From Carpediemonas membranifera BICM (taxonomy: Eukaryota; Protista; Fornicata), in the NCBI GenBank assembly GCA_019828565.1, contig JAHDYR010000053.1, forward strand, positions 1,028,272 through 1,092,271: a stretch of 64,000 bases of DNA. Reading direction: 5' to 3'. Below, one piece after another: positions 1 to 64,000 of this stretch; the stretch's first letter is position 1, and the number at the start of each line of letters is the position of its first letter. The position numbers and the translations under genes are program-made. The notes beneath the pieces are model-generated. The model was not told the DNA's origin, made no database searches, and saw only the letters and a program-made list of their open reading frames with translations.

Positions 1-261
1 TCAGGCTTCCCCATCGAGGATGCCATGCGGTACAGCAACAGTGTCTATCAGCTCCTGGGTCAGAACCTGGTCTACCAGGTGCGCGATAAGGTCGACGGCA
101 TGGCTGACATCGATGCTGCGTTGCTGGAGACGATGGCCATCATTGAAGAGCAGGATAAGGCGGATGAAGAAGAGGAAGTGGTGGATGAGGATATCATTGT
201 TGGTGATGATGAGTTTGAGGAAGTCTACGAGGAGGCTGACCTCGCCCACGACGAGTTGTGA
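1..261 (+). CDS. HSP90B1: ER Hsp90 (GRP94/endoplasmin), 3' end only; gene begins before the window
   Basis: Frame 1 reads SGFPIEDAMRYSNSVYQLL (Hsp90 C-terminal SGFxxED...YxxI motif), then an acidic tail ending in the ER-retrieval signal HDEL-stop. Confidence 0.8.
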   Translation, partial: SGFPIEDAMRYSNSVYQLLGQNLVYQVRDKVDGMADIDAALLETMAIIEEQDKADEEEEVVDEDIIVGDDEFEEVYEEADLAHDEL

Positions 262-476
262 TGATTAAACGAGATGACTAGAGTTGGTTGACCCTGCCCT
301 TGAACGATGGGTCAGATGGCGCCCAATGTGTTGTTGAGGCGAGAGATGGGACGGGCTTACTGCTCAGTAGCGTCTACTGATCTGGGCGCCGCGGTTGAGA
401 CATAAATTCCGATTTACGTTGCGATAAACGGTCTCGTCCACTACCCGAAATTCCACTGACACCAGCGGTAGACGGG

Positions 477-3400
477 ATGCTTGCACGATCAAGCACCTTA
501 GCAGTACAAAACCGCCACGGAAATGGTCCTCAGCCAGCGAAAAGCGGCGAGGATTCCGTCAGTGAGCTGAAAGAACAGATCGCTGGGTTCACCCGGCAAA
601 TACGAGAACTTGTGGACAGTAATAGCAGCCTGAAGTCACAGCTGTACAGTGCAGAGGTAGACCAGAGCCTCCACAAGATTGAAGTGGCTGCACTGAAGAA
701 AGAGAACAGCAAGTTGGCGTCTGATAACGCAACCTTGCAGGAGAGCCGCAGCGACATGGAAGCGGAGACCTACGCCCTCAAGGCCCAACTGGAGCAGCTC
801 GCCGAGGAGCGGGACGAGGCCAAGGTCGCCATGGCCCGCAGTGCAAAGAGCTTAAGACGAGAGAGCTCGGCAAAGCTGTCGAGCGAGCAGGCAATTGGTG
901 ACTATATCGCGCGCATCACGGCGCTCGAGGCTGAGCTCAAGGCGCGCGACGAGGACGACGCGAACACCCGCGCCAGCAACGCGAAGAAGCTCGCCGAGGT
1001 CGACAACCGCACCGCGCAGCTCGACGGCACCATCGCCGAGCTCGAGGCGAAGCTCGCCGAGTCGACCCGCGAGGCTGAGACCCTCCGCGCCGAGGTCGCG
1101 AAGTACAGCGAGCGCGAGGCCGTTTGTAGCGGAGAGCGCGGCGCCGACGAGATGCAGGCCGAGATCGAGCGCCTGCGCACGAGCTTGAACACCAGTGAAA
1201 ACGCCGCAGCGGAGAAGATCGCGGCGCTTCAGCACGAGATCGAGCTCCACGACCGCGACGAGCCGAAGATCGCCGCCCGCATCGCAGAGCTTGAGGCTGC
1301 CGTCGCCAACTCCCAGAGCGAGCTTGACCAGACGCGCGACGAGCTTGAAGACGTTCGCGCCACCCGCGCCGACATCAGCGCCGCCTCGCTGGCCGACCTG
1401 AAAACTCAGCTCGAGTCGGCCCAGGCCGAGCGCGACCAGGCGAAGATCGACGCTAATGTTGCCCGTTCGTCGCTGAAGCAGTACGGCTCCGACGAGGAAT
1501 CCACCAAGAAGACGATCGACGACTATGTCGCGCGCATCACGGCGCTCGAGGCTGAGCTCAAGGCGCGCGACGAGGACGACGCGAACACCCGCGCCAGCAA
1601 CGCGAAGAAGCTCGCCGAGGTCGACAACCGCACCGCGCAGCTCGACGGCACCATCGCCGAGCTCGAGGCGAAGCTCGCCGAGTCGACCCGCGAGGCTGAG
1701 ACCCTCCGCGCCGAGGTCGCGAAGTACAGCGAGCGCGAGGCCGTTTGTAGCGGAGAGCGCGGCGCCGACGAGATGCAGGCCGAGATCGAGCGCCTGCGCA
1801 CGAGCTTGAACACCAGTGAAAACGCCGCAGCGGAGAAGATCGCGGCGCTTCAGCACGAGATCGAGCTCCACGACCGCGACGAGCCGAAGATCGCCGCCCG
1901 CATCGCAGAGCTTGAGGCTGCCGTCGCCAACTCCCAGAGCGAGCTTGACCAGACGCGCGACGAGCTTGAAGACGTTCGCGCCACCCGCGCCGACATCAGC
2001 GCCGCCTCGCTGGCCGACCTGAAAACTCAGCTCGAGTCGGCCCAGGCCGAGCGCGACCAGGCGAAGATCGACGCTAATGTTGCCCGTTCGTCGCTGAAGC
2101 AGTACGGCTCCGACGAGGAATCCACCAAGAAGACGATCGACGACTATGTCGCGCGCATCACGGCGCTCGAGGCTGAGCTCAAGGCGCGCGACGAGGACGA
2201 CGCGAACACCCGCGCCAGCAACGCGAAGAAGCTCGCCGAGGTCGACAACCGCACCGCGCAGCTCGACGGCACCATCGCCGAGCTCGAGGCGAAGCTCGCC
2301 GAGTCGACCCGCGAGGCTGAGACCCTCCGCGCCGAGGTCGCGAAGTACAGCGAGCGCGAGGCCGTTTGTAGCGGAGAGCGCGGCGCCGACGAGATGCAGG
2401 CCGAGATCGAGCGCCTGCGCACGAGCTTGAACACCAGTGAAAACGCCGCAGCGGAGAAGATCGCGGCGCTTCAGCACGAGATCGAGCTCCACGACCGCGA
2501 CGAGCCGAAGATCGCCGCCCGCATCGCAGAGCTTGAGGCTGCCGTCGCCAACTCCCAGAGCGAGCTTGACCAGACGCGCGACGAGCTTGAAGACGTTCGC
2601 GCCACCCGCGCCGACATCAGCGCCGCCTCGCTGGCCGACCTGAAAACTCAGCTCGAGTCGGCCCAGGCCGAGCGCGACCAGGCGAAGATCGACGCTAATG
2701 TTGCCCGTTCGTCGCTGAAGCAGTACGGCTCCGACGAGGAATCCACCAAGAAGACGATCGACGACTATGTCGCGCGCATCACGGCGCTCGAGGCTGAGCT
2801 CAAGGCGCGCGACGAGGACGACGCGAACACCCGCGCCAGCAACGCGAAGAAGCTCGCCGAGGTCGACAACCGCACCGCGCAGCTCGACGGCACCATCGCC
2901 GAGCTCGAGGCGAAGCTCGCCGAGTCGACCCGCGAGGCTGAGACCCTCCGCGCCGAGGTCGCGAAGTACAGCGAGCGCGAGGCCGTTTGTAGCGGAGAGC
3001 GCGGCGCCGACGAGATGCAGGCCGAGATCGAGCGCCTGCGCACGAGCTTGAACACCAGTGAAAACGCCGCAGCGGAGAAGATCGCGGCGCTTCAGCACGA
3101 GATCGAGCTCCACGACCGCGACGAGCCGAAGATCGCCGCCCGCATCGCAGAGCTTGAGGCTGCCGTCGCCAACTCCCAGAGCGAGCTTGACCAGACGCGC
3201 GACGAGCTTGAAGACGTTCGCGCCACCCGCGCCGACATCAGCGCCGCCTCGCTGGCCGACCTGAAAACTCAGCTCGAGTCGGCCCAGGCCGAGCGCGACC
3301 AGGCGAAGATCGACGCTAATGTTGCCCGTTCGTCGCTGAAGCAGTACGGCTCCGACGAGGAATCCACCAAGAAGACGATCGACGACTATGTCGCGCGCAT

Positions 3401-6400
3401 CACGGCGCTCGAGGCTGAGCTCAAGGCGCGCGACGAGGACGACGCGAACACCCGCGCCAGCAACGCGAAGAAGCTCGCCGAGGTCGACAACCGCACCGCG
3501 CAGCTCGACGGCACCATCGCCGAGCTCGAGGCGAAGCTCGCCGAGTCGACCCGCGAGGCTGAGACCCTCCGCGCCGAGGTCGCGAAGTACAGCGAGCGCG
3601 AGGCCGTTTGTAGCGGAGAGCGCGGCGCCTACGAGATGCAGGCCGAGATCGAGCGCCTGCGCACGAGCTTGAACACCAGTGAAAACGCCGCAGCGGAGAA
3701 GATCGCGGCGCTTCAGCACGAGATCGAGCTCCACGACCGCGACGAGCCGAAGATCGCCGCCCGCATCGCAGAGCTTGAGGCTGCCGTCGCCAACTCCCAG
3801 AGCGAGCTCATCGACGCCCAGGCCGAGCTGACTGAGGTGAGACCTCGGCTGACCAAGGTGACTCAGGAACGGGATGTTCTTAAGGCCCAGCTGACCCACT
3901 ACAAGCGAAATAATGACACGGCCAAGGACGTCGATGACGGCGCAACGGCCCGTATCGAGGCGCTGGAGCACGAGTTGGCTGTCCGAGACCGAGATGACGT
4001 TTCCAAGCAGGCCGAGGTCGACCGGCTGCTTGGTCGTCTTGATGAGCTGCAGCGAGCCCTCGAGGTGAGCCAGACGATCGTAGCTGAGAAGCAGACTGAG
4101 ATCGATGCGTTGGATCGTGCCCGATTCAACCCGGATCCCGCAATCGTCGGCCACAAGGAGAGCCACGAACGGGCGATGGCAGCAGCCGCAGACCGCATCG
4201 CTATGCTCGAGCGTGAGCTTCAAGCTGTCCACGGCAACGCCGAGGCCAACTCCGCAGGTCACGCGGCAGCTCTTGAGCAAGAGGCCAAGCAACGCAGAGC
4301 TCTGGAAGCAGACCTCGATGCTGTCAAGGCGCAGCTCGCTGCTGCACAAGAAGACACCGCGGCCTACCGCGCGTCATTACTCTCCGCCCAGGATACGGAA
4401 TCGGCCTCCGACTTGGCCGCAGTGACCAGAGCCAGGGAGCTCGCCGTAGAGCTCGAGCAGCAGAGTAGGTTCCACCAGGACCAGCTGGCCGAGAAGGCCC
4501 GGGTCGTAGCAGAGCTGCAGGACAAGGTCGACGCTGCCCAAGCTGAGGTCGAGGCTGCCCGTGGTGATGTCCTCACCCTTCAGGCACACGCGGAGCAGGG
4601 GCGAAGTGGGCATGCCAATGAGCTGACTGCACTGGCGAGGGAGAAGGCGCAGCTCGAACGAGCCCTTGCGGAGGCATCCCAAACGGTCCTTGTGCTTCAG
4701 AACGAACTAACTGCCCAGTCGAGCTCGGCGAACACGGAGCTCAAAGCACTAGATGAGAAGGTGAAGTTCCTTTCCGCAGAGCTCGAGCAGACCCAGATAG
4801 AGTCTGAGAAGGCTGTGATGGCTGCTGAGGCGAAGCAGCAGGCCGCTGATCAACAGCTTAGGGACGCACAGACAGCGCTATCCCGCTTCCGCGAGCTATC
4901 CCGCATGAGCGGGTTGAAGGACATCGTCACGGAGCACATCGAGGATGCACACGCTATGGAGGAGGAGGCCGTGGTGCTTCTAACCCCACAGCCACCCTCC
5001 ACTCCCTCCCGCAGCACCCCCAGCATCCCCGTGGGCGTCCAAGACAGTCTGAGGTACCGGGAGTCGACCAACAGGCGGATGATGCCAGAGTCACCGCGTC
5101 CTCCTGTTGCAGGTAGGCCGAGGCGGGTTGCTTCATTCTTATCAAGACATGTTCAGCGGGCTGACATGGCTGAGACGGAAAGAGAGGAGCTGAATGCAGC
5201 GAGGGAGCATGCAGCTGATATAGAGTACCAGCAGAACATCAGGAAGACTGTCGTTGCCTCGGACCGCATGGTCGCTGAGCTAGTCGACGCCAACGAGCAG
5301 ATGGCGGCCAACCTCGGTAACGTGGCGCCTGACGCTGTCCCAGACGACGTTCCAGGCCTTGGACATGCGCTAGTGGCTGCCATCGGGGCGAGGGCTTCGT
5401 TCTTCCCTGACTCGTTAGCCAGCAGAGTTGTGCCAGCCTTAGAGGACGCCGAGTTCGCTCAGAACGTCGCCCGACTGGCTGCAGCTCTCACCGTCGCCCT
5501 TGAACGTGCCGAAGTCGCTGAGCTCGCTGCGATTGCTGCCGATGCCAGAGAGGCCGGCGCCATTAATCTCATGCTCGATCTCATTCGCACTTTTAGGTCA
5601 GACTTCCCGACTCTTCGTGCCGCTATCGCCAAGCCCGTTCCCTTGGCCGTGGCTGTCTTTGCCATGCATTGCCTGTCATCGCTATCCTTACTTGAGGACG
5701 CAGAGCAGGACATCGTCTCTGAAGCCAACCGCGACGCCGTTTCCGTGGTGATGTCCTTTGTCCCCGAGAACGAGGTCCTCCTCGTGCTCACAGACCCCCT
5801 GCTACTGTCATCAGTGGCCACCGCCCTCCACGTGCTGTCCTCCGTCGCCACATGCTCTGCCGGTAGGGCTGTGCTCGGTGCCCCAGGCCCGGTCGGGTTC
5901 CTCAGCAGACTCCTGGACCTCGAGGGTGACTCCACAGCTGCAGTCATGGCGCGGAGGTCGGCCTGCCGCTGTCTCAGGAACATTGCTCTCCCGGGCGGGG
6001 CGACAAACGGCGCCATTGAGCTCGACACCCTGACCAAACTAGTGTGCATTTTAAGGACAGACTCAGACGTCGAGACTCTGCGGTTCGCCACACACTTGAT
6101 GGCCCTCGCTCTGCGGTCCCGTCGTAACCAGCAGCCCGACTTCGTTGAGTCGATGCTCGACATGATGAGCCCGCATCTGACGTCCCCTGACACGGAGACC
6201 TGCCGCAACGCCATCTCATGCCTTCTGGTGCTCTCCTCGACCTCTGTCTCGACTGTGACCCGGCCCGACATTGTCGCCAAGCTGCCCGTTGTCCTCTACA
6301 CCCACTCTGATCCGAAGCCAGTGGTCATGGCGCTATCGACCATCGAGCGCGTCATCCGTATCGGCGGCGTCGGGTTCGACTCCATCGCCCACGTCCAAGG

Positions 6401-7955
6401 CCACCCGCTGTTGCCGAAGCTGGTCAACTACCTCGTCGGCCCCAGCGAGGATCTGGCGTGCAAGGCCTCCAAGATCTTGGTCCACTTCTACACAGCCCCC
6501 AAGGAGGGCGAGGAGAGGGCCGGGTTCGAGGCCAGAGTCGCTGAGTTCGTCGGTACGGCCACTGCGGACAACACGCCCGCTCTCACGGCCCTGAGCCAGA
6601 AGCTGCCGGAGCTCATGAGTACAACTATCATCGATCATCTTGTCGCTGTGGCCACCATTGTGGCCGGCATCAGCACCGTCCCCGCCTGCATGGATGAGAT
6701 GGTCTCCATGGGCATCATACCCCTCGTCCGGGGTCTGCTGAGCAAGACGTTCGGCCCCACCGACGCCTTCTTCCACCAGTCTGAGGGCGAGTACCCCTCC
6801 GCGGCCATGTCCACCGCCTCTGTCCGGGGTCGCAGTAAGAACACGTCGATGCACCGCACTGCCATCATCCTGGCCATCGCCCGGAACCTGGCTTGTGATG
6901 ACGCCAGGCTGGCCCAGCTGGTCGACGTCGAGAGCCCTGTAGAGAGACTCGGACTCGACACCATGATGCTCGTTGCTGCCCACGCCGCTGAGCCCGCCGT
7001 TGCCGACATTTCGATCATCGCCGTAGAGTTGCTCTGCACCCTCGTCGCACAGGGCCCTGTCGCCGCAGCTCTCGGCTCAACTGAGCTGATCGTGGAGGGC
7101 AAGACTGCTCTTGACGCGGTGATCGACATCGCCCTCGATCATGAAGCGATCAATGCTCTCACCGCCTTGTGCACCTCAGCTCCGAAAGCCCGAAAGCCCG
7201 CTGTCGTCAGGGCCCTGTTGCATGCCGCCCTGGATGACAGTGACGCCGAAGCTTGCATGGCGGCCGTTGGGAAGCTGTCAGCCGCAGAGCTCGCTGGTAC
7301 CGGCGTGGCCGACTTGCTGGTGAAGCTCTCGTCGGGCCCCGCGGGTGAATCTGCCGTCCGCCTTCTCGCCACCGTCGCAGAGGAAGACCCAGCCCAGTGT
7401 GAAAAGGCCGGCGTGCTTGATGCTGTGATCGCTGCCGAGACGGAAGATGTGAAGTCCGAGGTTGACAGTATCATTGTCGCGCTGTACAAGCCTGGAAACA
7501 GGATGAAGCGCGTTCTCACCGTCATAGTGGACCGATTCATGGCCGACCTCGCTACTGGCAAGTGGACCTCTTTCGGTGATGACTTCATCGCTGCCATGGA
7601 TGACGTTCGTGCCATTGCAACCGACGACCACATGGACTCCATCGCCAAGGCACTCCAGGTGGCCCGCACCGATAACGAGCTAACTGACCAAATGCTCGAT
7701 ATTCTCGAGGTGTTTATTGTTGTCGACCCCTCGGCAAAGAAACCTGGGCTGACCGCCGACCCTGCCAACCTCGCCTTAGCCAGTCTCCCAGAGGTCGCCA
7801 GCTTCCTTGAATCCGTCAAGAAGCTGAACAGAAAGGTCGCAAAGGGTGTTAAGGCGCCCAAATCTCGCGCTACTGATCTACTTGCCCTCTTGACAAAGAG
7901 CAAGTCAACTTCGGCCCAATTCAAGGTAGCTATGAAGAGTGCTGCGACTGGATGA
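477..7955 (+). CDS. Giant coiled-coil protein (207-aa internal repeats) with a C-terminal ARM/HEAT-like helical region; probably cytoskeletal
   Basis: 2492-aa uninterrupted ORF. The first ~1500 aa are E/A/L/K/R-rich heptads. The C-terminal ~850 aa are hydrophobic helical repeats resembling armadillo repeats (e.g. RRSACRCLRNIA, CRNAISCLLVLS). Confidence 0.8.
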   Translation: MLARSSTLAVQNRHGNGPQPAKSGEDSVSELKEQIAGFTRQIRELVDSNSSLKSQLYSAEVDQSLHKIEVAALKKENSKLASDNATLQESRSDMEAETYALKAQLEQLAEERDEAKVAMARSAKSLRRESSAKLSSEQAIGDYIARITALEAELKARDEDDANTRASNAKKLAEVDNRTAQLDGTIAELEAKLAESTREAETLRAEVAKYSEREAVCSGERGADEMQAEIERLRTSLNTSENAAAEKIAALQHEIELHDRDEPKIAARIAELEAAVANSQSELDQTRDELEDVRATRADISAASLADLKTQLESAQAERDQAKIDANVARSSLKQYGSDEESTKKTIDDYVARITALEAELKARDEDDANTRASNAKKLAEVDNRTAQLDGTIAELEAKLAESTREAETLRAEVAKYSEREAVCSGERGADEMQAEIERLRTSLNTSENAAAEKIAALQHEIELHDRDEPKIAARIAELEAAVANSQSELDQTRDELEDVRATRADISAASLADLKTQLESAQAERDQAKIDANVARSSLKQYGSDEESTKKTIDDYVARITALEAELKARDEDDANTRASNAKKLAEVDNRTAQLDGTIAELEAKLAESTREAETLRAEVAKYSEREAVCSGERGADEMQAEIERLRTSLNTSENAAAEKIAALQHEIELHDRDEPKIAARIAELEAAVANSQSELDQTRDELEDVRATRADISAASLADLKTQLESAQAERDQAKIDANVARSSLKQYGSDEESTKKTIDDYVARITALEAELKARDEDDANTRASNAKKLAEVDNRTAQLDGTIAELEAKLAESTREAETLRAEVAKYSEREAVCSGERGADEMQAEIERLRTSLNTSENAAAEKIAALQHEIELHDRDEPKIAARIAELEAAVANSQSELDQTRDELEDVRATRADISAASLADLKTQLESAQAERDQAKIDANVARSSLKQYGSDEESTKKTIDDYVARITALEAELKARDEDDANTRASNAKKLAEVDNRTAQLDGTIAELEAKLAESTREAETLRAEVAKYSEREAVCSGERGAYEMQAEIERLRTSLNTSENAAAEKIAALQHEIELHDRDEPKIAARIAELEAAVANSQSELIDAQAELTEVRPRLTKVTQERDVLKAQLTHYKRNNDTAKDVDDGATARIEALEHELAVRDRDDVSKQAEVDRLLGRLDELQRALEVSQTIVAEKQTEIDALDRARFNPDPAIVGHKESHERAMAAAADRIAMLERELQAVHGNAEANSAGHAAALEQEAKQRRALEADLDAVKAQLAAAQEDTAAYRASLLSAQDTESASDLAAVTRARELAVELEQQSRFHQDQLAEKARVVAELQDKVDAAQAEVEAARGDVLTLQAHAEQGRSGHANELTALAREKAQLERALAEASQTVLVLQNELTAQSSSANTELKALDEKVKFLSAELEQTQIESEKAVMAAEAKQQAADQQLRDAQTALSRFRELSRMSGLKDIVTEHIEDAHAMEEEAVVLLTPQPPSTPSRSTPSIPVGVQDSLRYRESTNRRMMPESPRPPVAGRPRRVASFLSRHVQRADMAETEREELNAAREHAADIEYQQNIRKTVVASDRMVAELVDANEQMAANLGNVAPDAVPDDVPGLGHALVAAIGARASFFPDSLASRVVPALEDAEFAQNVARLAAALTVALERAEVAELAAIAADAREAGAINLMLDLIRTFRSDFPTLRAAIAKPVPLAVAVFAMHCLSSLSLLEDAEQDIVSEANRDAVSVVMSFVPENEVLLVLTDPLLLSSVATALHVLSSVATCSAGRAVLGAPGPVGFLSRLLDLEGDSTAAVMARRSACRCLRNIALPGGATNGAIELDTLTKLVCILRTDSDVETLRFATHLMALALRSRRNQQPDFVESMLDMMSPHLTSPDTETCRNAISCLLVLSSTSVSTVTRPDIVAKLPVVLYTHSDPKPVVMALSTIERVIRIGGVGFDSIAHVQGHPLLPKLVNYLVGPSEDLACKASKILVHFYTAPKEGEERAGFEARVAEFVGTATADNTPALTALSQKLPELMSTTIIDHLVAVATIVAGISTVPACMDEMVSMGIIPLVRGLLSKTFGPTDAFFHQSEGEYPSAAMSTASVRGRSKNTSMHRTAIILAIARNLACDDARLAQLVDVESPVERLGLDTMMLVAAHAAEPAVADISIIAVELLCTLVAQGPVAAALGSTELIVEGKTALDAVIDIALDHEAINALTALCTSAPKARKPAVVRALLHAALDDSDAEACMAAVGKLSAAELAGTGVADLLVKLSSGPAGESAVRLLATVAEEDPAQCEKAGVLDAVIAAETEDVKSEVDSIIVALYKPGNRMKRVLTVIVDRFMADLATGKWTSFGDDFIAAMDDVRAIATDDHMDSIAKALQVARTDNELTDQMLDILEVFIVVDPSAKKPGLTADPANLALASLPEVASFLESVKKLNRKVAKGVKAPKSRATDLLALLTKSKSTSAQFKVAMKSAATG
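900..3808 (+). repeat. Coding tandem repeat, 621-bp unit, about 4.7 near-identical copies
   Basis: Units start at about 900, 1521, 2142, 2763 and 3384. The ORF track shows identical shadow ORFs every 621 bp. Visible differences are limited to the unit edge and GAC>TAC near 3630. Confidence 0.95.
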
Positions 7956-8223
7956 TTTGATTGAGTCTCTTGTTTAGCGCAAGCCATCTGACATACTAGC
8001 ACAGTAAAGTTATTTTTGAAGGGTCTGTCCCGACTGAATTGGAGGAAATGAGGCATGGTCATTATCTGTGGCGATGAGTATGATATATCGGTGACGCTAT
8101 CAGGATCATTTTTGCAGAGACAACATCAGCCAGCTCGCTTCAAGCTCATCCTCATTCTTTTTTCGTGAAAAAAATGTTCTCAACTTTTTTCATGCAAGTG
8201 AGGAGCCTTCAGCGTTGTTGTGC

Positions 8224-8691
8224 ATGGATTCCGTCATCACGCGCACTTATGAGCAGCTTGCCCGCCGTACCGAGTCCGCTTTCGCCAAGCGCGTTCACCA
8301 CCGCCTCCAGCTCACCCGTGTGAACCGCCACCCCCTTTCTATCGCTTCCATCGCTCGTTTCGTTAAGGATAACGAGACCGCTGTTGTCGTTGCCCCTGTT
8401 ACCAACGATGAGCGTATGATTGTTGTCCCCAAGATGCGTGTTGCCGCTCTCCGCTTCACTGAGGCCGCTCGCGCCCGCATCGAGAAGGCCGGCGGTGAGT
8501 GCCTCACCCTTGACCAGCTCGCTGTTCAGTGCCCCACTGGCAAGCAGTGCGTCCTTGTTCGCGGCAAGATGCACTCTCGTGAGGCCCGCAAGCACTTCGG
8601 TATCCCCGGTGCCAAGCGCTCCCACGTCAAGCCCTACGTTGCCGGCCACGGCAAGAACCGTAAGAAGGAGATGTCTCACGGCCAGCACTAA
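8224..8691 (+). CDS. RPL18: 60S ribosomal protein L18 (eL18)
   Basis: LARRTES, VNRHPLS, VTNDERM, ALRFTEAARARIEKAGGECLTLDQLA and REARKHFG match eL18. Strong C/T-ending codon bias. First in-frame ATG is at 8224. Confidence 0.93.
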   Translation: MDSVITRTYEQLARRTESAFAKRVHHRLQLTRVNRHPLSIASIARFVKDNETAVVVAPVTNDERMIVVPKMRVAALRFTEAARARIEKAGGECLTLDQLAVQCPTGKQCVLVRGKMHSREARKHFGIPGAKRSHVKPYVAGHGKNRKKEMSHGQH

Positions 8692-9435
8692 GCATTTCGG
8701 AGGTAAATTCACCGTTCACTCTCGTGTCGGGGACGCTGTGATAAAGCTGGATGATCCACATCGGTAGATAAGAAGATCGAGCCTTGAGGGCTATCTCTTG
8801 TCGTTTTCGGCGCCTTCTGCGCCACATTACCACTACGGTTGCCTTATCTGCCGCAGGGAAGCCTCAACTGCATCCGAAATGAAGAACTTCACCCTCGGTC
8901 TGGACTCTGATACAGTTCAAAATGGTACAGCCGTCAATGGTTTGTCGCTCAGCTGGGCGTGCTTGACTCCAAGTCTGCCAGTGCCGGAACGGTGGATTCT
9001 TCGGCTGGGCGCGAGCATATATCTTGCACAAGCGACGAGGCTAGAGCATATATCAGTGAAACGGACGGTATTTATCGCGTATTCTCTCTGAATCTTCGGA
9101 ACTTGAGTCCCTCCCCTCAGGTTCAGATTTCCTGATCGAGGCTTTATTATGAGTTATTGAGGGCACTAGAGCACCAAACATCAATTGATGGTTTCCATAC
9201 ATGCTGGACCTGATGTCTGCAGGGCAGACCCATCTGCAAAAAATCTCCACGTGCAGTTTTTCAAAGAGGGGGACAAGCCGACAAAATTTAAGAGCTTATA
9301 GACGGTCCTGTTATAGGCATGGTGGAGTATAGTGGGTCTGGGTTGCGTCCCAGAGCTATTGCACAAATTAAACCATTTTTGCAAGACGGGGGTTTTCTTC
9401 CTAAAGGTCCTTTCGAGAGCAGCGAAGAACAGCAG

Positions 9436-10014
9436 ATGCCTAAGGTTTCCGCCCACCGCAGTTATTCTAAGGTGAACCAGACGCCCCGCCGTCCCTTCGA
9501 GGCCGATCGCCTTGCTGCCGAGCTTAAGCTTTGCGGCCAGTACGGCCTGCGCAACAAGAAGGAGATCTGGCGCGTTCAGAAGTCCGTTTCTTCTATCCGC
9601 TCTGCTGCCCGTGAGCTTCTGACCCTTGATGAGCACCACTCCCGCCGCCAGTTCGAGGGTGAGGCTCTTCTCGATCGTCTCCACCGTCTTGGCGTTCTCT
9701 CCGCCGACAAGAACAAGCTTGATTACGTTCTGTCCCTCAAGCTTGAGGACTTCCTCGACCGCCGTCTCCAGACCATCATCTACAAGGCTGGCCTCGCCAA
9801 GTCCATCCACCACGCCCGCTGCCTGATCCTCCAGCGCCACGTCCGCGTTGGCGACCAGCTCGTGACTAGCCCCTCTTTCCTTGTCCGCCTTGACTCCCAG
9901 AAGCACATCGACTTTGCCGAGGCTTCTCCTTACGCCAACGGCCGCCCTGGCCGCGTCGCTCGCAAGAAGGCTGGCCGCGGTGCTGCTGCTGAGGACGAAG
10001 AGGATGATATGTAA
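9436..10014 (+). CDS. RPS9: 40S ribosomal protein S9 (uS4)
   Basis: [30 protein letters not shown] and [11 protein letters not shown]. The ATG at 9436 (MPKV) matches the family N-terminus better than the ORF-track start at 9319. Confidence 0.95.
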
Positions 10015-10254
10015 GTTGCATTAAAGCACTTCTTCGTTGAATCGCATACTCGGTGGGGTTTACAGAATGAACTGGGCAGTCTATCACAATCAGGGTTGTT
10101 TGTTCACATTGAGAACAAGAAACATCCCATGGCTAGTTTGTTTCTGTTACGTAAGAGTTGATGGTCAACCTGACAGTCGAACCGTGGTGATGACAGCGCT
10201 GAGCTATTTATGGTTCACGTATATCCGTGGTCACCTGCATCCCATTCATCGACA

Positions 10255-11154
10255 ATGCTCAACTCCAGCCTTGATGACGTAATCTCGCGCATGGACTACA
10301 TATACAAAGAGTGTGGAGGTAAGGAGGAGCCTGTGAACGAAGAGGAAAAGGGCCCGGCCGTTCTCACCGACGAATTCAGCATCAAGCGCATGGAGATCCA
10401 CGAGCAGGTTCAAACAATCAGAGGAATGATCAAGGAACGCGATGAGAAGCAAGAGGAGGCCGGCAACGACTTCTCAGAGAAGATTGTTCGCCTTGGACAA
10501 GACATCAGGGCCAAGATGGCCGCGCTCACCAAAGACGTCGACCGCCTCGAGGCCAAGTTCCAGGAGAACAGCGAGAAGAAGCGCAAGAAGTTTACAGAGG
10601 ACGAACTGTCCAACCAAGAAGCGATCGTCTCGTTATGCCGCAAGCACCTGACCGAGGTCGAGAACCTTGAGAAGAAGCGGTACAGCCAAGTCAAGTCCAA
10701 GTCGAACTCCGCAATGAACCAGGCAGTCACAGCGCTCTTCAAAGGCGCCAAGCGGACAGCTCCTGATCCTACAGTATCCGACCTTCCCGAGATCAACGGG
10801 GACATTGCTGATGGACTTCGGGTGATCGATCAGCAGAAGAAGATGATAGATGACAGCCTCGACGTCATCGGAGAGGGTCTGGCGGTGATCAGGCAGCAGG
10901 TGGACGACATTGCGGACGAGCTCGAGATCCAGAACGAGATGGTCGAGACGCTCAACCAGGAGGCTGAGGAAACTCAGGAGAAGCTCGACACAGAGATCAG
11001 CCGCGCCAAGGCCCTGCTAGACCGGGTCAAGAAGAACGACCGCGTCCTTATTTACGTTATCATGATCATGGTCTGCGTCGCCATCGTTGTTTGGCTGTTC
11101 GCTATGGTCTTTTCGTATTTCAAGGACAAGATCACGGCGGCTCTGGGGTTGTAA
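10255..11154 (+). CDS. Qc-SNARE syntaxin, SYP7-like
   Basis: SNARE motif with central Q (IADELEIQNEMVETL) followed by a C-terminal TM helix. The N-terminus DDVISRMDYIYK resembles SYP71-type SNAREs. Confidence 0.75.
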   Translation: MLNSSLDDVISRMDYIYKECGGKEEPVNEEEKGPAVLTDEFSIKRMEIHEQVQTIRGMIKERDEKQEEAGNDFSEKIVRLGQDIRAKMAALTKDVDRLEAKFQENSEKKRKKFTEDELSNQEAIVSLCRKHLTEVENLEKKRYSQVKSKSNSAMNQAVTALFKGAKRTAPDPTVSDLPEINGDIADGLRVIDQQKKMIDDSLDVIGEGLAVIRQQVDDIADELEIQNEMVETLNQEAEETQEKLDTEISRAKALLDRVKKNDRVLIYVIMIMVCVAIVVWLFAMVFSYFKDKITAALGL

Positions 11155-11265
11155 AGTAGACATGGCAGGTGCCATGCTGTTGCGGGCGGGGTATGTTGAG
11201 ATATTATCAATTCTTGTCATTTTCGACACAATGGTGTCGTCGCAACGGACAGCTCGACGAAAGAG

Positions 11266-13777
11266 ATGGTGAACTTCACAATCCCTGAACTCCGCGCTAT
11301 CATGGACCGGCCGGATTACATCCGCAACATGAGTGTTATCGCTCATGTTGATCACGGCAAGTCTACGCTGACCGATTCCCTGATCGGTGCCGCTGGTATC
11401 ATCTCCGCTGCTCGCGCTGGTGAGGCCCGTTACACTGATACCCGTGCTGATGAGCAGGAGCGCTGCATCACCATCAAGTCCACTGGTGTCTCCCTCTACT
11501 ACGAGTGGGCCCCCGAGGAGAAGAGCGAGAAGAAGGGTCACCTTATCAACCTTATCGACTCCCCCCGGTCACGTTGATTTCTCTTCTGAGGTTACTGCCG
11601 CTCTTCGCGTTACCGATGGCGCCCTTGTTGTCGTCGACTCCACTGAGGGTGTCTGCGTCCAGACCGAGACTGTCCTTCGCCAGGCCCTGACCGAGCGTGT
11701 CAAGCCCGTCCTCATGCTCAACAAGATGGACCGTGTGCTCCTCGAGCTTCACCTTTCCCCCGAGGAGGCCTACCAGGCTTTCACTCGCACCATCGAGAAC
11801 GTCAACGTTCTCGTTGCCACCTACCGTGATGAGATCATGGGCGACATCCAGGTCGACCCCATCAAGGGCACCGTCGCCTTCGGTTCCGGCCTCCACGGCT
11901 GGGGCTTCACCCTCTCCAAGTTCTCCCAGATGTACGCCACCAAGTTCGGCATCCAGCCCGAGAAGCTTCAGGCTCGCCTCTGGGGTGACAACTTCTTCGA
12001 CCCCGCCAAGAAGAAGTGGTATAAGAAGAACACCAACTCCGACGGCAAGCCCATCGAGCGTGCCTTCGTCCAGTTCATCCTCAACCCCATCTACCGCCTC
12101 TTCGAGTCCGTCATGGCTGAGGACAAGGAGACCTACACCAAGATGTTCAAGTCTCTTGGCATCAAGACCACCCCCGAGGAGGATGAGATCACCGGCAAGC
12201 CCCTTCTCAAGTCCGTCATGCGTCGTTTCCTCCCCGCCGCCGAGGCTCTTCTTGAGATGATCATCATCCACCTTCCCTCTCCCGTCGCCGCCCAGAAGTA
12301 CCGTGTGAACAACCTCTACACTGGCCCCGCCGACGACGAGGCCGCCCGCGCCATCCGTGAGTGCGACCCCAACGGCCCCCTTATGCTCTACATCAGCAAG
12401 ATGGTTCCCACTTCTGATAAGGGCCGCTTCTACGCTTTCGGCCGTATCTTCTCCGGTACCGTCCGCACTGGCCAGAAGGTCCGTATCATGGGCTCCCTGT
12501 ACCAGCACGGCAAGAAGGAGGATCTTTACAACAAGAACATCCAGCGTACCGTCCTCATGATGGGCCGCTATGTCGAGCCCGTCGAGGATTGCCCCTGCGG
12601 TAACACCATCTGCCTTGTTGGTGTCGATCAGTTCATCCTCAAGACCGCCACTATCACCACCCTCGAGACTGCCTACCCCATGCGTGCCATGAAGTTCTCT
12701 GTCTCCCCTGTCGTGCGTGTCGCCGTTGAGCCCAAGAACGCTGCTGACCTCCCCAAGCTCGTTGAGGGCCTCAAGCGCCTCTCCAAGTCCGACCCCTGCG
12801 TGGTCTGCTCCACCGATTCCAAGTCTGGTGAGCACATCGTTGCTGGTGTTGGTGAGCTTCACCTTGAGATCTGCCTTAAGGATCTCGAGGAGGACCACGC
12901 CGGTATCCCCATCCGCGTCTCTGACCCCGTTGTCAACTACGTCGAGACCATCACCAAGAACTCTGAGAAGCAGATCATGACCAAGTCCCCTAACAAGCAC
13001 AACCGCCTCCACCTCACCGCCGAGCCCCTCTCTGAGGAGTTCTGCCAGGCCTGGGAGAACAAGGAGATCACCGAGAACGACGATGTCAAGCTCCGTGCCC
13101 GCCTCCTGACCGACAAGTACGGCTGGGATAACCAGGATGCCCGCCGTATCTGGTCTTTCTCTGTCTCCGGTGCCAACACCTTCGTCGATACGACCAAGGG
13201 TGTCCAGTACCTTAACGAGATTAAGGACGCCGTTGCCGGCGCCTTCGAGTGGGCCACCAAGGAGGGTGTCCTCGCTGACGAGCCCGTCCGTGGCCTCCGT
13301 GTCAACCTTGAGGATGCCACCCTTCACGCTGATGCCATTCACCGTGGCGCTGGCCAGATCATGCCCACTGCCCGCCGTGGTGTCCTTGGCTGCCAGCTCG
13401 CCTCCGGCCCTGCCTTCATGGAGCCCGTCTTCTCCGTCGAGATCTCCTGCCCTGAGAACGCCATCGGTGGTGTCTACTCTTGCATGAACCGTCGCCGTGG
13501 TATCGTTCTCTCTGAGGAGCAGCGCCCTGGCACTCCCCTGTACCAGGTTAAGGCTTTCCTTCCCGTCGCTGAGTCCTTCGGTTTCTCTGCGGATCTCCGT
13601 TCCCAGACCTCCGGCCAGGCCTTCCCCCAGGCGCAGTTCTCTCACTACGAGGTCATCGCCGGCGGTGACGTTCTCACTGAGGGCACCAAGACCAACCAGC
13701 TCATGCTCGACATCCGCAAGCGCAAGGGCCTCAAGGTTGTCACCCCCGTCCTGGGCGACTACGAGGATCGTCTTTAA
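11266..13777 (+). CDS. EEF2: Elongation factor 2, copy 1 (one +1 frameshift in a C-run at 11561-11566)
   Basis: MVNFT...[38 protein letters not shown] and the diphthamide loop [11 protein letters not shown]. The run is C6 here and C5 in the other copies. Confidence 0.93.
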
Positions 13778-14161
13778 GTGCTAGGAATAAAGGTTGATTT
13801 GCAATGACATTCGAGTCGCTTTTATTGGACACAGAGCTCTGCGCCCAGTCCGTTTCGCCTGTGCGCGGGTTTGAGATACTCGGTCGGCGAGCAGTGCTGG
13901 TGGTTTAGTAGAGGCAGCGCGCATTCCTGGCAGTCGTCCCGTAGTGCTGTGAGCGACCCAGCAATGGCCTCGGGGGTCAAACCGATCTCAGCAAGCAGGC
14001 GGTTTTATCGCAAGAATAATTGGCGTGCGACGACGCCGAGCCAGTGGCAGGGCTCATGCGATGTCGTATCTCGGTCATGGCTGGGATTCAACGGCGTTAT
14101 TTGCCCAGAACCGTAATTTCGACACAATGGTGTCGTCGCAACGGACAGCTCGACGAAAGAG

Positions 14162-16673
14162 ATGGTGAACTTCACAATCCCTGAACTCCGCGCTATCATG
14201 GACCGGCCGGATTACATCCGCAACATGAGTGTTATCGCTCATGTTGATCACGGCAAGTCTACGCTGACCGATTCCCTGATCGGTGCCGCTGGTATCATCT
14301 CCGCTGCTCGCGCTGGTGAGGCCCGTTACACTGATACCCGTGCTGATGAGCAGGAGCGCTGCATCACCATCAAGTCCACTGGTGTCTCCCTCTACTACGA
14401 GTGGGCCCCCGAGGAGAAGAGCGAGAAGAAGGGTCACCTTATCAACCTTATCGACTCCCCCGGTCACGTTGATTTCTCTTCTGAGGTTACTGCCGCTCTT
14501 CGCGTTACCGATGGCGCCCTTGTTGTCGTCGACTCCACTGAGGGTGTCTGCGTCCAGACCGAGACTGTCCTTCGCCAGGCCCTGACCGAGCGTGTCAAGC
14601 CCGTCCTCATGCTCAACAAGATGGACCGTGTGCTCCTCGAGCTTCACCTTTCCCCCGAGGAGGCCTACCAGGCTTTCACTCGCACCATCGAGAACGTCAA
14701 CGTTCTCGTTGCCACCTACCGTGATGAGATCATGGGCGACATCCAGGTCGACCCCATCAAGGGCACCGTCGCCTTCGGTTCCGGCCTCCACGGCTGGGGC
14801 TTCACCCTCTCCAAGTTCTCCCAGATGTACGCCACCAAGTTCGGCATCCAGCCCGAGAAGCTTCAGGCTCGCCTCTGGGGTGACAACTTCTTCGACCCCG
14901 CCAAGAAGAAGTGGTATAAGAAGAACACCAACTCCGACGGCAAGCCCATCGAGCGTGCCTTCGTCCAGTTCATCCTCAACCCCATCTACCGCCTCTTCGG
15001 AGTCCGTCATGGCTGAGGACAAGGAGACCTACACCAAGATGTTCAAGTCTCTTGGCATCAAGACCACCCCCGAGGAGGATGAGATCACCGGCAAGCCCCT
15101 TCTCAAGTCCGTCATGCGTCGTTTCCTCCCCGCCGCCGAGGCTCTTCTTGAGATGATCATCATCCACCTTCCCTCTCCCGTCGCCGCCCAGAAGTACCGT
15201 GTGAACAACCTCTACACTGGCCCCGCCGACGACGAGGCCGCCCGCGCCATCCGTGAGTGCGACCCCAACGGCCCCCTTATGCTCTACATCAGCAAGATGG
15301 TTCCCACTTCTGATAAGGGCCGCTTCTACGCTTTCGGCCGTATCTTCTCCGGTACCGTCCGCACTGGCCAGAAGGTCCGTATCATGGGCTCCCTGTACCA
15401 GCACGGCAAGAAGGAGGATCTTTACAACAAGAACATCCAGCGTACCGTCCTCATGATGGGCCGCTATGTCGAGCCCGTCGAGGATTGCCCCTGCGGTAAC
15501 ACCATCTGCCTTGTTGGTGTCGATCAGTTCATCCTCAAGACCGCCACTATCACCACCCTCGAGACTGCCTACCCCATGCGTGCCATGAAGTTCTCTGTCT
15601 CCCCTGTCGTGCGTGTCGCCGTTGAGCCCAAGAACGCTGCTGACCTCCCCAAGCTCGTTGAGGGCCTCAAGCGCCTCTCCAAGTCCGACCCCTGCGTGGT
15701 CTGCTCCACCGATTCCAAGTCTGGTGAGCACATCGTTGCTGGTGTTGGTGAGCTTCACCTTGAGATCTGCCTTAAGGATCTCGAGGAGGACCACGCCGGT
15801 ATCCCCATCCGCGTCTCTGACCCCGTTGTCAACTACGTCGAGACCATCACCAAGAACTCTGAGAAGCAGATCATGACCAAGTCCCCTAACAAGCACAACC
15901 GCCTCCACCTCACCGCCGAGCCCCTCTCTGAGGAGTTCTGCCAGGCCTGGGAGAACAAGGAGATCACCGAGAACGACGATGTCAAGCTCCGTGCCCGCCT
16001 CCTGACCGACAAGTACGGCTGGGATAACCAGGATGCCCGCCGTATCTGGTCTTTCTCTGTCTCCGGTGCCAACACCTTCGTCGATACGACCAAGGGTGTC
16101 CAGTACCTTAACGAGATTAAGGACGCCGTTGCCGGCGCCTTCGAGTGGGCCACCAAGGAGGGTGTCCTCGCTGACGAGCCCGTCCGTGGCCTCCGTGTCA
16201 ACCTTGAGGATGCCACCCTTCACGCTGATGCCATTCACCGTGGCGCTGGCCAGATCATGCCCACTGCCCGCCGTGGTGTCCTTGGCTGCCAGCTCGCCTC
16301 CGGCCCTGCCTTCATGGAGCCCGTCTTCTCCGTCGAGATCTCCTGCCCTGAGAACGCCATCGGTGGTGTCTACTCTTGCATGAACCGTCGCCGTGGTATC
16401 GTTCTCTCTGAGGAGCAGCGCCCTGGCACTCCCCTGTACCAGGTTAAGGCTTTCCTTCCCGTCGCTGAGTCCTTCGGTTTCTCTGCGGATCTCCGTTCCC
16501 AGACCTCCGGCCAGGCCTTCCCCCAGGCGCAGTTCTCTCACTACGAGGTCATCGCCGGCGGTGACGTTCTCACTGAGGGCACCAAGACCAACCAGCTCAT
16601 GCTCGACATCCGCAAGCGCAAGGGCCTCAAGGTTGTCACCCCCGTCCTGGGCGACTACGAGGATCGTCTTTAA
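14162..16673 (+). CDS. EEF2: Elongation factor 2, copy 2 (+1 G frameshift at about 15000)
   Basis: Near-identical to copy 1. TTCGGAG here versus TTCGAG in copy 1 splits it into ORFs 14162-15016 and 14592-16673. Confidence 0.92.
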
Positions 16674-17297
16674 GTGCTAGGAATAAAGGTTGATTTGCAA
16701 TGACATTCGAGTCGCTTTTATTGGACACAGAGCTCTGCGCCCAGTCCGTTTCGCCTGTGCGCGGGTTTGAGATACTCGGTCGGCGAGCAGTGCTGGTGGT
16801 TTAGTAGAGGCAGCGCGCATTCCTGGCAGTCGTCCCGTAGTGCTGTGAGCGACCCAGCAATGGCCTCGGGGGTCAAACCGATCTCAGCAAGCAGGCGGTT
16901 TTATCGCAAGAATAATTGGCGTGCGACGACGCCGAGCCAGTGGCAGGGCTCATGCGATGTCGTGTCTTAAAAAATACACAAGAATGAAGTTAGATGAGCG
17001 TGCTACACGAGGCCGCTGGGGTTGTCAGAATCTGTGATAATGGGGCAGGGTGAATCTCTCGGCTGGGCCAAAGCTCCACAGAGGAGACAATATGCCTGGT
17101 TCGGGCAAGCTCAAATGCTTCTGATGGGTGGCTCGCGCAGAATACAGCGCGTCACCATGCGCCACGCGCCACTGCAACGACTCGACCGGAGTCGTTTTCA
17201 ATTTCCTTCCGCTGCTTCTTCCAGGAAGAGGCGTAGCCCACGGAGCAACCGATAACTATTACTCCCTTGATGCGCCGAGGTCGCCGGCCGGACTGGA

Positions 17298-17411
17298 GAA
17301 CTTGTCCGCGATGCTGTCACTTACACTGAGCACGCCCGCAAGACCGTCACCTCCAGGGACGTCGTCTACGCTCTCAAGCGCCAGGGTCGCATGCTCTATG
17401 GCTTCGCTTAA
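17298..17411 (+). pseudogene. Histone H4 C-terminal fragment
   Basis: Translates to [37 protein letters not shown], matching H4 (..[37 protein letters not shown]) with one codon missing. No H4 N-terminal half is recognisable upstream. Not in the ORF track. Confidence 0.85.
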
Positions 17412-17433
17412 TTGCAATCAAACAACCAAAAAC

Positions 17434-17449
17434 GGTGTCATCTGACACC
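17434..17449 (+). promoter_or_regulatory. Histone-type 3' stem-loop candidate
   Basis: GGTGTC-ATCT-GACACC (6-bp stem, 4-nt loop), 22 nt after the H4 stop, preceded by CCAAAAAC and followed by AAA. Confidence 0.55.
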
Positions 17450-17638
17450 AAATCTAATCAAAATCAGTTTCTCACCAGGCGGGAAGGAAGTTCGTGTTAT
17501 ACCGATCGCAATTGTAAAGAATCGACGTTGGACATTAGACTTTTATCTCGATGTGGGCTCCCTCACCAGGCTCTGCCAGAAAGTACTGCCGACGGAGGCT
17601 CGACATGCTGAGTGCAAGGCGTGTCACACCTACTACCG

Positions 17639-18172
17639 TCACCCCTTGCTGACGTACTGCCGCATTGTCGTCTGCCCGGTCGGCTTTGTCACCAAGTAAT
17701 CGGCCACGTCCAGGGGCTTCTTCTGGGCCATGCAGTCGAGCAGCCACTGCGGGTTGACGATGGGCGGTGGGTGCATCACCTTGTTGATCTTATCGGCTCT
17801 TCCAAGCCCGACGTTGGACGCTATTATGTGTGTCACGGTGCCACAAAGGCCGAGGCTGATCTTGCCGCCGTTGGCTCGAATCATGCGATGGAGCGCGATG
17901 TTCGAAATGTTCTTGCCCTTCGGCGAAATCTTCCCAAGGATAAAGAACGTCATTCCACCGAAAATATCGCTGTCTCTCGTCGCTGGTGCGAGCTTTTTCT
18001 CTCTGTATTCCCAATACTTGCGAGATGAGGCCATACCACGCCGAGGACCAGTATTACTAGGGCCATGTACTCTGTTGTGATCACTCATATCGTTAGAAGC
18101 GCTGGAAGCCTGCGGTCCGGCGCTTTTTGTTCCCTTCTCAAGTTCGCATTTACGGACGTTCTGCTGATACAT
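17639..18172 (-). CDS. Small stand-alone BRCT-domain protein (Rev1-N-terminus-like); start may be a downstream ATG
   Basis: IFGGMTFFILG...LHRMIRANGG...VTHIIASN...IVNPQWLLDC...DY fits the BRCT consensus. Confidence 0.8.
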   Translation of the reverse strand: MYQQNVRKCELEKGTKSAGPQASSASNDMSDHNRVHGPSNTGPRRGMASSRKYWEYREKKLAPATRDSDIFGGMTFFILGKISPKGKNISNIALHRMIRANGGKISLGLCGTVTHIIASNVGLGRADKINKVMHPPPIVNPQWLLDCMAQKKPLDVADYLVTKPTGQTTMRQYVSKG

Positions 18173-18479
18173 GTCGTCATGTATATTATAGTAGTTGTCT
18201 TATGTCCATTCAGCTTATATAATCTTCCAGTATGTCACCTCTCCACGCTCCTTGGCCCGACCGAGCAAGCCGCACATGAATCCAACAATGCGAGGCTTAG
18301 AATACCATGCTTCAGACCGGAGGCGCTGAAATAATGCCAGCTCCGCTTGACTGCGTCGCTCCCATAGTGAATCGGCTGTGTACGGCCATCCTACTGACAG
18401 TCACTCAAAACGAGAAAACCGACGCTCGCAATAGCCCAAGCATAAGAGTAGAAATATTGTAATTTTTACCTGCTAGCAC

Positions 18480-20991
18480 TTAAAGACGATCCTCGTAGTC
18501 GCCCAGGACGGGGGTGACAACCTTGAGGCCCTTGCGCTTGCGGATGTCGAGCATGAGCTGGTTGGTCTTGGTGCCCTCAGTGAGAACGTCACCGCCGGCG
18601 ATGACCTCGTAGTGAGAGAACTGCGCCTGGGGGAAGGCCTGGCCGGAGGTCTGGGAACGGAGATCCGCAGAGAAACCGAAGGACTCAGCGACGGGAAGGA
18701 AAGCCTTAACCTGGTACAGGGGAGTGCCAGGGCGCTGCTCCTCAGAGAGAACGATACCACGGCGACGGTTCATGCAAGAGTAGACACCACCGATGGCGTT
18801 CTCAGGGCAGGAGATCTCGACGGAGAAGACGGGCTCCATGAAGGCAGGGCCGGAGGCGAGCTGGCAGCCAAGGACACCACGGCGGGCAGTGGGCATGATC
18901 TGGCCAGCGCCACGGTGAATGGCATCAGCGTGAAGGGTGGCATCCTCAAGGTTGACACGGAGGCCACGGACGGGCTCGTCAGCGAGGACACCCTCCTTGG
19001 TGGCCCACTCGAAGGCGCCGGCAACGGCGTCCTTAATCTCGTTAAGGTACTGGACACCCTTGGTCGTATCGACGAAGGTGTTGGCACCGGAGACAGAGAA
19101 AGACCAGATACGGCGGGCATCCTGGTTATCCCAGCCGTACTTGTCGGTCAGGAGGCGGGCACGGAGCTTGACATCGTCGTTCTCGGTGATCTCCTTGTTC
19201 TCCCAGGCCTGGCAGAACTCCTCAGAGAGGGGCTCGGCGGTGAGGTGGAGGCGGTTGTGCTTGTTAGGGGACTTGGTCATGATCTGCTTCTCAGAGTTCT
19301 TGGTGATGGTCTCGACGTAGTTGACAACGGGGTCAGAGACGCGGATGGGGATACCGGCGTGGTCCTCCTCGAGATCCTTAAGGCAGATCTCAAGGTGAAG
19401 CTCACCAACACCAGCAACGATGTGCTCACCAGACTTGGAATCGGTGGAGCAGACCACGCAGGGGTCGGACTTGGAGAGGCGCTTGAGGCCCTCAACGAGC
19501 TTGGGGAGGTCAGCAGCGTTCTTGGGCTCAACGGCGACACGCACGACAGGGGAGACAGAGAACTTCATGGCACGCATGGGGTAGGCAGTCTCGAGGGTGG
19601 TGATAGTGGCGGTCTTGAGGATGAACTGATCGACACCAACAAGGCAGATGGTGTTACCGCAGGGGCAATCCTCGACGGGCTCGACATAGCGGCCCATCAT
19701 GAGGACGGTACGCTGGATGTTCTTGTTGTAAAGATCCTCCTTCTTGCCGTGCTGGTACAGGGAGCCCATGATACGGACCTTCTGGCCAGTGCGGACGGTA
19801 CCGGAGAAGATACGGCCGAAAGCGTAGAAGCGGCCCTTATCAGAAGTGGGAACCATCTTGCTGATGTAGAGCATAAGGGGGCCGTTGGGGTCGCACTCAC
19901 GGATGGCGCGGGCGGCCTCGTCGTCGGCGGGGCCAGTGTAGAGGTTGTTCACACGGTACTTCTGGGCGGCGACGGGAGAGGGAAGGTGGATGATGATCAT
20001 CTCAAGAAGAGCCTCGGCGGCGGGGAGGAAACGACGCATGACGGACTTGAGAAGGGGCTTGCCGGTGATCTCATCCTCCTCGGGGGTGGTCTTGATGCCA
20101 AGAGACTTGAACATCTTGGTGTAGGTCTCCTTGTCCTCAGCCATGACGGACTCCGAAGAGGCGGTAGATGGGGTTGAGGATGAACTGGACGAAGGCACGC
20201 TCGATGGGCTTGCCGTCGGAGTTGGTGTTCTTCTTATACCACTTCTTCTTGGCGGGGTCGAAGAAGTTGTCACCCCAGAGGCGAGCCTGAAGCTTCTCGG
20301 GCTGGATGCCGAACTTGGTGGCGTACATCTGGGAGAACTTGGAGAGGGTGAAGCCCCAGCCGTGGAGGCCGGAACCGAAGGCGACGGTGCCCTTGATGGG
20401 GTCGACCTGGATGTCGCCCATGATCTCATCACGGTAGGTGGCAACGAGAACGTTGACGTTCTCGATGGTGCGAGTGAAAGCCTGGTAGGCCTCCTCGGGG
20501 GAAAGGTGAAGCTCGAGGAGCACACGGTCCATCTTGTTGAGCATGAGGACGGGCTTGACACGCTCGGTCAGGGCCTGGCGAAGGACAGTCTCGGTCTGGA
20601 CGCAGACACCCTCAGTGGAGTCGACGACAACAAGGGCGCCATCGGTAACGCGAAGAGCGGCAGTAACCTCAGAAGAGAAATCAACGTGACCGGGGGAGTC
20701 GATAAGGTTGATAAGGTGACCCTTCTTCTCGCTCTTCTCCTCGGGGGCCCACTCGTAGTAGAGGGAGACACCAGTGGACTTGATGGTGATGCAGCGCTCC
20801 TGCTCATCAGCACGGGTATCAGTGTAACGGGCCTCACCAGCGCGAGCAGCGGAGATGATACCAGCGGCACCGATCAGGGAATCGGTCAGCGTAGACTTGC
20901 CGTGATCAACATGAGCGATAACACTCATGTTGCGGATGTAATCCGGCCGGTCCATGATAGCGCGGAGTTCAGGGATTGTGAAGTTCACCAT
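18480..20991 (-). CDS. EEF2: Elongation factor 2, copy 3, inverted (same +1 G frameshift as copy 2, about 20154)
   Basis: Reverse complement of copy 2, including about 270 bp of upstream sequence (identity spans about 18473-21264). Confidence 0.92.
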
Positions 20992-21582
20992 CTCTTTCGT
21001 CGAGCTGTCCGTTGCGACGACACCATTGTGTCGAAATTACGGTTCTGGGCAAATAGCGCCGTTGAATCCCAGCCATGACCGAGATACGACATCGCATGAG
21101 CCCTGCCACTGGCTCGGCGTCGTCGCACGCCAATTATTCTTGCGATAAAACCGCCTGCTTGCTGAGATCGGTTTGACCCCCGAGGCCATTGCTGGGTCGC
21201 TCACAGCACTACGGGACGACTGCCAGGAATGCGCGCTGCCTCTACTAAACCACCAGCACTGCTCAGATATTGGTCATCGCGACAGACGAACCTCTCGGGA
21301 GACCCTCCATCGGTATATAACATAAGAGGTTCATGAGCGATGACCCTGCCTTCTCCAGCAAACAGGGTGACGGGTTTCCAGGTGTTCTCGGCCTCCACTG
21401 GTTCACGACACAAAGAAGCTGCCCTCGTTCTTACCTTCGTCCCTTGACCCAGACTGCTCTCACAATCGAAGAACTAGGACAAATGTGTCTGTACCATGCC
21501 AGCTGGTGTCATAGTTACACACGTATACCGTAAATGAAAATTCACGACGACGAAAAGCCATTCGGGAGGCCCAAACTTAACA

Positions 21583-23220
21583 ATGGCCGATATTACGCTT
21601 GTTTATACTAATATACGGCGGACGTTTGGCTCATACTGTTCATTTGAGACTGCTAGCAGTACTATTTGCGACATCAAGCCAGACCCATCGCTAGAAGCCA
21701 ATTGGACGGAGCGTATGATTGTCCACCGCGGAAATCAGAGCGCAGCTCCAATGTCGGAGCACTCTGTGAACACAGAGCGCGTCAGCCTGAAGAACAGTGG
21801 CATGCTACACGAGGAAGGTGGGTGGCCGAAAGAAATCGACTATCAGGAGGCAGAAGCCACCAGCCGCTACCGCAAGCGTGTCCAGAAGTCCAAGGGTTTC
21901 GTGGAGGCTCTCAAGTCTAACTCCGACACTGTTGAGGCGCTCCTTAAGCAGAACCTCGCCCTTGACGTGACCAAGCGCTTCCTGGAGCCCAGTCAGGCCG
22001 ACTCCAGCGTCTCTGCCCTTAAGACCCTCACTGTGATCCGTGACCCCGAGGGCAGCCGTTGGGCGGGGCACGTGTCGTGGTCGAGCGACGGCGGAGCTCG
22101 GGTAGCCGTGGCATACAACGTCATGGACTTCCAGCACGGGCCCCGGCCCATACCAAGCTACGTGTGGAATGTGGACAACCCCACTGTCCCTGCCAACCAG
22201 CTGCACCCGCCGTCACCCCTTACCGTCCTCGAGTACCTCCAGAAGGACACTCACGTCCTCGTTGGCGGTCTCTACAGCGGCGCGGTATGCACCTTCGACA
22301 CCCGCACAGGCCCCCGTCCCAAGGAGGTCTCCCCCGTCGAGGCCTCGCACCACGGGCCCGTCCGGGCGCTGAAGTGGGTCAAGTCCAAGTCGGGCATGGA
22401 GTGCGCCACCACCTCCACTGACGGCCGGGTGCTATGGTGGGACATCCGTAAGCTCGGCCAGCCCATCGACAGCATGGTGATCCAGCCCGAGGGCATGGAT
22501 CGGCTCGGTGGGACGGCGCTGGACTACGATCCGGCGGCCGGCCTGACCAAGTTCCTGCTCGGAACGGATAACGGGGCCATCATTAACTGCAACAAGAAGG
22601 GCAAGACCGATGCTGAGCGGGCTGGATCTTTGTACCAGAACCACTTCTCACAGGTGCTGGGGCTTGCCCGGTCACCCTTCTACTCCAAGTACTTCGCCTC
22701 TGTGGGCGACTGGAAGCTTCGGCTGTGGCAGGACGACGTCAAGGAGAGCATCATGTGCTCGACCTATTCTGATGCCCAGCTTACCTGCGCCACCTGGTCC
22801 CCGACCCGTCCTGGTGTGCTCATGGTCGGCCGGCTGGACGGGTATCTGGACATCTGGGACATGTACTACCGTGTTGACTCCCCCACCCTCTCCTCCAGAG
22901 TCAGTGAGTCGGCCGTCTGCTCCCTGGCCGCACACCGACTGGGCGATCGTCTGGCTGTCGGGTGCAGGGATGGCAGCGTCTCGATCATTCAACTCAGCGA
23001 CGGGCTCGTGCAGCCACAGCCGAATGAGAAGCAGAGCGTCCAAAGTTTACTGGAGCGTGAGGGGAAGCGGGAGAAGAACCTCGACATGCGCCACAAGGAG
23101 ATGCGGCTCAAGGCCAAGAAGGCACGTGCATCCAGGGTGGTGGCGGATGAAGCCATCGACAACGAGCAGCTGCGGGCAATTGAGGACGAGTTCTTCGCGC
23201 TGATCAAGCAGCGCACATAA
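21583..23220 (+). CDS. DNAI2: Axonemal outer-arm dynein intermediate chain 2 (IC69/ODA6), WD40
   Basis: SEHSVNTER..GMLHEEGGWPKEI N-terminal signature, WD40 repeats (STDGRVLWWDIRKL, WSPTRPGV) and a C-terminal ERE..REKNL coil. Confidence 0.9.
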   Translation: MADITLVYTNIRRTFGSYCSFETASSTICDIKPDPSLEANWTERMIVHRGNQSAAPMSEHSVNTERVSLKNSGMLHEEGGWPKEIDYQEAEATSRYRKRVQKSKGFVEALKSNSDTVEALLKQNLALDVTKRFLEPSQADSSVSALKTLTVIRDPEGSRWAGHVSWSSDGGARVAVAYNVMDFQHGPRPIPSYVWNVDNPTVPANQLHPPSPLTVLEYLQKDTHVLVGGLYSGAVCTFDTRTGPRPKEVSPVEASHHGPVRALKWVKSKSGMECATTSTDGRVLWWDIRKLGQPIDSMVIQPEGMDRLGGTALDYDPAAGLTKFLLGTDNGAIINCNKKGKTDAERAGSLYQNHFSQVLGLARSPFYSKYFASVGDWKLRLWQDDVKESIMCSTYSDAQLTCATWSPTRPGVLMVGRLDGYLDIWDMYYRVDSPTLSSRVSESAVCSLAAHRLGDRLAVGCRDGSVSIIQLSDGLVQPQPNEKQSVQSLLEREGKREKNLDMRHKEMRLKAKKARASRVVADEAIDNEQLRAIEDEFFALIKQRT

Positions 23221-24037
23221 GGTAAATGTATATCTACTGCCTGGCAGCGACAGGAACCATGGCCGCCAGTAAACTGTGAGATTTGGGGTGAATCGCGAAG
23301 TCGAATCACGGAGTCGGTGCCAAGCATGAGGTCCAGGGAACGGATTTACTAGGGCTGTGTGTGGAGGGCCGAGTGATGATGTGAGTCAGTGATCGGAGTC
23401 GCTCGAGTCGTGCGCGATTGGCCCTGTCCGATTCACGTAGCTAGCTTTCTAAGCTGGCCCAATCTCGTCTGCACTCGTGCTTTGCATGTGGATCTCCCAT
23501 CAATATGGTCGTAGATCCGAGAGGAGTGGATCGTACGCAGTTCATCATGCCAGCGACACTTTTAGTGTTTCGTGTTTCCTGGCTGCCCACTTCTTCGGTG
23601 GGACGCTGGTTGGGATCTGGGAATCAATCGGTCCTCTTTGGTGAGAAAGGAGGATTCTCGCTCCGAACAGGAGCTGAGCCTCTACGCCAGGCTCCGAGCG
23701 TGGGACGCTCGTGAGAGCACCGTCGTGAGAGTGGTCACTGGTATCTCAGCGGGTTATCTTCAACTACAAATCCAACACCGCTCCTGCACCCAGCGCATGG
23801 GTCAGCCGCCTGACAAGCGTGTCACAATAGGGCAGATAGCGTCGAGCACCGTCCGAGCAGCATTCGCACACCGAACACGAAGGCAGGGCGGTCGGCACCA
23901 CTTGACTCCTGCTGTCAAGCGGGATCCCTGCGATCCCCGGGTGCTCGATCTCCCGCGCCAGTAAATCCTTCCCTCGGACCGAATCGCAGGCTAACCGAAC
24001 CTGGGAGCCGCGTGATGTTGACCGTTCGCGACTGACG

Positions 24038-24931
24038 ATGGCAGCTGGTAATGGCCAGGCAGCGCATGCTGTGTCTCAGGCGGTGGCTGGTATAGCTTCT
24101 GGCGCTCTTAGCAGTATCCTTGTGGCGCCATTGAACATTATTCAGGGCCGCGTGCATGTGGGCGAAGAGACCGTCCGCTCCCCCCTCGATTTCCTGCGGA
24201 AGACGGCATTGATCGTGCAGAACGAGGGTTTTATCAAGTTATACGAAGGCTGTGGCCCTCAAGTCGTTGGATCGGCGCTTGCCTGGGGTCTCTTTCACCC
24301 GATCAAGAACTACAGCCGCGCTGCCGTCCTCAGGCTTGAGCGAACGGCATACAACGATCCCAGTCGGCATCTATCCGGGTTTGGCCGCTTTATGGCCACG
24401 ATGCTTGCAAGCGGGGTGACGAACACGATCATGAACCCCGTCTTCCTCATTAAGACACGTCTCAACATCCAGCGCAGGGAGGAGGAGGGCGCATACGCCG
24501 GCCCCGTGGACTGCTTCAGACGCATTGTGAGGGAGGAGGGCCCGCTCGCCTTGTTCAACGGGCTTGGCATGTTCCAGCTCGGCTCTGTCGGGCCTGCTCT
24601 CCGCTTCACGCTGTACGACGGTATGATAGAGCGCATGGCCCGGGAACAGGGCGGGGTGAGCTCATCCCAGCGGCTGGCGCTCAACACTGGTACTAAGCTG
24701 GCAACGATGGGGGCCTTCTACCCCGCACTGATGCTCCGTACCCGTATGCGTCATGACAAGGCAGGCAGGAGCGCCGGACAGCATGTCATGCAGGTATGGC
24801 AGGAGTTCGGGGCGGCTGGGTTCTACCGGGGCTTCGGCATCCACTTTTCCCGGGCATTCCCCACTGGGATCGTTAACCTGCACCTCTACGGCCGACTCGA
24901 GGCCATGCTGCGGCGCGGGATGGGTAGGTGA
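24038..24931 (+). CDS. Mitochondrial carrier family (SLC25) protein, folate/FAD/NAD carrier-like, divergent
   Basis: Three ~100-aa repeats with PLNIIQGR, PVFLIKTR and PALMLRTR, plus EG..LY.G motifs. PQVVGSALAWGLF resembles SLC25A32-type helix 2. Confidence 0.85.
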   Translation: MAAGNGQAAHAVSQAVAGIASGALSSILVAPLNIIQGRVHVGEETVRSPLDFLRKTALIVQNEGFIKLYEGCGPQVVGSALAWGLFHPIKNYSRAAVLRLERTAYNDPSRHLSGFGRFMATMLASGVTNTIMNPVFLIKTRLNIQRREEEGAYAGPVDCFRRIVREEGPLALFNGLGMFQLGSVGPALRFTLYDGMIERMAREQGGVSSSQRLALNTGTKLATMGAFYPALMLRTRMRHDKAGRSAGQHVMQVWQEFGAAGFYRGFGIHFSRAFPTGIVNLHLYGRLEAMLRRGMGR

Positions 24932-25112
24932 TGGCATGGCTCCATTAGGACACCTGGGTCAGAATCACATAAACTTTTGAACTCAATAACTGCCCAGGCA
25001 AATGTAGACCCGCCTCCAGTTGTAGGGAACGCAAACAGCACCATATACACTACTGTCTAGCCGGTCAGAGTCATAGCCGGTAAATATGCATGCACCATGA
25101 CTGCTGGATCGG

Positions 25113-25742
25113 GTGATGTCGGAAACGAACGCGACAGAATTTATCAAGGTAGCGGGCCTCGACCTTAACATCCTCGTCATGGACACTGAGGTGTACTCTA
25201 ACACTGGTGGCCAGTGCTCCAAGGCCACCCAGATGGGCGCTGTCGCTAAGTTCAGCTCCAGCGGGAAGCCCGGCAAGAAGAAGGATCTTGGCGCCATCGC
25301 CATGACCTACGGCAACGTCTTCGTCGCCTCTGTCGCCATGGGCGCCAACACCAAGCAGCTCATCGACTCTGTCTCGGCTGCTGAGTCCTACAACGGCACC
25401 TCTCTGATCATTGCCTACGCCCCGTGCATTGCTCACGGCATCAAGGGCGGCCTCCGCCGCGCTCAGAATGAGGAGAAGCTCGCTGTCGAGTCTGGCTACT
25501 GGCTGCTCTACTCGTTCGACCCCCGCCTTGCTGCTGCTGGCAAGAACCCCATGAAGCTGACCTCCAAGCCCGCTAAGATCGACGTTCAGGAGTTCCTCGA
25601 CAACGAGGCCCGTTTCGCCGCCCTCAAGAAGACCCAGCCCGAGCGCGCTGCCGAGCTCGCCGCCCAGCTCTCCAAGGACCTCAAGGCCCGCTACCACCAG
25701 TACGTCGCTTTGGTCGCCGCCAACGAGCCCCAGGCTGAATAA
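25113..25742 (+). pseudogene. 3' fragment of pyruvate:ferredoxin oxidoreductase (left edge of the tandem array)
   Basis: From 25154 it is near-identical to the last ~195 codons of the full PFO copies, fused to unrelated upstream sequence. It lacks the GDG TPP-binding motif and all upstream domains. Confidence 0.85.
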
Positions 25743-26226
25743 GATCGATAAAACATTTACCTATTTTTCCGGATGACATCTTGCGACACCAATGAATGGC
25801 AGAGGTGGGTATGGTAGCAGCTATAGCGCCTGTGGCGTGATGCAGCAGCGCGTGGAGGGGTGGTGCCGTGCCAAACGCCGGGTGGGATCAAGTTACGACA
25901 AGTGCCGGAAACGATGACAATGACAAAAGCGCGGCGACGACGATGGTCTGCAGTGTGTTGGGACCACCTGGAGAGCCTGCCTCGCCCGTCGCGTGAGCTG
26001 GTGCCGCCTGGGTGCCGGCGGCCGTTGGGCTCCATGGCGGCAGGGTTGGCTCTGACAGGCTAAACGACAGGCGGACGGCTTGAGGGGGTGTGGACGGACG
26101 CATGGCGGTTTTAGAGCGCTGGATTGTCCTCTAAACATGATCGGATCCTTCGATTTTGTTTGATATGACGTGACTCTTTCATCTTTTTTTCTTGCTTCTT
26201 TTTCTGCAAGAACGTTGAACGTTGAA

Positions 26227-29200
26227 ATGCACACAGTGGACGCAAACTACGCGGCGGCACACATTGCCTATGCCCTCTCGGATGTGTCTATGATCTATCC
26301 CATCACACCCTCCTCCACCATGGGCGAATTGGTGGACCAGTGGGCCAGCGAAGACCGGAAGAACATCTATGGCAACCTCCTGAAGGTCGTCGAGATGCAG
26401 TCTGAAGGCGGTGTCGCTGGTTCCGTCCACGGCTGCATTGGCACTGGCTCCCTCGTCTCCACTTTCACTGCCTCCCAGGGCCTCCTCCTCATGATGCCCA
26501 ACATGTACAAGATCGCCGGCGAGCTCCTCCCCTGTGTCTTCCACGTGTCTGCCCGTGCCGTTGCCGGCCAGGCTCTTTCCATCTTCGGTGACCACTCTGA
26601 TGTTATGGGTGTCCGCGCCGCCGGCTGGAACTACATCGCCTCCGCCTCTGCCCAGGAGTCCATGGATCTCGCCCTCGTCGCTCACCTCGCCACTCTGCGC
26701 GCTTCCCTCCCCTTCGTCCACTTCTTCGATGGTTTCCGCAGCTCCCACGAGCTCTCCACCATCGATTTCATCGACTACGCTGACATCGCCAAGCTCGTCG
26801 ACCACGACGCCATTGCCGCCTTCCGCGCCCGCGCCCTCAACCCCGAGCACCCCGTCATGCGCGGTACCGCCCAGGGCCCCGAGATCTTCATGCAGGCTGT
26901 TGAGGCCGCCAACAAGTACTACAACGCCGTTCCCGAGATCGTCCAGGAGGAGATGGACCGCGTCTCTAAGCTGACCGGCCGTGAGTACCACCTCTTCGAC
27001 TACCACGGTGCCGCCGACGCCACCAAGGTCATCGTCACCATCGGCTCCTCCGCCAATGTCATCCACGAGACCGTCGACTACCTGCTCAAGCAGGGCGAGA
27101 AGGTTGGCCTCATCAAGTGCCGCCTCCCCCGCCCCTTCTCCGTCGAGCACTTCGTCGCCGCCATGCCCAAGACCGTCCAGAAGGTTGCCGTCCTCGACCG
27201 CACCAAGGAGCCCGGCGCTGTTGGCGAGCCCCTCTACCTCGACGTTGTCGCCGCCATGATGTCCGCCTACGAGGGCACCATGCCTAAGATCGTCGGTGGC
27301 CGCTACGGCCTCGGCTCCAAGGCCTTCACCCCCGCCATGGTCAAGGGCATCTACGACTACCTCGAGAACAAGCCCCAGCACGGCTTCCTTGTCGGCATCG
27401 AGGACGATGTCTGCCACAAGTCCATCCCCGTTGGCGAGGAGATCAACGTCATGCCCAACGACGTCAAGCAGTGCCTCTTCTGGGGCCTCGGCGCCGATGG
27501 CACTGTTGGTGCTAACAAGAACGTCATGAAGCTCATCAGCGAGGAGTCCGACAACTACGTCCAGGGCTACTTCGCTTACGATTCCAAGAAGTCTGGCGGT
27601 GTCACTGCTTCCCACCTTCGCTTCGGTCCCCGCCCCATCACCTCTCACTACGAGATCGTGACCGCTGACTACGTCGCTTGCCACTTCGCCCAGTACGCCA
27701 AGACCTTCGACCTCCTCTCCTCCCTCGCCAAGGGGTGGTGTGTTCGTCCTCAACACTGTCTGGACCGACGAGGAGCTTGAGCACGAGCTCCCCAACGCCT
27801 TCAAGCGCGAGCTCGCCGAGAAGAACGCCAAGTTCTACTGCATCAACGCTAACGCCGTCGCTGAGAAGTGCGGCCTCGGTGGCCGTATCAACAACGTCAT
27901 GATGACTGTCTTCTTCAAGCTCGTCGAGATCATCCCCCTCGAGACCGCCGTCAAGGCCCTCAAGGCCGCTGTCTACAAGTCCTACCGTCTCAAGGGCGAC
28001 GACATCGTCAACAACAACTACGCCGCTATCGATGCTGCCCTCGAGGGCCTCCGCGAGGTCCCCGTCAAGGCTGAGTGGGCTTCCCTCAAGGACGACGAGG
28101 CCACCCTCGGCAACGAGAACGAGACCTACCGCAAGATCATCAAGCCCCCTTGCTGAGCAGCGCGGCAACAGCCTCCCCGTCTCTGCCCTCCCCGCCGGCG
28201 GCGAGATGCCCACCGCCACCACTCAGTACGAGCGCCGCTGCGTCGCCTCCCACGTCCCCAAGTGGGCCGGCGAGTGCTCTCAGTGCAACAAGTGCTCCCT
28301 GGTGTGCCCCCACGCCACCATCCGCCCCTTCCTCGTCACCGAGGAGCAGGCCAAGGCCGCCGACCTCACCGTCCAGAAGGCCAAGGCTCTTGGCAAGAAC
28401 GCCCCCACCGACCTCTTCTTCCGCATCCAGGTCGACCCCTTCGACTGCACTGGCTGTGGCGCCTGCGTTGAGGTGTGCCCCTCCCACGCCCTCTCCTTCC
28501 AGACCATCGACGAGGGTCTTGAGGCTGAGGCCGAGCACTGGGACTACTGCCTTACCCTTCCCCTCCGCGACGACATCCTCGCCCCCTCCACCGTCAAGGG
28601 CGCCATGTTCCAGCGTCCCCTTCTTGAGTTCTCTGGTGCCTGCGCCGGCTGCGGTGAGACCCCCTACGTCAAGCTCCTCACCCAGCTCTTCGGCTCCCGC
28701 ATGATCATCGCCAACGCTACTGGCTGCTCTTCCATCTGGGGTGGCTCCTTCCCCGTCTCCCCCTACGCTGTTGACAAGGACGGCAAGGGCCCCGCCTGGG
28801 CTAACTCCCTCTTCGAGGACAACGCCGAGTACGGCGCTGGCTTCGCCGTCTCCGTCCAGACCCGCCGCGCCAACCTCGCCCTCGACATGGACCGCGTTGT
28901 CGCTGACAAGCTTGTCTCCGACGAGCTTGCTACCGCGTTCGCCGCCTGGAAGGAGGGCATGAACGTTGCTGAGGTCGCCGCCATCGAGGCCGCGAAGGTC
29001 AAGGCCCTTCTCAAGGACGTCAAGGCCGAGACCGGTACCCCTCTCGAGCGCATCCTCCAGAACCAGGACCTCCTCGCCAAGCCTTCCGTCTGGATCGTCG
29101 GTGGTGACGGCTGGGCCTACGATATCGGCTATGGTGGCCTCGACCACGTGCTCTCCATGGGCCTCGACCTCAACATCCTCGTCATGGACACTGAGGTGTA

Positions 29201-29748
29201 CTCTAACACTGGTGGCCAGTGCTCCAAGGCCACCCAGATGGGCGCTGTCGCTAAGTTCAGCTCCAGCGGGAAGCCCGGCAAGAAGAAGGATCTTGGCGCC
29301 ATCGCCATGACCTACGGCAACGTCTTCGTCGCCTCTGTCGCCATGGGCGCCAACACCAAGCAGCTCATCGACTCTGTCTCGGCTGCTGAGTCCTACAACG
29401 GCACCTCTCTGATCATTGCCTACGCCCCGTGCATTGCTCACGGCATCAAGGGCGGCCTCCGCCGCGCTCAGAATGAGGAGAAGCTCGCTGTCGAGTCTGG
29501 CTACTGGCTGCTCTACTCGTTCGACCCCCCGCCTTGCTGCTGCTGGCAAGAACCCCATGAAGCTGACCTCCAAGCCCGCTAAGATCGACGTTCAGGAGTT
29601 CCTCGACAACGAGGCCCGTTTCGCCGCCCTCAAGAAGACCCAGCCCGAGCGCGCTGCCGAGCTCGCCGCCCAGCTCTCCAAGGACCTCAAGGCCCGCTAC
29701 CACCAGTACGTCGCTTTGGTCGCCGCCAACGAGCCCCAGGCTGAATAA
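26227..29748 (+). CDS. PFO: Pyruvate:ferredoxin oxidoreductase copy 1 (three +1 homopolymer frameshifts)
   Basis: Essentially the same sequence as the intact copies, with extra bases in G-run 27732-27735, C-run 28145-28149 and C-run 29525-29530. Confidence 0.88.
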
Positions 29749-30233
29749 GATCGATAAAACATTTACCTATTTTTCCGGATGACATCTTGCGACACCAATG
29801 AATGGCAGAGGTGGGTATGGTAGCAGCTATAGCGCCTGTGGCGTGATGCAGCAGCGCGTGGAGGGGTGGTGCCGTGCCAAACGCCGGGTGGGATCAAGTT
29901 ACGACAAGTGCCGGAAACGATGACAATGACAGAAGCGCGGCGACGACGATGGTCTGCAGTGTGTTGGGACCACCTGGAGAGCCTGCCTCGCCCGTCGCGT
30001 GAGCTGGTGCCGCCTGGGTGCCGGCGGCCGTTGGGCTCCATGGCGGCAGGGTTGGCTCTGACAGGCTAAACGACAGGCGGACGGCTTGAGGGGGGTGTGG
30101 ACGGACGCATGGCGGTTTTAGAGCGCTGGATTGTCCTCTAAACATGATCGGATCCTTCGATTTTGTTTGATATGACGTGACTCTTTCATCTTTTTTTCTT
30201 GCTTCTTTTTCTGCAAGAACGTTGAACGTTGAA

Positions 30234-33200
30234 ATGCACACAGTGGACGCAAACTACGCGGCGGCACACATTGCCTATGCCCTCTCGGATGTGTCTATGA
30301 TCTATCCCATCACACCCTCCTCCACCATGGGCGAATTGGTGGACCAGTGGGCCAGCGAAGACCGGAAGAACATCTATGGCAACCTCCTGAAGGTCGTCGA
30401 GATGCAGTCTGAAGGCGGTGTCGCTGGTTCCGTCCACGGCTGCATTGGCACTGGCTCCCTCGTCTCCACTTTCACTGCCTCCCAGGGCCTCCTCCTCATG
30501 ATGCCCAACATGTACAAGATCGCCGGCGAGCTCCTCCCCTGTGTCTTCCACGTGTCTGCCCGTGCCGTTGCCGGCCAGGCTCTTTCCATCTTCGGTGACC
30601 ACTCTGATGTTATGGGTGTCCGCGCCGCCGGCTGGAACTACATCGCCTCCGCCTCTGCCCAGGAGTCCATGGATCTCGCCCTCGTCGCTCACCTCGCCAC
30701 TCTGCGCGCTTCCCTCCCCTTCGTCCACTTCTTCGATGGTTTCCGCAGCTCCCACGAGCTCTCCACCATCGATTTCATCGACTACGCTGACATCGCCAAG
30801 CTCGTCGACCACGACGCCATTGCCGCCTTCCGCGCCCGCGCCCTCAACCCCGAGCACCCCGTCATGCGCGGTACCGCCCAGGGCCCCGAGATCTTCATGC
30901 AGGCTGTTGAGGCCGCCAACAAGTACTACAACGCCGTTCCCGAGATCGTCCAGGAGGAGATGGACCGCGTCTCTAAGCTGACCGGCCGTGAGTACCACCT
31001 CTTCGACTACCACGGTGCCGCCGACGCCACCAAGGTCATCGTCACCATCGGCTCCTCCGCCAATGTCATCCACGAGACCGTCGACTACCTGCTCAAGCAG
31101 GGCGAGAAGGTTGGCCTCATCAAGTGCCGCCTCCCCCGCCCCTTCTCCGTCGAGCACTTCGTCGCCGCCATGCCCAAGACCGTCCAGAAGGTTGCCGTCC
31201 TCGACCGCACCAAGGAGCCCGGCGCTGTTGGCGAGCCCCTCTACCTCGACGTTGTCGCCGCCATGATGTCCGCCTACGAGGGCACCATGCCTAAGATCGT
31301 CGGTGGCCGCTACGGCCTCGGCTCCAAGGCCTTCACCCCCGCCATGGTCAAGGGCATCTACGACTACCTCGAGAACAAGCCCCAGCACGGCTTCCTTGTC
31401 GGCATCGAGGACGATGTCTGCCACAAGTCCATCCCCGTTGGCGAGGAGATCAACGTCATGCCCAGCGACGTCAAGCAGTGCCTCTTCTGGGGCCTCGGCG
31501 CCGATGGCACTGTTGGTGCTAACAAGAACGTCATGAAGCTCATCAGCGAGGAGTCCGACAACTACGTCCAGGGCTACTTCGCTTACGATTCCAAGAAGTC
31601 TGGCGGTGTCACTGCTTCCCACCTTCGCTTCGGTCCCCGCCCCATCACCTCTCACTACGAGATCGTGACCGCTGACTACGTCGCTTGCCACTTCGCCCAG
31701 TACGCCAAGACCTTCGACCTCCTCTCCTCCCTCGCCAAGGGTGGTGTGTTCGTCCTCAACACTGTCTGGACCGACGAGGAGCTTGAGCACGAGCTCCCCA
31801 ACGCCTTCAAGCGCGAGCTCGCCGAGAAGAACGCCAAGTTCTACTGCATCAACGCTAACGCCGTCGCTGAGAAGTGCGGCCTCGGTGGCCGTATCAACAA
31901 CGTCATGATGACTGTCTTCTTCAAGCTCGTCGAGATCATCCCCCTCGAGACCGCCGTCAAGGCCCTCAAGGCCGCTGTCTACAAGTCCTACCGTCTCAAG
32001 GGCGACGACATCGTCAACAACAACTACGCCGCTATCGATGCTGCCCTCGAGGGCCTCCGCGAGGTCCCCGTCAAGGCTGAGTGGGCTTCCCTCAAGGACG
32101 ACGAGGCCACCCTCGGCAACGAGAACGAGACCTACCGCAAGATCATCAAGCCCCTTGCTGAGCAGCGCGGCAACAGCCTCCCCGTCTCTGCCCTCCCCGC
32201 CGGCGGCGAGATGCCCACCGCCACCACTCAGTACGAGCGCCGCTGCGTCGCCTCCCACGTCCCCAAGTGGGCCGGCGAGTGCTCTCAGTGCAACAAGTGC
32301 TCCCTGGTGTGCCCCCACGCCACCATCCGCCCCTTCCTCGTCACCGAGGAGCAGGCCAAGGCCGCCGACCTCACCGTCCAGAAGGCCAAGGCTCTTGGCA
32401 AGAACGCCCCCACCGACCTCTTCTTCCGCATCCAGGTCGACCCCTTCGACTGCACTGGCTGTGGCGCCTGCGTTGAGGTGTGCCCCTCCCACGCCCTCTC
32501 CTTCCAGACCATCGACGAGGGTCTTGAGGCTGAGGCCGAGCACTGGGACTACTGCCTTACCCTTCCCCTCCGCGACGACATCCTCGCCCCCTCCACCGTC
32601 AAGGGCGCCATGTTCCAGCGTCCCCTTCTTGAGTTCTCTGGTGCCTGCGCCGGCTGCGGTGAGACCCCCTACGTCAAGCTCCTCACCCAGCTCTTCGGCT
32701 CCCGCATGATCATCGCCAACGCTACTGGCTGCTCTTCCATCTGGGGTGGCTCCTTCCCCGTCTCCCCCTACGCTGTTGACAAGGACGGCAAGGGCCCCGC
32801 CTGGGCTAACTCCCTCTTCGAGGACAACGCCGAGTACGGCGCTGGCTTCGCCGTCTCCGTCCAGACCCGCCGCGCCAACCTCGCCCTCGACATGGACCGC
32901 GTTGTCGCTGACAAGCTTGTCTCCGACGAGCTTGCTACCGCGTTCGCCGCCTGGAAGGAGGGCATGAACGTTGCTGAGGTCGCCGCCATCGAGGCCGCGA
33001 AGGTCAAGGCCCTTCTCAAGGACGTCAAGGCCGAGACCGGTACCCCTCTCGAGCGCATCCTCCAGAACCAGGACCTCCTCGCCAAGCCTTCCGTCTGGAT
33101 CGTCGGTGGTGACGGCTGGGCCTACGATATCGGCTATGGTGGCCTCGACCACGTGCTCTCCATGGGCCTCGACCTCAACATCCTCGTCATGGACACTGAG

Positions 33201-33752
33201 GTGTACTCTAACACTGGTGGCCAGTGCTCCAAGGCCACCCAGATGGGCGCTGTCGCTAAGTTCAGCTCCAGCGGGAAGCCCGGCAAGAAGAAGGATCTTG
33301 GCGCCATCGCCATGACCTACGGCAACGTCTTCGTCGCCTCTGTCGCCATGGGCGCCAACACCAAGCAGCTCATCGACTCTGTCTCGGCTGCTGAGTCCTA
33401 CAACGGCACCTCTCTGATCATTGCCTACGCCCCGTGCATTGCTCACGGCATCAAGGGCGGCCTCCGCCGCGCTCAGAATGAGGAGAAGCTCGCTGTCGAG
33501 TCTGGCTACTGGCTGCTCTACTCGTTCGACCCCCGCCTTGCTGCTGCTGGCAAGAACCCCATGAAGCTGACCTCCAAGCCCGCTAAGATCGACGTTCAGG
33601 AGTTCCTCGACAACGAGGCCCGTTTCGCCGCCCTCAAGAAGACCCAGCCCGAGCGCGCTGCCGAGCTCGCCGCCCAGCTCTCCAAGGACCTCAAGGCCCG
33701 CTACCACCAGTACGTCGCTTTGGTCGCCGCCAACGAGCCCCAGGCTGAATAA
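30234..33752 (+). CDS. PFO: Pyruvate:ferredoxin oxidoreductase copy 2 (intact)
   Basis: YPITPS, EMQSEGG, GLGADGTVGANKN, two 4Fe-4S motifs (CSQCNKCSLVCP, CTGCGACVEVCP), ACAGCGE, GGDGWAYDIG and EVYSNTGGQ. First ATG is at 30234. Confidence 0.97.
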   Translation: MHTVDANYAAAHIAYALSDVSMIYPITPSSTMGELVDQWASEDRKNIYGNLLKVVEMQSEGGVAGSVHGCIGTGSLVSTFTASQGLLLMMPNMYKIAGELLPCVFHVSARAVAGQALSIFGDHSDVMGVRAAGWNYIASASAQESMDLALVAHLATLRASLPFVHFFDGFRSSHELSTIDFIDYADIAKLVDHDAIAAFRARALNPEHPVMRGTAQGPEIFMQAVEAANKYYNAVPEIVQEEMDRVSKLTGREYHLFDYHGAADATKVIVTIGSSANVIHETVDYLLKQGEKVGLIKCRLPRPFSVEHFVAAMPKTVQKVAVLDRTKEPGAVGEPLYLDVVAAMMSAYEGTMPKIVGGRYGLGSKAFTPAMVKGIYDYLENKPQHGFLVGIEDDVCHKSIPVGEEINVMPSDVKQCLFWGLGADGTVGANKNVMKLISEESDNYVQGYFAYDSKKSGGVTASHLRFGPRPITSHYEIVTADYVACHFAQYAKTFDLLSSLAKGGVFVLNTVWTDEELEHELPNAFKRELAEKNAKFYCINANAVAEKCGLGGRINNVMMTVFFKLVEIIPLETAVKALKAAVYKSYRLKGDDIVNNNYAAIDAALEGLREVPVKAEWASLKDDEATLGNENETYRKIIKPLAEQRGNSLPVSALPAGGEMPTATTQYERRCVASHVPKWAGECSQCNKCSLVCPHATIRPFLVTEEQAKAADLTVQKAKALGKNAPTDLFFRIQVDPFDCTGCGACVEVCPSHALSFQTIDEGLEAEAEHWDYCLTLPLRDDILAPSTVKGAMFQRPLLEFSGACAGCGETPYVKLLTQLFGSRMIIANATGCSSIWGGSFPVSPYAVDKDGKGPAWANSLFEDNAEYGAGFAVSVQTRRANLALDMDRVVADKLVSDELATAFAAWKEGMNVAEVAAIEAAKVKALLKDVKAETGTPLERILQNQDLLAKPSVWIVGGDGWAYDIGYGGLDHVLSMGLDLNILVMDTEVYSNTGGQCSKATQMGAVAKFSSSGKPGKKKDLGAIAMTYGNVFVASVAMGANTKQLIDSVSAAESYNGTSLIIAYAPCIAHGIKGGLRRAQNEEKLAVESGYWLLYSFDPRLAAAGKNPMKLTSKPAKIDVQEFLDNEARFAALKKTQPERAAELAAQLSKDLKARYHQYVALVAANEPQAE

Positions 33753-34236
33753 GATCGATAAAACATTTACCTATTTTTCCGGATGACATCTTGCGACACC
33801 AATGAATGGCAGAGGTGGGTATGGTAGCAGCTATAGCGCCTGTGGCGTGATGCAGCAGCGCGTGGAGGGGTGGTGCCGTGCCAAACGCCGGGTGGGATCA
33901 AGTTACGACAAGTGCCGGAAACGATGACAATGACAAAAGCGCGGCGACGACGATGGTCTGCAGTGTGTTGGGACCACCTGGAGAGCCTGCCTCGCCCGTC
34001 GCGTGAGCTGGTGCCGCCTGGGTGCCGGCGGCCGTTGGGCACCATGGCGGCAGGGTTGGCTCTGACAGGCTAAACGACAGGCGGACGGCTTGAGGGGGTG
34101 TGGACGGACGCATGGCGGTTTTAGAGCGCTGGATTGTCCTCTAAACATGATCGGATCCTTCGATTTTGTTTGATATGACGTGACTCTTTCATCTTTTTTT
34201 CTTGCTTCTTTTTCTGCAAGAACGTTGAACGTTGAA

Positions 34237-37200
34237 ATGCACACAGTGGACGCAAACTACGCGGCGGCACACATTGCCTATGCCCTCTCGGATGTGTCTA
34301 TGATCTATCCCATCACACCCTCCTCCACCATGGGCGAATTGGTGGACCAGTGGGCCAGCGAAGACCGGAAGAACATCTATGGCAACCTCCTGAAGGTCGT
34401 CGAGATGCAGTCTGAAGGCGGTGTCGCTGGTTCCGTCCACGGCTGCATTGGCACTGGCTCCCTCGTCTCCACTTTCACTGCCTCCCAGGGCCTCCTCCTC
34501 ATGATGCCCAACATGTACAAGATCGCCGGCGAGCTCCTCCCCTGTGTCTTCCACGTGTCTGCCCGTGCCGTTGCCGGCCAGGCTCTTTCCATCTTCGGTG
34601 ACCACTCTGATGTTATGGGTGTCCGCGCCGCCGGCTGGAACTACATCGCCTCCGCCTCTGCCCAGGAGTCCATGGATCTCGCCCTCGTCGCTCACCTCGC
34701 CACTCTGCGCGCTTCCCTCCCCTTCGTCCACTTCTTCGATGGTTTCCGCAGCTCCCACGAGCTCTCCACCATCGATTTCATCGACTACGCTGACATCGCC
34801 AAGCTCGTCGACCACGACGCCATTGCCGCCTTCCGCGCCCGCGCCCTCAACCCCGAGCACCCCGTCATGCGCGGTACCGCCCAGGGCCCCGAGATCTTCA
34901 TGCAGGCTGTTGAGGCCGCCAACAAGTACTACAACGCCGTTCCCGAGATCGTCCAGGAGGAGATGGACCGCGTCTCTAAGCTGACCGGCCGTGAGTACCA
35001 CCTCTTCGACTACCACGGTGCCGCCGACGCCACCAAGGTCATCGTCACCATCGGCTCCTCCGCCAATGTCATCCACGAGACCGTCGACTACCTGCTCAAG
35101 CAGGGCGAGAAGGTTGGCCTCATCAAGTGCCGCCTCCCCCGCCCCTTCTCCGTCGAGCACTTCGTCGCCGCCATGCCCAAGACCGTCCAGAAGGTTGCCG
35201 TCCTCGACCGCACCAAGGAGCCCGGCGCTGTTGGCGAGCCCCTCTACCTCGACGTTGTCGCCGCCATGATGTCCGCCTACGAGGGCACCATGCCTAAGAT
35301 CGTCGGTGGCCGCTACGGCCTCGGCTCCAAGGCCTTCACCCCCGCCATGGTCAAGGGCATCTACGACTACCTCGAGAACAAGCCCCAGCACGGCTTCCTT
35401 GTCGGCATCGAGGACGATGTCTGCCACAAGTCCATCCCCGTTGGCGAGGAGATCAACGTCATGCCCAACGACGTCAAGCAGTGCCTCTTCTGGGGCCTCG
35501 GCGCCGATGGCACTGTTGGTGCTAACAAGAACGTCATGAAGCTCATCAGCGAGGAGTCCGACAACTACGTCCAGGGCTACTTCGCTTACGATTCCAAGAA
35601 GTCTGGCGGTGTCACTGCTTCCCACCTTCGCTTCGGTCCCCGCCCCATCACCTCTCACTACGAGATCGTGACCGCTGACTACGTCGCTTGCCACTTCGCC
35701 CAGTACGCCAAGACCTTCGACCTCCTCTCCTCCCTCGCCAAGGGTGGTGTGTTCGTCCTCAACACTGTCTGGACCGACGAGGAGCTTGAGCACGAGCTCC
35801 CCAACGCCTTCAAGCGCGAGCTCGCCGAGAAGAACGCCAAGTTCTACTGCATCAACGCTAACGCCGTCGCTGAGAAGTGCGGCCTCGGTGGCCGTATCAA
35901 CAACGTCATGATGACTGTCTTCTTCAAGCTCGTCGAGATCATCCCCCTCGAGACCGCCGTCAAGGCCCTCAAGGCCGCTGTCTACAAGTCCTACCGTCTC
36001 AAGGGCGACGACATCGTCAACAACAACTACGCCGCTATCGATGCTGCCCTCGAGGGCCTCCGCGAGGTCCCCGTCAAGGCTGAGTGGGCTTCCCTCAAGG
36101 ACGACGAGGCCACCCTCGGCAACGAGAACGAGACCTACCGCAAGATCATCAAGCCCCTTGCTGAGCAGCGCGGCAACAGCCTCCCCGTCTCTGCCCTCCC
36201 CGCCGGCGGCGAGATGCCCACCGCCACCACTCAGTACGAGCGCCGCTGCGTCGCCTCCCACGTCCCCAAGTGGGCCGGCGAGTGCTCTCAGTGCAACAAG
36301 TGCTCCCTGGTGTGCCCCCACGCCACCATCCGCCCCTTCCTCGTCACCGAGGAGCAGGCCAAGGCCGCCGACCTCACCGTCCAGAAGGCCAAGGCTCTTG
36401 GCAAGAACGCCCCCACCGACCTCTTCTTCCGCATCCAGGTCGACCCCTTCGACTGCACTGGCTGTGGCGCCTGCGTTGAGGTGTGCCCCTCCCACGCCCT
36501 CTCCTTCCAGACCATCGACGAGGGTCTTGAGGCTGAGGCCGAGCACTGGGACTACTGCCTTACCCTTCCCCTCCGCGACGACATCCTCGCCCCCTCCACC
36601 GTCAAGGGCGCCATGTTCCAGCGTCCCCTTCTTGAGTTCTCTGGTGCCTGCGCCGGCTGCGGTGAGACCCCCTACGTCAAGCTCCTCACCCAGCTCTTCG
36701 GCTCCCGCATGATCATCGCCAACGCTACTGGCTGCTCTTCCATCTGGGGTGGCTCCTTCCCCGTCTCCCCCTACGCTGTTGACAAGGACGGCAAGGGCCC
36801 CGCCTGGGCTAACTCCCTCTTCGAGGACAACGCCGAGTACGGCGCTGGCTTCGCCGTCTCCGTCCAGACCCGCCGCGCCAACCTCGCCCTCGACATGGAC
36901 CGTGTTGTCGCTGACAAGCTTGTCTCCGACGAGCTTGCTACCGCGTTCGCCGCCTGGAAGGAGGGCATGAACGTTGCTGAGGTCGCCGCCATCGAGGCCG
37001 CGAAGGTCAAGGCCCTTCTCAAGGACGTCAAGGCCGAGACCGGTACCCCTCTCGAGCGCATCCTCCAGAACCAGGACCTCCTCGCCAAGCCTTCCGTCTG
37101 GATCGTCGGTGGTGACGGCTGGGCCTACGATATCGGCTATGGTGGCCTCGACCACGTGCTCTCCATGGGCCTCGACCTCAACATCCTCGTCATGGACACT

Positions 37201-37755
37201 GAGGTGTACTCTAACACTGGTGGCCAGTGCTCCAAGGCCACCCAGATGGGCGCTGTCGCTAAGTTCAGCTCCAGCGGGAAGCCCGGCAAGAAGAAGGATC
37301 TTGGCGCCATCGCCATGACCTACGGCAACGTCTTCGTCGCCTCTGTCGCCATGGGCGCCAACACCAAGCAGCTCATCGACTCTGTCTCGGCTGCTGAGTC
37401 CTACAACGGCACCTCTCTGATCATTGCCTACGCCCCGTGCATTGCTCACGGCATCAAGGGCGGCCTCCGCCGCGCTCAGAATGAGGAGAAGCTCGCTGTC
37501 GAGTCTGGCTACTGGCTGCTCTACTCGTTCGACCCCCGCCTTGCTGCTGCTGGCAAGAACCCCATGAAGCTGACCTCCAAGCCCGCTAAGATCGACGTTC
37601 AGGAGTTCCTCGACAACGAGGCCCGTTTCGCCGCCCTCAAGAAGACCCAGCCCGAGCGCGCTGCCGAGCTCGCCGCCCAGCTCTCCAAGGACCTCAAGGC
37701 CCGCTACCACCAGTACGTCGCTTTGGTCGCCGCCAACGAGCCCCAGGCTGAATAA
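34237..37755 (+). CDS. PFO: Pyruvate:ferredoxin oxidoreductase copy 3 (intact)
   Basis: Same motifs as copy 2; differs by very few substitutions (e.g. PND versus PSD). Confidence 0.97.
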   Translation: MHTVDANYAAAHIAYALSDVSMIYPITPSSTMGELVDQWASEDRKNIYGNLLKVVEMQSEGGVAGSVHGCIGTGSLVSTFTASQGLLLMMPNMYKIAGELLPCVFHVSARAVAGQALSIFGDHSDVMGVRAAGWNYIASASAQESMDLALVAHLATLRASLPFVHFFDGFRSSHELSTIDFIDYADIAKLVDHDAIAAFRARALNPEHPVMRGTAQGPEIFMQAVEAANKYYNAVPEIVQEEMDRVSKLTGREYHLFDYHGAADATKVIVTIGSSANVIHETVDYLLKQGEKVGLIKCRLPRPFSVEHFVAAMPKTVQKVAVLDRTKEPGAVGEPLYLDVVAAMMSAYEGTMPKIVGGRYGLGSKAFTPAMVKGIYDYLENKPQHGFLVGIEDDVCHKSIPVGEEINVMPNDVKQCLFWGLGADGTVGANKNVMKLISEESDNYVQGYFAYDSKKSGGVTASHLRFGPRPITSHYEIVTADYVACHFAQYAKTFDLLSSLAKGGVFVLNTVWTDEELEHELPNAFKRELAEKNAKFYCINANAVAEKCGLGGRINNVMMTVFFKLVEIIPLETAVKALKAAVYKSYRLKGDDIVNNNYAAIDAALEGLREVPVKAEWASLKDDEATLGNENETYRKIIKPLAEQRGNSLPVSALPAGGEMPTATTQYERRCVASHVPKWAGECSQCNKCSLVCPHATIRPFLVTEEQAKAADLTVQKAKALGKNAPTDLFFRIQVDPFDCTGCGACVEVCPSHALSFQTIDEGLEAEAEHWDYCLTLPLRDDILAPSTVKGAMFQRPLLEFSGACAGCGETPYVKLLTQLFGSRMIIANATGCSSIWGGSFPVSPYAVDKDGKGPAWANSLFEDNAEYGAGFAVSVQTRRANLALDMDRVVADKLVSDELATAFAAWKEGMNVAEVAAIEAAKVKALLKDVKAETGTPLERILQNQDLLAKPSVWIVGGDGWAYDIGYGGLDHVLSMGLDLNILVMDTEVYSNTGGQCSKATQMGAVAKFSSSGKPGKKKDLGAIAMTYGNVFVASVAMGANTKQLIDSVSAAESYNGTSLIIAYAPCIAHGIKGGLRRAQNEEKLAVESGYWLLYSFDPRLAAAGKNPMKLTSKPAKIDVQEFLDNEARFAALKKTQPERAAELAAQLSKDLKARYHQYVALVAANEPQAE

Positions 37756-37994
37756 GATCGATAAACTTTTACTATGTGTGAGATCTTTGTCCTGCGATAA
37801 TTCGTCTGCCAGGGAGAGTTGAAGCCCGATGATGAGCGGTGTGGGTAAGGTAAGGTAAGTGCCACAACCGGCTCGATTGCTTCCGTAATCAAGCCGCTGA
37901 CGTGATAAATATTCTACTCTGGGGAGGAGCGAGCAGTCTCCTAGATGCCGGGCAGTAAGGCCTCAACGCGGTGGTGATATCGTGAGAAGTTCGG

Positions 37995-39779
37995 ATGGCA
38001 GTGTGCGCTGTAACTATATCATCTGTGGCGACTGGCGCAATTGAGATTTTATATGATTTTTCTCGTGAAGTCTTTCGACTGTGGATGGAGTCATTTTTTC
38101 ATTCCTTTGATATGGTCTCCATGGATAAGGAAACGATGCAGTCCGCCTTGCGGTACACGAAACAAGGCGCGATCACATGTATTCGCATCCTGAAGAGTTG
38201 TTTGCCCTATATCAGGTTTGTTCTCGGCAAGAAGTTTATCGGCCTCTACACGGCCGCTCTGTCTCTTGTTCTGTGTATGATACTTGCCTGGCAGGTTGAA
38301 GGACGTCGTGCGGAGTTCCACTGCGCCGCTGTCGCCGGCGTATGCGCCTGCTGCTGGATTTTCGAGGTCCTGCCTCTCCCAATCACCGCGCTGCTCCCCG
38401 CCATCCTCCTGCCTATCCTGGACGTCGTCAGCGCCAAGACCATCGCCACGAAGTACTTCTCGGACACTATCTTCGTCTTCGTCGGCGGCTTCGTCATGGC
38501 GCTTGCCATGCAGAAGTGGGGTCTCCACAAGCGCATCGCCCTCGGCCTCGTCCGCATCATCGGCGTCAAGCCCCGCATGCTCCTGTTCGGCGTGATGTTT
38601 GCTGTCTGGTTCCTCTCGATGTGGATGAGCAACACCGCCACTGCAATGGCCATGCTCCCCTCGGCCCTCGCCATCATCGAGAACCTCGAGGAGGACGTCG
38701 AGCCCGCCCGTATCAAGAAGTTCTCTCTCGGCCTCTTCCTCGGCATCGCATTTGCTGCGGGTATCGGCGGCATCGCCACGACCATCGGCACACCCCCGAA
38801 CCTCGTGCTCCTCAAGGTCTTCGATGAGCAGTTCCCCAACGCCGAAAACGTCATGACCTTCTCCAAATGGTTCGTGTTCGGCCTGCCCACGGCGCTGATC
38901 TTCTTCATCATCTGCTACGCATTCTTTGCCATTTTCTACTGCCCATGGAGGAATAGCATCAACATCGAGAAGTCCGTCATCCGCCAGCAGTACCACGCCC
39001 TCGGTGATATGAAGCTCGAAGAGAAGCTCGTCGCTATAGTTTTCGTCGTCCTCGCCATTTGCTGGATGACGATTGGCGGGCTCAACCTCTTCCTCTTCGA
39101 GATCCCCGGCTGGAAGGAGATCTTCCCCGGCGGCGACAAGAGCGACCAGATCAAGGACGGCACCGTCGCCCTCATTGCCGCGGTCCTCATGTTCTGCATC
39201 CCGTCGACCCGCAAGGTCACCCGCAGGGAGAACGGCGTCGAGACGGAGGTCCGGGACATGCTGATGGACTGGGAGACCATGCGCGGCATGCCCTGGGACC
39301 TCGTCTTGCTCTTCGGTGGCGGGTTCGCCCTCGCTGCGGGCTTCACTGCCTCCGGACTCGACTCGTACATGGCTGACGGGCTCAAGTCCTTCGAGGACTG
39401 GCCGATCTTCGTGTTCGTCGCCATCATCGCCGTTGTCTCCGCCACCATCACGTCGTTCTCGTCCAACACCGCCACGGCCAACATGCTGCTCCCCGCCATG
39501 GCTTCCCTGGCCACTGGCATCAACGTCCACCCCCTCCTCGTCATGATCCCGTGTGCCTTATCCTGCTCGTTTGCATTTATGTTCCCCTACTCAACCCCGC
39601 CCAACGTCATTGTCTTCGGGTCGGGCAGACTCCGGATGACCGATATGATGCTGGCCGGCTTCTTTATGAACATCATCGGTCTGATCGTCACGATGACGGT
39701 GACGTTCACCCTCGTCCCCCTAGTGTGGGGTTTCAACCCCTTCGACTCAAGCGTCCCCTCCGGTTGGACTTCGAACTAA
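37995..39779 (+). CDS. SLC13/DASS family Na+-dicarboxylate/sulfate symporter (exact start uncertain)
   Basis: EVLPLPITAL, LSMWMSNTATAM, GGIATTIGTPPN, PWDLVLLFGGGFALA, SNTATA and AFMFPYSTPPN; many TM helices. Confidence 0.92.
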   Translation: MAVCAVTISSVATGAIEILYDFSREVFRLWMESFFHSFDMVSMDKETMQSALRYTKQGAITCIRILKSCLPYIRFVLGKKFIGLYTAALSLVLCMILAWQVEGRRAEFHCAAVAGVCACCWIFEVLPLPITALLPAILLPILDVVSAKTIATKYFSDTIFVFVGGFVMALAMQKWGLHKRIALGLVRIIGVKPRMLLFGVMFAVWFLSMWMSNTATAMAMLPSALAIIENLEEDVEPARIKKFSLGLFLGIAFAAGIGGIATTIGTPPNLVLLKVFDEQFPNAENVMTFSKWFVFGLPTALIFFIICYAFFAIFYCPWRNSINIEKSVIRQQYHALGDMKLEEKLVAIVFVVLAICWMTIGGLNLFLFEIPGWKEIFPGGDKSDQIKDGTVALIAAVLMFCIPSTRKVTRRENGVETEVRDMLMDWETMRGMPWDLVLLFGGGFALAAGFTASGLDSYMADGLKSFEDWPIFVFVAIIAVVSATITSFSSNTATANMLLPAMASLATGINVHPLLVMIPCALSCSFAFMFPYSTPPNVIVFGSGRLRMTDMMLAGFFMNIIGLIVTMTVTFTLVPLVWGFNPFDSSVPSGWTSN

Positions 39780-40239
39780 GGGTCGAGATCGGATAAACTG
39801 ATACATAAATGTACATTGGTAACGTAAAGAGTCACGGGGGACATCAATTGGAGACAGAGTGGCGCTATATCGTCAGGAAGGTTACCTGGGCGTAACGGGC
39901 CGGGAGCGGAGGGCGACGAGTTTGCCCCGCACCCGCAGGTTGATGACTAGCTTGCTACAGGGACAAGGCAGTACCCCGGGGCACTCAGCTCCAAGACAAC
40001 GGGAAACAAGCTCAGTCCGGGGTCAGAAACCAAGCACCATAAATTTCTTTCTTTCTTTTGCACCGGCAGGTTGATTCGCCGGCCAGGCGAGCCAAGCAAG
40101 AATGGCTGGTGGTAAGGTCGAGACTTCCCCCCGTTGGATATCTAGCGTAGTATGTGAGAAAGGCTTGCTAGTCAAGCTGTCTAGGCGAGGTGGCTTTGTA
40201 AAATACGCATACGCATGCATCCGCGCATGCAATAAAGGT

Positions 40240-40321
40240 CGACGCCGATGGGGTTTGAACCCATGCTCACAATGTGAAATGGTTTTCAAGACCATCGCCT
40301 TAACCACTCGGCCACAGCGTC
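40240..40321 (-). tRNA. tRNA-Ser (anticodon UGA)
   Basis: Minus strand reads GACGCTG TGGCCGAGTGGTTAAGGC G ATGGT-CT-TGA-AA-ACCAT, a long variable arm TCAC-ATT-GTGA, T-arm ATGGG-TTCAAAC-CCCAT and acceptor 3' CGGCGTC-G; 82 nt. Confidence 0.95.
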
Positions 40322-41072
40322 TTTCGATCATTTGGATCGGAAGTCGTTGGTCTGTGGCAACCAGACCAAGTGCCTTCCGTCTGACTTGGCAGACGCCTCG
40401 GCTGTCTAGCCAAACCTAACGGGGGGGAGTGAATTTACGGGTCGACCTCCAGGTCTCGCGCGTGAATTCGGCTGTCGGGAGACTCGCCCGACGCCTGGTG
40501 CTCGCCTCAGGAGCGAAGCGGTGGCCGCCGTCTTGTCGGCCATTTCTCTCCAGCATGTGCCAAATCAATTCATCAATTGATTGGGCGGGACTACAGTGCC
40601 CTCCGTCCGTTCCCATCATAGGCCAGGCCGTTCCTGGCGTGCGGTGCCCATCACCGCGGAGCCGCAGACCTACGTAGTATGATGAGCATCACGCGTCGGA
40701 GCGCCTTGTGCGCCCCGGGGGCCCCTGATGCTCGGCGTGCAGTTTATGGTCGGGCAAATCGTGCAGAGATTGCGCGAAAAGCCGATGTGCTAGGTTTATA
40801 ATCTGTGATGTCGAACTACTGAACCAAAAGGGGCCCGGTATTCCACAAATCATGTCCTGTCTTAACACCGCGGCTGCCGCCGCACGCATATGCGTATTTT
40901 ACGAAGCCACCTTAAGAGCATCTCACCCATGGCGTCTGGTGCCTCATCAATAAGGGAACATCTCCGCTCAAATCATTGACATGTAGTCTCTTCATGCCTC
41001 ACACCACATGGACCCTGTATTCAAGCTCGAATCAGCTCAGTCACCACTCAACGCCCCACCCCTCCTCCTTTA

Positions 41073-43172
41073 CTAGACGAGATACGTCCCCTCCGCCAGG
41101 TCGCCCGCCCTATAGGCGTCCATGAGGTCCTTCAGATCCTGGACCCTCTCCTTGAGCCTGACACCGATATCGGTCTCAGCCACCCTCAGCCTGTGGCTCC
41201 ACTTCTCAATGATCTTCAGCTCAGTGACCATGTCCTCGTTCGTGTCGACAGCGTGGTGTCTTGACAGGAATGGCTTATGAATGGCCAACCACAGGCCGTG
41301 GGAGTCGTTGATGAGCGTGTACCCCGCCGTCCCCGTCTCCCCCTGGTATGCCTCGCAGTAGCCCCCATCAATGGCAATGAGTCGGCCGTTGGCCTTGACC
41401 GGCATCTCACCGTCCTTGGCTCTCACAGGGACGTGCCCGTTGATGATGTGCCCGTGGGTGACGTCCGCATCGAACTCAGCCAGGACCTTCTTGACGAACT
41501 CCTCGTCTTCTCTCAGCTTGTAGTACGCGTTTCCCTGCTCCTTCCACTGAATCTTATCCTCGAGGAAATAACGCTCGAACGTGGCCATCTTGCTACGGCC
41601 AAACAGAGGCGAGACAGGACCAGCCCAAAGATACCACATGCAGTCGCACCCGAACTGCTTTCGAGCATATGGATCTGACTGGCCCTGACCTTCATGGGCT
41701 GCCAGCTCGATGGGCGTGATCTCGGGCAAGAAATAACCATCGCGGGCAGCCTTATCGAAAGCATCGAGCTGGGATACCCCGGCCAGTGGCTTCCCGAATA
41801 TGTTATTCGTAGTAAATTCACCGTTCGCGTCGACTGGGATGCAGCCATGGAAGAGGAGATCGCCGTTCTTGACCAGATAGATGGACCCCACCTGGAATAA
41901 GAACCGGATGTGCTCCTGCAGCGCCGAGGACGATTGGAAGGAGTACCGCAGCCGCTGCAGCACCTTGATCTCGGCCTCACTGAGGGCAGTCGGGTTGGCT
42001 GGGTCGACCGTGGGCCACACCTTGTCCTTGAGCGGATATGTCTGCCCGTCGATGGTGATCGTGTAGTTCTCCCAGTCGACCATGCGGAGAGACTGTCGGC
42101 CGGCCATGCCGAACGACGGGTTGCGGTCGATGAGACTTGACTCGACCTTAAACTGCATAATGGAGACTGCCTTGTGCATTTGGGCGACGAGCTTGCGGTT
42201 GGTCTTGTCGCTCTTGGGGATGAAGAGCTCGCATGGGTCGTCGGCGTAGGTCTCCATAGCAAAGGTCGCGAGTGGAAGCAGGCTGATACCGTACCCGTTC
42301 TCGATCGTGTCGAGGTTGTTATAACGGAGGCTGATTCTGAGAACGTTGCAGATGCAGGCGAGTGACCCAGCTGCAGCACCCATCCACAACATGTCATGGT
42401 TGCCCCAGGCGACGTCGATGCTGTGGAAATGCATAAGTGTGTCCATGATGCGGTGTGCCATGGAGCCGCGGTCGTAAACATCGCCCAGAACATGGAGGTG
42501 GTCCACAGCCAGACGTTGGATCAGACGGCAAAGGGCAACGAGCAGAGACGCGCCCTGACCGAGGTCAATGGCCTCCCGGATGATGGAGGTATAGTAGGTT
42601 CGCTTGTCACTACTATCCTCTTGCTCATGGATGAGCTCGTTGATCATGTAGCTGAACTGCTTGGGGAGGGCCTTGGTCACCTTCGACCGGGTGTACTTCG
42701 ATGCGGCCAGTCGGGCTACCATTACGAGCCTGTAGATGTTGACGGCGAGCCAGTCATCTCTCGCAGCGACCTCGGGCATTGCGTGGAATATGATACGCAT
42801 CTTCTGCTCAGGGTAGTAGACAAGCATGCAGAGAGCGGCCCTCTCATCGGCACAGAGCGTCATTCCGAACGCCTGGTCGACCTTGTAGGCGACGACCCCA
42901 CTGGCGTTGCGGAGGGTGTGATCGAACGACCGGAAGGCGCCATGGAGGTCGCTGACGTATTGTTCAGTGCCCTTGGGCAGCCCGAGGATGGCGCGAAGGT
43001 TGATGGCCTCACAGGCGGCAGTTTCAAGTGTTGGGAACGTTTGGGAGAGAGTTTTCAGGTACTTCACGCGTACTTCATTCATGGTTGCTTCTGTGATCCG
43101 TTCAGCGGCTGAAACGTTACTATTGGTCACGCTTGCAATACTATACGAACGATCACGTGATCTCCTCGGCAT
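41073..43172 (-). CDS. Fructose-1,6-bisphosphatase class III (bacterial Fbp/YydE type)
   Basis: INLRAILGLPKGTE..SDLHG, LRNASG, SKYTRSKV.KALP, DHLHVLGDVYDRG, WGNHD, IINGHVPV and IDGG are class III FBPase motifs. Confidence 0.92.
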   Translation of the reverse strand: MPRRSRDRSYSIASVTNSNVSAAERITEATMNEVRVKYLKTLSQTFPTLETAACEAINLRAILGLPKGTEQYVSDLHGAFRSFDHTLRNASGVVAYKVDQAFGMTLCADERAALCMLVYYPEQKMRIIFHAMPEVAARDDWLAVNIYRLVMVARLAASKYTRSKVTKALPKQFSYMINELIHEQEDSSDKRTYYTSIIREAIDLGQGASLLVALCRLIQRLAVDHLHVLGDVYDRGSMAHRIMDTLMHFHSIDVAWGNHDMLWMGAAAGSLACICNVLRISLRYNNLDTIENGYGISLLPLATFAMETYADDPCELFIPKSDKTNRKLVAQMHKAVSIMQFKVESSLIDRNPSFGMAGRQSLRMVDWENYTITIDGQTYPLKDKVWPTVDPANPTALSEAEIKVLQRLRYSFQSSSALQEHIRFLFQVGSIYLVKNGDLLFHGCIPVDANGEFTTNNIFGKPLAGVSQLDAFDKAARDGYFLPEITPIELAAHEGQGQSDPYARKQFGCDCMWYLWAGPVSPLFGRSKMATFERYFLEDKIQWKEQGNAYYKLREDEEFVKKVLAEFDADVTHGHIINGHVPVRAKDGEMPVKANGRLIAIDGGYCEAYQGETGTAGYTLINDSHGLWLAIHKPFLSRHHAVDTNEDMVTELKIIEKWSHRLRVAETDIGVRLKERVQDLKDLMDAYRAGDLAEGTYLV

Positions 43173-43412
43173 CTGGCGCTGTGGCGTGTCGAGTCGTTAG
43201 TTTTCGTCACGGACTCGGCAAGACCGGACCGTTCGAGATTGTGCGGGATCTGCTACGGTGTCTCTGTGTCAAGCCCCTAACGTGGCGCATGGCGAGAGGG
43301 ACAGCACGGCCGACACGCCCAAGTTGACATTCCCCCAGCCAAAGATACTCGCAAGATTCTGTCACGAGTCTAGTGACCATCACCTGGCATTTATCTACAA
43401 TACTCCAGTCTA

Positions 43413-44174
43413 TCATGAGAACTCTGCCATGATGTCGTCAACGGCCGCCAGCTCTGCCTCGTGTCGCTGCTCCAAGGCTGCGAGAGACACGTCCTCCTGA
43501 CCATCCAGGCCGAGGCGGCCCGACCCACTGTCACTATCGCCCAGACCGTCCCTGGCCCTTGAGATCCGCTGTGGACTGTCGGTGTCATCCAGGGTCCGTG
43601 CACGTTGAGTGGAGCCGAAGGCGAACGTTGGTTTCGTCATTGTCCGCCTGGCTGGCACGGGGCGGGGTACGTGCGTGTCGGCGTACTCCTTCGCCTTCAC
43701 ACGCTTCATGGCAGCGTCTTGCGACTGTTGCCACGTCCCCTTACCATCGACGACGGCGTAAACCATCTTCTTATCGCGTTTGGGCCGCTGCGGCAGCCCT
43801 GCTTGCTTGTGAACCTGCCCGACCGTCTTGCTATACTCCATCATCTTCTCCCGATGTTCACGAGCTGCCTTGGTGCGTTCGTTTTCCAGATCGGGGCCCA
43901 GACGAGCGACACCTTGGTTCCTGATGCGCTCCTGCATGGCTTCGTAGTCAGAAACTGAATAAGGCTTGTAGTCCACTCTTCTTCTTGGCTTCTTCGATTG
44001 AATGTCTGACGTCGTGCTGCGCTGGGTGCTACTCTGAGAGGTAGCACTGAACGTTCCATCTCGTTTCACTGTTGTGATCTTATTCGCGAACTTTTGCTCG
44101 AACGATGAAGCACCAGAGCTTCGTCGAGACATATTGTGCGTTTGTTCGCCGTCGTCTGAACTTTTGGACAGCAT
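43413..44174 (-). CDS. Jhy-like (C11orf63) ciliary protein C-terminal domain; start at 44174 or 44132
   Basis: YKPYSVSDY..LGPD..REKMMEYSK..RVKAKEYA..VPRP..LEQRHE..V follows the Jhy C-terminal pattern. Confidence 0.6.
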   Translation of the reverse strand: MLSKSSDDGEQTHNMSRRSSGASSFEQKFANKITTVKRDGTFSATSQSSTQRSTTSDIQSKKPRRRVDYKPYSVSDYEAMQERIRNQGVARLGPDLENERTKAAREHREKMMEYSKTVGQVHKQAGLPQRPKRDKKMVYAVVDGKGTWQQSQDAAMKRVKAKEYADTHVPRPVPARRTMTKPTFAFGSTQRARTLDDTDSPQRISRARDGLGDSDSGSGRLGLDGQEDVSLAALEQRHEAELAAVDDIMAEFS

Positions 44175-44340
44175 ATGAAAGTGCACCAAGAGAGGGTGGG
44201 AGACGTATGGTGTGTGATGGCCACTAGAGCCATGCTATGGACGATGGGCTTCCCTCATTCGTCCCTCGCCACCCCTTCCATCAAGACATAGGTGCCATGA
44301 GCAGATAAACTCACACATCATGAATCCGCATTTATGTCAC

Positions 44341-45053
44341 TCAGGCCAGCTTCTTGACTGGGTTGGCCTTGGCGCTCTTGCTCCAGTAGCTGGTGACCTT
44401 GAACGTCATGTTCGCCATTTCATACCCAAAGTGAGTCAGAAGCTTCGCCTGCTTGGCAGTGAGCTCATCACCCTCGTTGCAGATGGTGTAGTCGTGTAGC
44501 AGTGTGATCACACCCTCGTGGAGCTTGCATGGCAGACCCAGCGCGCGGAGACGGGGCTCGAGGGGGAATGGGAACTCAATCTTGTCCAGAGGCCCCTCAG
44601 GAATCTCTACGTCCTCTGTCGCAATGTTACCGGCCGTAGCGGCGACAGGCTCGCTGTACTTGTTGAAGAATGACTGGACGAGTTTGGGGCCGGAGGAGGA
44701 GACGAAAAGCATAGAATCACCGCTGATGTCCTTGACAAGGCCGTCAAGGCCGGCAGGAACATCTTCACCGCTGAGGGCAATCGCCATAACGCGCTTCTTG
44801 CCATTGAAGATGCGACCACCGGGGTGCTCCTTCGTGGCAACCTGAAGGAGCTCACGGACGTTGCCCATCTTCGAAGAAACAAGGTTTTTGTGTTGAATAA
44901 CGTAAACATATGCGGCGTCCTTCACTTCATCTCTGATCTTGGCAACAAGCTCCTCTTTCTGTTCACGGCCCTTCTTCTCAACCTCAGTGAGGGCAACTGG
45001 GTAATATACGTTGGTATCAACAAACAATCGCGGTCGCGGCGGTTCCTAGGCAT
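44341..45053 (-). CDS. MRT4: Ribosome assembly factor Mrt4; two exons (intron 44997-45025)
   Basis: Splicing a 29-nt GTTTGT..CCAG intron gives MPRNRRDRDFALTEVEKKG, the Mrt4-type N-terminus. Also GKKRVMAIAL, EPRLRALGLP and LTAKQAKLL. Confidence 0.9.
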
Positions 45054-45137
45054 CTATAAGAGCGAGCTGCAAGACGACTCTGCCCGACTCGCAGAATAAG
45101 GATCGCTGGATGTGGTATTTAGAGATGTTTACTGGGG

Positions 45138-46637
45138 GTGGATGTGGTATTTAGACTCAACAATTCTAATCCTGCGCGGCACACCACCTCCACTCACCCA
45201 CTTCAGCCCTCGTCTGTACAATCGGGCTTTCGTGCTTTCAGTCGTCGGTCCGCACGAAGAGATGCGTCGTCTGTCGTCCATCGTCTGTGTCGAACGCTGC
45301 TGTCTTCTTTCGCGTCGGTGCTCGTCTGTTACGCGCTTGCATTGCCCGAGGGGCAACGGGTGGGTCGCACTGATACCGTGGCCGAGGCCCTTGTCGGCGT
45401 GCTGTCGTGCGTCACGCGCATGAGTGCTGCAGTGACCAAGCTGGTCACACTCACTCGTGCCGTGAACCTCGAGCTCAGCCAGGCCCTGCCAGAGCCGAAG
45501 CTCATTCCGTTCGTGCCGATGGCACCGGTCAGGCCTGGGTTCATGACCATCGAGTACGGTCATATATCGCTCACCCCAGCGATGAAGAGGCGCCTCCGTG
45601 TCTATCGAGATTGGTCAGCGAAGAGCAACTTGACCGACGAGCAGGATGATAGATACGAGCGTGATCACGGCGACATCACCAAGCTCCGCAGAGTGCTCTC
45701 TGTGAAGACTGACGGGGTATCTGTTGCTGTGACCGTTTGGGTGGGTCGCGAGAAATACCGTGGGGGTCGGGTGGCTGACCGGCCCACGTACAAAAAGGGT
45801 AACAAAAACAAGCGGGCTCGGCTCGGTCAGGATGACGCCGAGGCTACTCCTGCCCCGGACATTCAAGCTCTCATGGGCTTCGACCCTGGTGCTCGGTCGC
45901 TGGGCGGCTACACGATCCGCCGCCCAGGCGGGCAGGGTGTATCTGGCGTACTCGCTAAGTGTGGCTACACTGCCACCCCCTCTTTCCGCGTGAATATGAG
46001 CGCAGCATCGTTCAAAACGACAAGTCTAGAGGCTCTCAAACAGTCGATTAGGTTTGTCCATGAGAACATCGTTCAGATCATCAACGAGGGGACGAGAAAG
46101 TGTTTCCGCCGTGCGACTTTTGCCAATCACTGTCTGCGCCTGAAGCACTTCGCCCGGGCTGGACGTCAACTCCTGGATGATCTCGGCGGGCGCACCCCGG
46201 AGCCCATTCACCTCAAAGTCGCGTATGGGGCTGCACTGTTCGGTTCTGCCGGCACTCCCTCCTGTGCTCCGTACCGCCACTTTGCTCGAGCACTTCCTGG
46301 CATAATGCTCCGGCACAACGTCGTCGTGACAGTCACGATGGTCTCCGAATTCCGCACTTCCATCGTGTGCCCATACTGCAAAGCACACTTCAGACGTGTG
46401 GTGCACACATACCGCACCATGCTCTGCCAGAATCCCGCGTGCGAGGGAGCTCCATGGCGCGTTGAACGGCTACGTCGGCATCCCGAGCAGAGAGACATAC
46501 TTCTCAATCTCTCTCACCGAGATAAGAGCGCCAGCGAGAACATCCTTTGGTGCACCTACGATGCAACTTCAGATCAGATGGAGCAATCTCCTTTCCACTA
46601 CGACTCCCAGAGAGGTGCTCTTCCTCGCTATCATTAA
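45138..46637 (+). CDS. Fanzor1-type (TnpB-derived) RNA-guided RuvC endonuclease; first ATG 45420 (405 aa), open frame extends upstream to about 45138
   Basis: Motifs in Fanzor1 order: FVPM..PGFMTI, SVKTDGVSV, RuvC-I GFDPG (D at 45882), SFKTTSL insertion, FRRATF helix, VAYGAALF..AP, RuvC-II VSEFRTS (E at 46347), Zn finger CPYC..CQNPAC, RuvC-III HRDKSASENI (D at 46521). Confidence 0.88.
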   Translation: MDVVFRLNNSNPARHTTSTHPLQPSSVQSGFRAFSRRSARRDASSVVHRLCRTLLSSFASVLVCYALALPEGQRVGRTDTVAEALVGVLSCVTRMSAAVTKLVTLTRAVNLELSQALPEPKLIPFVPMAPVRPGFMTIEYGHISLTPAMKRRLRVYRDWSAKSNLTDEQDDRYERDHGDITKLRRVLSVKTDGVSVAVTVWVGREKYRGGRVADRPTYKKGNKNKRARLGQDDAEATPAPDIQALMGFDPGARSLGGYTIRRPGGQGVSGVLAKCGYTATPSFRVNMSAASFKTTSLEALKQSIRFVHENIVQIINEGTRKCFRRATFANHCLRLKHFARAGRQLLDDLGGRTPEPIHLKVAYGAALFGSAGTPSCAPYRHFARALPGIMLRHNVVVTVTMVSEFRTSIVCPYCKAHFRRVVHTYRTMLCQNPACEGAPWRVERLRRHPEQRDILLNLSHRDKSASENILWCTYDATSDQMEQSPFHYDSQRGALPRYH

Positions 46638-46769
46638 CTTGCTAAGTTGAGCAAGCACGCGCTGCAGCGCGCGTGATATGCAGCGCACGATTGATAGAGT
46701 ATGATGAACCACACTGCGATCCTGATGCTGCTTGGATCACTGTGTGTTTTGGACTCAACAATTCTAATC
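46638..46769 (+). ncRNA. Candidate Fanzor omegaRNA (scaffold about 46638-46751, guide about 46752-46769; 5' end may overlap the ORF)
   Basis: Lies directly after the stop codon. Hairpins CTTGCT/AGCAAG (46638-46655), CACGCGC/GCGCGTG (46656-46675) and an imperfect CACAC..GATCC/GGATC..GTGTG stem (about 46707-46748). This is where omegaRNAs sit in TnpB/Fanzor loci. Confidence 0.55.
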
Positions 46770-46969
46770 GATTTATACATGTATAAAAGTGTTACGTAAC
46801 CCACTGGTCCAACACTGTCAGCGGCCCAATTCTAATCCTGCGCGGCACACTGGAAAAAGCCTTGCTGGCTGCTTGGAGGCTCAGACTGCTGACAGGAGCG
46901 TGTCCCTTACATGCTAACAGTATAGAATACGTATAAAACAGACAAATCGAGAGAACCTGCAAATCATAT

Positions 46970-48346
46970 TTACATCTCGACGTCGTCGACGGTGTTACCC
47001 GTGATGAGCTCCTTCTCCCACTGGTCACAGAACTCCTCGGACCGCCGCACGTCGAGGAACAGGTCCCTGCACTTGACGAAATGCTCCTCCTGGATCTCCT
47101 CCATGTTGTCCCGCCGGGCTACGAGATGGGCGGTGGTGAGCAGTTGCATGGCATACCGGATGGACGTCTCAGTGCCGATGGTCACCAGATAATCCATGGC
47201 GTCCTCGTCGATCGAGTCGATGCCCTCAGCGTCCGCCCGGAGCTGCAGGATCTTCTGGATGTCTGCAGCGTCGTACGGCTTCGTGATGATGATGTTCATG
47301 CGGTCCAGCATGTCCGCGGGGATGCCGTGGGGCGAGACAGTGTCGGTGCCCCTGATCTTGGTGTTCTCGCCCCTGTTGGTGGCCATGATGATGATGGGGG
47401 CCGTGCTCTGCTCCATCGCGCGGTTCATGAACGAGAAGCACTCGATGTCAAGCATGTGGGCCTCATCGATGAACAGCACACCGGGCACAATGGTCGCGCG
47501 GCCCTCCTCCCGCCACTCGGCTACCTTCTTATCGACGGACTGGCGCACCTCCGGGTTGATCTCACCAGTGGCACCGCTGAACAAGGCCATGAAGCCCTGT
47601 GCCCTCGAGTTGATCACGTCGATCTCATGCAGGTTAACGGTGTGTGAAACGTGCTTGCGCTTCTGCAGCTCACCAGCGGGGGTCTCGACGAGGCGGGTGC
47701 CTGGGCCCTGGGCGTCGTAGTCGCGGGTTTTGGACCAGGACCGGCCGAGCTTGGTCACCTTTCCGCTCGCCTTGTCGATAGAGATGACGTCGCCGGGAGT
47801 GACCTTGTCGGCTTCCATGGCGTCAATCATCTTGGCGCCGAGGTCGTACTCAGCCTCCATATCGGTCGTCTTCAGGGTGATGCGGCCAACCTTGTCGCCA
47901 GTGCCGTCAGTGGGGCGCTCGACGACCCATTCGACGACCTCGCCCTCGACGAGCTCGGTCTCCTCCTGGATGCGGAGGCCAATGGACTTACGCATCGACT
48001 GGGTCAGGGATTCGGTCTTGTTGAACTCGTGGGAGAAGAACTCGGAGCCAGAGACGGATGTAAACGGGATGTCAGCGCCTAGCTCCCGGGAAATGGCCAT
48101 GGCGATGGCAGTCTTGCCACTAGCAGGAGGACCGGCGATTAGGATACCACGGCCAGCAATCGCACCAGCTTGGATCATCTTGACAATGATACCAGCCGAC
48201 TTACGGGCCGTCTTCTGGCCAACGAGGCCTTGGCTCTCCTCGCGGGCGTTCAGCCTATCGTCAAGCCCAAGGCCGCGAATATGTGAATGTGCACTAACAC
48301 GCTCGACAGTAGGAACAGCCGTTTCCGTGGCACCAGGAATCTCCAT
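46970..48346 (-). CDS. RUVBL2: RuvB-like 2 (Reptin/Rvb2) AAA+ ATPase
   Basis: ERVSAHSHIRGLGLDD, GLVGQ, Walker A GPPASGKT, LKTTDME..YDLG, LHEIDVINSRAQGF and Walker B LFIDEAH. Confidence 0.95.
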   Translation of the reverse strand: MEIPGATETAVPTVERVSAHSHIRGLGLDDRLNAREESQGLVGQKTARKSAGIIVKMIQAGAIAGRGILIAGPPASGKTAIAMAISRELGADIPFTSVSGSEFFSHEFNKTESLTQSMRKSIGLRIQEETELVEGEVVEWVVERPTDGTGDKVGRITLKTTDMEAEYDLGAKMIDAMEADKVTPGDVISIDKASGKVTKLGRSWSKTRDYDAQGPGTRLVETPAGELQKRKHVSHTVNLHEIDVINSRAQGFMALFSGATGEINPEVRQSVDKKVAEWREEGRATIVPGVLFIDEAHMLDIECFSFMNRAMEQSTAPIIIMATNRGENTKIRGTDTVSPHGIPADMLDRMNIIITKPYDAADIQKILQLRADAEGIDSIDEDAMDYLVTIGTETSIRYAMQLLTTAHLVARRDNMEEIQEEHFVKCRDLFLDVRRSEEFCDQWEKELITGNTVDDVEM

Positions 48347-48807
48347 GCACTTTGAGAATCAACGCTTCATTGCATGAAAAATTGTTAAACTGCGGACGAT
48401 CAACCTGACGCCTCAGTCCGCCAAGTCGGTCGCTTTTACCTGGTACAGACGCCTCAATCGCCCGTCAGAGTCACGCATTTCTTTCTAGCGGTGTTTTTGA
48501 CCCTCCATTTCTGTCGGAACAAAACTGAGTCGCCTGACAGCGAAGTGCCCCCAAAAGAGGATGGAAGCCTGGCACTGCCATGACACATCATGATTCGTGT
48601 TTACGAGTATAAAATAGGATAATCAATGGACAGCTGGTGTCCGTCACCGGTGTCGAACTTGAGGTTGGTACGGACAACAACCTTGGCCTTGGTGGCAACA
48701 GCCCCCATGGTGGCGAGAGACGATGTACAGGGTCACGCCAGCGAAGACAGGGGAGCCAAGGTCAGCGTGCGAGGCGGGCGGAGGACTGCCTTGCGACTGC
48801 TGGCTAT

Positions 48808-49519
48808 TCACCTCAGACATGAGGTCTCGGCCAGCGCGAGGACGAATTCATCAGCAGTCGGCAGTCGACTCGGCCTGGCATTCAGACATGACCCCACTGC
48901 CTCCCGGATCGGCTGGGACGCCGGGGCGGTGGTGGATGGCATGGCTGCGAGCTCAATGAGGGTGTCGACGAGCCGGTCGGCTGGGACGGCAGAGTCGAGC
49001 TTGGCCTGGACGCCCTCGAGGAACGCACCGTAGAAGAAGAGCAGCTCGAACAGACGCACGTAGTGTGCAGTGGCAAGCTTGTTCCCGTCAACCCATCCCG
49101 CGAGCCGGGAAATGGCAAAGATCCTCGCCGTCATCTCCGGGGGGAAGTCAGGGCACAGCAGCCGCACCCACTGGTGCCAGTCCTGCTCAGGGAGTGCGCT
49201 GTCGATGACACTGGTGGTCTTCTTGAGCTGTACACACAGGGACCATCTGTTGAGCGTCGTCCGGCTGGAGTAGTCGTACTCCCGGAACAGGACGTTACGT
49301 CCGGACATGACACTGGCAAAACTGGGTAATGCTATCGCGTAGTAAAGCAGATACGTACTAGTTGGCAAGTTCTCGCGCTGCTTGACCTTCAGGCACATTC
49401 TGTATGACGTTCAAGGCATCCTGGACGTAAACATCCAGACTAAACCGGTCAATATACTCTTTAGGACTCCATTTGAATCGTTCCTCTTCCAATTTGGCCT
49501 GTCGAGAGGGATTTTGCAT
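48808..49519 (-). CDS. CSTPP1/C11orf49-like centriolar/tubulin polyglutamylase complex protein; intron 49322-49358; 3' end uncertain
   Basis: Splicing a 37-nt GTACGT..CCAG intron joins ..EYIDRFSLDVYVQDAL..LANY to FASVMSGRNVLFREYDY..TTLNR, resembling C11orf49 (YFNSV..G.HILFREF....T.HNR). Confidence 0.65.
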
Positions 49520-49569
49520 GCTGGCGACGATGACCGGGCTAAAACTGCACACGTGCGCTGGAGCTGATC

Positions 49570-49887
49570 TCACCCATCCAGGCCGGTCTTCTCAGCAGCC
49601 CGGTCCTCCCGCATCATCTTCACGGCTCTGGCGACCATTCTCTGTCGCCACTCGGCCTCCTCCTCGGCCTCATCGCGGTCCATCATCGGCGGCACCTGGA
49701 CAATGGTGGCACGCTCATTATCCATAGCAATGACTGCGCTCTTCATCTGGTCGCTGATGATGGTCTTATCGACTGCCACAGGCGCAGCACTCGTTTCCTT
49801 TTCTTTCTTCTCGTACTGCTCGTAATCAGACACAAATCCAAAGCTATCAGACTCATAACTGTCATATGCATCAGATTCGTCGCTCAT
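49570..49887 (-). CDS. Small acidic hypothetical protein (105 aa)
   Basis: ATG-initiated ORF filling the gap between two minus-strand genes, with protein-like composition; no family recognised. Confidence 0.5.
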   Translation of the reverse strand: MSDESDAYDSYESDSFGFVSDYEQYEKKEKETSAAPVAVDKTIISDQMKSAVIAMDNERATIVQVPPMMDRDEAEEEAEWRQRMVARAVKMMREDRAAEKTGLDG

Positions 49888-49987
49888 TTCCCTTCCAAAG
49901 CTCCGAACCGAGATCTCCGTCGCACCATCAACCGAAACATGCCTCATGTAACAAAGTAAATGCCTGCTAGCCTTTACAACACCCCTC

Positions 49988-51310
49988 TCAGTCGATCTCA
50001 TACTCCACCGGCTGGGGCAGGGCCGTCTCCTCATAGAACCGCACCCCCTCCATGCCGGCGGGGAGGTATTCCTGCTGGCAGTAGCCCCCGAAGCTGTGGG
50101 GGTACTTGTACTCGGCATGAGCACCCATACTCTCGTGGACGTCCGTGGGGGCGTTCCTGAGGTGCATGGGGACAGGCTGGGGTGGGTGGGTCCGTAGCAG
50201 ATCCATGGCTGCGTCCAGGCCCCTGTACGCCGAGCATGACTTCGGGGCCCGGCATAGTGCCACTGTACACTCTGCCAGGAAGATGCGGGCCTCAGGCATG
50301 CCCGTGGCGTGGACGGCGTTGAGGGTGGCGCTTGCTAGGGGAAGCATCGACGTGTCCGCCACGCCAATGTCCTCGGCCGCAGAGATGATCAGCCGACGAG
50401 CGATGAACTCGGGCTGCTCGCCGTGGTGCAGCATCACCGCGAGCCAGTATAGCGCCCCGTCGACTGCGGACCCGCGGACGGACTTGATGAACGCGCTGAT
50501 GTAGTCATAATGCATGTCTCCCATCCTATCGTATTCCCCGAATATATGGTCGACCGCCCGACCCACCAGACCCTCGGTGACAACCACAGCACCGTCTGGA
50601 GCCCTGCTTTCTTTCTCTCCGAGGGTGACAGCGAAGTCGAGGCAGTTTAAGGCTCGCCTGGCGTCACCCCCGCAACTAGAGCACAGCTTCGCCATAGCCG
50701 GACCCTGTACGACAATGTCCTTCATGCCCAGGCCCTTGGGGGAGTTCAAGGCGTTGACCAGGATGCCGCAGACGTCTGTGGGAGTCAGAGGTTCGAGCTT
50801 GGTGACGAATAGGCGGGAGCGGAGAGCCCCGACGACACTGAACCCGGGGTTCTCAGTCGTTGCCCCAATGAATATGATCGTGCCGTCCTCGATAGGCCCC
50901 AGCAACGCCTCCTGGACGTTTTTTGCCCACCGGTGGATTTCGTCGACAAAGACGAGGGTCGCCTCCTTCCTCGCACGACGCTCCTTGGCCGCCGCAAGGA
51001 CGTCTCGCAGGTCCTTCAGCCCGGCCATAGACGCATGCATGGGGATGAAAGTAGCATGAGTGTGCGCGGCGAGGAGTCGGGCTATCGTCGTCTTCCCAAT
51101 GCCGGGAGGGCCGTATATAACCATCGACGGAAGCCGCTTGGTCCCTTTGTGCATTCGTACTACATCCCACATGGATGATGTGCCATGACCTATTACTTCT
51201 TCCAGCGAGCGGGGCCGCATTCTGTCCGCAAGGGGCGTTCTTTCGTCATATAGTTGTTTGTTATCAGCTAAAGCGCCCATCGACGCTTGCTGTCCGAAAT
51301 AACGCTGCAT
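49988..51310 (-). CDS. WRNIP1: WRNIP1/Mgs1/RarA (MgsA) AAA+ ATPase
   Basis: PLADRMRP, GPPGIGKTT, FVDEIHR, IGATTENP, GDARRALN, HYDYISAFIKSVRGS, GMPEARI and VPMHLRNAPT. Confidence 0.93.
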   Translation of the reverse strand: MQRYFGQQASMGALADNKQLYDERTPLADRMRPRSLEEVIGHGTSSMWDVVRMHKGTKRLPSMVIYGPPGIGKTTIARLLAAHTHATFIPMHASMAGLKDLRDVLAAAKERRARKEATLVFVDEIHRWAKNVQEALLGPIEDGTIIFIGATTENPGFSVVGALRSRLFVTKLEPLTPTDVCGILVNALNSPKGLGMKDIVVQGPAMAKLCSSCGGDARRALNCLDFAVTLGEKESRAPDGAVVVTEGLVGRAVDHIFGEYDRMGDMHYDYISAFIKSVRGSAVDGALYWLAVMLHHGEQPEFIARRLIISAAEDIGVADTSMLPLASATLNAVHATGMPEARIFLAECTVALCRAPKSCSAYRGLDAAMDLLRTHPPQPVPMHLRNAPTDVHESMGAHAEYKYPHSFGGYCQQEYLPAGMEGVRFYEETALPQPVEYEID

Positions 51311-51515
51311 AGATGGTTTGCTTACGCTGTCTTGGGCCCTTCAGCAGCAACCGATCTTGCGTCCGGCGACCATAGCCAAAACTGCACTCCACTGGAATGA
51401 GCAAGAGTTTGCTACTATGATCCGACAAACTGCATTGCACTCACCCAAACTGCCATTTCGCTCAACAGATCATCTGGACATAAACTGCACCATTCAGATT
51501 GTCGCATTGTCCCAA

Positions 51516-51831
51516 ATGGCTCTGTCGAAGAACGTTGACGCTATCATTCGCTCTGAACAGGATCTTGGTTGGTTATAGCCCCAAGTTTTTTACTCAGACC
51601 GCCGCGTGGAAGGCGAGAGGAATGCTTTCGAGTGGCGTCAGTCCATTTCTCACATCACGAACCTCTGCTTCGAGAAATGCTTCAACGGTCGTTTTATTAC
51701 ACCCCGTTCGATTGCCCGTGCGAAGAACTGTGGTCGGCTCTACAAGGAGACGAGCGGTACGTCCCCATCCCAACCCTTAGTCAGATTACGTCACTGAGCT
51801 GCTCCTCGACCTCCAGGACGTCTCTGTGTAA
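51516..51831 (+). CDS. Small Tim (Tim8/9/10/13 family) chaperone-like protein, 85 aa, three exons (51516-51567, 51598-51756, 51785-51831)
   Basis: Removing 30-nt (GTTGGT..TCAG) and 28-nt (GTACGT..TCAG) introns gives MALSKNVDAIIRSEQDLDRRVEGERNAFEWRQSISHITNLCFEKCFNGRFITPRSIARAKNCGRLYKETSDYVTELLLDLQDVSV. It has a CX3C motif and a Tim8-like NC....ETS helix. Confidence 0.72.
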
Positions 51832-51921
51832 GCTAGGCATCACATCATATGTCTCTACCGCCCCAGCCCGCTTTATGTGTCTAAATGATCGATTAGTCAT
51901 GGTCCCTTTGATGTCAGAAAG

Positions 51922-52878
51922 TCAAGAAGGATTTAAATGCCCCCCAGCCTTCTCTAACAGTGCCCGCGCCTTGGCCTTTAGCCCAGCAGCACCCTCGACC
52001 TTCGCCCTGACGAGCTCGTCGACCTCATCCCTCTGTGCGGCCACCCTGTCGTGCACCCGGCGCACCTTAGCGACAGCCTCGTCCATCTCACGGGTGAGCG
52101 TCTGCCGCACTGCCGGTCCGATCTCATCGCCCCATGACTCGAATCTCCCTGCGAGGACGAAGTCTGGCTGTGGGGTCGCCTCTGTGGTGACGACACCTGC
52201 AGCATACTGAACGGTGATGTCGTCGTCGACGAAGGTGGGCAGATTTGGGTCAGCTGGAACCTCCGGCAGCTTCCCAGTACTACCGCATGCCAGCGCGTAG
52301 AGCACGGTCGGGGGTGGGTGGAGCCTCAGCCGATGGGAGTCGAGCAGGGCGCAGGCCTGGTCCAACGCCCGCTGCTGCGAGTCGACCCACTTGCTCAGTC
52401 GATCATACATCTGCCTGGGTGTCCTGCTGATGGGCGCGGTCTCGAGGCAGAGAACCCTCCCAACATTAACCCGGGCCGACGCCAGTGTAGGGAACCGGAC
52501 GCCGTGTGCATCGACCCACAGCCCCAGGGTGTGGTGGTAGACCATGGCTAGGGTCCTAGACTCATCCTTGGTTGCGGACTTCGGTGGTTTCAGCACCGCG
52601 AGTGTCGTGATGGCGGAGAGCTTGCCGACGATCTCTGGACGCGTCGCGGCGATGTTCATGAAGAGATAGTTGAGCAGTTCGATAGCGTTCATGCGCACAT
52701 TAGCTTTCTGGTCCTGCATGCGGAATAAGGCACATTTGACGGCATGTCTAGCGGCAAGCACATTCTTCTTGGAGATTCGCTTGATGTATTTCAACTCATC
52801 CTGCAGTAATGGCTGTGAACTGTCAATGACATCGTTCACGTAGCGTGGTATTGCCTTCAGCGCAATCTGCGAGTCCAT
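51922..52878 (-). CDS. VHS-like domain protein resembling the UVSSA N-terminus
   Basis: LKYIKRISK...ANVRMNAIELLNYLF...RPEIV resembles UVSSA (LKKICK...AEIRLSAFQIVEELF...R). The C-terminal half is not recognised. Confidence 0.55.
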   Translation of the reverse strand: MDSQIALKAIPRYVNDVIDSSQPLLQDELKYIKRISKKNVLAARHAVKCALFRMQDQKANVRMNAIELLNYLFMNIAATRPEIVGKLSAITTLAVLKPPKSATKDESRTLAMVYHHTLGLWVDAHGVRFPTLASARVNVGRVLCLETAPISRTPRQMYDRLSKWVDSQQRALDQACALLDSHRLRLHPPPTVLYALACGSTGKLPEVPADPNLPTFVDDDITVQYAAGVVTTEATPQPDFVLAGRFESWGDEIGPAVRQTLTREMDEAVAKVRRVHDRVAAQRDEVDELVRAKVEGAAGLKAKARALLEKAGGHLNPS

Positions 52879-52997
52879 TCACATCTCGTACTGCCCCACA
52901 CAGTCGCCCCGAGTCAAGCAACGCTGATACAGCCACGCCGCATGTTATGTGGGGGAATTTATGGTAAAATATGGCTATGATCAAGCCGTACGGTCTA

Positions 52998-53660
52998 CTA
53001 AATTGTCCCAACAACCCCCTGCAGCTGCTCGACGAACTTGGGGCAAAGCACGGTCGACCCGCCCTCCAGATAGCCCCCGTATCCGTCTTCTATGAATTCT
53101 TGCAGCGGAACCCAGCGAAGGGCGGCGACCTCTGTCTCCTGAGGGCACAGCTCAGGGTCATTGTCCAGCCGCACCACGAACATGTCCACCACCTCCCGGT
53201 TCCAGAAGAGCTCCGTGCCCAGCTCACCGAGATCGACTTCTACAGGATCCATGTCAACTACGAACGAAGAGGCTGGAACGAGATCATCCTCAGTAAGAGA
53301 GAGGCCAAGCTCCTCAAAGGCCTCGCTTACAGCTGCCTGCCTCGTTGTCTGGCCTGCGCTGACGTGCCCTGTGCTGGATGCGTCCCAGGTGAGCGGGTAC
53401 AGCATCTTATGCTTGGAACGGAGCTGAAGAAGGACATCTACCTGCGGATAACCATTAGACGGGGTAGAAGATGGTCTGAAGACCCATATGTGTATCGCTC
53501 TGTGCCACAGCCCCTGTCTGTGGGCGTCCTTTCGATTGACGACGAGAGGAGGATCATACGTCACTGTTCTGTCCGCATTTGTGATAATATCGAGGTTCTC
53601 CTTGCTAGAAAGCGCGAACTCTGAGTTTTCAGCCACTCTCTCGGGATCAGGGTTTGTCAT
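52998..53660 (-). CDS. Nudix hydrolase (IDI type 1-like subfamily)
   Basis: R..AHRQGLWHRAIHIWVF, LLQLRS..K..YP..WD.S..GHV.AG and a Nudix-box variant AAVSEAFEELGL. Confidence 0.85.
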   Translation of the reverse strand: MTNPDPERVAENSEFALSSKENLDIITNADRTVTYDPPLVVNRKDAHRQGLWHRAIHIWVFRPSSTPSNGYPQVDVLLQLRSKHKMLYPLTWDASSTGHVSAGQTTRQAAVSEAFEELGLSLTEDDLVPASSFVVDMDPVEVDLGELGTELFWNREVVDMFVVRLDNDPELCPQETEVAALRWVPLQEFIEDGYGGYLEGGSTVLCPKFVEQLQGVVGTI

Positions 53661-53752
53661 TTCCAGCTGTTTAGCTTTGAACCATCGTCAACGACTGTCA
53701 ACGCCACCCCAACCCGGTCAACCCCGGCTTCAAGACCCTATATCTAGTTTAT

Positions 53753-56700
53753 TCAATCAAGCAGTCCGGACTGTGGCCCGAGTCGTGTCCGTCGGCCCGG
53801 CGACGACAGACCGCTGGCATCCAGGCCGCGCCACATCGCAAGCAGACTCTTCAGCGCCGCGGGTGTGGCTGCTTCAGGGACCACACCGGACCTCATGACG
53901 GCGGGGGGTGGGCTGGTGGTGGTGTCTGGCTCAACGTCCATCGTCGTGCCCTCCTCCACCGCTGGGGCTGGTGTCACCTGCGTGGGCGATGCAGTCGACT
54001 CCCTCCGCTCGGACACGCGGGAGAAGGCCGACCCGGACCTGCTCAGAGACGGACCGGGCTCCTCGAACGAGACACGGCTCGCCTGGTTGGACTGCGTCGT
54101 CGTGCTGCGGGAACCAGACTTCGACAGCGGACGGATCACCTCAATCTCCTCTTCGTCCTCCTCGATCGTCCGCCCGACGAACTCAATCATGGCCGGTGAG
54201 TCGCGACTCGACTCTGACTCCGACTCTGATCCGTCGGTGCTCTCGTATCTGTACTCAGTCTCTGTGTGCAGGTCCGACCTGCTGGCCTCCCCGTCAAGCT
54301 GGGCCAACAGGCTCTCGTCTGCGGCTGTGAGCTTACTGATTTCGATGCCGTGAGCTCTTGGCTTGCCCACTTGTGGGGGCTTGGGCTCCTCGATGATCTC
54401 TTCCCTGGTGTCAAACATGACCATGGACCCGTTGCCCGAGCCCACAGACGAGACCGACACCCGCCTCTCCCTAGGACTCTCGGCAAGCACGAACGAGACC
54501 TTGGACGAGCACGACTGGAGCCGCCCCCGGTCCGTCTTGAGGGCGGGCTTGACGGGGGTCTCGTCGTCCTCCGTATGGTCCGTCCGCTCGCTCTTGGAAT
54601 CCCCGTCGTCCGCGGTCGGGAAGAACTCGGACTCCCGGTGCTGGCGGAGGTCGGTCTCGGCCCGGCAGCGGGCACGGCGCTCGGCCTCGAGGGCGGCGGA
54701 CATCTCCTCGAGAGCGTCACTGGCCGCGGCAGCACACATGTTGGCGTCCTCGACGTCGGCCTCCGCGTATCTGAGCTGGCGCCTGACGTCCCGCAGCTCG
54801 GCACACAGCTCGGCATCTCTCTGAGCATGGTAGGCCCGCGAGTCGGCCGCTGCCTCCTGTAGGGCCGCATGGCGCCGCTCGAGGCCGCTATGGGCTTCCT
54901 CCAGCTCAGCGAGAACGAGTGCCTTATCGCTCAGCAGTGCCTGCAGCGCGTGCACCTCAGCGGTGTTTGCCTGTGCGTCCCCAGCCCTGTTGAGCTCCTC
55001 TGTATGCTCGACCATGATCCCCCTGATCTTCTCCTCGGCCGACGCGGAGACCTGCTGAAGTCGGGTTCGGAGCTCGTCGATGGTCTGCCGCAGCTCGGCT
55101 GGGTCATCGTGGTCGGCCTTGAGCTCCTTAAGCTCGGCCTCAGCAGCAGAGGCTCTTGCGTTGGCGGTGTCCAGCTGGGCTTGGAGACCCACAACCACGT
55201 CCGTCAGGTCGACTGCTGGCTTGGCTCGAAGCTGGGCGAGCTCCGCCTCTGCCTGTGCAGCCTTTGCCTTCGCCTTGGCCAGGCTGGGGGGGCATGAGGC
55301 CAGTATTCTCAGCGACTCGAGGTCCGCTGTCTCGGGCTCCATGTTCTCGAAGTCTGGCCCATGCCGGCCGAGCTCCTTGATGGCCTCAGTGACGTCGATT
55401 GTGTATGGCACGCCGAGCTCCTTCTCACGGAGCCGCAGCCGCATCTGCAGCGCCATGCGTGCCTGCTCTGAGTGCTTCATGGCCTGGGACATTGCCGACC
55501 GGTCAGCGTCACTTGCCGCAGTGGCGGCCACGAGGAGGTCGAGCTGCTCCTTCAGCGCAGACGCCAGCTCCCTCGTGCCCTGGGCATCATGGGCGGGCTC
55601 GGTGTTTGCTGGGGCCGCCCCACCCTCCGCTACGAGTGCCTTGAGCCTCTGGATCTCGGCCCGTAATACGGCGACGTCGTTGGACTCCATTAGGTTCACC
55701 ACGGCGGTGTTCTTCATCTTTTTAGCCCGCTGTGCGAACCGCAGTGTCGACATAGTCTCCGGCAGGGCCTTGTGTGAGGGCGAGACACACGCGATGAGTG
55801 TTGTGCGGGTGTTGCCCCCGAATGAATCTCTCAAGACATGCGTCAGCTTCGAGTCCCGGTAGCGGACGTACTTGTCCCCCGAGGCGAGGCCCTGGATGAC
55901 TTGGGCCAGGGTCGACAGAGAGGCGTTGATGTGGCACGCCTGGTTGAGCAGCTCTCCCGTGGTGCCCGTTGACTTCTGCCGTTCAGAGCCTGCTAGATCA
56001 ACCAGTGCCAGCCGGGCGTGCCGCGTGACTCCTTCGACTGTGATGTCGACGGAGAGGTCGAATATGGCGTGGGAACGGGACGACTGGCGGTTCATACCCG
56101 TCTCAGCCACACGACGGCTGGCGGCACCCCTGTTGAGCAGCTGGTATGTGTCAACGACGGAGTCCACGTGGACCTTTGTCTGTCCCTCAACCACGACGCC
56201 GTGGGCTGGGCTCTCACGCAGGTTTAGGGGCGGCTGATCGTTGAGAAGGTCGAAGATCGTGTCATTGAAGATCTCCATGAACCCTGCCGTGATCCTGGCG
56301 TCCAAGTCCTGCCGTTTGATCCGAGCAAACATATATTCAAGGCATCTGGGGATGAGGCCACGCTCTGGTGCGGGTGACTCAAGAGAGTACGTCAGCCCAG
56401 GGCCCTGCATCGTGTAGGTCTTGCCAGAACCAGTTTGTCCGTACGCGAAGATGGTCGCGTTGATGCCTGCAAGGACGCTGTCGACCATCTGCTTTCCCAC
56501 GGCGCGAAACAACACTTCCTGCTGCGTCTCCATGGGGAATACGTGTGTATAGGAGAAGGGCTGCTCTCTACCAAGTGCACGGATCGCCCCGTAGTGTTCA
56601 GTATCGTCTTCGGAGGTCCGTAGAGGCTCCAGACACTGATTGGTGCTAACAAACGCCTCGGCTTCATTCGGCGGCCTAACGCGCACTGCAGTCCTAACTG

Positions 56701-56758
56701 TCTCCACTTGGGACGAATCAGCGCTATCGATGAGCGATTCGCTGAGCGTATTCGTCAT
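53753..56758 (-). CDS. N-terminal motor kinesin, KIF15/kinesin-12-like
   Basis: VRVRP, P-loop FAYGQTGSGKTYTM, SSRSHAIF, LVDLAGSERQK, YRDSKLT and TLRFAQRAK; coiled-coil stalk and disordered acidic tail. Confidence 0.9.
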   Translation of the reverse strand: MTNTLSESLIDSADSSQVETVRTAVRVRPPNEAEAFVSTNQCLEPLRTSEDDTEHYGAIRALGREQPFSYTHVFPMETQQEVLFRAVGKQMVDSVLAGINATIFAYGQTGSGKTYTMQGPGLTYSLESPAPERGLIPRCLEYMFARIKRQDLDARITAGFMEIFNDTIFDLLNDQPPLNLRESPAHGVVVEGQTKVHVDSVVDTYQLLNRGAASRRVAETGMNRQSSRSHAIFDLSVDITVEGVTRHARLALVDLAGSERQKSTGTTGELLNQACHINASLSTLAQVIQGLASGDKYVRYRDSKLTHVLRDSFGGNTRTTLIACVSPSHKALPETMSTLRFAQRAKKMKNTAVVNLMESNDVAVLRAEIQRLKALVAEGGAAPANTEPAHDAQGTRELASALKEQLDLLVAATAASDADRSAMSQAMKHSEQARMALQMRLRLREKELGVPYTIDVTEAIKELGRHGPDFENMEPETADLESLRILASCPPSLAKAKAKAAQAEAELAQLRAKPAVDLTDVVVGLQAQLDTANARASAAEAELKELKADHDDPAELRQTIDELRTRLQQVSASAEEKIRGIMVEHTEELNRAGDAQANTAEVHALQALLSDKALVLAELEEAHSGLERRHAALQEAAADSRAYHAQRDAELCAELRDVRRQLRYAEADVEDANMCAAAASDALEEMSAALEAERRARCRAETDLRQHRESEFFPTADDGDSKSERTDHTEDDETPVKPALKTDRGRLQSCSSKVSFVLAESPRERRVSVSSVGSGNGSMVMFDTREEIIEEPKPPQVGKPRAHGIEISKLTAADESLLAQLDGEASRSDLHTETEYRYESTDGSESESESSRDSPAMIEFVGRTIEEDEEEIEVIRPLSKSGSRSTTTQSNQASRVSFEEPGPSLSRSGSAFSRVSERRESTASPTQVTPAPAVEEGTTMDVEPDTTTSPPPAVMRSGVVPEAATPAALKSLLAMWRGLDASGLSSPGRRTRLGPQSGLLD

Positions 56759-56995
56759 CGTCGAGGCCGCCCGCGTCGTTCGAACTCGACGCGACTCCGG
56801 CGTCCACACCGAGACCAAGCTACCACCAGCGCCGGTGAGCTTGCGGGCATGTAAACACACATGATCTCCTGTCTCTGGGCATTCTCTCCGGCCAGTGTGT
56901 CTGCAAACCAGTCAGTCCTGTGCGGCTCAAGGGCGTGACCAGTGAAGAACTGAGAAAGAATAGGGTTTATGATCACAATCGCCGTTCCAGGCGTC

Positions 56996-57610
56996 CTAGT
57001 CGCTGATAGATTCCGCGTCGGCGAACCCCTCTCCATCCATGAGCTCCCGCATGAGGTGCCGCCGGATCCTACCAGAGCTGGGGCCCTCCTCCTCCTCCAC
57101 TTCGGGCAGAGCTGGGATAGCCGCAGACGACATATCGGATGCATACCCCGAGGGGGCCTCTGATTGGATAGGTTCGGCGTAGAAGCGGGGGGGCTGAGCC
57201 TCCATGGACTGGGCGGACAGTGGATGGATCTTGGAGGACAGCAGCTGCGCCGAATGGAGATTAGTGACGGTCCTAGTGTGGGAGGCGTGCAGGCTTTCCT
57301 CCGCCATCGACGACAGGCCTGTTTCGTAGCCTGAACGCTCTCCAGGCGTCGCGGGAGTCGCTGTGTGGTGTTTCAAACGCGGTTGGCGAATATGTTGGCG
57401 TGGAGACCGATCGTGGGCGGAATCGCTCACTCGTTCTGACATTGCGTTGATTACTCTTAGTTCGTATTGTGCTGGAAAAGGGTGACCCGCACGAAAAAAA
57501 GCTGGCACAGACGAACTGGTCGCATCTGATGCCGAGTGGTCGACACTGTCGTTCCATGCAATAATTCTCACGCCCTTCTCGTCAATTTTTCCTGGTGGGG
57601 TTGAGACCAT
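56996..57610 (-). CDS. Hypothetical low-complexity protein (start uncertain)
   Basis: Open frame of 200+ codons occupying the gap between kinesin and the RT gene; no family recognised. Confidence 0.35.
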   Translation of the reverse strand: MVSTPPGKIDEKGVRIIAWNDSVDHSASDATSSSVPAFFRAGHPFPAQYELRVINAMSERVSDSAHDRSPRQHIRQPRLKHHTATPATPGERSGYETGLSSMAEESLHASHTRTVTNLHSAQLLSSKIHPLSAQSMEAQPPRFYAEPIQSEAPSGYASDMSSAAIPALPEVEEEEGPSSGRIRRHLMRELMDGEGFADAESISD

Positions 57611-57634
57611 TTCCGGTCTACCTTCAAGTGTCAA

Positions 57635-60436
57635 ATGCGGGATCATTACGGCTGTAACGCACGTATCCCGCGTAGTCCCTGGGCCCAGTCGAGCGGATCG
57701 GACAGGACCTGCAGTCGACGAGGTCGTCTCGCGTCGAAAGAAATGACCAATGACCTTCAACACGAGAGTAACAACGTCGTATTAACATCTATTATGAAGA
57801 GACATCTGCAAATGACGGGAGCGCCCGGTTTCGAGGCCAGTGATGGCGCTGGGTTTGATGAGAAGCTTTCAAACAGGAAACGGAAGCAAAAACGGACGCA
57901 TCAGGGGCTAAAACCGTCAGCCATCGGTGCGTCTGATATCCCTCCCGACACCCGCGTTGCACAGGCGAGGCGCATGTACCAATTGTTGCGGACCATCTCG
58001 AAGACCCGACACGATTGCAAGCGCACGACGTCCCTACGCGACCTGCAGTCCTTTGCACGGGACGCTGTAAGCGCATCCGCATCGCCCAAGCTCCCGGCCA
58101 ACGCCGCTGCCCTCGTCAATGCCCGTCTGGGCCGCTATGCTGCGGCCGTGGGCTCCCTCCGGGCTGGACAGAGCGGTTCGGGTTTCAAACGGATCGTTGG
58201 CGGGCCTAAGGTTGTTGCTGCGTCAGAGGAGACACTGGCTAAGTACCAGGAGAAGACCCCTCCCGCCCGAGAGGGCCCGCTGCCCGCCTGGGTCGACCTG
58301 GAGCTAGAGCAGGACGCCGCATTGTACCGCGTGTCCTGTAACCCAGACGACGACGCCCTGCAGACGATAACAAGGGCCCAGGTGCTGGACGCCCTCGACA
58401 CGTCCAATGGGGAGGCCTCGCCCGGCCCCACAGGCCTGTCCTACCGCCACGTCGCCCAGTTGACCGTAGCCTACCCTAAACTGCCCGATGCCCTGGCCTC
58501 GTTCGTCATGGACGTGCATCGGGGCCTGTTCAGGGCCCACCCCGAGGAGACGGTGTGGCTGAAGGGGACGGTCGGCGTTGCCCTGGACAAGCCCAACGCC
58601 CCCAACGCCATCCGCCCGCTAGCGATGGGAGAGACGCTTCGTAAGATCGCAGCGACCATTGGGGCCCGTGTGGCGGTGAGTCGGCTGGGGCTCGGGCTGT
58701 GGGTGAGCGACATGCAGATCGGGCTGGGGCAGTCCTCGGCCAGTGAGTTCGGGGCGCTGCATGTGCGGCACGAGCATGAGAGGGGGCGTTGGATTGTCAG
58801 CATCGACTTCAAGAACGCCTACAACACTCTATGTCGCCGGACCGTTTCTAAGGCTGTCTCGACATACTGTCCCGCACTAACCGCTTATGTCGAGCTGTTC
58901 TACTCAGCCCCCACTGCCATCAACCTAGGCCATCACACTGTTGTATCATCAACTGGTGTCCATCAAGGAGACCCTCTTTCGTCCCTGCTGTTCACACTGG
59001 GACTGCGGCCAGCACTGCTGAGAACACGCCGACTCGCCCCGGATGTCGGCATCACAGCGTACATGGACGACGTCACGCTGTCATGCCCCACAAGAGAGTC
59101 TGCAGCCCATGCCACAGCAACACTCATGGATGCCGCCACTCAGGTGGGGTTGGACGCCCAGCCGGCCAAGTGCGCGCTGCTGGTGCCCGAAGGAGAGCCT
59201 CTTGATGATCTTGTGGTGTACCCGGATCGCCCAGAGACCAACGTGCCGGCCACCAGCTGTATTGTAACGTGCGGCGTGGCTGTCGGGGACGAGGCCGGAG
59301 TCAAGGCGTACTACTCGGCCAAGGTGGACGGCGTAATCGCCCAGGTTGACGCTGTCAGGGAGTTTACGGACTTTTTTATGACTTCAGACCGGGTGTCCGC
59401 CTTCCCTGCCGTACAATGGGCGGGGTACCTGGCAACAACGCGTCTGATGCCTATTCTGACCTATTCAATGAGGACTACGTCGCCCGCTGTGCTCAGGCCT
59501 CATCTAGCAAGGGCAGACGCGGCGTTTGGACGGCTTGCACTGTCGCTGATGGCGCTGCCTGACGGAGCCAACCTTCCCCAGTCTGTCTCGGCTCCGGTGT
59601 CCAGGGGCGGTCTCGGGTTGGGCCATCTCGAGGCCATAGCTCCAGCTGCATACCTTGGCGCCCAGGTGTCCCATGCCAGGCTGGTGAGGGAGGCGGGTGT
59701 GCTCATCCGAGACCCCGACAACTGGACCCAACCTCCACTGGTGGTTGAGCCGGGTGGGATGCCCGAGGGTTGGCCCCAGACCACTGACGAGGCAATGAGT
59801 ATCGGTCTAGAGCCGTTCAAGGCACTCAGACGACTCGCCCTGGCAGACAAATACGGCCCTAAGATCGGAAAATCCCTGACCAAGACGCTGTTGTGTCAGA
59901 TTCCAACCCACATGGTCCCTAGTCAGAACATGGCGGCCCTACTGCGGGTTACTGCGGGTCTAGCGGTGCCGTGTGGGGACTGCAGCGACCTTTGGCGGGC
60001 TGGGCTGGAATCGTTGTGTCAGATCATCGTGGACGACCTCGAGTCGTGCGGCATGGCGGCCATACTTGACCGAACAACAGTTTACCAGGGCGACTTTGCC
60101 GAGATCAGGGTAGCCGACCCCATCCCGGCCCTGGTCGCAGTACAGCTCAGATTCGTGGTGTCAGATGTCGGTAGCGACCTTGTGGACGCGGAGTCTGAGA
60201 TGGCTGAGGACCTCGCCATCCAGTTCGAGGGGTGCGATGACGTCGTGCTGCCTATGGCAATCTCTCATCATTCGGGGCGTGTGTCCGTGGGGTTCAAGGC
60301 CCTGACCCGCTTTGTCAGGGCGCATAGGCCTGGTTGGGACCACCAGGGGATGATGGCGAGGCTCGGGCGGCAGCTGGCCCTTGAGAGTTACTTTATGGAC
60401 CTCGATGGAGAGAGCGATGGTGGCTTCTGGGACTGA
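57635..60436 (+). mobile_element. Non-LTR retroelement-type reverse transcriptase ORF (CRE/SLACS-like, R2 group) with a degenerate C-terminal RLE-like domain
   Basis: SPGPTGL, IRPLAMGETLRKI, QIG, IDFKNAYN, GVHQGDPLSSLLF, catalytic YMDD, GL..QPAKC and thumb P...GGLGL; 933-aa uninterrupted ORF. Confidence 0.88.
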
Positions 60437-61128
60437 TAGCTGTGAATGCGGTTCTAACTGTGTTGCGTGTTATTAGTAAAGCTACTCTTATCGCTGGATC
60501 TGTGCGACTGATGCAAGCACACGTGGGTGGCCGGGCTCCGTTGGCTCAGTGGCTGACTCATATTTTTTACGGTGACAAGCTGCGGGGAAGGCTCAAGTCA
60601 CAGATGCGCCAACTCATAGCGACGAAGCCGGCCGGGCATGAGAGGGATCGGCCGACCCAGGACCCGCCCCTGCCTCCAGCCCGGTATGATCGGCCGGTAA
60701 AATATATGCTCTCGAGAAATGAAGCCGAGGACACGCTTTCAGCCCCTCGTTTAATACCGAGAGTTAATTCCGCCGAAGCCACTGACGACTACCTTACGAC
60801 TGAAGCTGAGTCAAAGAACCCGCTCACCAAAAGTATCATGGGACATCGAGTGATGGTTGACCCAGGTGTGTCTCGGTTAACCATATCGCGACACTCATGA
60901 TTCCTCGATTGATCACACGCCAAGGTGTGTCGCCCCCTGGCCTGCAATCTCCACCACTTTGGTCGGTTTGACGTCACAACACCATCATGGTGGACCAGCG
61001 GTCAATGTGCAGCTTAGCCCCAGAGGGGTTTGGTGACTGATTCCTCTCCAACTCCACCAGACACCTTACAGACTGGCAGCCTGCGGCTCCAAGGCAGTTT
61101 AACCACTTAACGTAATCACCAGACTACT

Positions 61129-62368
61129 TTACACAGCCGCCTCGAACCTAGGGACCAAACGGACGCTCTCCTTCCCCGCGGTGGTAACATCCATCACGGC
61201 CGCCCCGACGACCGACTGCAGAGCCATACTCGTGTCACAGGCGACCATACCCGAGGAGAACCAGATCGGCCTGTCGTTAACGGTGAGACTGGTCACAGCC
61301 AGCCCCTTGACGTCCATGAGGGTGACCCACTGGGCGATCGTGATGTCCGCGGGGAGTGTCACTGCCTCCATGCGCTGCTGGCACGTCTCGCAGGCAGAGT
61401 TGACCGCGAACGGCTCGACGGTGTGATTGAAGCTCTCGCCGCTGTAGAATACGTAGTTGTTGAGCGTCGCACCCACCCCTGAGACCAGCTTCAGCGCCTC
61501 GACGGTGCATACGGCGGCAATGATGGCATTGGTCGTCGCCAGCGCGGGGATGACGTTCTTCACAACGCCCAGCGTCAGGTGGAACGTTACTCCTTGGATG
61601 CCGAACTTGTCCGCGCGGGATGATGCCGAGTTATAGACCCACCGGATGTCGTCACCGTTGTCACCGTCGACTGGCCGGTCAAACTCCCGTGGGAACAGGA
61701 TCTGCGAGGCGAATTCAATGCAGTGCTCGGGAAGTCTGGGCGTGTTGGCTATGGTGCACATCGGGAACTTCGTCTGGGGTGGGAACAGGTACCCGAGACA
61801 GTCGAAGCAAGGCGTGCTATCCGGTATAATCACCCTGGCGTTTCCACGGAAGCCCTCGGTGCCGCCGTCGATAAATGGCACGGGAAAGTCGACCTTGCCG
61901 CCCCTGTAGAGGTTGAGGAGGGTCCGATTCATCCAAGAGCGGGCGTCAACAGAGTCGAGCCCGCCAATGACAAGCAGGAACTGGGTGTAGAAGGCCTCGT
62001 CGAGCTCCTCCATGCGGCAAAAGTGCGGCTCGATCTTCACATGCGGGAAGCTCTGTCTGATGCGCTTGGCAGCAACCTCTGCTTTCGATCTTCCGATGTC
62101 CGACGTCCTGTGTGAAAGATGGAGGGGGTACGAACGTGAATAGGAACTGCCTGTTTAGGTTAGTGAGATCAATAACGTCTAAATCAATCACATGGATGTT
62201 TGTGAAGCCCGAGGCGGCAGCGTCCTTGAGAAGCTCGCAGCCGAGGCCACCGGCGCCCAGTATCAGGATCGGCTGATGAATCAAGGGCGCGTATTCCTCA
62301 CCCTGTTCATGTTGCTGCAGATGGCGCGTCATGAACTGCTGGGCGGTGCATCGCTGCTTTATCTTCAT
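61129..62368 (-). CDS. UBA3: NEDD8-activating enzyme E1 catalytic subunit; intron 62108-62135; start at 62368 or 62332
   Basis: [14 protein letters not shown] and [11 protein letters not shown]; a 28-nt GTTCGT..ACAG intron restores ..[11 protein letters not shown]. Also [27 protein letters not shown] and catalytic [18 protein letters not shown]. Confidence 0.92.
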
Positions 62369-62652
62369 GCCTTGTGTCGAATGGGGCAGCTTAACCCCGA
62401 CAGTCCTGGTCACGTGGCAAGGTCACCCAGCGACAGCTCGGGGTATGTCTAAGGTGCACTCTCGTTCTCGTCGTTCATCTGGCTGTGATGTGGTGGAGAT
62501 TCAGGATCGAAAGAAGATAGCAGGTCGAGTCAGTATTACTCGTATTACCAACCATGACAGCTGTCTAGAGCTCTATCTGCGCTCAATTAGCCCGTTCTCG
62601 TTGTTTACGTCGCATGTAACAGTCTCGCCAATTGCGACGGACCATTGCATCG

Positions 62653-64000
62653 ATGTTTGGGCTCCGCGAAAAGGCTGGGATGTCGCAGGCGGTTATCAGC
62701 AAGGAGGATGCGGAACGGATTATCTACGAAGCGAGTAAGGATTCGCCCTTCTTCAAGGCGCAGCAGCGAAAGGAGGAAGAACTCAAAGCCCGCTGCGCCC
62801 ACGTCGTTCGCAGGGCCGAATCGCTGCTCCCCGTGGAGAAGAGTGGGGCTATACGGCATGCGGAGAGGGAGGTCAAGTCGCTCCTGTCGACGCTGGCCAA
62901 GGACGTCAAGGGTGCCCGGTGCTTCATCCACATTGACATGGACGCCTTCTTCGTGCAGGTAGAGGAGCGCGACAACCCATCATTGCGTGGCAAGCCCGTT
63001 GTTGTGGGTCATCCACGTTCCATCATCTCCACGTCCAACTACGAGGCACGAAAGTACCATGTCCGCAGCGCCATGGCCGGTTTCATCGCCAAGAAGCTGT
63101 GTCCAGACCTCATATTTTGTGAGCTGCGGATGAAAGCATATGCGGAGGTCAGCCGGCTGTCAGAGCAGGCGTACGCCGCCGTCGACCCCGGCTACGAGAT
63201 GCATAGCTTGGACGAGGCCTCCTTGGACGCCACAGAGTACCTTGCACGGCACCCTGAGATGACTGCAGACGACGTGTGCGAGCAGATCAGGGCCAAGGTC
63301 TTTGAGCTGACCCAGCTGACCTGTTCAGCCGGGTCCGGGCTATCGAGGCTGGCTGCTAAGATCGCTAGTGATATGAGGAAGCCCAACGGCCAGTTCCCGA
63401 TCGGGCGGTCAGTACATGCCCATGTCTCCTTCTTTGACGGGCTTCCACTGAAGAAGATCACCGGTGTCGGCCAGGTCACCGAGCGTATTCTCGCAGCTTT
63501 AGGTCTAGTAACGTGCAAGGACGTCAGAGACCAGCCGCACCAGCTGGCAGTGCTCCCGCTGGCCTCAAGAGACGGTCTACTGCGCCTCTCTCTCGGCATA
63601 GACAGGCCCCGCCAGCCAGTGCACCGACACAGCATGGGGGTGGAAAGGACCGTATCGGCGACAGTCAACAAGGAGTCTGTGTGGGCGTTCGTTGAGGGTC
63701 TCGCCGGCCAGCTGAAGAGCCGTCTCGATGCAGCGGGGGTTGCTGGCGAGACTATGTGCTTCAAGTGGAAGGACGACAAGTTCAGGTCATTCACACGACA
63801 GGAAAGGATGCCCCAGCAGACCGCAGACCGGGATAAGCTCCTGGACGCCGCGAATAGGCTCCTGGGTAAGGTTCTGGCGGAGACAGATAACTTCACGGCC
63901 AGGCTAATCGGGCTCCAGGTGACGCTGGGGGCAAGCTGTGCAGAGGGTGAGCGGTTGAAGAGCACGCTGGTGGCACAGGCGGGGGGTGTCGCGTGCCCAT
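62653..64000 (+). CDS. POLK: Y-family DNA polymerase kappa (DinB), runs off the window end
   Basis: KAGM...IIYEASKDSPFF N-clasp, HIDMDAFF, STSNYEARKY..RSAM.GFIAKKLCPDL, SLDEA and AKIASDMRKPNGQ. Absent from the ORF track because no stop lies in the window. Confidence 0.92.
   Translation, partial: MFGLREKAGMSQAVISKEDAERIIYEASKDSPFFKAQQRKEEELKARCAHVVRRAESLLPVEKSGAIRHAEREVKSLLSTLAKDVKGARCFIHIDMDAFFVQVEERDNPSLRGKPVVVGHPRSIISTSNYEARKYHVRSAMAGFIAKKLCPDLIFCELRMKAYAEVSRLSEQAYAAVDPGYEMHSLDEASLDATEYLARHPEMTADDVCEQIRAKVFELTQLTCSAGSGLSRLAAKIASDMRKPNGQFPIGRSVHAHVSFFDGLPLKKITGVGQVTERILAALGLVTCKDVRDQPHQLAVLPLASRDGLLRLSLGIDRPRQPVHRHSMGVERTVSATVNKESVWAFVEGLAGQLKSRLDAAGVAGETMCFKWKDDKFRSFTRQERMPQQTADRDKLLDAANRLLGKVLAETDNFTARLIGLQVTLGASCAEGERLKSTLVAQAGGVACP

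Follow-up and report, generated by a model that had tools for sequence, protein, structure and literature searches.

The Fanzor1 frame in the window, by which we mean the whole 64,000-nucleotide stretch of Carpediemonas membranifera DNA analysed here, is best explained as part of a passive, internally deleted derivative of a non-autonomous element of about 2.45 kb, whose sole gene encodes a standard-size Fanzor1 of 642 aa. We propose, with a probability of roughly 0.6, that this is a dead copy of a non-autonomous, LTR-like Fanzor1 shell that was integrated by a Ty3/gypsy integrase and that carries a homing omega-RNA nuclease. The window element is bounded at 45111-46849, with the 5-bp duplication CTGGA on both sides (45106-45110 and 46850-46854), and it has at least 94 family matches in the genome, most of them about 93% identical. 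An earlier, sequence-only reading had the frame sitting alone between two genes and no transposase nearby. The neighbours are an MRT4-like gene (PF00466 and PF17777) and a TIP49/RUVBL gene (PF06068) by profile match, both on the minus strand, and no transposase was found in the neighbourhood; it is the isolation that does not hold, as the frame lies inside a bounded mobile element. The host was rightly taken for an anaerobic flagellate, close homologues of the window protein being annotated from C. membranifera.

The stop-free frame at 45138-46637 (+) has 499 codons, or 405 from the first ATG at 45420, values that were unchanged on recomputation, and TDG, GFDPG, VAYG..AP, VSEFRTS-CPYC, CQNPAC and HRDKSASENI occur in it in the order first described. 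Published Fanzor fingerprints (PMC10711439, Yoon et al.) are DPG, TDG and a glutamate that lies six residues ahead of the zinc finger. In the 642-aa protein these correspond to D392-P-G at RuvC-I, invariant across three subfamilies; to the RuvC-II glutamate E547, which follows DPG after a 152-residue spacer (within the 120-160 residues of the published pattern) and precedes C554 by six residues; and to T334-D-G in the WED domain, with DG invariant across three subfamilies. The triad, D392/E547/D605, is spaced like that of SpuFz1 (D383/E541/D606; PMC11423790). The subfamilies are 43-51% identical to one another, and all keep the catalytic motifs. An enlarged REC and a total of about 600-850 aa are likewise found in the family (642 aa, with a helical N-terminal part) and are absent from the window copy. 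The CxxC-x(12-18)-CxxC-x(4-8)-D pattern of pro-Fanzor and Fanzor2-like TnpBs is not present: the second pair is CxxxxC and the RuvC-III aspartate comes 26 residues later, a difference from known Fanzor1 as well, which on sequence grounds would argue against Fanzor2 or pro-Fanzor and not against Fanzor1.

ESM Atlas gave the 642-aa protein a feature score of 0.98 and TM values of 0.59-0.64, over 473-511 residues, to PF26935 (DUF8286)/PF07282 clusters of 600-820 aa from Nucleocytoviricota and algae. The protein had no sequence homologue outside C. membranifera in homologue searches, which returned no distant relative and, where sources were named, C. membranifera only; the viral contigs searched held no sequence homologue either. 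Unlike known Fanzor1, the family is too divergent for HMM detection, and Pfam, NCBIfam, PHROGs and PDB sequence searches gave nothing significant for the protein (best Pfam, PF07282, E=0.05-0.5, with E=0.5 for the window frame). Comparison of predicted folds, which had been put forward as a check, added little to the assignment: two AlphaFold models were poor (pLDDT 38 and 41) and had no significant Foldseek or VIA-align match, and the longest, in-register but weak alignments of these low-confidence models were to PpFz/SpuFz (154-168 residues, Z 3.4-4.0). The protein shares its length, triad spacing, DPG, alternative RuvC-II glutamate, TDG and zinc finger with SpuFz1, GtFz1 and PpFz1 (PMC10432273, PMC11423790), and, as with known Fanzor1, its elements are multicopy, lack a transposase and have a predicted structured region of 80-145 nt from stop codon to right end. 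We consider it highly probable that the window ORF encodes a member of Fanzor1, an assignment that stands on DPG, the glutamate six residues ahead of the zinc finger, TDG, the SpuFz1-like triad spacing and the ESM Atlas match.

Pairwise alignment of the window copy with L008, L006 and L013 places a deletion of 818, 819 and 788 bp, respectively, at 45337/45338 (+). This junction joins the 5′ UTR to codon 211. Lost with the deletion are the remaining 5′ UTR, the start codon and codons 1-210, which encode the first WED strand and most of REC. Window residues 68-499 are residues 211-642 of the 642-aa protein, encoded by a remnant at 45339-46637 (+) with TDG at 45708-45716, the triad at D 45882, E 46347 and D 46521, and four intact zinc cysteines. 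The first ATG is M238, and the product that starts there lacks residues 1-237. The open frame of about 499 aa therefore overstates the Fanzor frame, its residues 1-67 being 5′ UTR and terminal repeat read in frame; in a genome search with the window frame, most full paralogue matches start at query residue 68. Searching for paralogues to define the true N-terminus did yield them, including an unbroken 642-aa frame in L008, the only one among 30 loci examined, and it showed the window copy not to be full-length. The junction is not an assembly slip, because it recurs unchanged in L027, which lies on a different contig and has a target duplication of its own. A further deletion form, 45332 to 46293 (skipping 960 nt of the window sequence, with 3 letters in between), was seen in all four sequencing runs examined.

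These data bear directly on the idea of a naturally compact, active Fanzor1 of 405 aa with a short REC. Although the frame is open, the triad and zinc cysteines are intact and the deleted form occurs at two loci, an open frame past the junction is what a recent deletion is expected to leave, the paralogues are 642 aa long, and the missing residues 1-237 include regions required to bind TAM and guide. Known Fanzor1 structures have the arginine that anchors the TAM, and the contacts to TAM and guide, within roughly the first 160 residues, so that the region absent from the window copy would hold the arginine and helix that bind the TAM as well as the surface that binds the guide (PMC11423790); in GtFz1, R85A abolishes activity (PMC11423790). 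By analogy, we infer that the 405-aa product could not target DNA. The candidate omega-RNA of the window copy also bears a 68-bp insertion. We regard a compact active enzyme as extremely improbable and the window copy as almost certainly non-functional. The sequence-only reading was right about the triad, which is intact together with the four zinc cysteines, whereas the function derived from it is made improbable by the loss of residues 1-210. Its small Fanzor1 with a short REC is instead a 5′-deleted copy of the 642-aa protein, and the paralogue comparison, on which it had itself staked "compact" and "apparently active", decides against both. The motifs, then, are real and the protein appears to be a Fanzor1, yet the window copy is likely neither compact nor active.

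Across the family, pN/pS is 0.42 over codons 211-642. Replacement and silent changes number 138:57 among private changes against 51:38 among shared ones (p=0.03), the private class being near neutral (neutral about 3:1) and the shared class poor in replacements. We read this pattern as one that selected source copies and their decaying progeny would produce. Over codons 1-210, pN/pS is 0.94. One 532-aa family member (P0028) bears the name "cytosine deaminase" in NCBI/UniRef, which looks like a misannotation.

At integration the element appears to act like an LTR unit, and we do not file it as a canonical LTR member. It begins with TGTGGTA and finishes with GCACA, and both ends are 41-nt units whose last 30 nt form a direct repeat, in contrast to the inverted ends of known Fanzor1 elements. 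Exact 5-bp TSDs flank it in 15 loci and in the window, in keeping with the TG...CA ends and 4-6-bp TSD by which LTR elements are recognised. In the window copy, the left end (TGTGGTATTTAGA, 45111-45123, +) is followed, after a secondary insert discussed below, by a complete 41-nt left terminal repeat (TGT...ACA, 45143-45183, +), the last 30 nt of which are common to the right end. Abutting it is a polypurine-tract-like run at 45184-45204 (17/21 purines on the minus strand), a feature also found next to the left repeat in subfamily 3, and then a remnant of the Fanzor 5′ UTR (45205-45337, +), which the sequence-only reading had read in frame. The right terminal repeat (TGTGTG...GCACA, 46741-46849, +) is interrupted by the 68-bp insertion at 46759-46826, made up of about 57 foreign bases and a 10-11-bp duplication. 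Subfamily 3 has different 43-nt units in the same layout with a 5-bp duplication (L046), and solo-end units with their own 5-bp TSD occur at four loci (L036, L039, L042, L047).

Several further arrangements involve these ends. The 43-nt, mini-LTR-like end of subfamily-3 type is present in L021, L023, L024, L045, L046 and L060; it occurs as solo units with 5-bp duplications and once within the right repeat of a subfamily-1 element. Nested or adjoining elements are found in L006, L026, L046, L052, L045 and L060, and subfamily-1 copies are inserted at subfamily-2 or -3 3′ ends, or in other terminal repeats, at motif-like sites. The insert at 46759-46826 is related to one at the same right-repeat position in L025, where it is longer; it has a palindromic TTTATACATGTATAAA core and is possibly a third site-specific element.

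TG...CA ends, 5-bp TSD, direct repeats, a purine tract and solo ends are shared with non-autonomous Ty3/gypsy LTR derivatives (TRIM/LARD-like). The Fanzor elements differ from these in having repeats of just 41-43 nt that are unequal within an element, in showing no primer-binding site, and in carrying nothing but an antisense Fanzor, whose candidate RNA scaffold includes the repeat. A normal LTR cycle of reverse transcription would make the two repeats equal. In 12 of 16 elements, however, the 30-nt repeat at the left is not identical to that at the right (0-5 changes), and the outer 11 nt are never alike, so the Fanzor elements do not show the two identical LTRs expected at insertion. The discordant ends count against a standard retrotransposition cycle, and an RNA intermediate would be hypothetical. 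Reading by eye after the right repeat revealed no TGG-type primer-binding site and no perfect palindrome, and no autonomous Ty3 with exactly these ends was found, no same-strand pair lying 4-8 kb apart among the first 100 of 140 matches, also read by eye.

A less probable reading is that of a DNA element which moves by cut-and-paste, using a Ginger-type transposase akin to gypsy integrase, with the Fanzor serving ordinary restorative homing after excision. TGT...ACA ends with a 5-bp TSD suit such enzymes, and discordant ends with many internal deletions are typical of DNA transposons. Moreover, every Fanzor carrier that PMC13565253 reviews is a DNA transposon. The element ends, however, have no inverted repeat beyond TGTG/CACA and their terminal repeats are direct; the purine tract beside the left repeat in two subfamilies, the solo-end units with TSDs of their own, and a promoter motif within the repeat, as in Ty3 LTRs of C. 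membranifera, all weigh in the same direction. We therefore judge cut-and-paste movement unlikely.

Integrase-type insertion using Ty3 machinery is, in our estimate, fairly probable. The genome has at least 150 rve integrase matches; Ty3/gypsy integrases are abundant, none of them linked to Fanzor ends. Same-strand pairs of a promoter-like 12-mer, 4.2-4.6 kb apart, bracket same-strand rve matches at a constant offset of 877-879 bp (C1, C4, C5), and therefore one Ty3 family carries the motif in its LTRs. The Fanzor repeat carries a variant of this 12-mer, oriented as its purine tract. We propose that the shell would derive from a Ty3/gypsy mini-LTR unit, with the Fanzor antisense to the retro orientation, and that repair between copies could account for the mixed ends and the many deletions.

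Nearly all left ends (about 48 of 51) carry a secondary insert after TTTAGA, and just 4 of 52 are free of one; in the loci read the insert is the antisense 3′ end of a truncated REL-type non-LTR element (RVT_1 E=6.7e-10, CCHC, RTADL..IDVTV motifs). The inserts have a fixed 3′ end and a variable 5′ end, measure 15-470 nt, are usually flanked by TTTAGA and are sometimes tandem. RT, CCHC knuckle, REL motif, fixed 3′ end, variable 5′ truncation and a repeat target are all features of the CRE/NeSL/R4/Utopia elements (PMC4640811), from which the Carpediemonas LINE differs in targeting a Fanzor terminal repeat and TTTACA-type sites elsewhere. In the window it is reduced to a 15-nt stub at 45124-45138 (-), which matches the 3′ tip of a variant of this LINE and starts as the L021 insert does, followed by a 17-nt duplication of 45107-45123 at 45139-45155 (+). 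As 3-4 nt of host flank are part of this duplication, the element had already landed when the stub came in. LINE copies were located at L037:1707-3320 (-), at L032:755-1930 (+) and at the left ends of most loci, and the target is TTTA(G/C)A, overwhelmingly within Fanzor left repeats.

The presence of LINE 3′ ends at almost all left ends might suggest that the LINE mobilises the Fanzor element. This we hold to be highly improbable: element ends are precise and the TSD is constantly 5 bp, the LINE sits within the repeat and has a TTTAGA duplication of its own (tandem in L004/L055/L056), the duplication at the window stub takes in host flank, LINE-free left ends exist (L028), and the LINE also resides elsewhere (L032, L037). 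On the precise ends, the TSDs and the LINE-free left ends we reject it as carrier; it would instead insert site-specifically at TTTAGA of the left repeat, copy by copy. A fixed Fanzor guide directed at the LINE was likewise rejected, there being no shared 10-mer. The window has a reverse transcriptase gene of its own, a 933-aa ORF at 57635-60436 (+) of non-LTR type (RVT_1 E=1e-15) without an obvious CCHC/REL tail. It has no second copy among the loci examined, is possibly domesticated, and was rejected as the LINE source at 25% identity.

The insertion sites have in common the motif GYGCAGTTTATG, which stands at -22..-11 on the left side and has no mirror on the right, whereas positions -10..-1 hold at most 0.3 bit. 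The motif is host promoter-like, and insertion falls 10 nt downstream of it. In the window a degenerate match at 45089-45100 (+), outside the element, scores 7.3 on a matrix trained without the window site. The exact 12-mer GTGCAGTTTATG has 677 genomic copies against 2 for the reversed control; in the window it stands at 40737 (+), 51490 (-), 48395 (-) and 51387 (-). Of the matrix matches in the window, 21/36 fall in the 24% outside long ORFs. We regard GTGCAGTTTATG, enriched outside ORFs and near gene starts and present in both LTRs of one Ty3 family, as a candidate core-promoter element of Carpediemonas. Of 30 right ends, 15 lie 8-32 nt before a host ATG that opens at least 150 codons (baseline 9.3%, p~1e-8). 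Motif frequency and ATG proximity together indicate that the element lands with the core-promoter motif on one side and a start codon on the other. An exception is the window copy, which has no plus-strand host gene downstream. Ty3 and Tf1 target promoters, and the Fanzor elements resemble them in integrating at a fixed distance from a promoter element.

A one-sided motif at a fixed distance would also be expected if the Fanzor itself guided integration, with the -22..-11 motif as seed match and the 5-bp duplication as staggered cut. Counted from position -21, bases 16/21 coincide with the SpuFz1 cuts, which fall after bases 16-17 and 20-21 (PMC10432273). Against this, the motif is a genome-wide host element with its hundreds of copies, each of its positions is conserved at only 60-80%, the 3′ region has no motif-matching guide in the needed orientation, and subfamily-3-type and solo ends use the same, unchanged motif one base further off (read by eye). 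We consider Fanzor-guided integration very unlikely. Our preferred reading is that a resident Ty3 integrase, tethered at core promoters, would integrate the shell in trans about 10 nt downstream of GYGCAGTTTATG.

The right end offers a candidate omega-RNA. In three subfamilies the sequence between stop codon and terminal CA gives a predicted stem closed at the element end (fold z -6.0 for the 81 nt of subfamily 3, -2.9 for subfamily 1 and -1.9 for subfamily 2), and three subfamily-2 copies diverge directly past the closing CA. In the window the candidate scaffold, including the right terminal repeat, occupies 46638-46849 (+), where two short hairpins accompany a long stem closed at the terminal CA. 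SpuFz1 offers a parallel, in that its scaffold spans the right end and is followed by 14-15 variable bases (PMC10432273), by analogy with which 46850-46870 (+), the right CTGGA and the next host bases, is the predicted guide region. Rfam had no match for the scaffold, and a consensus fold of 25 subfamily-1 3′ regions contained no compensatory pair, the copies being too alike. Intact copies would make an omega-RNA with its scaffold from stop codon to right repeat and a guide taken from the host flank. Bases unique to the right repeat pair inside the stem, and pairing of its first 11-15 nt there would explain the fixed left-right difference. A contig of RNA run X5 stops within the right repeat, at 46755, in an adapter-like tail, which is the one that marks the MRT4 5′ end; this is a weak indication. 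RNA and sequencing runs were examined as contigs only. The MRT4-like gene (44341-45079, -; ATG at 45055) has a 29-nt intron at 44997 that is spliced in X5, and its adapter-marked contig end at 45079 lies 32 nt from the element's left end.

Other features of the window are three tandem pyruvate:ferredoxin oxidoreductase genes (26227-37755, +), the first split into two ORFs; three EF-2/EF-G-type genes at 11450-20429, including an inverted pair of 649-aa ORFs (14724-16673, +; 18480-20429, -); and a Firmicute-type fructose-1,6-bisphosphatase at 41073-43172 (-; PF06874, E=1e-260), likely a gene transfer from bacteria. A 145-bp repeat at 3690-3832 and 60590-60732, found also in L040, is unrelated to the Fanzor element.

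The TAM of known Fanzors includes the 5′ duplication (PMC13565253). The Carpediemonas left end differs from those characterised: no conserved TAM was found in its flank or TSD, conservation lying instead at -22..-11, and there are no fixed adjoining bases from which to read one. Since the 5-bp duplication is variable and no fixed TAM stands beside the element, the TAM of the intact 642-aa protein may be relaxed or offset, which, if real, would be a property of practical interest. We propose that intact copies would be transcribed, copied and then put into promoters by the Ty3 integrase, and that the nuclease would cut the empty homologous site, with repair copying the filled allele across. Such a homing role is put forward tentatively, at somewhat below even odds. 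Slightly more doubtful is the full combination, in which Fanzor1 rides a retrotransposon chassis: Ty3 machinery would integrate it at transcription starts, the right mini-LTR would be the omega-RNA scaffold, and the nuclease would home into empty promoter alleles through a relaxed or offset TAM.

We found no paper linking Fanzor with Carpediemonas or metamonads, and the genus is absent from those parts of the Fanzor survey supplements that we consulted; this Fanzor1 lineage is the first described from a metamonad that we can find. The window copy is no editing tool. The family to which it belongs is worth a bench test and is notable for placing Fanzor1 on small, LTR-retrotransposon-like elements that land at host promoters. 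Homing, if true, would give an advantage even to an element that never excises.
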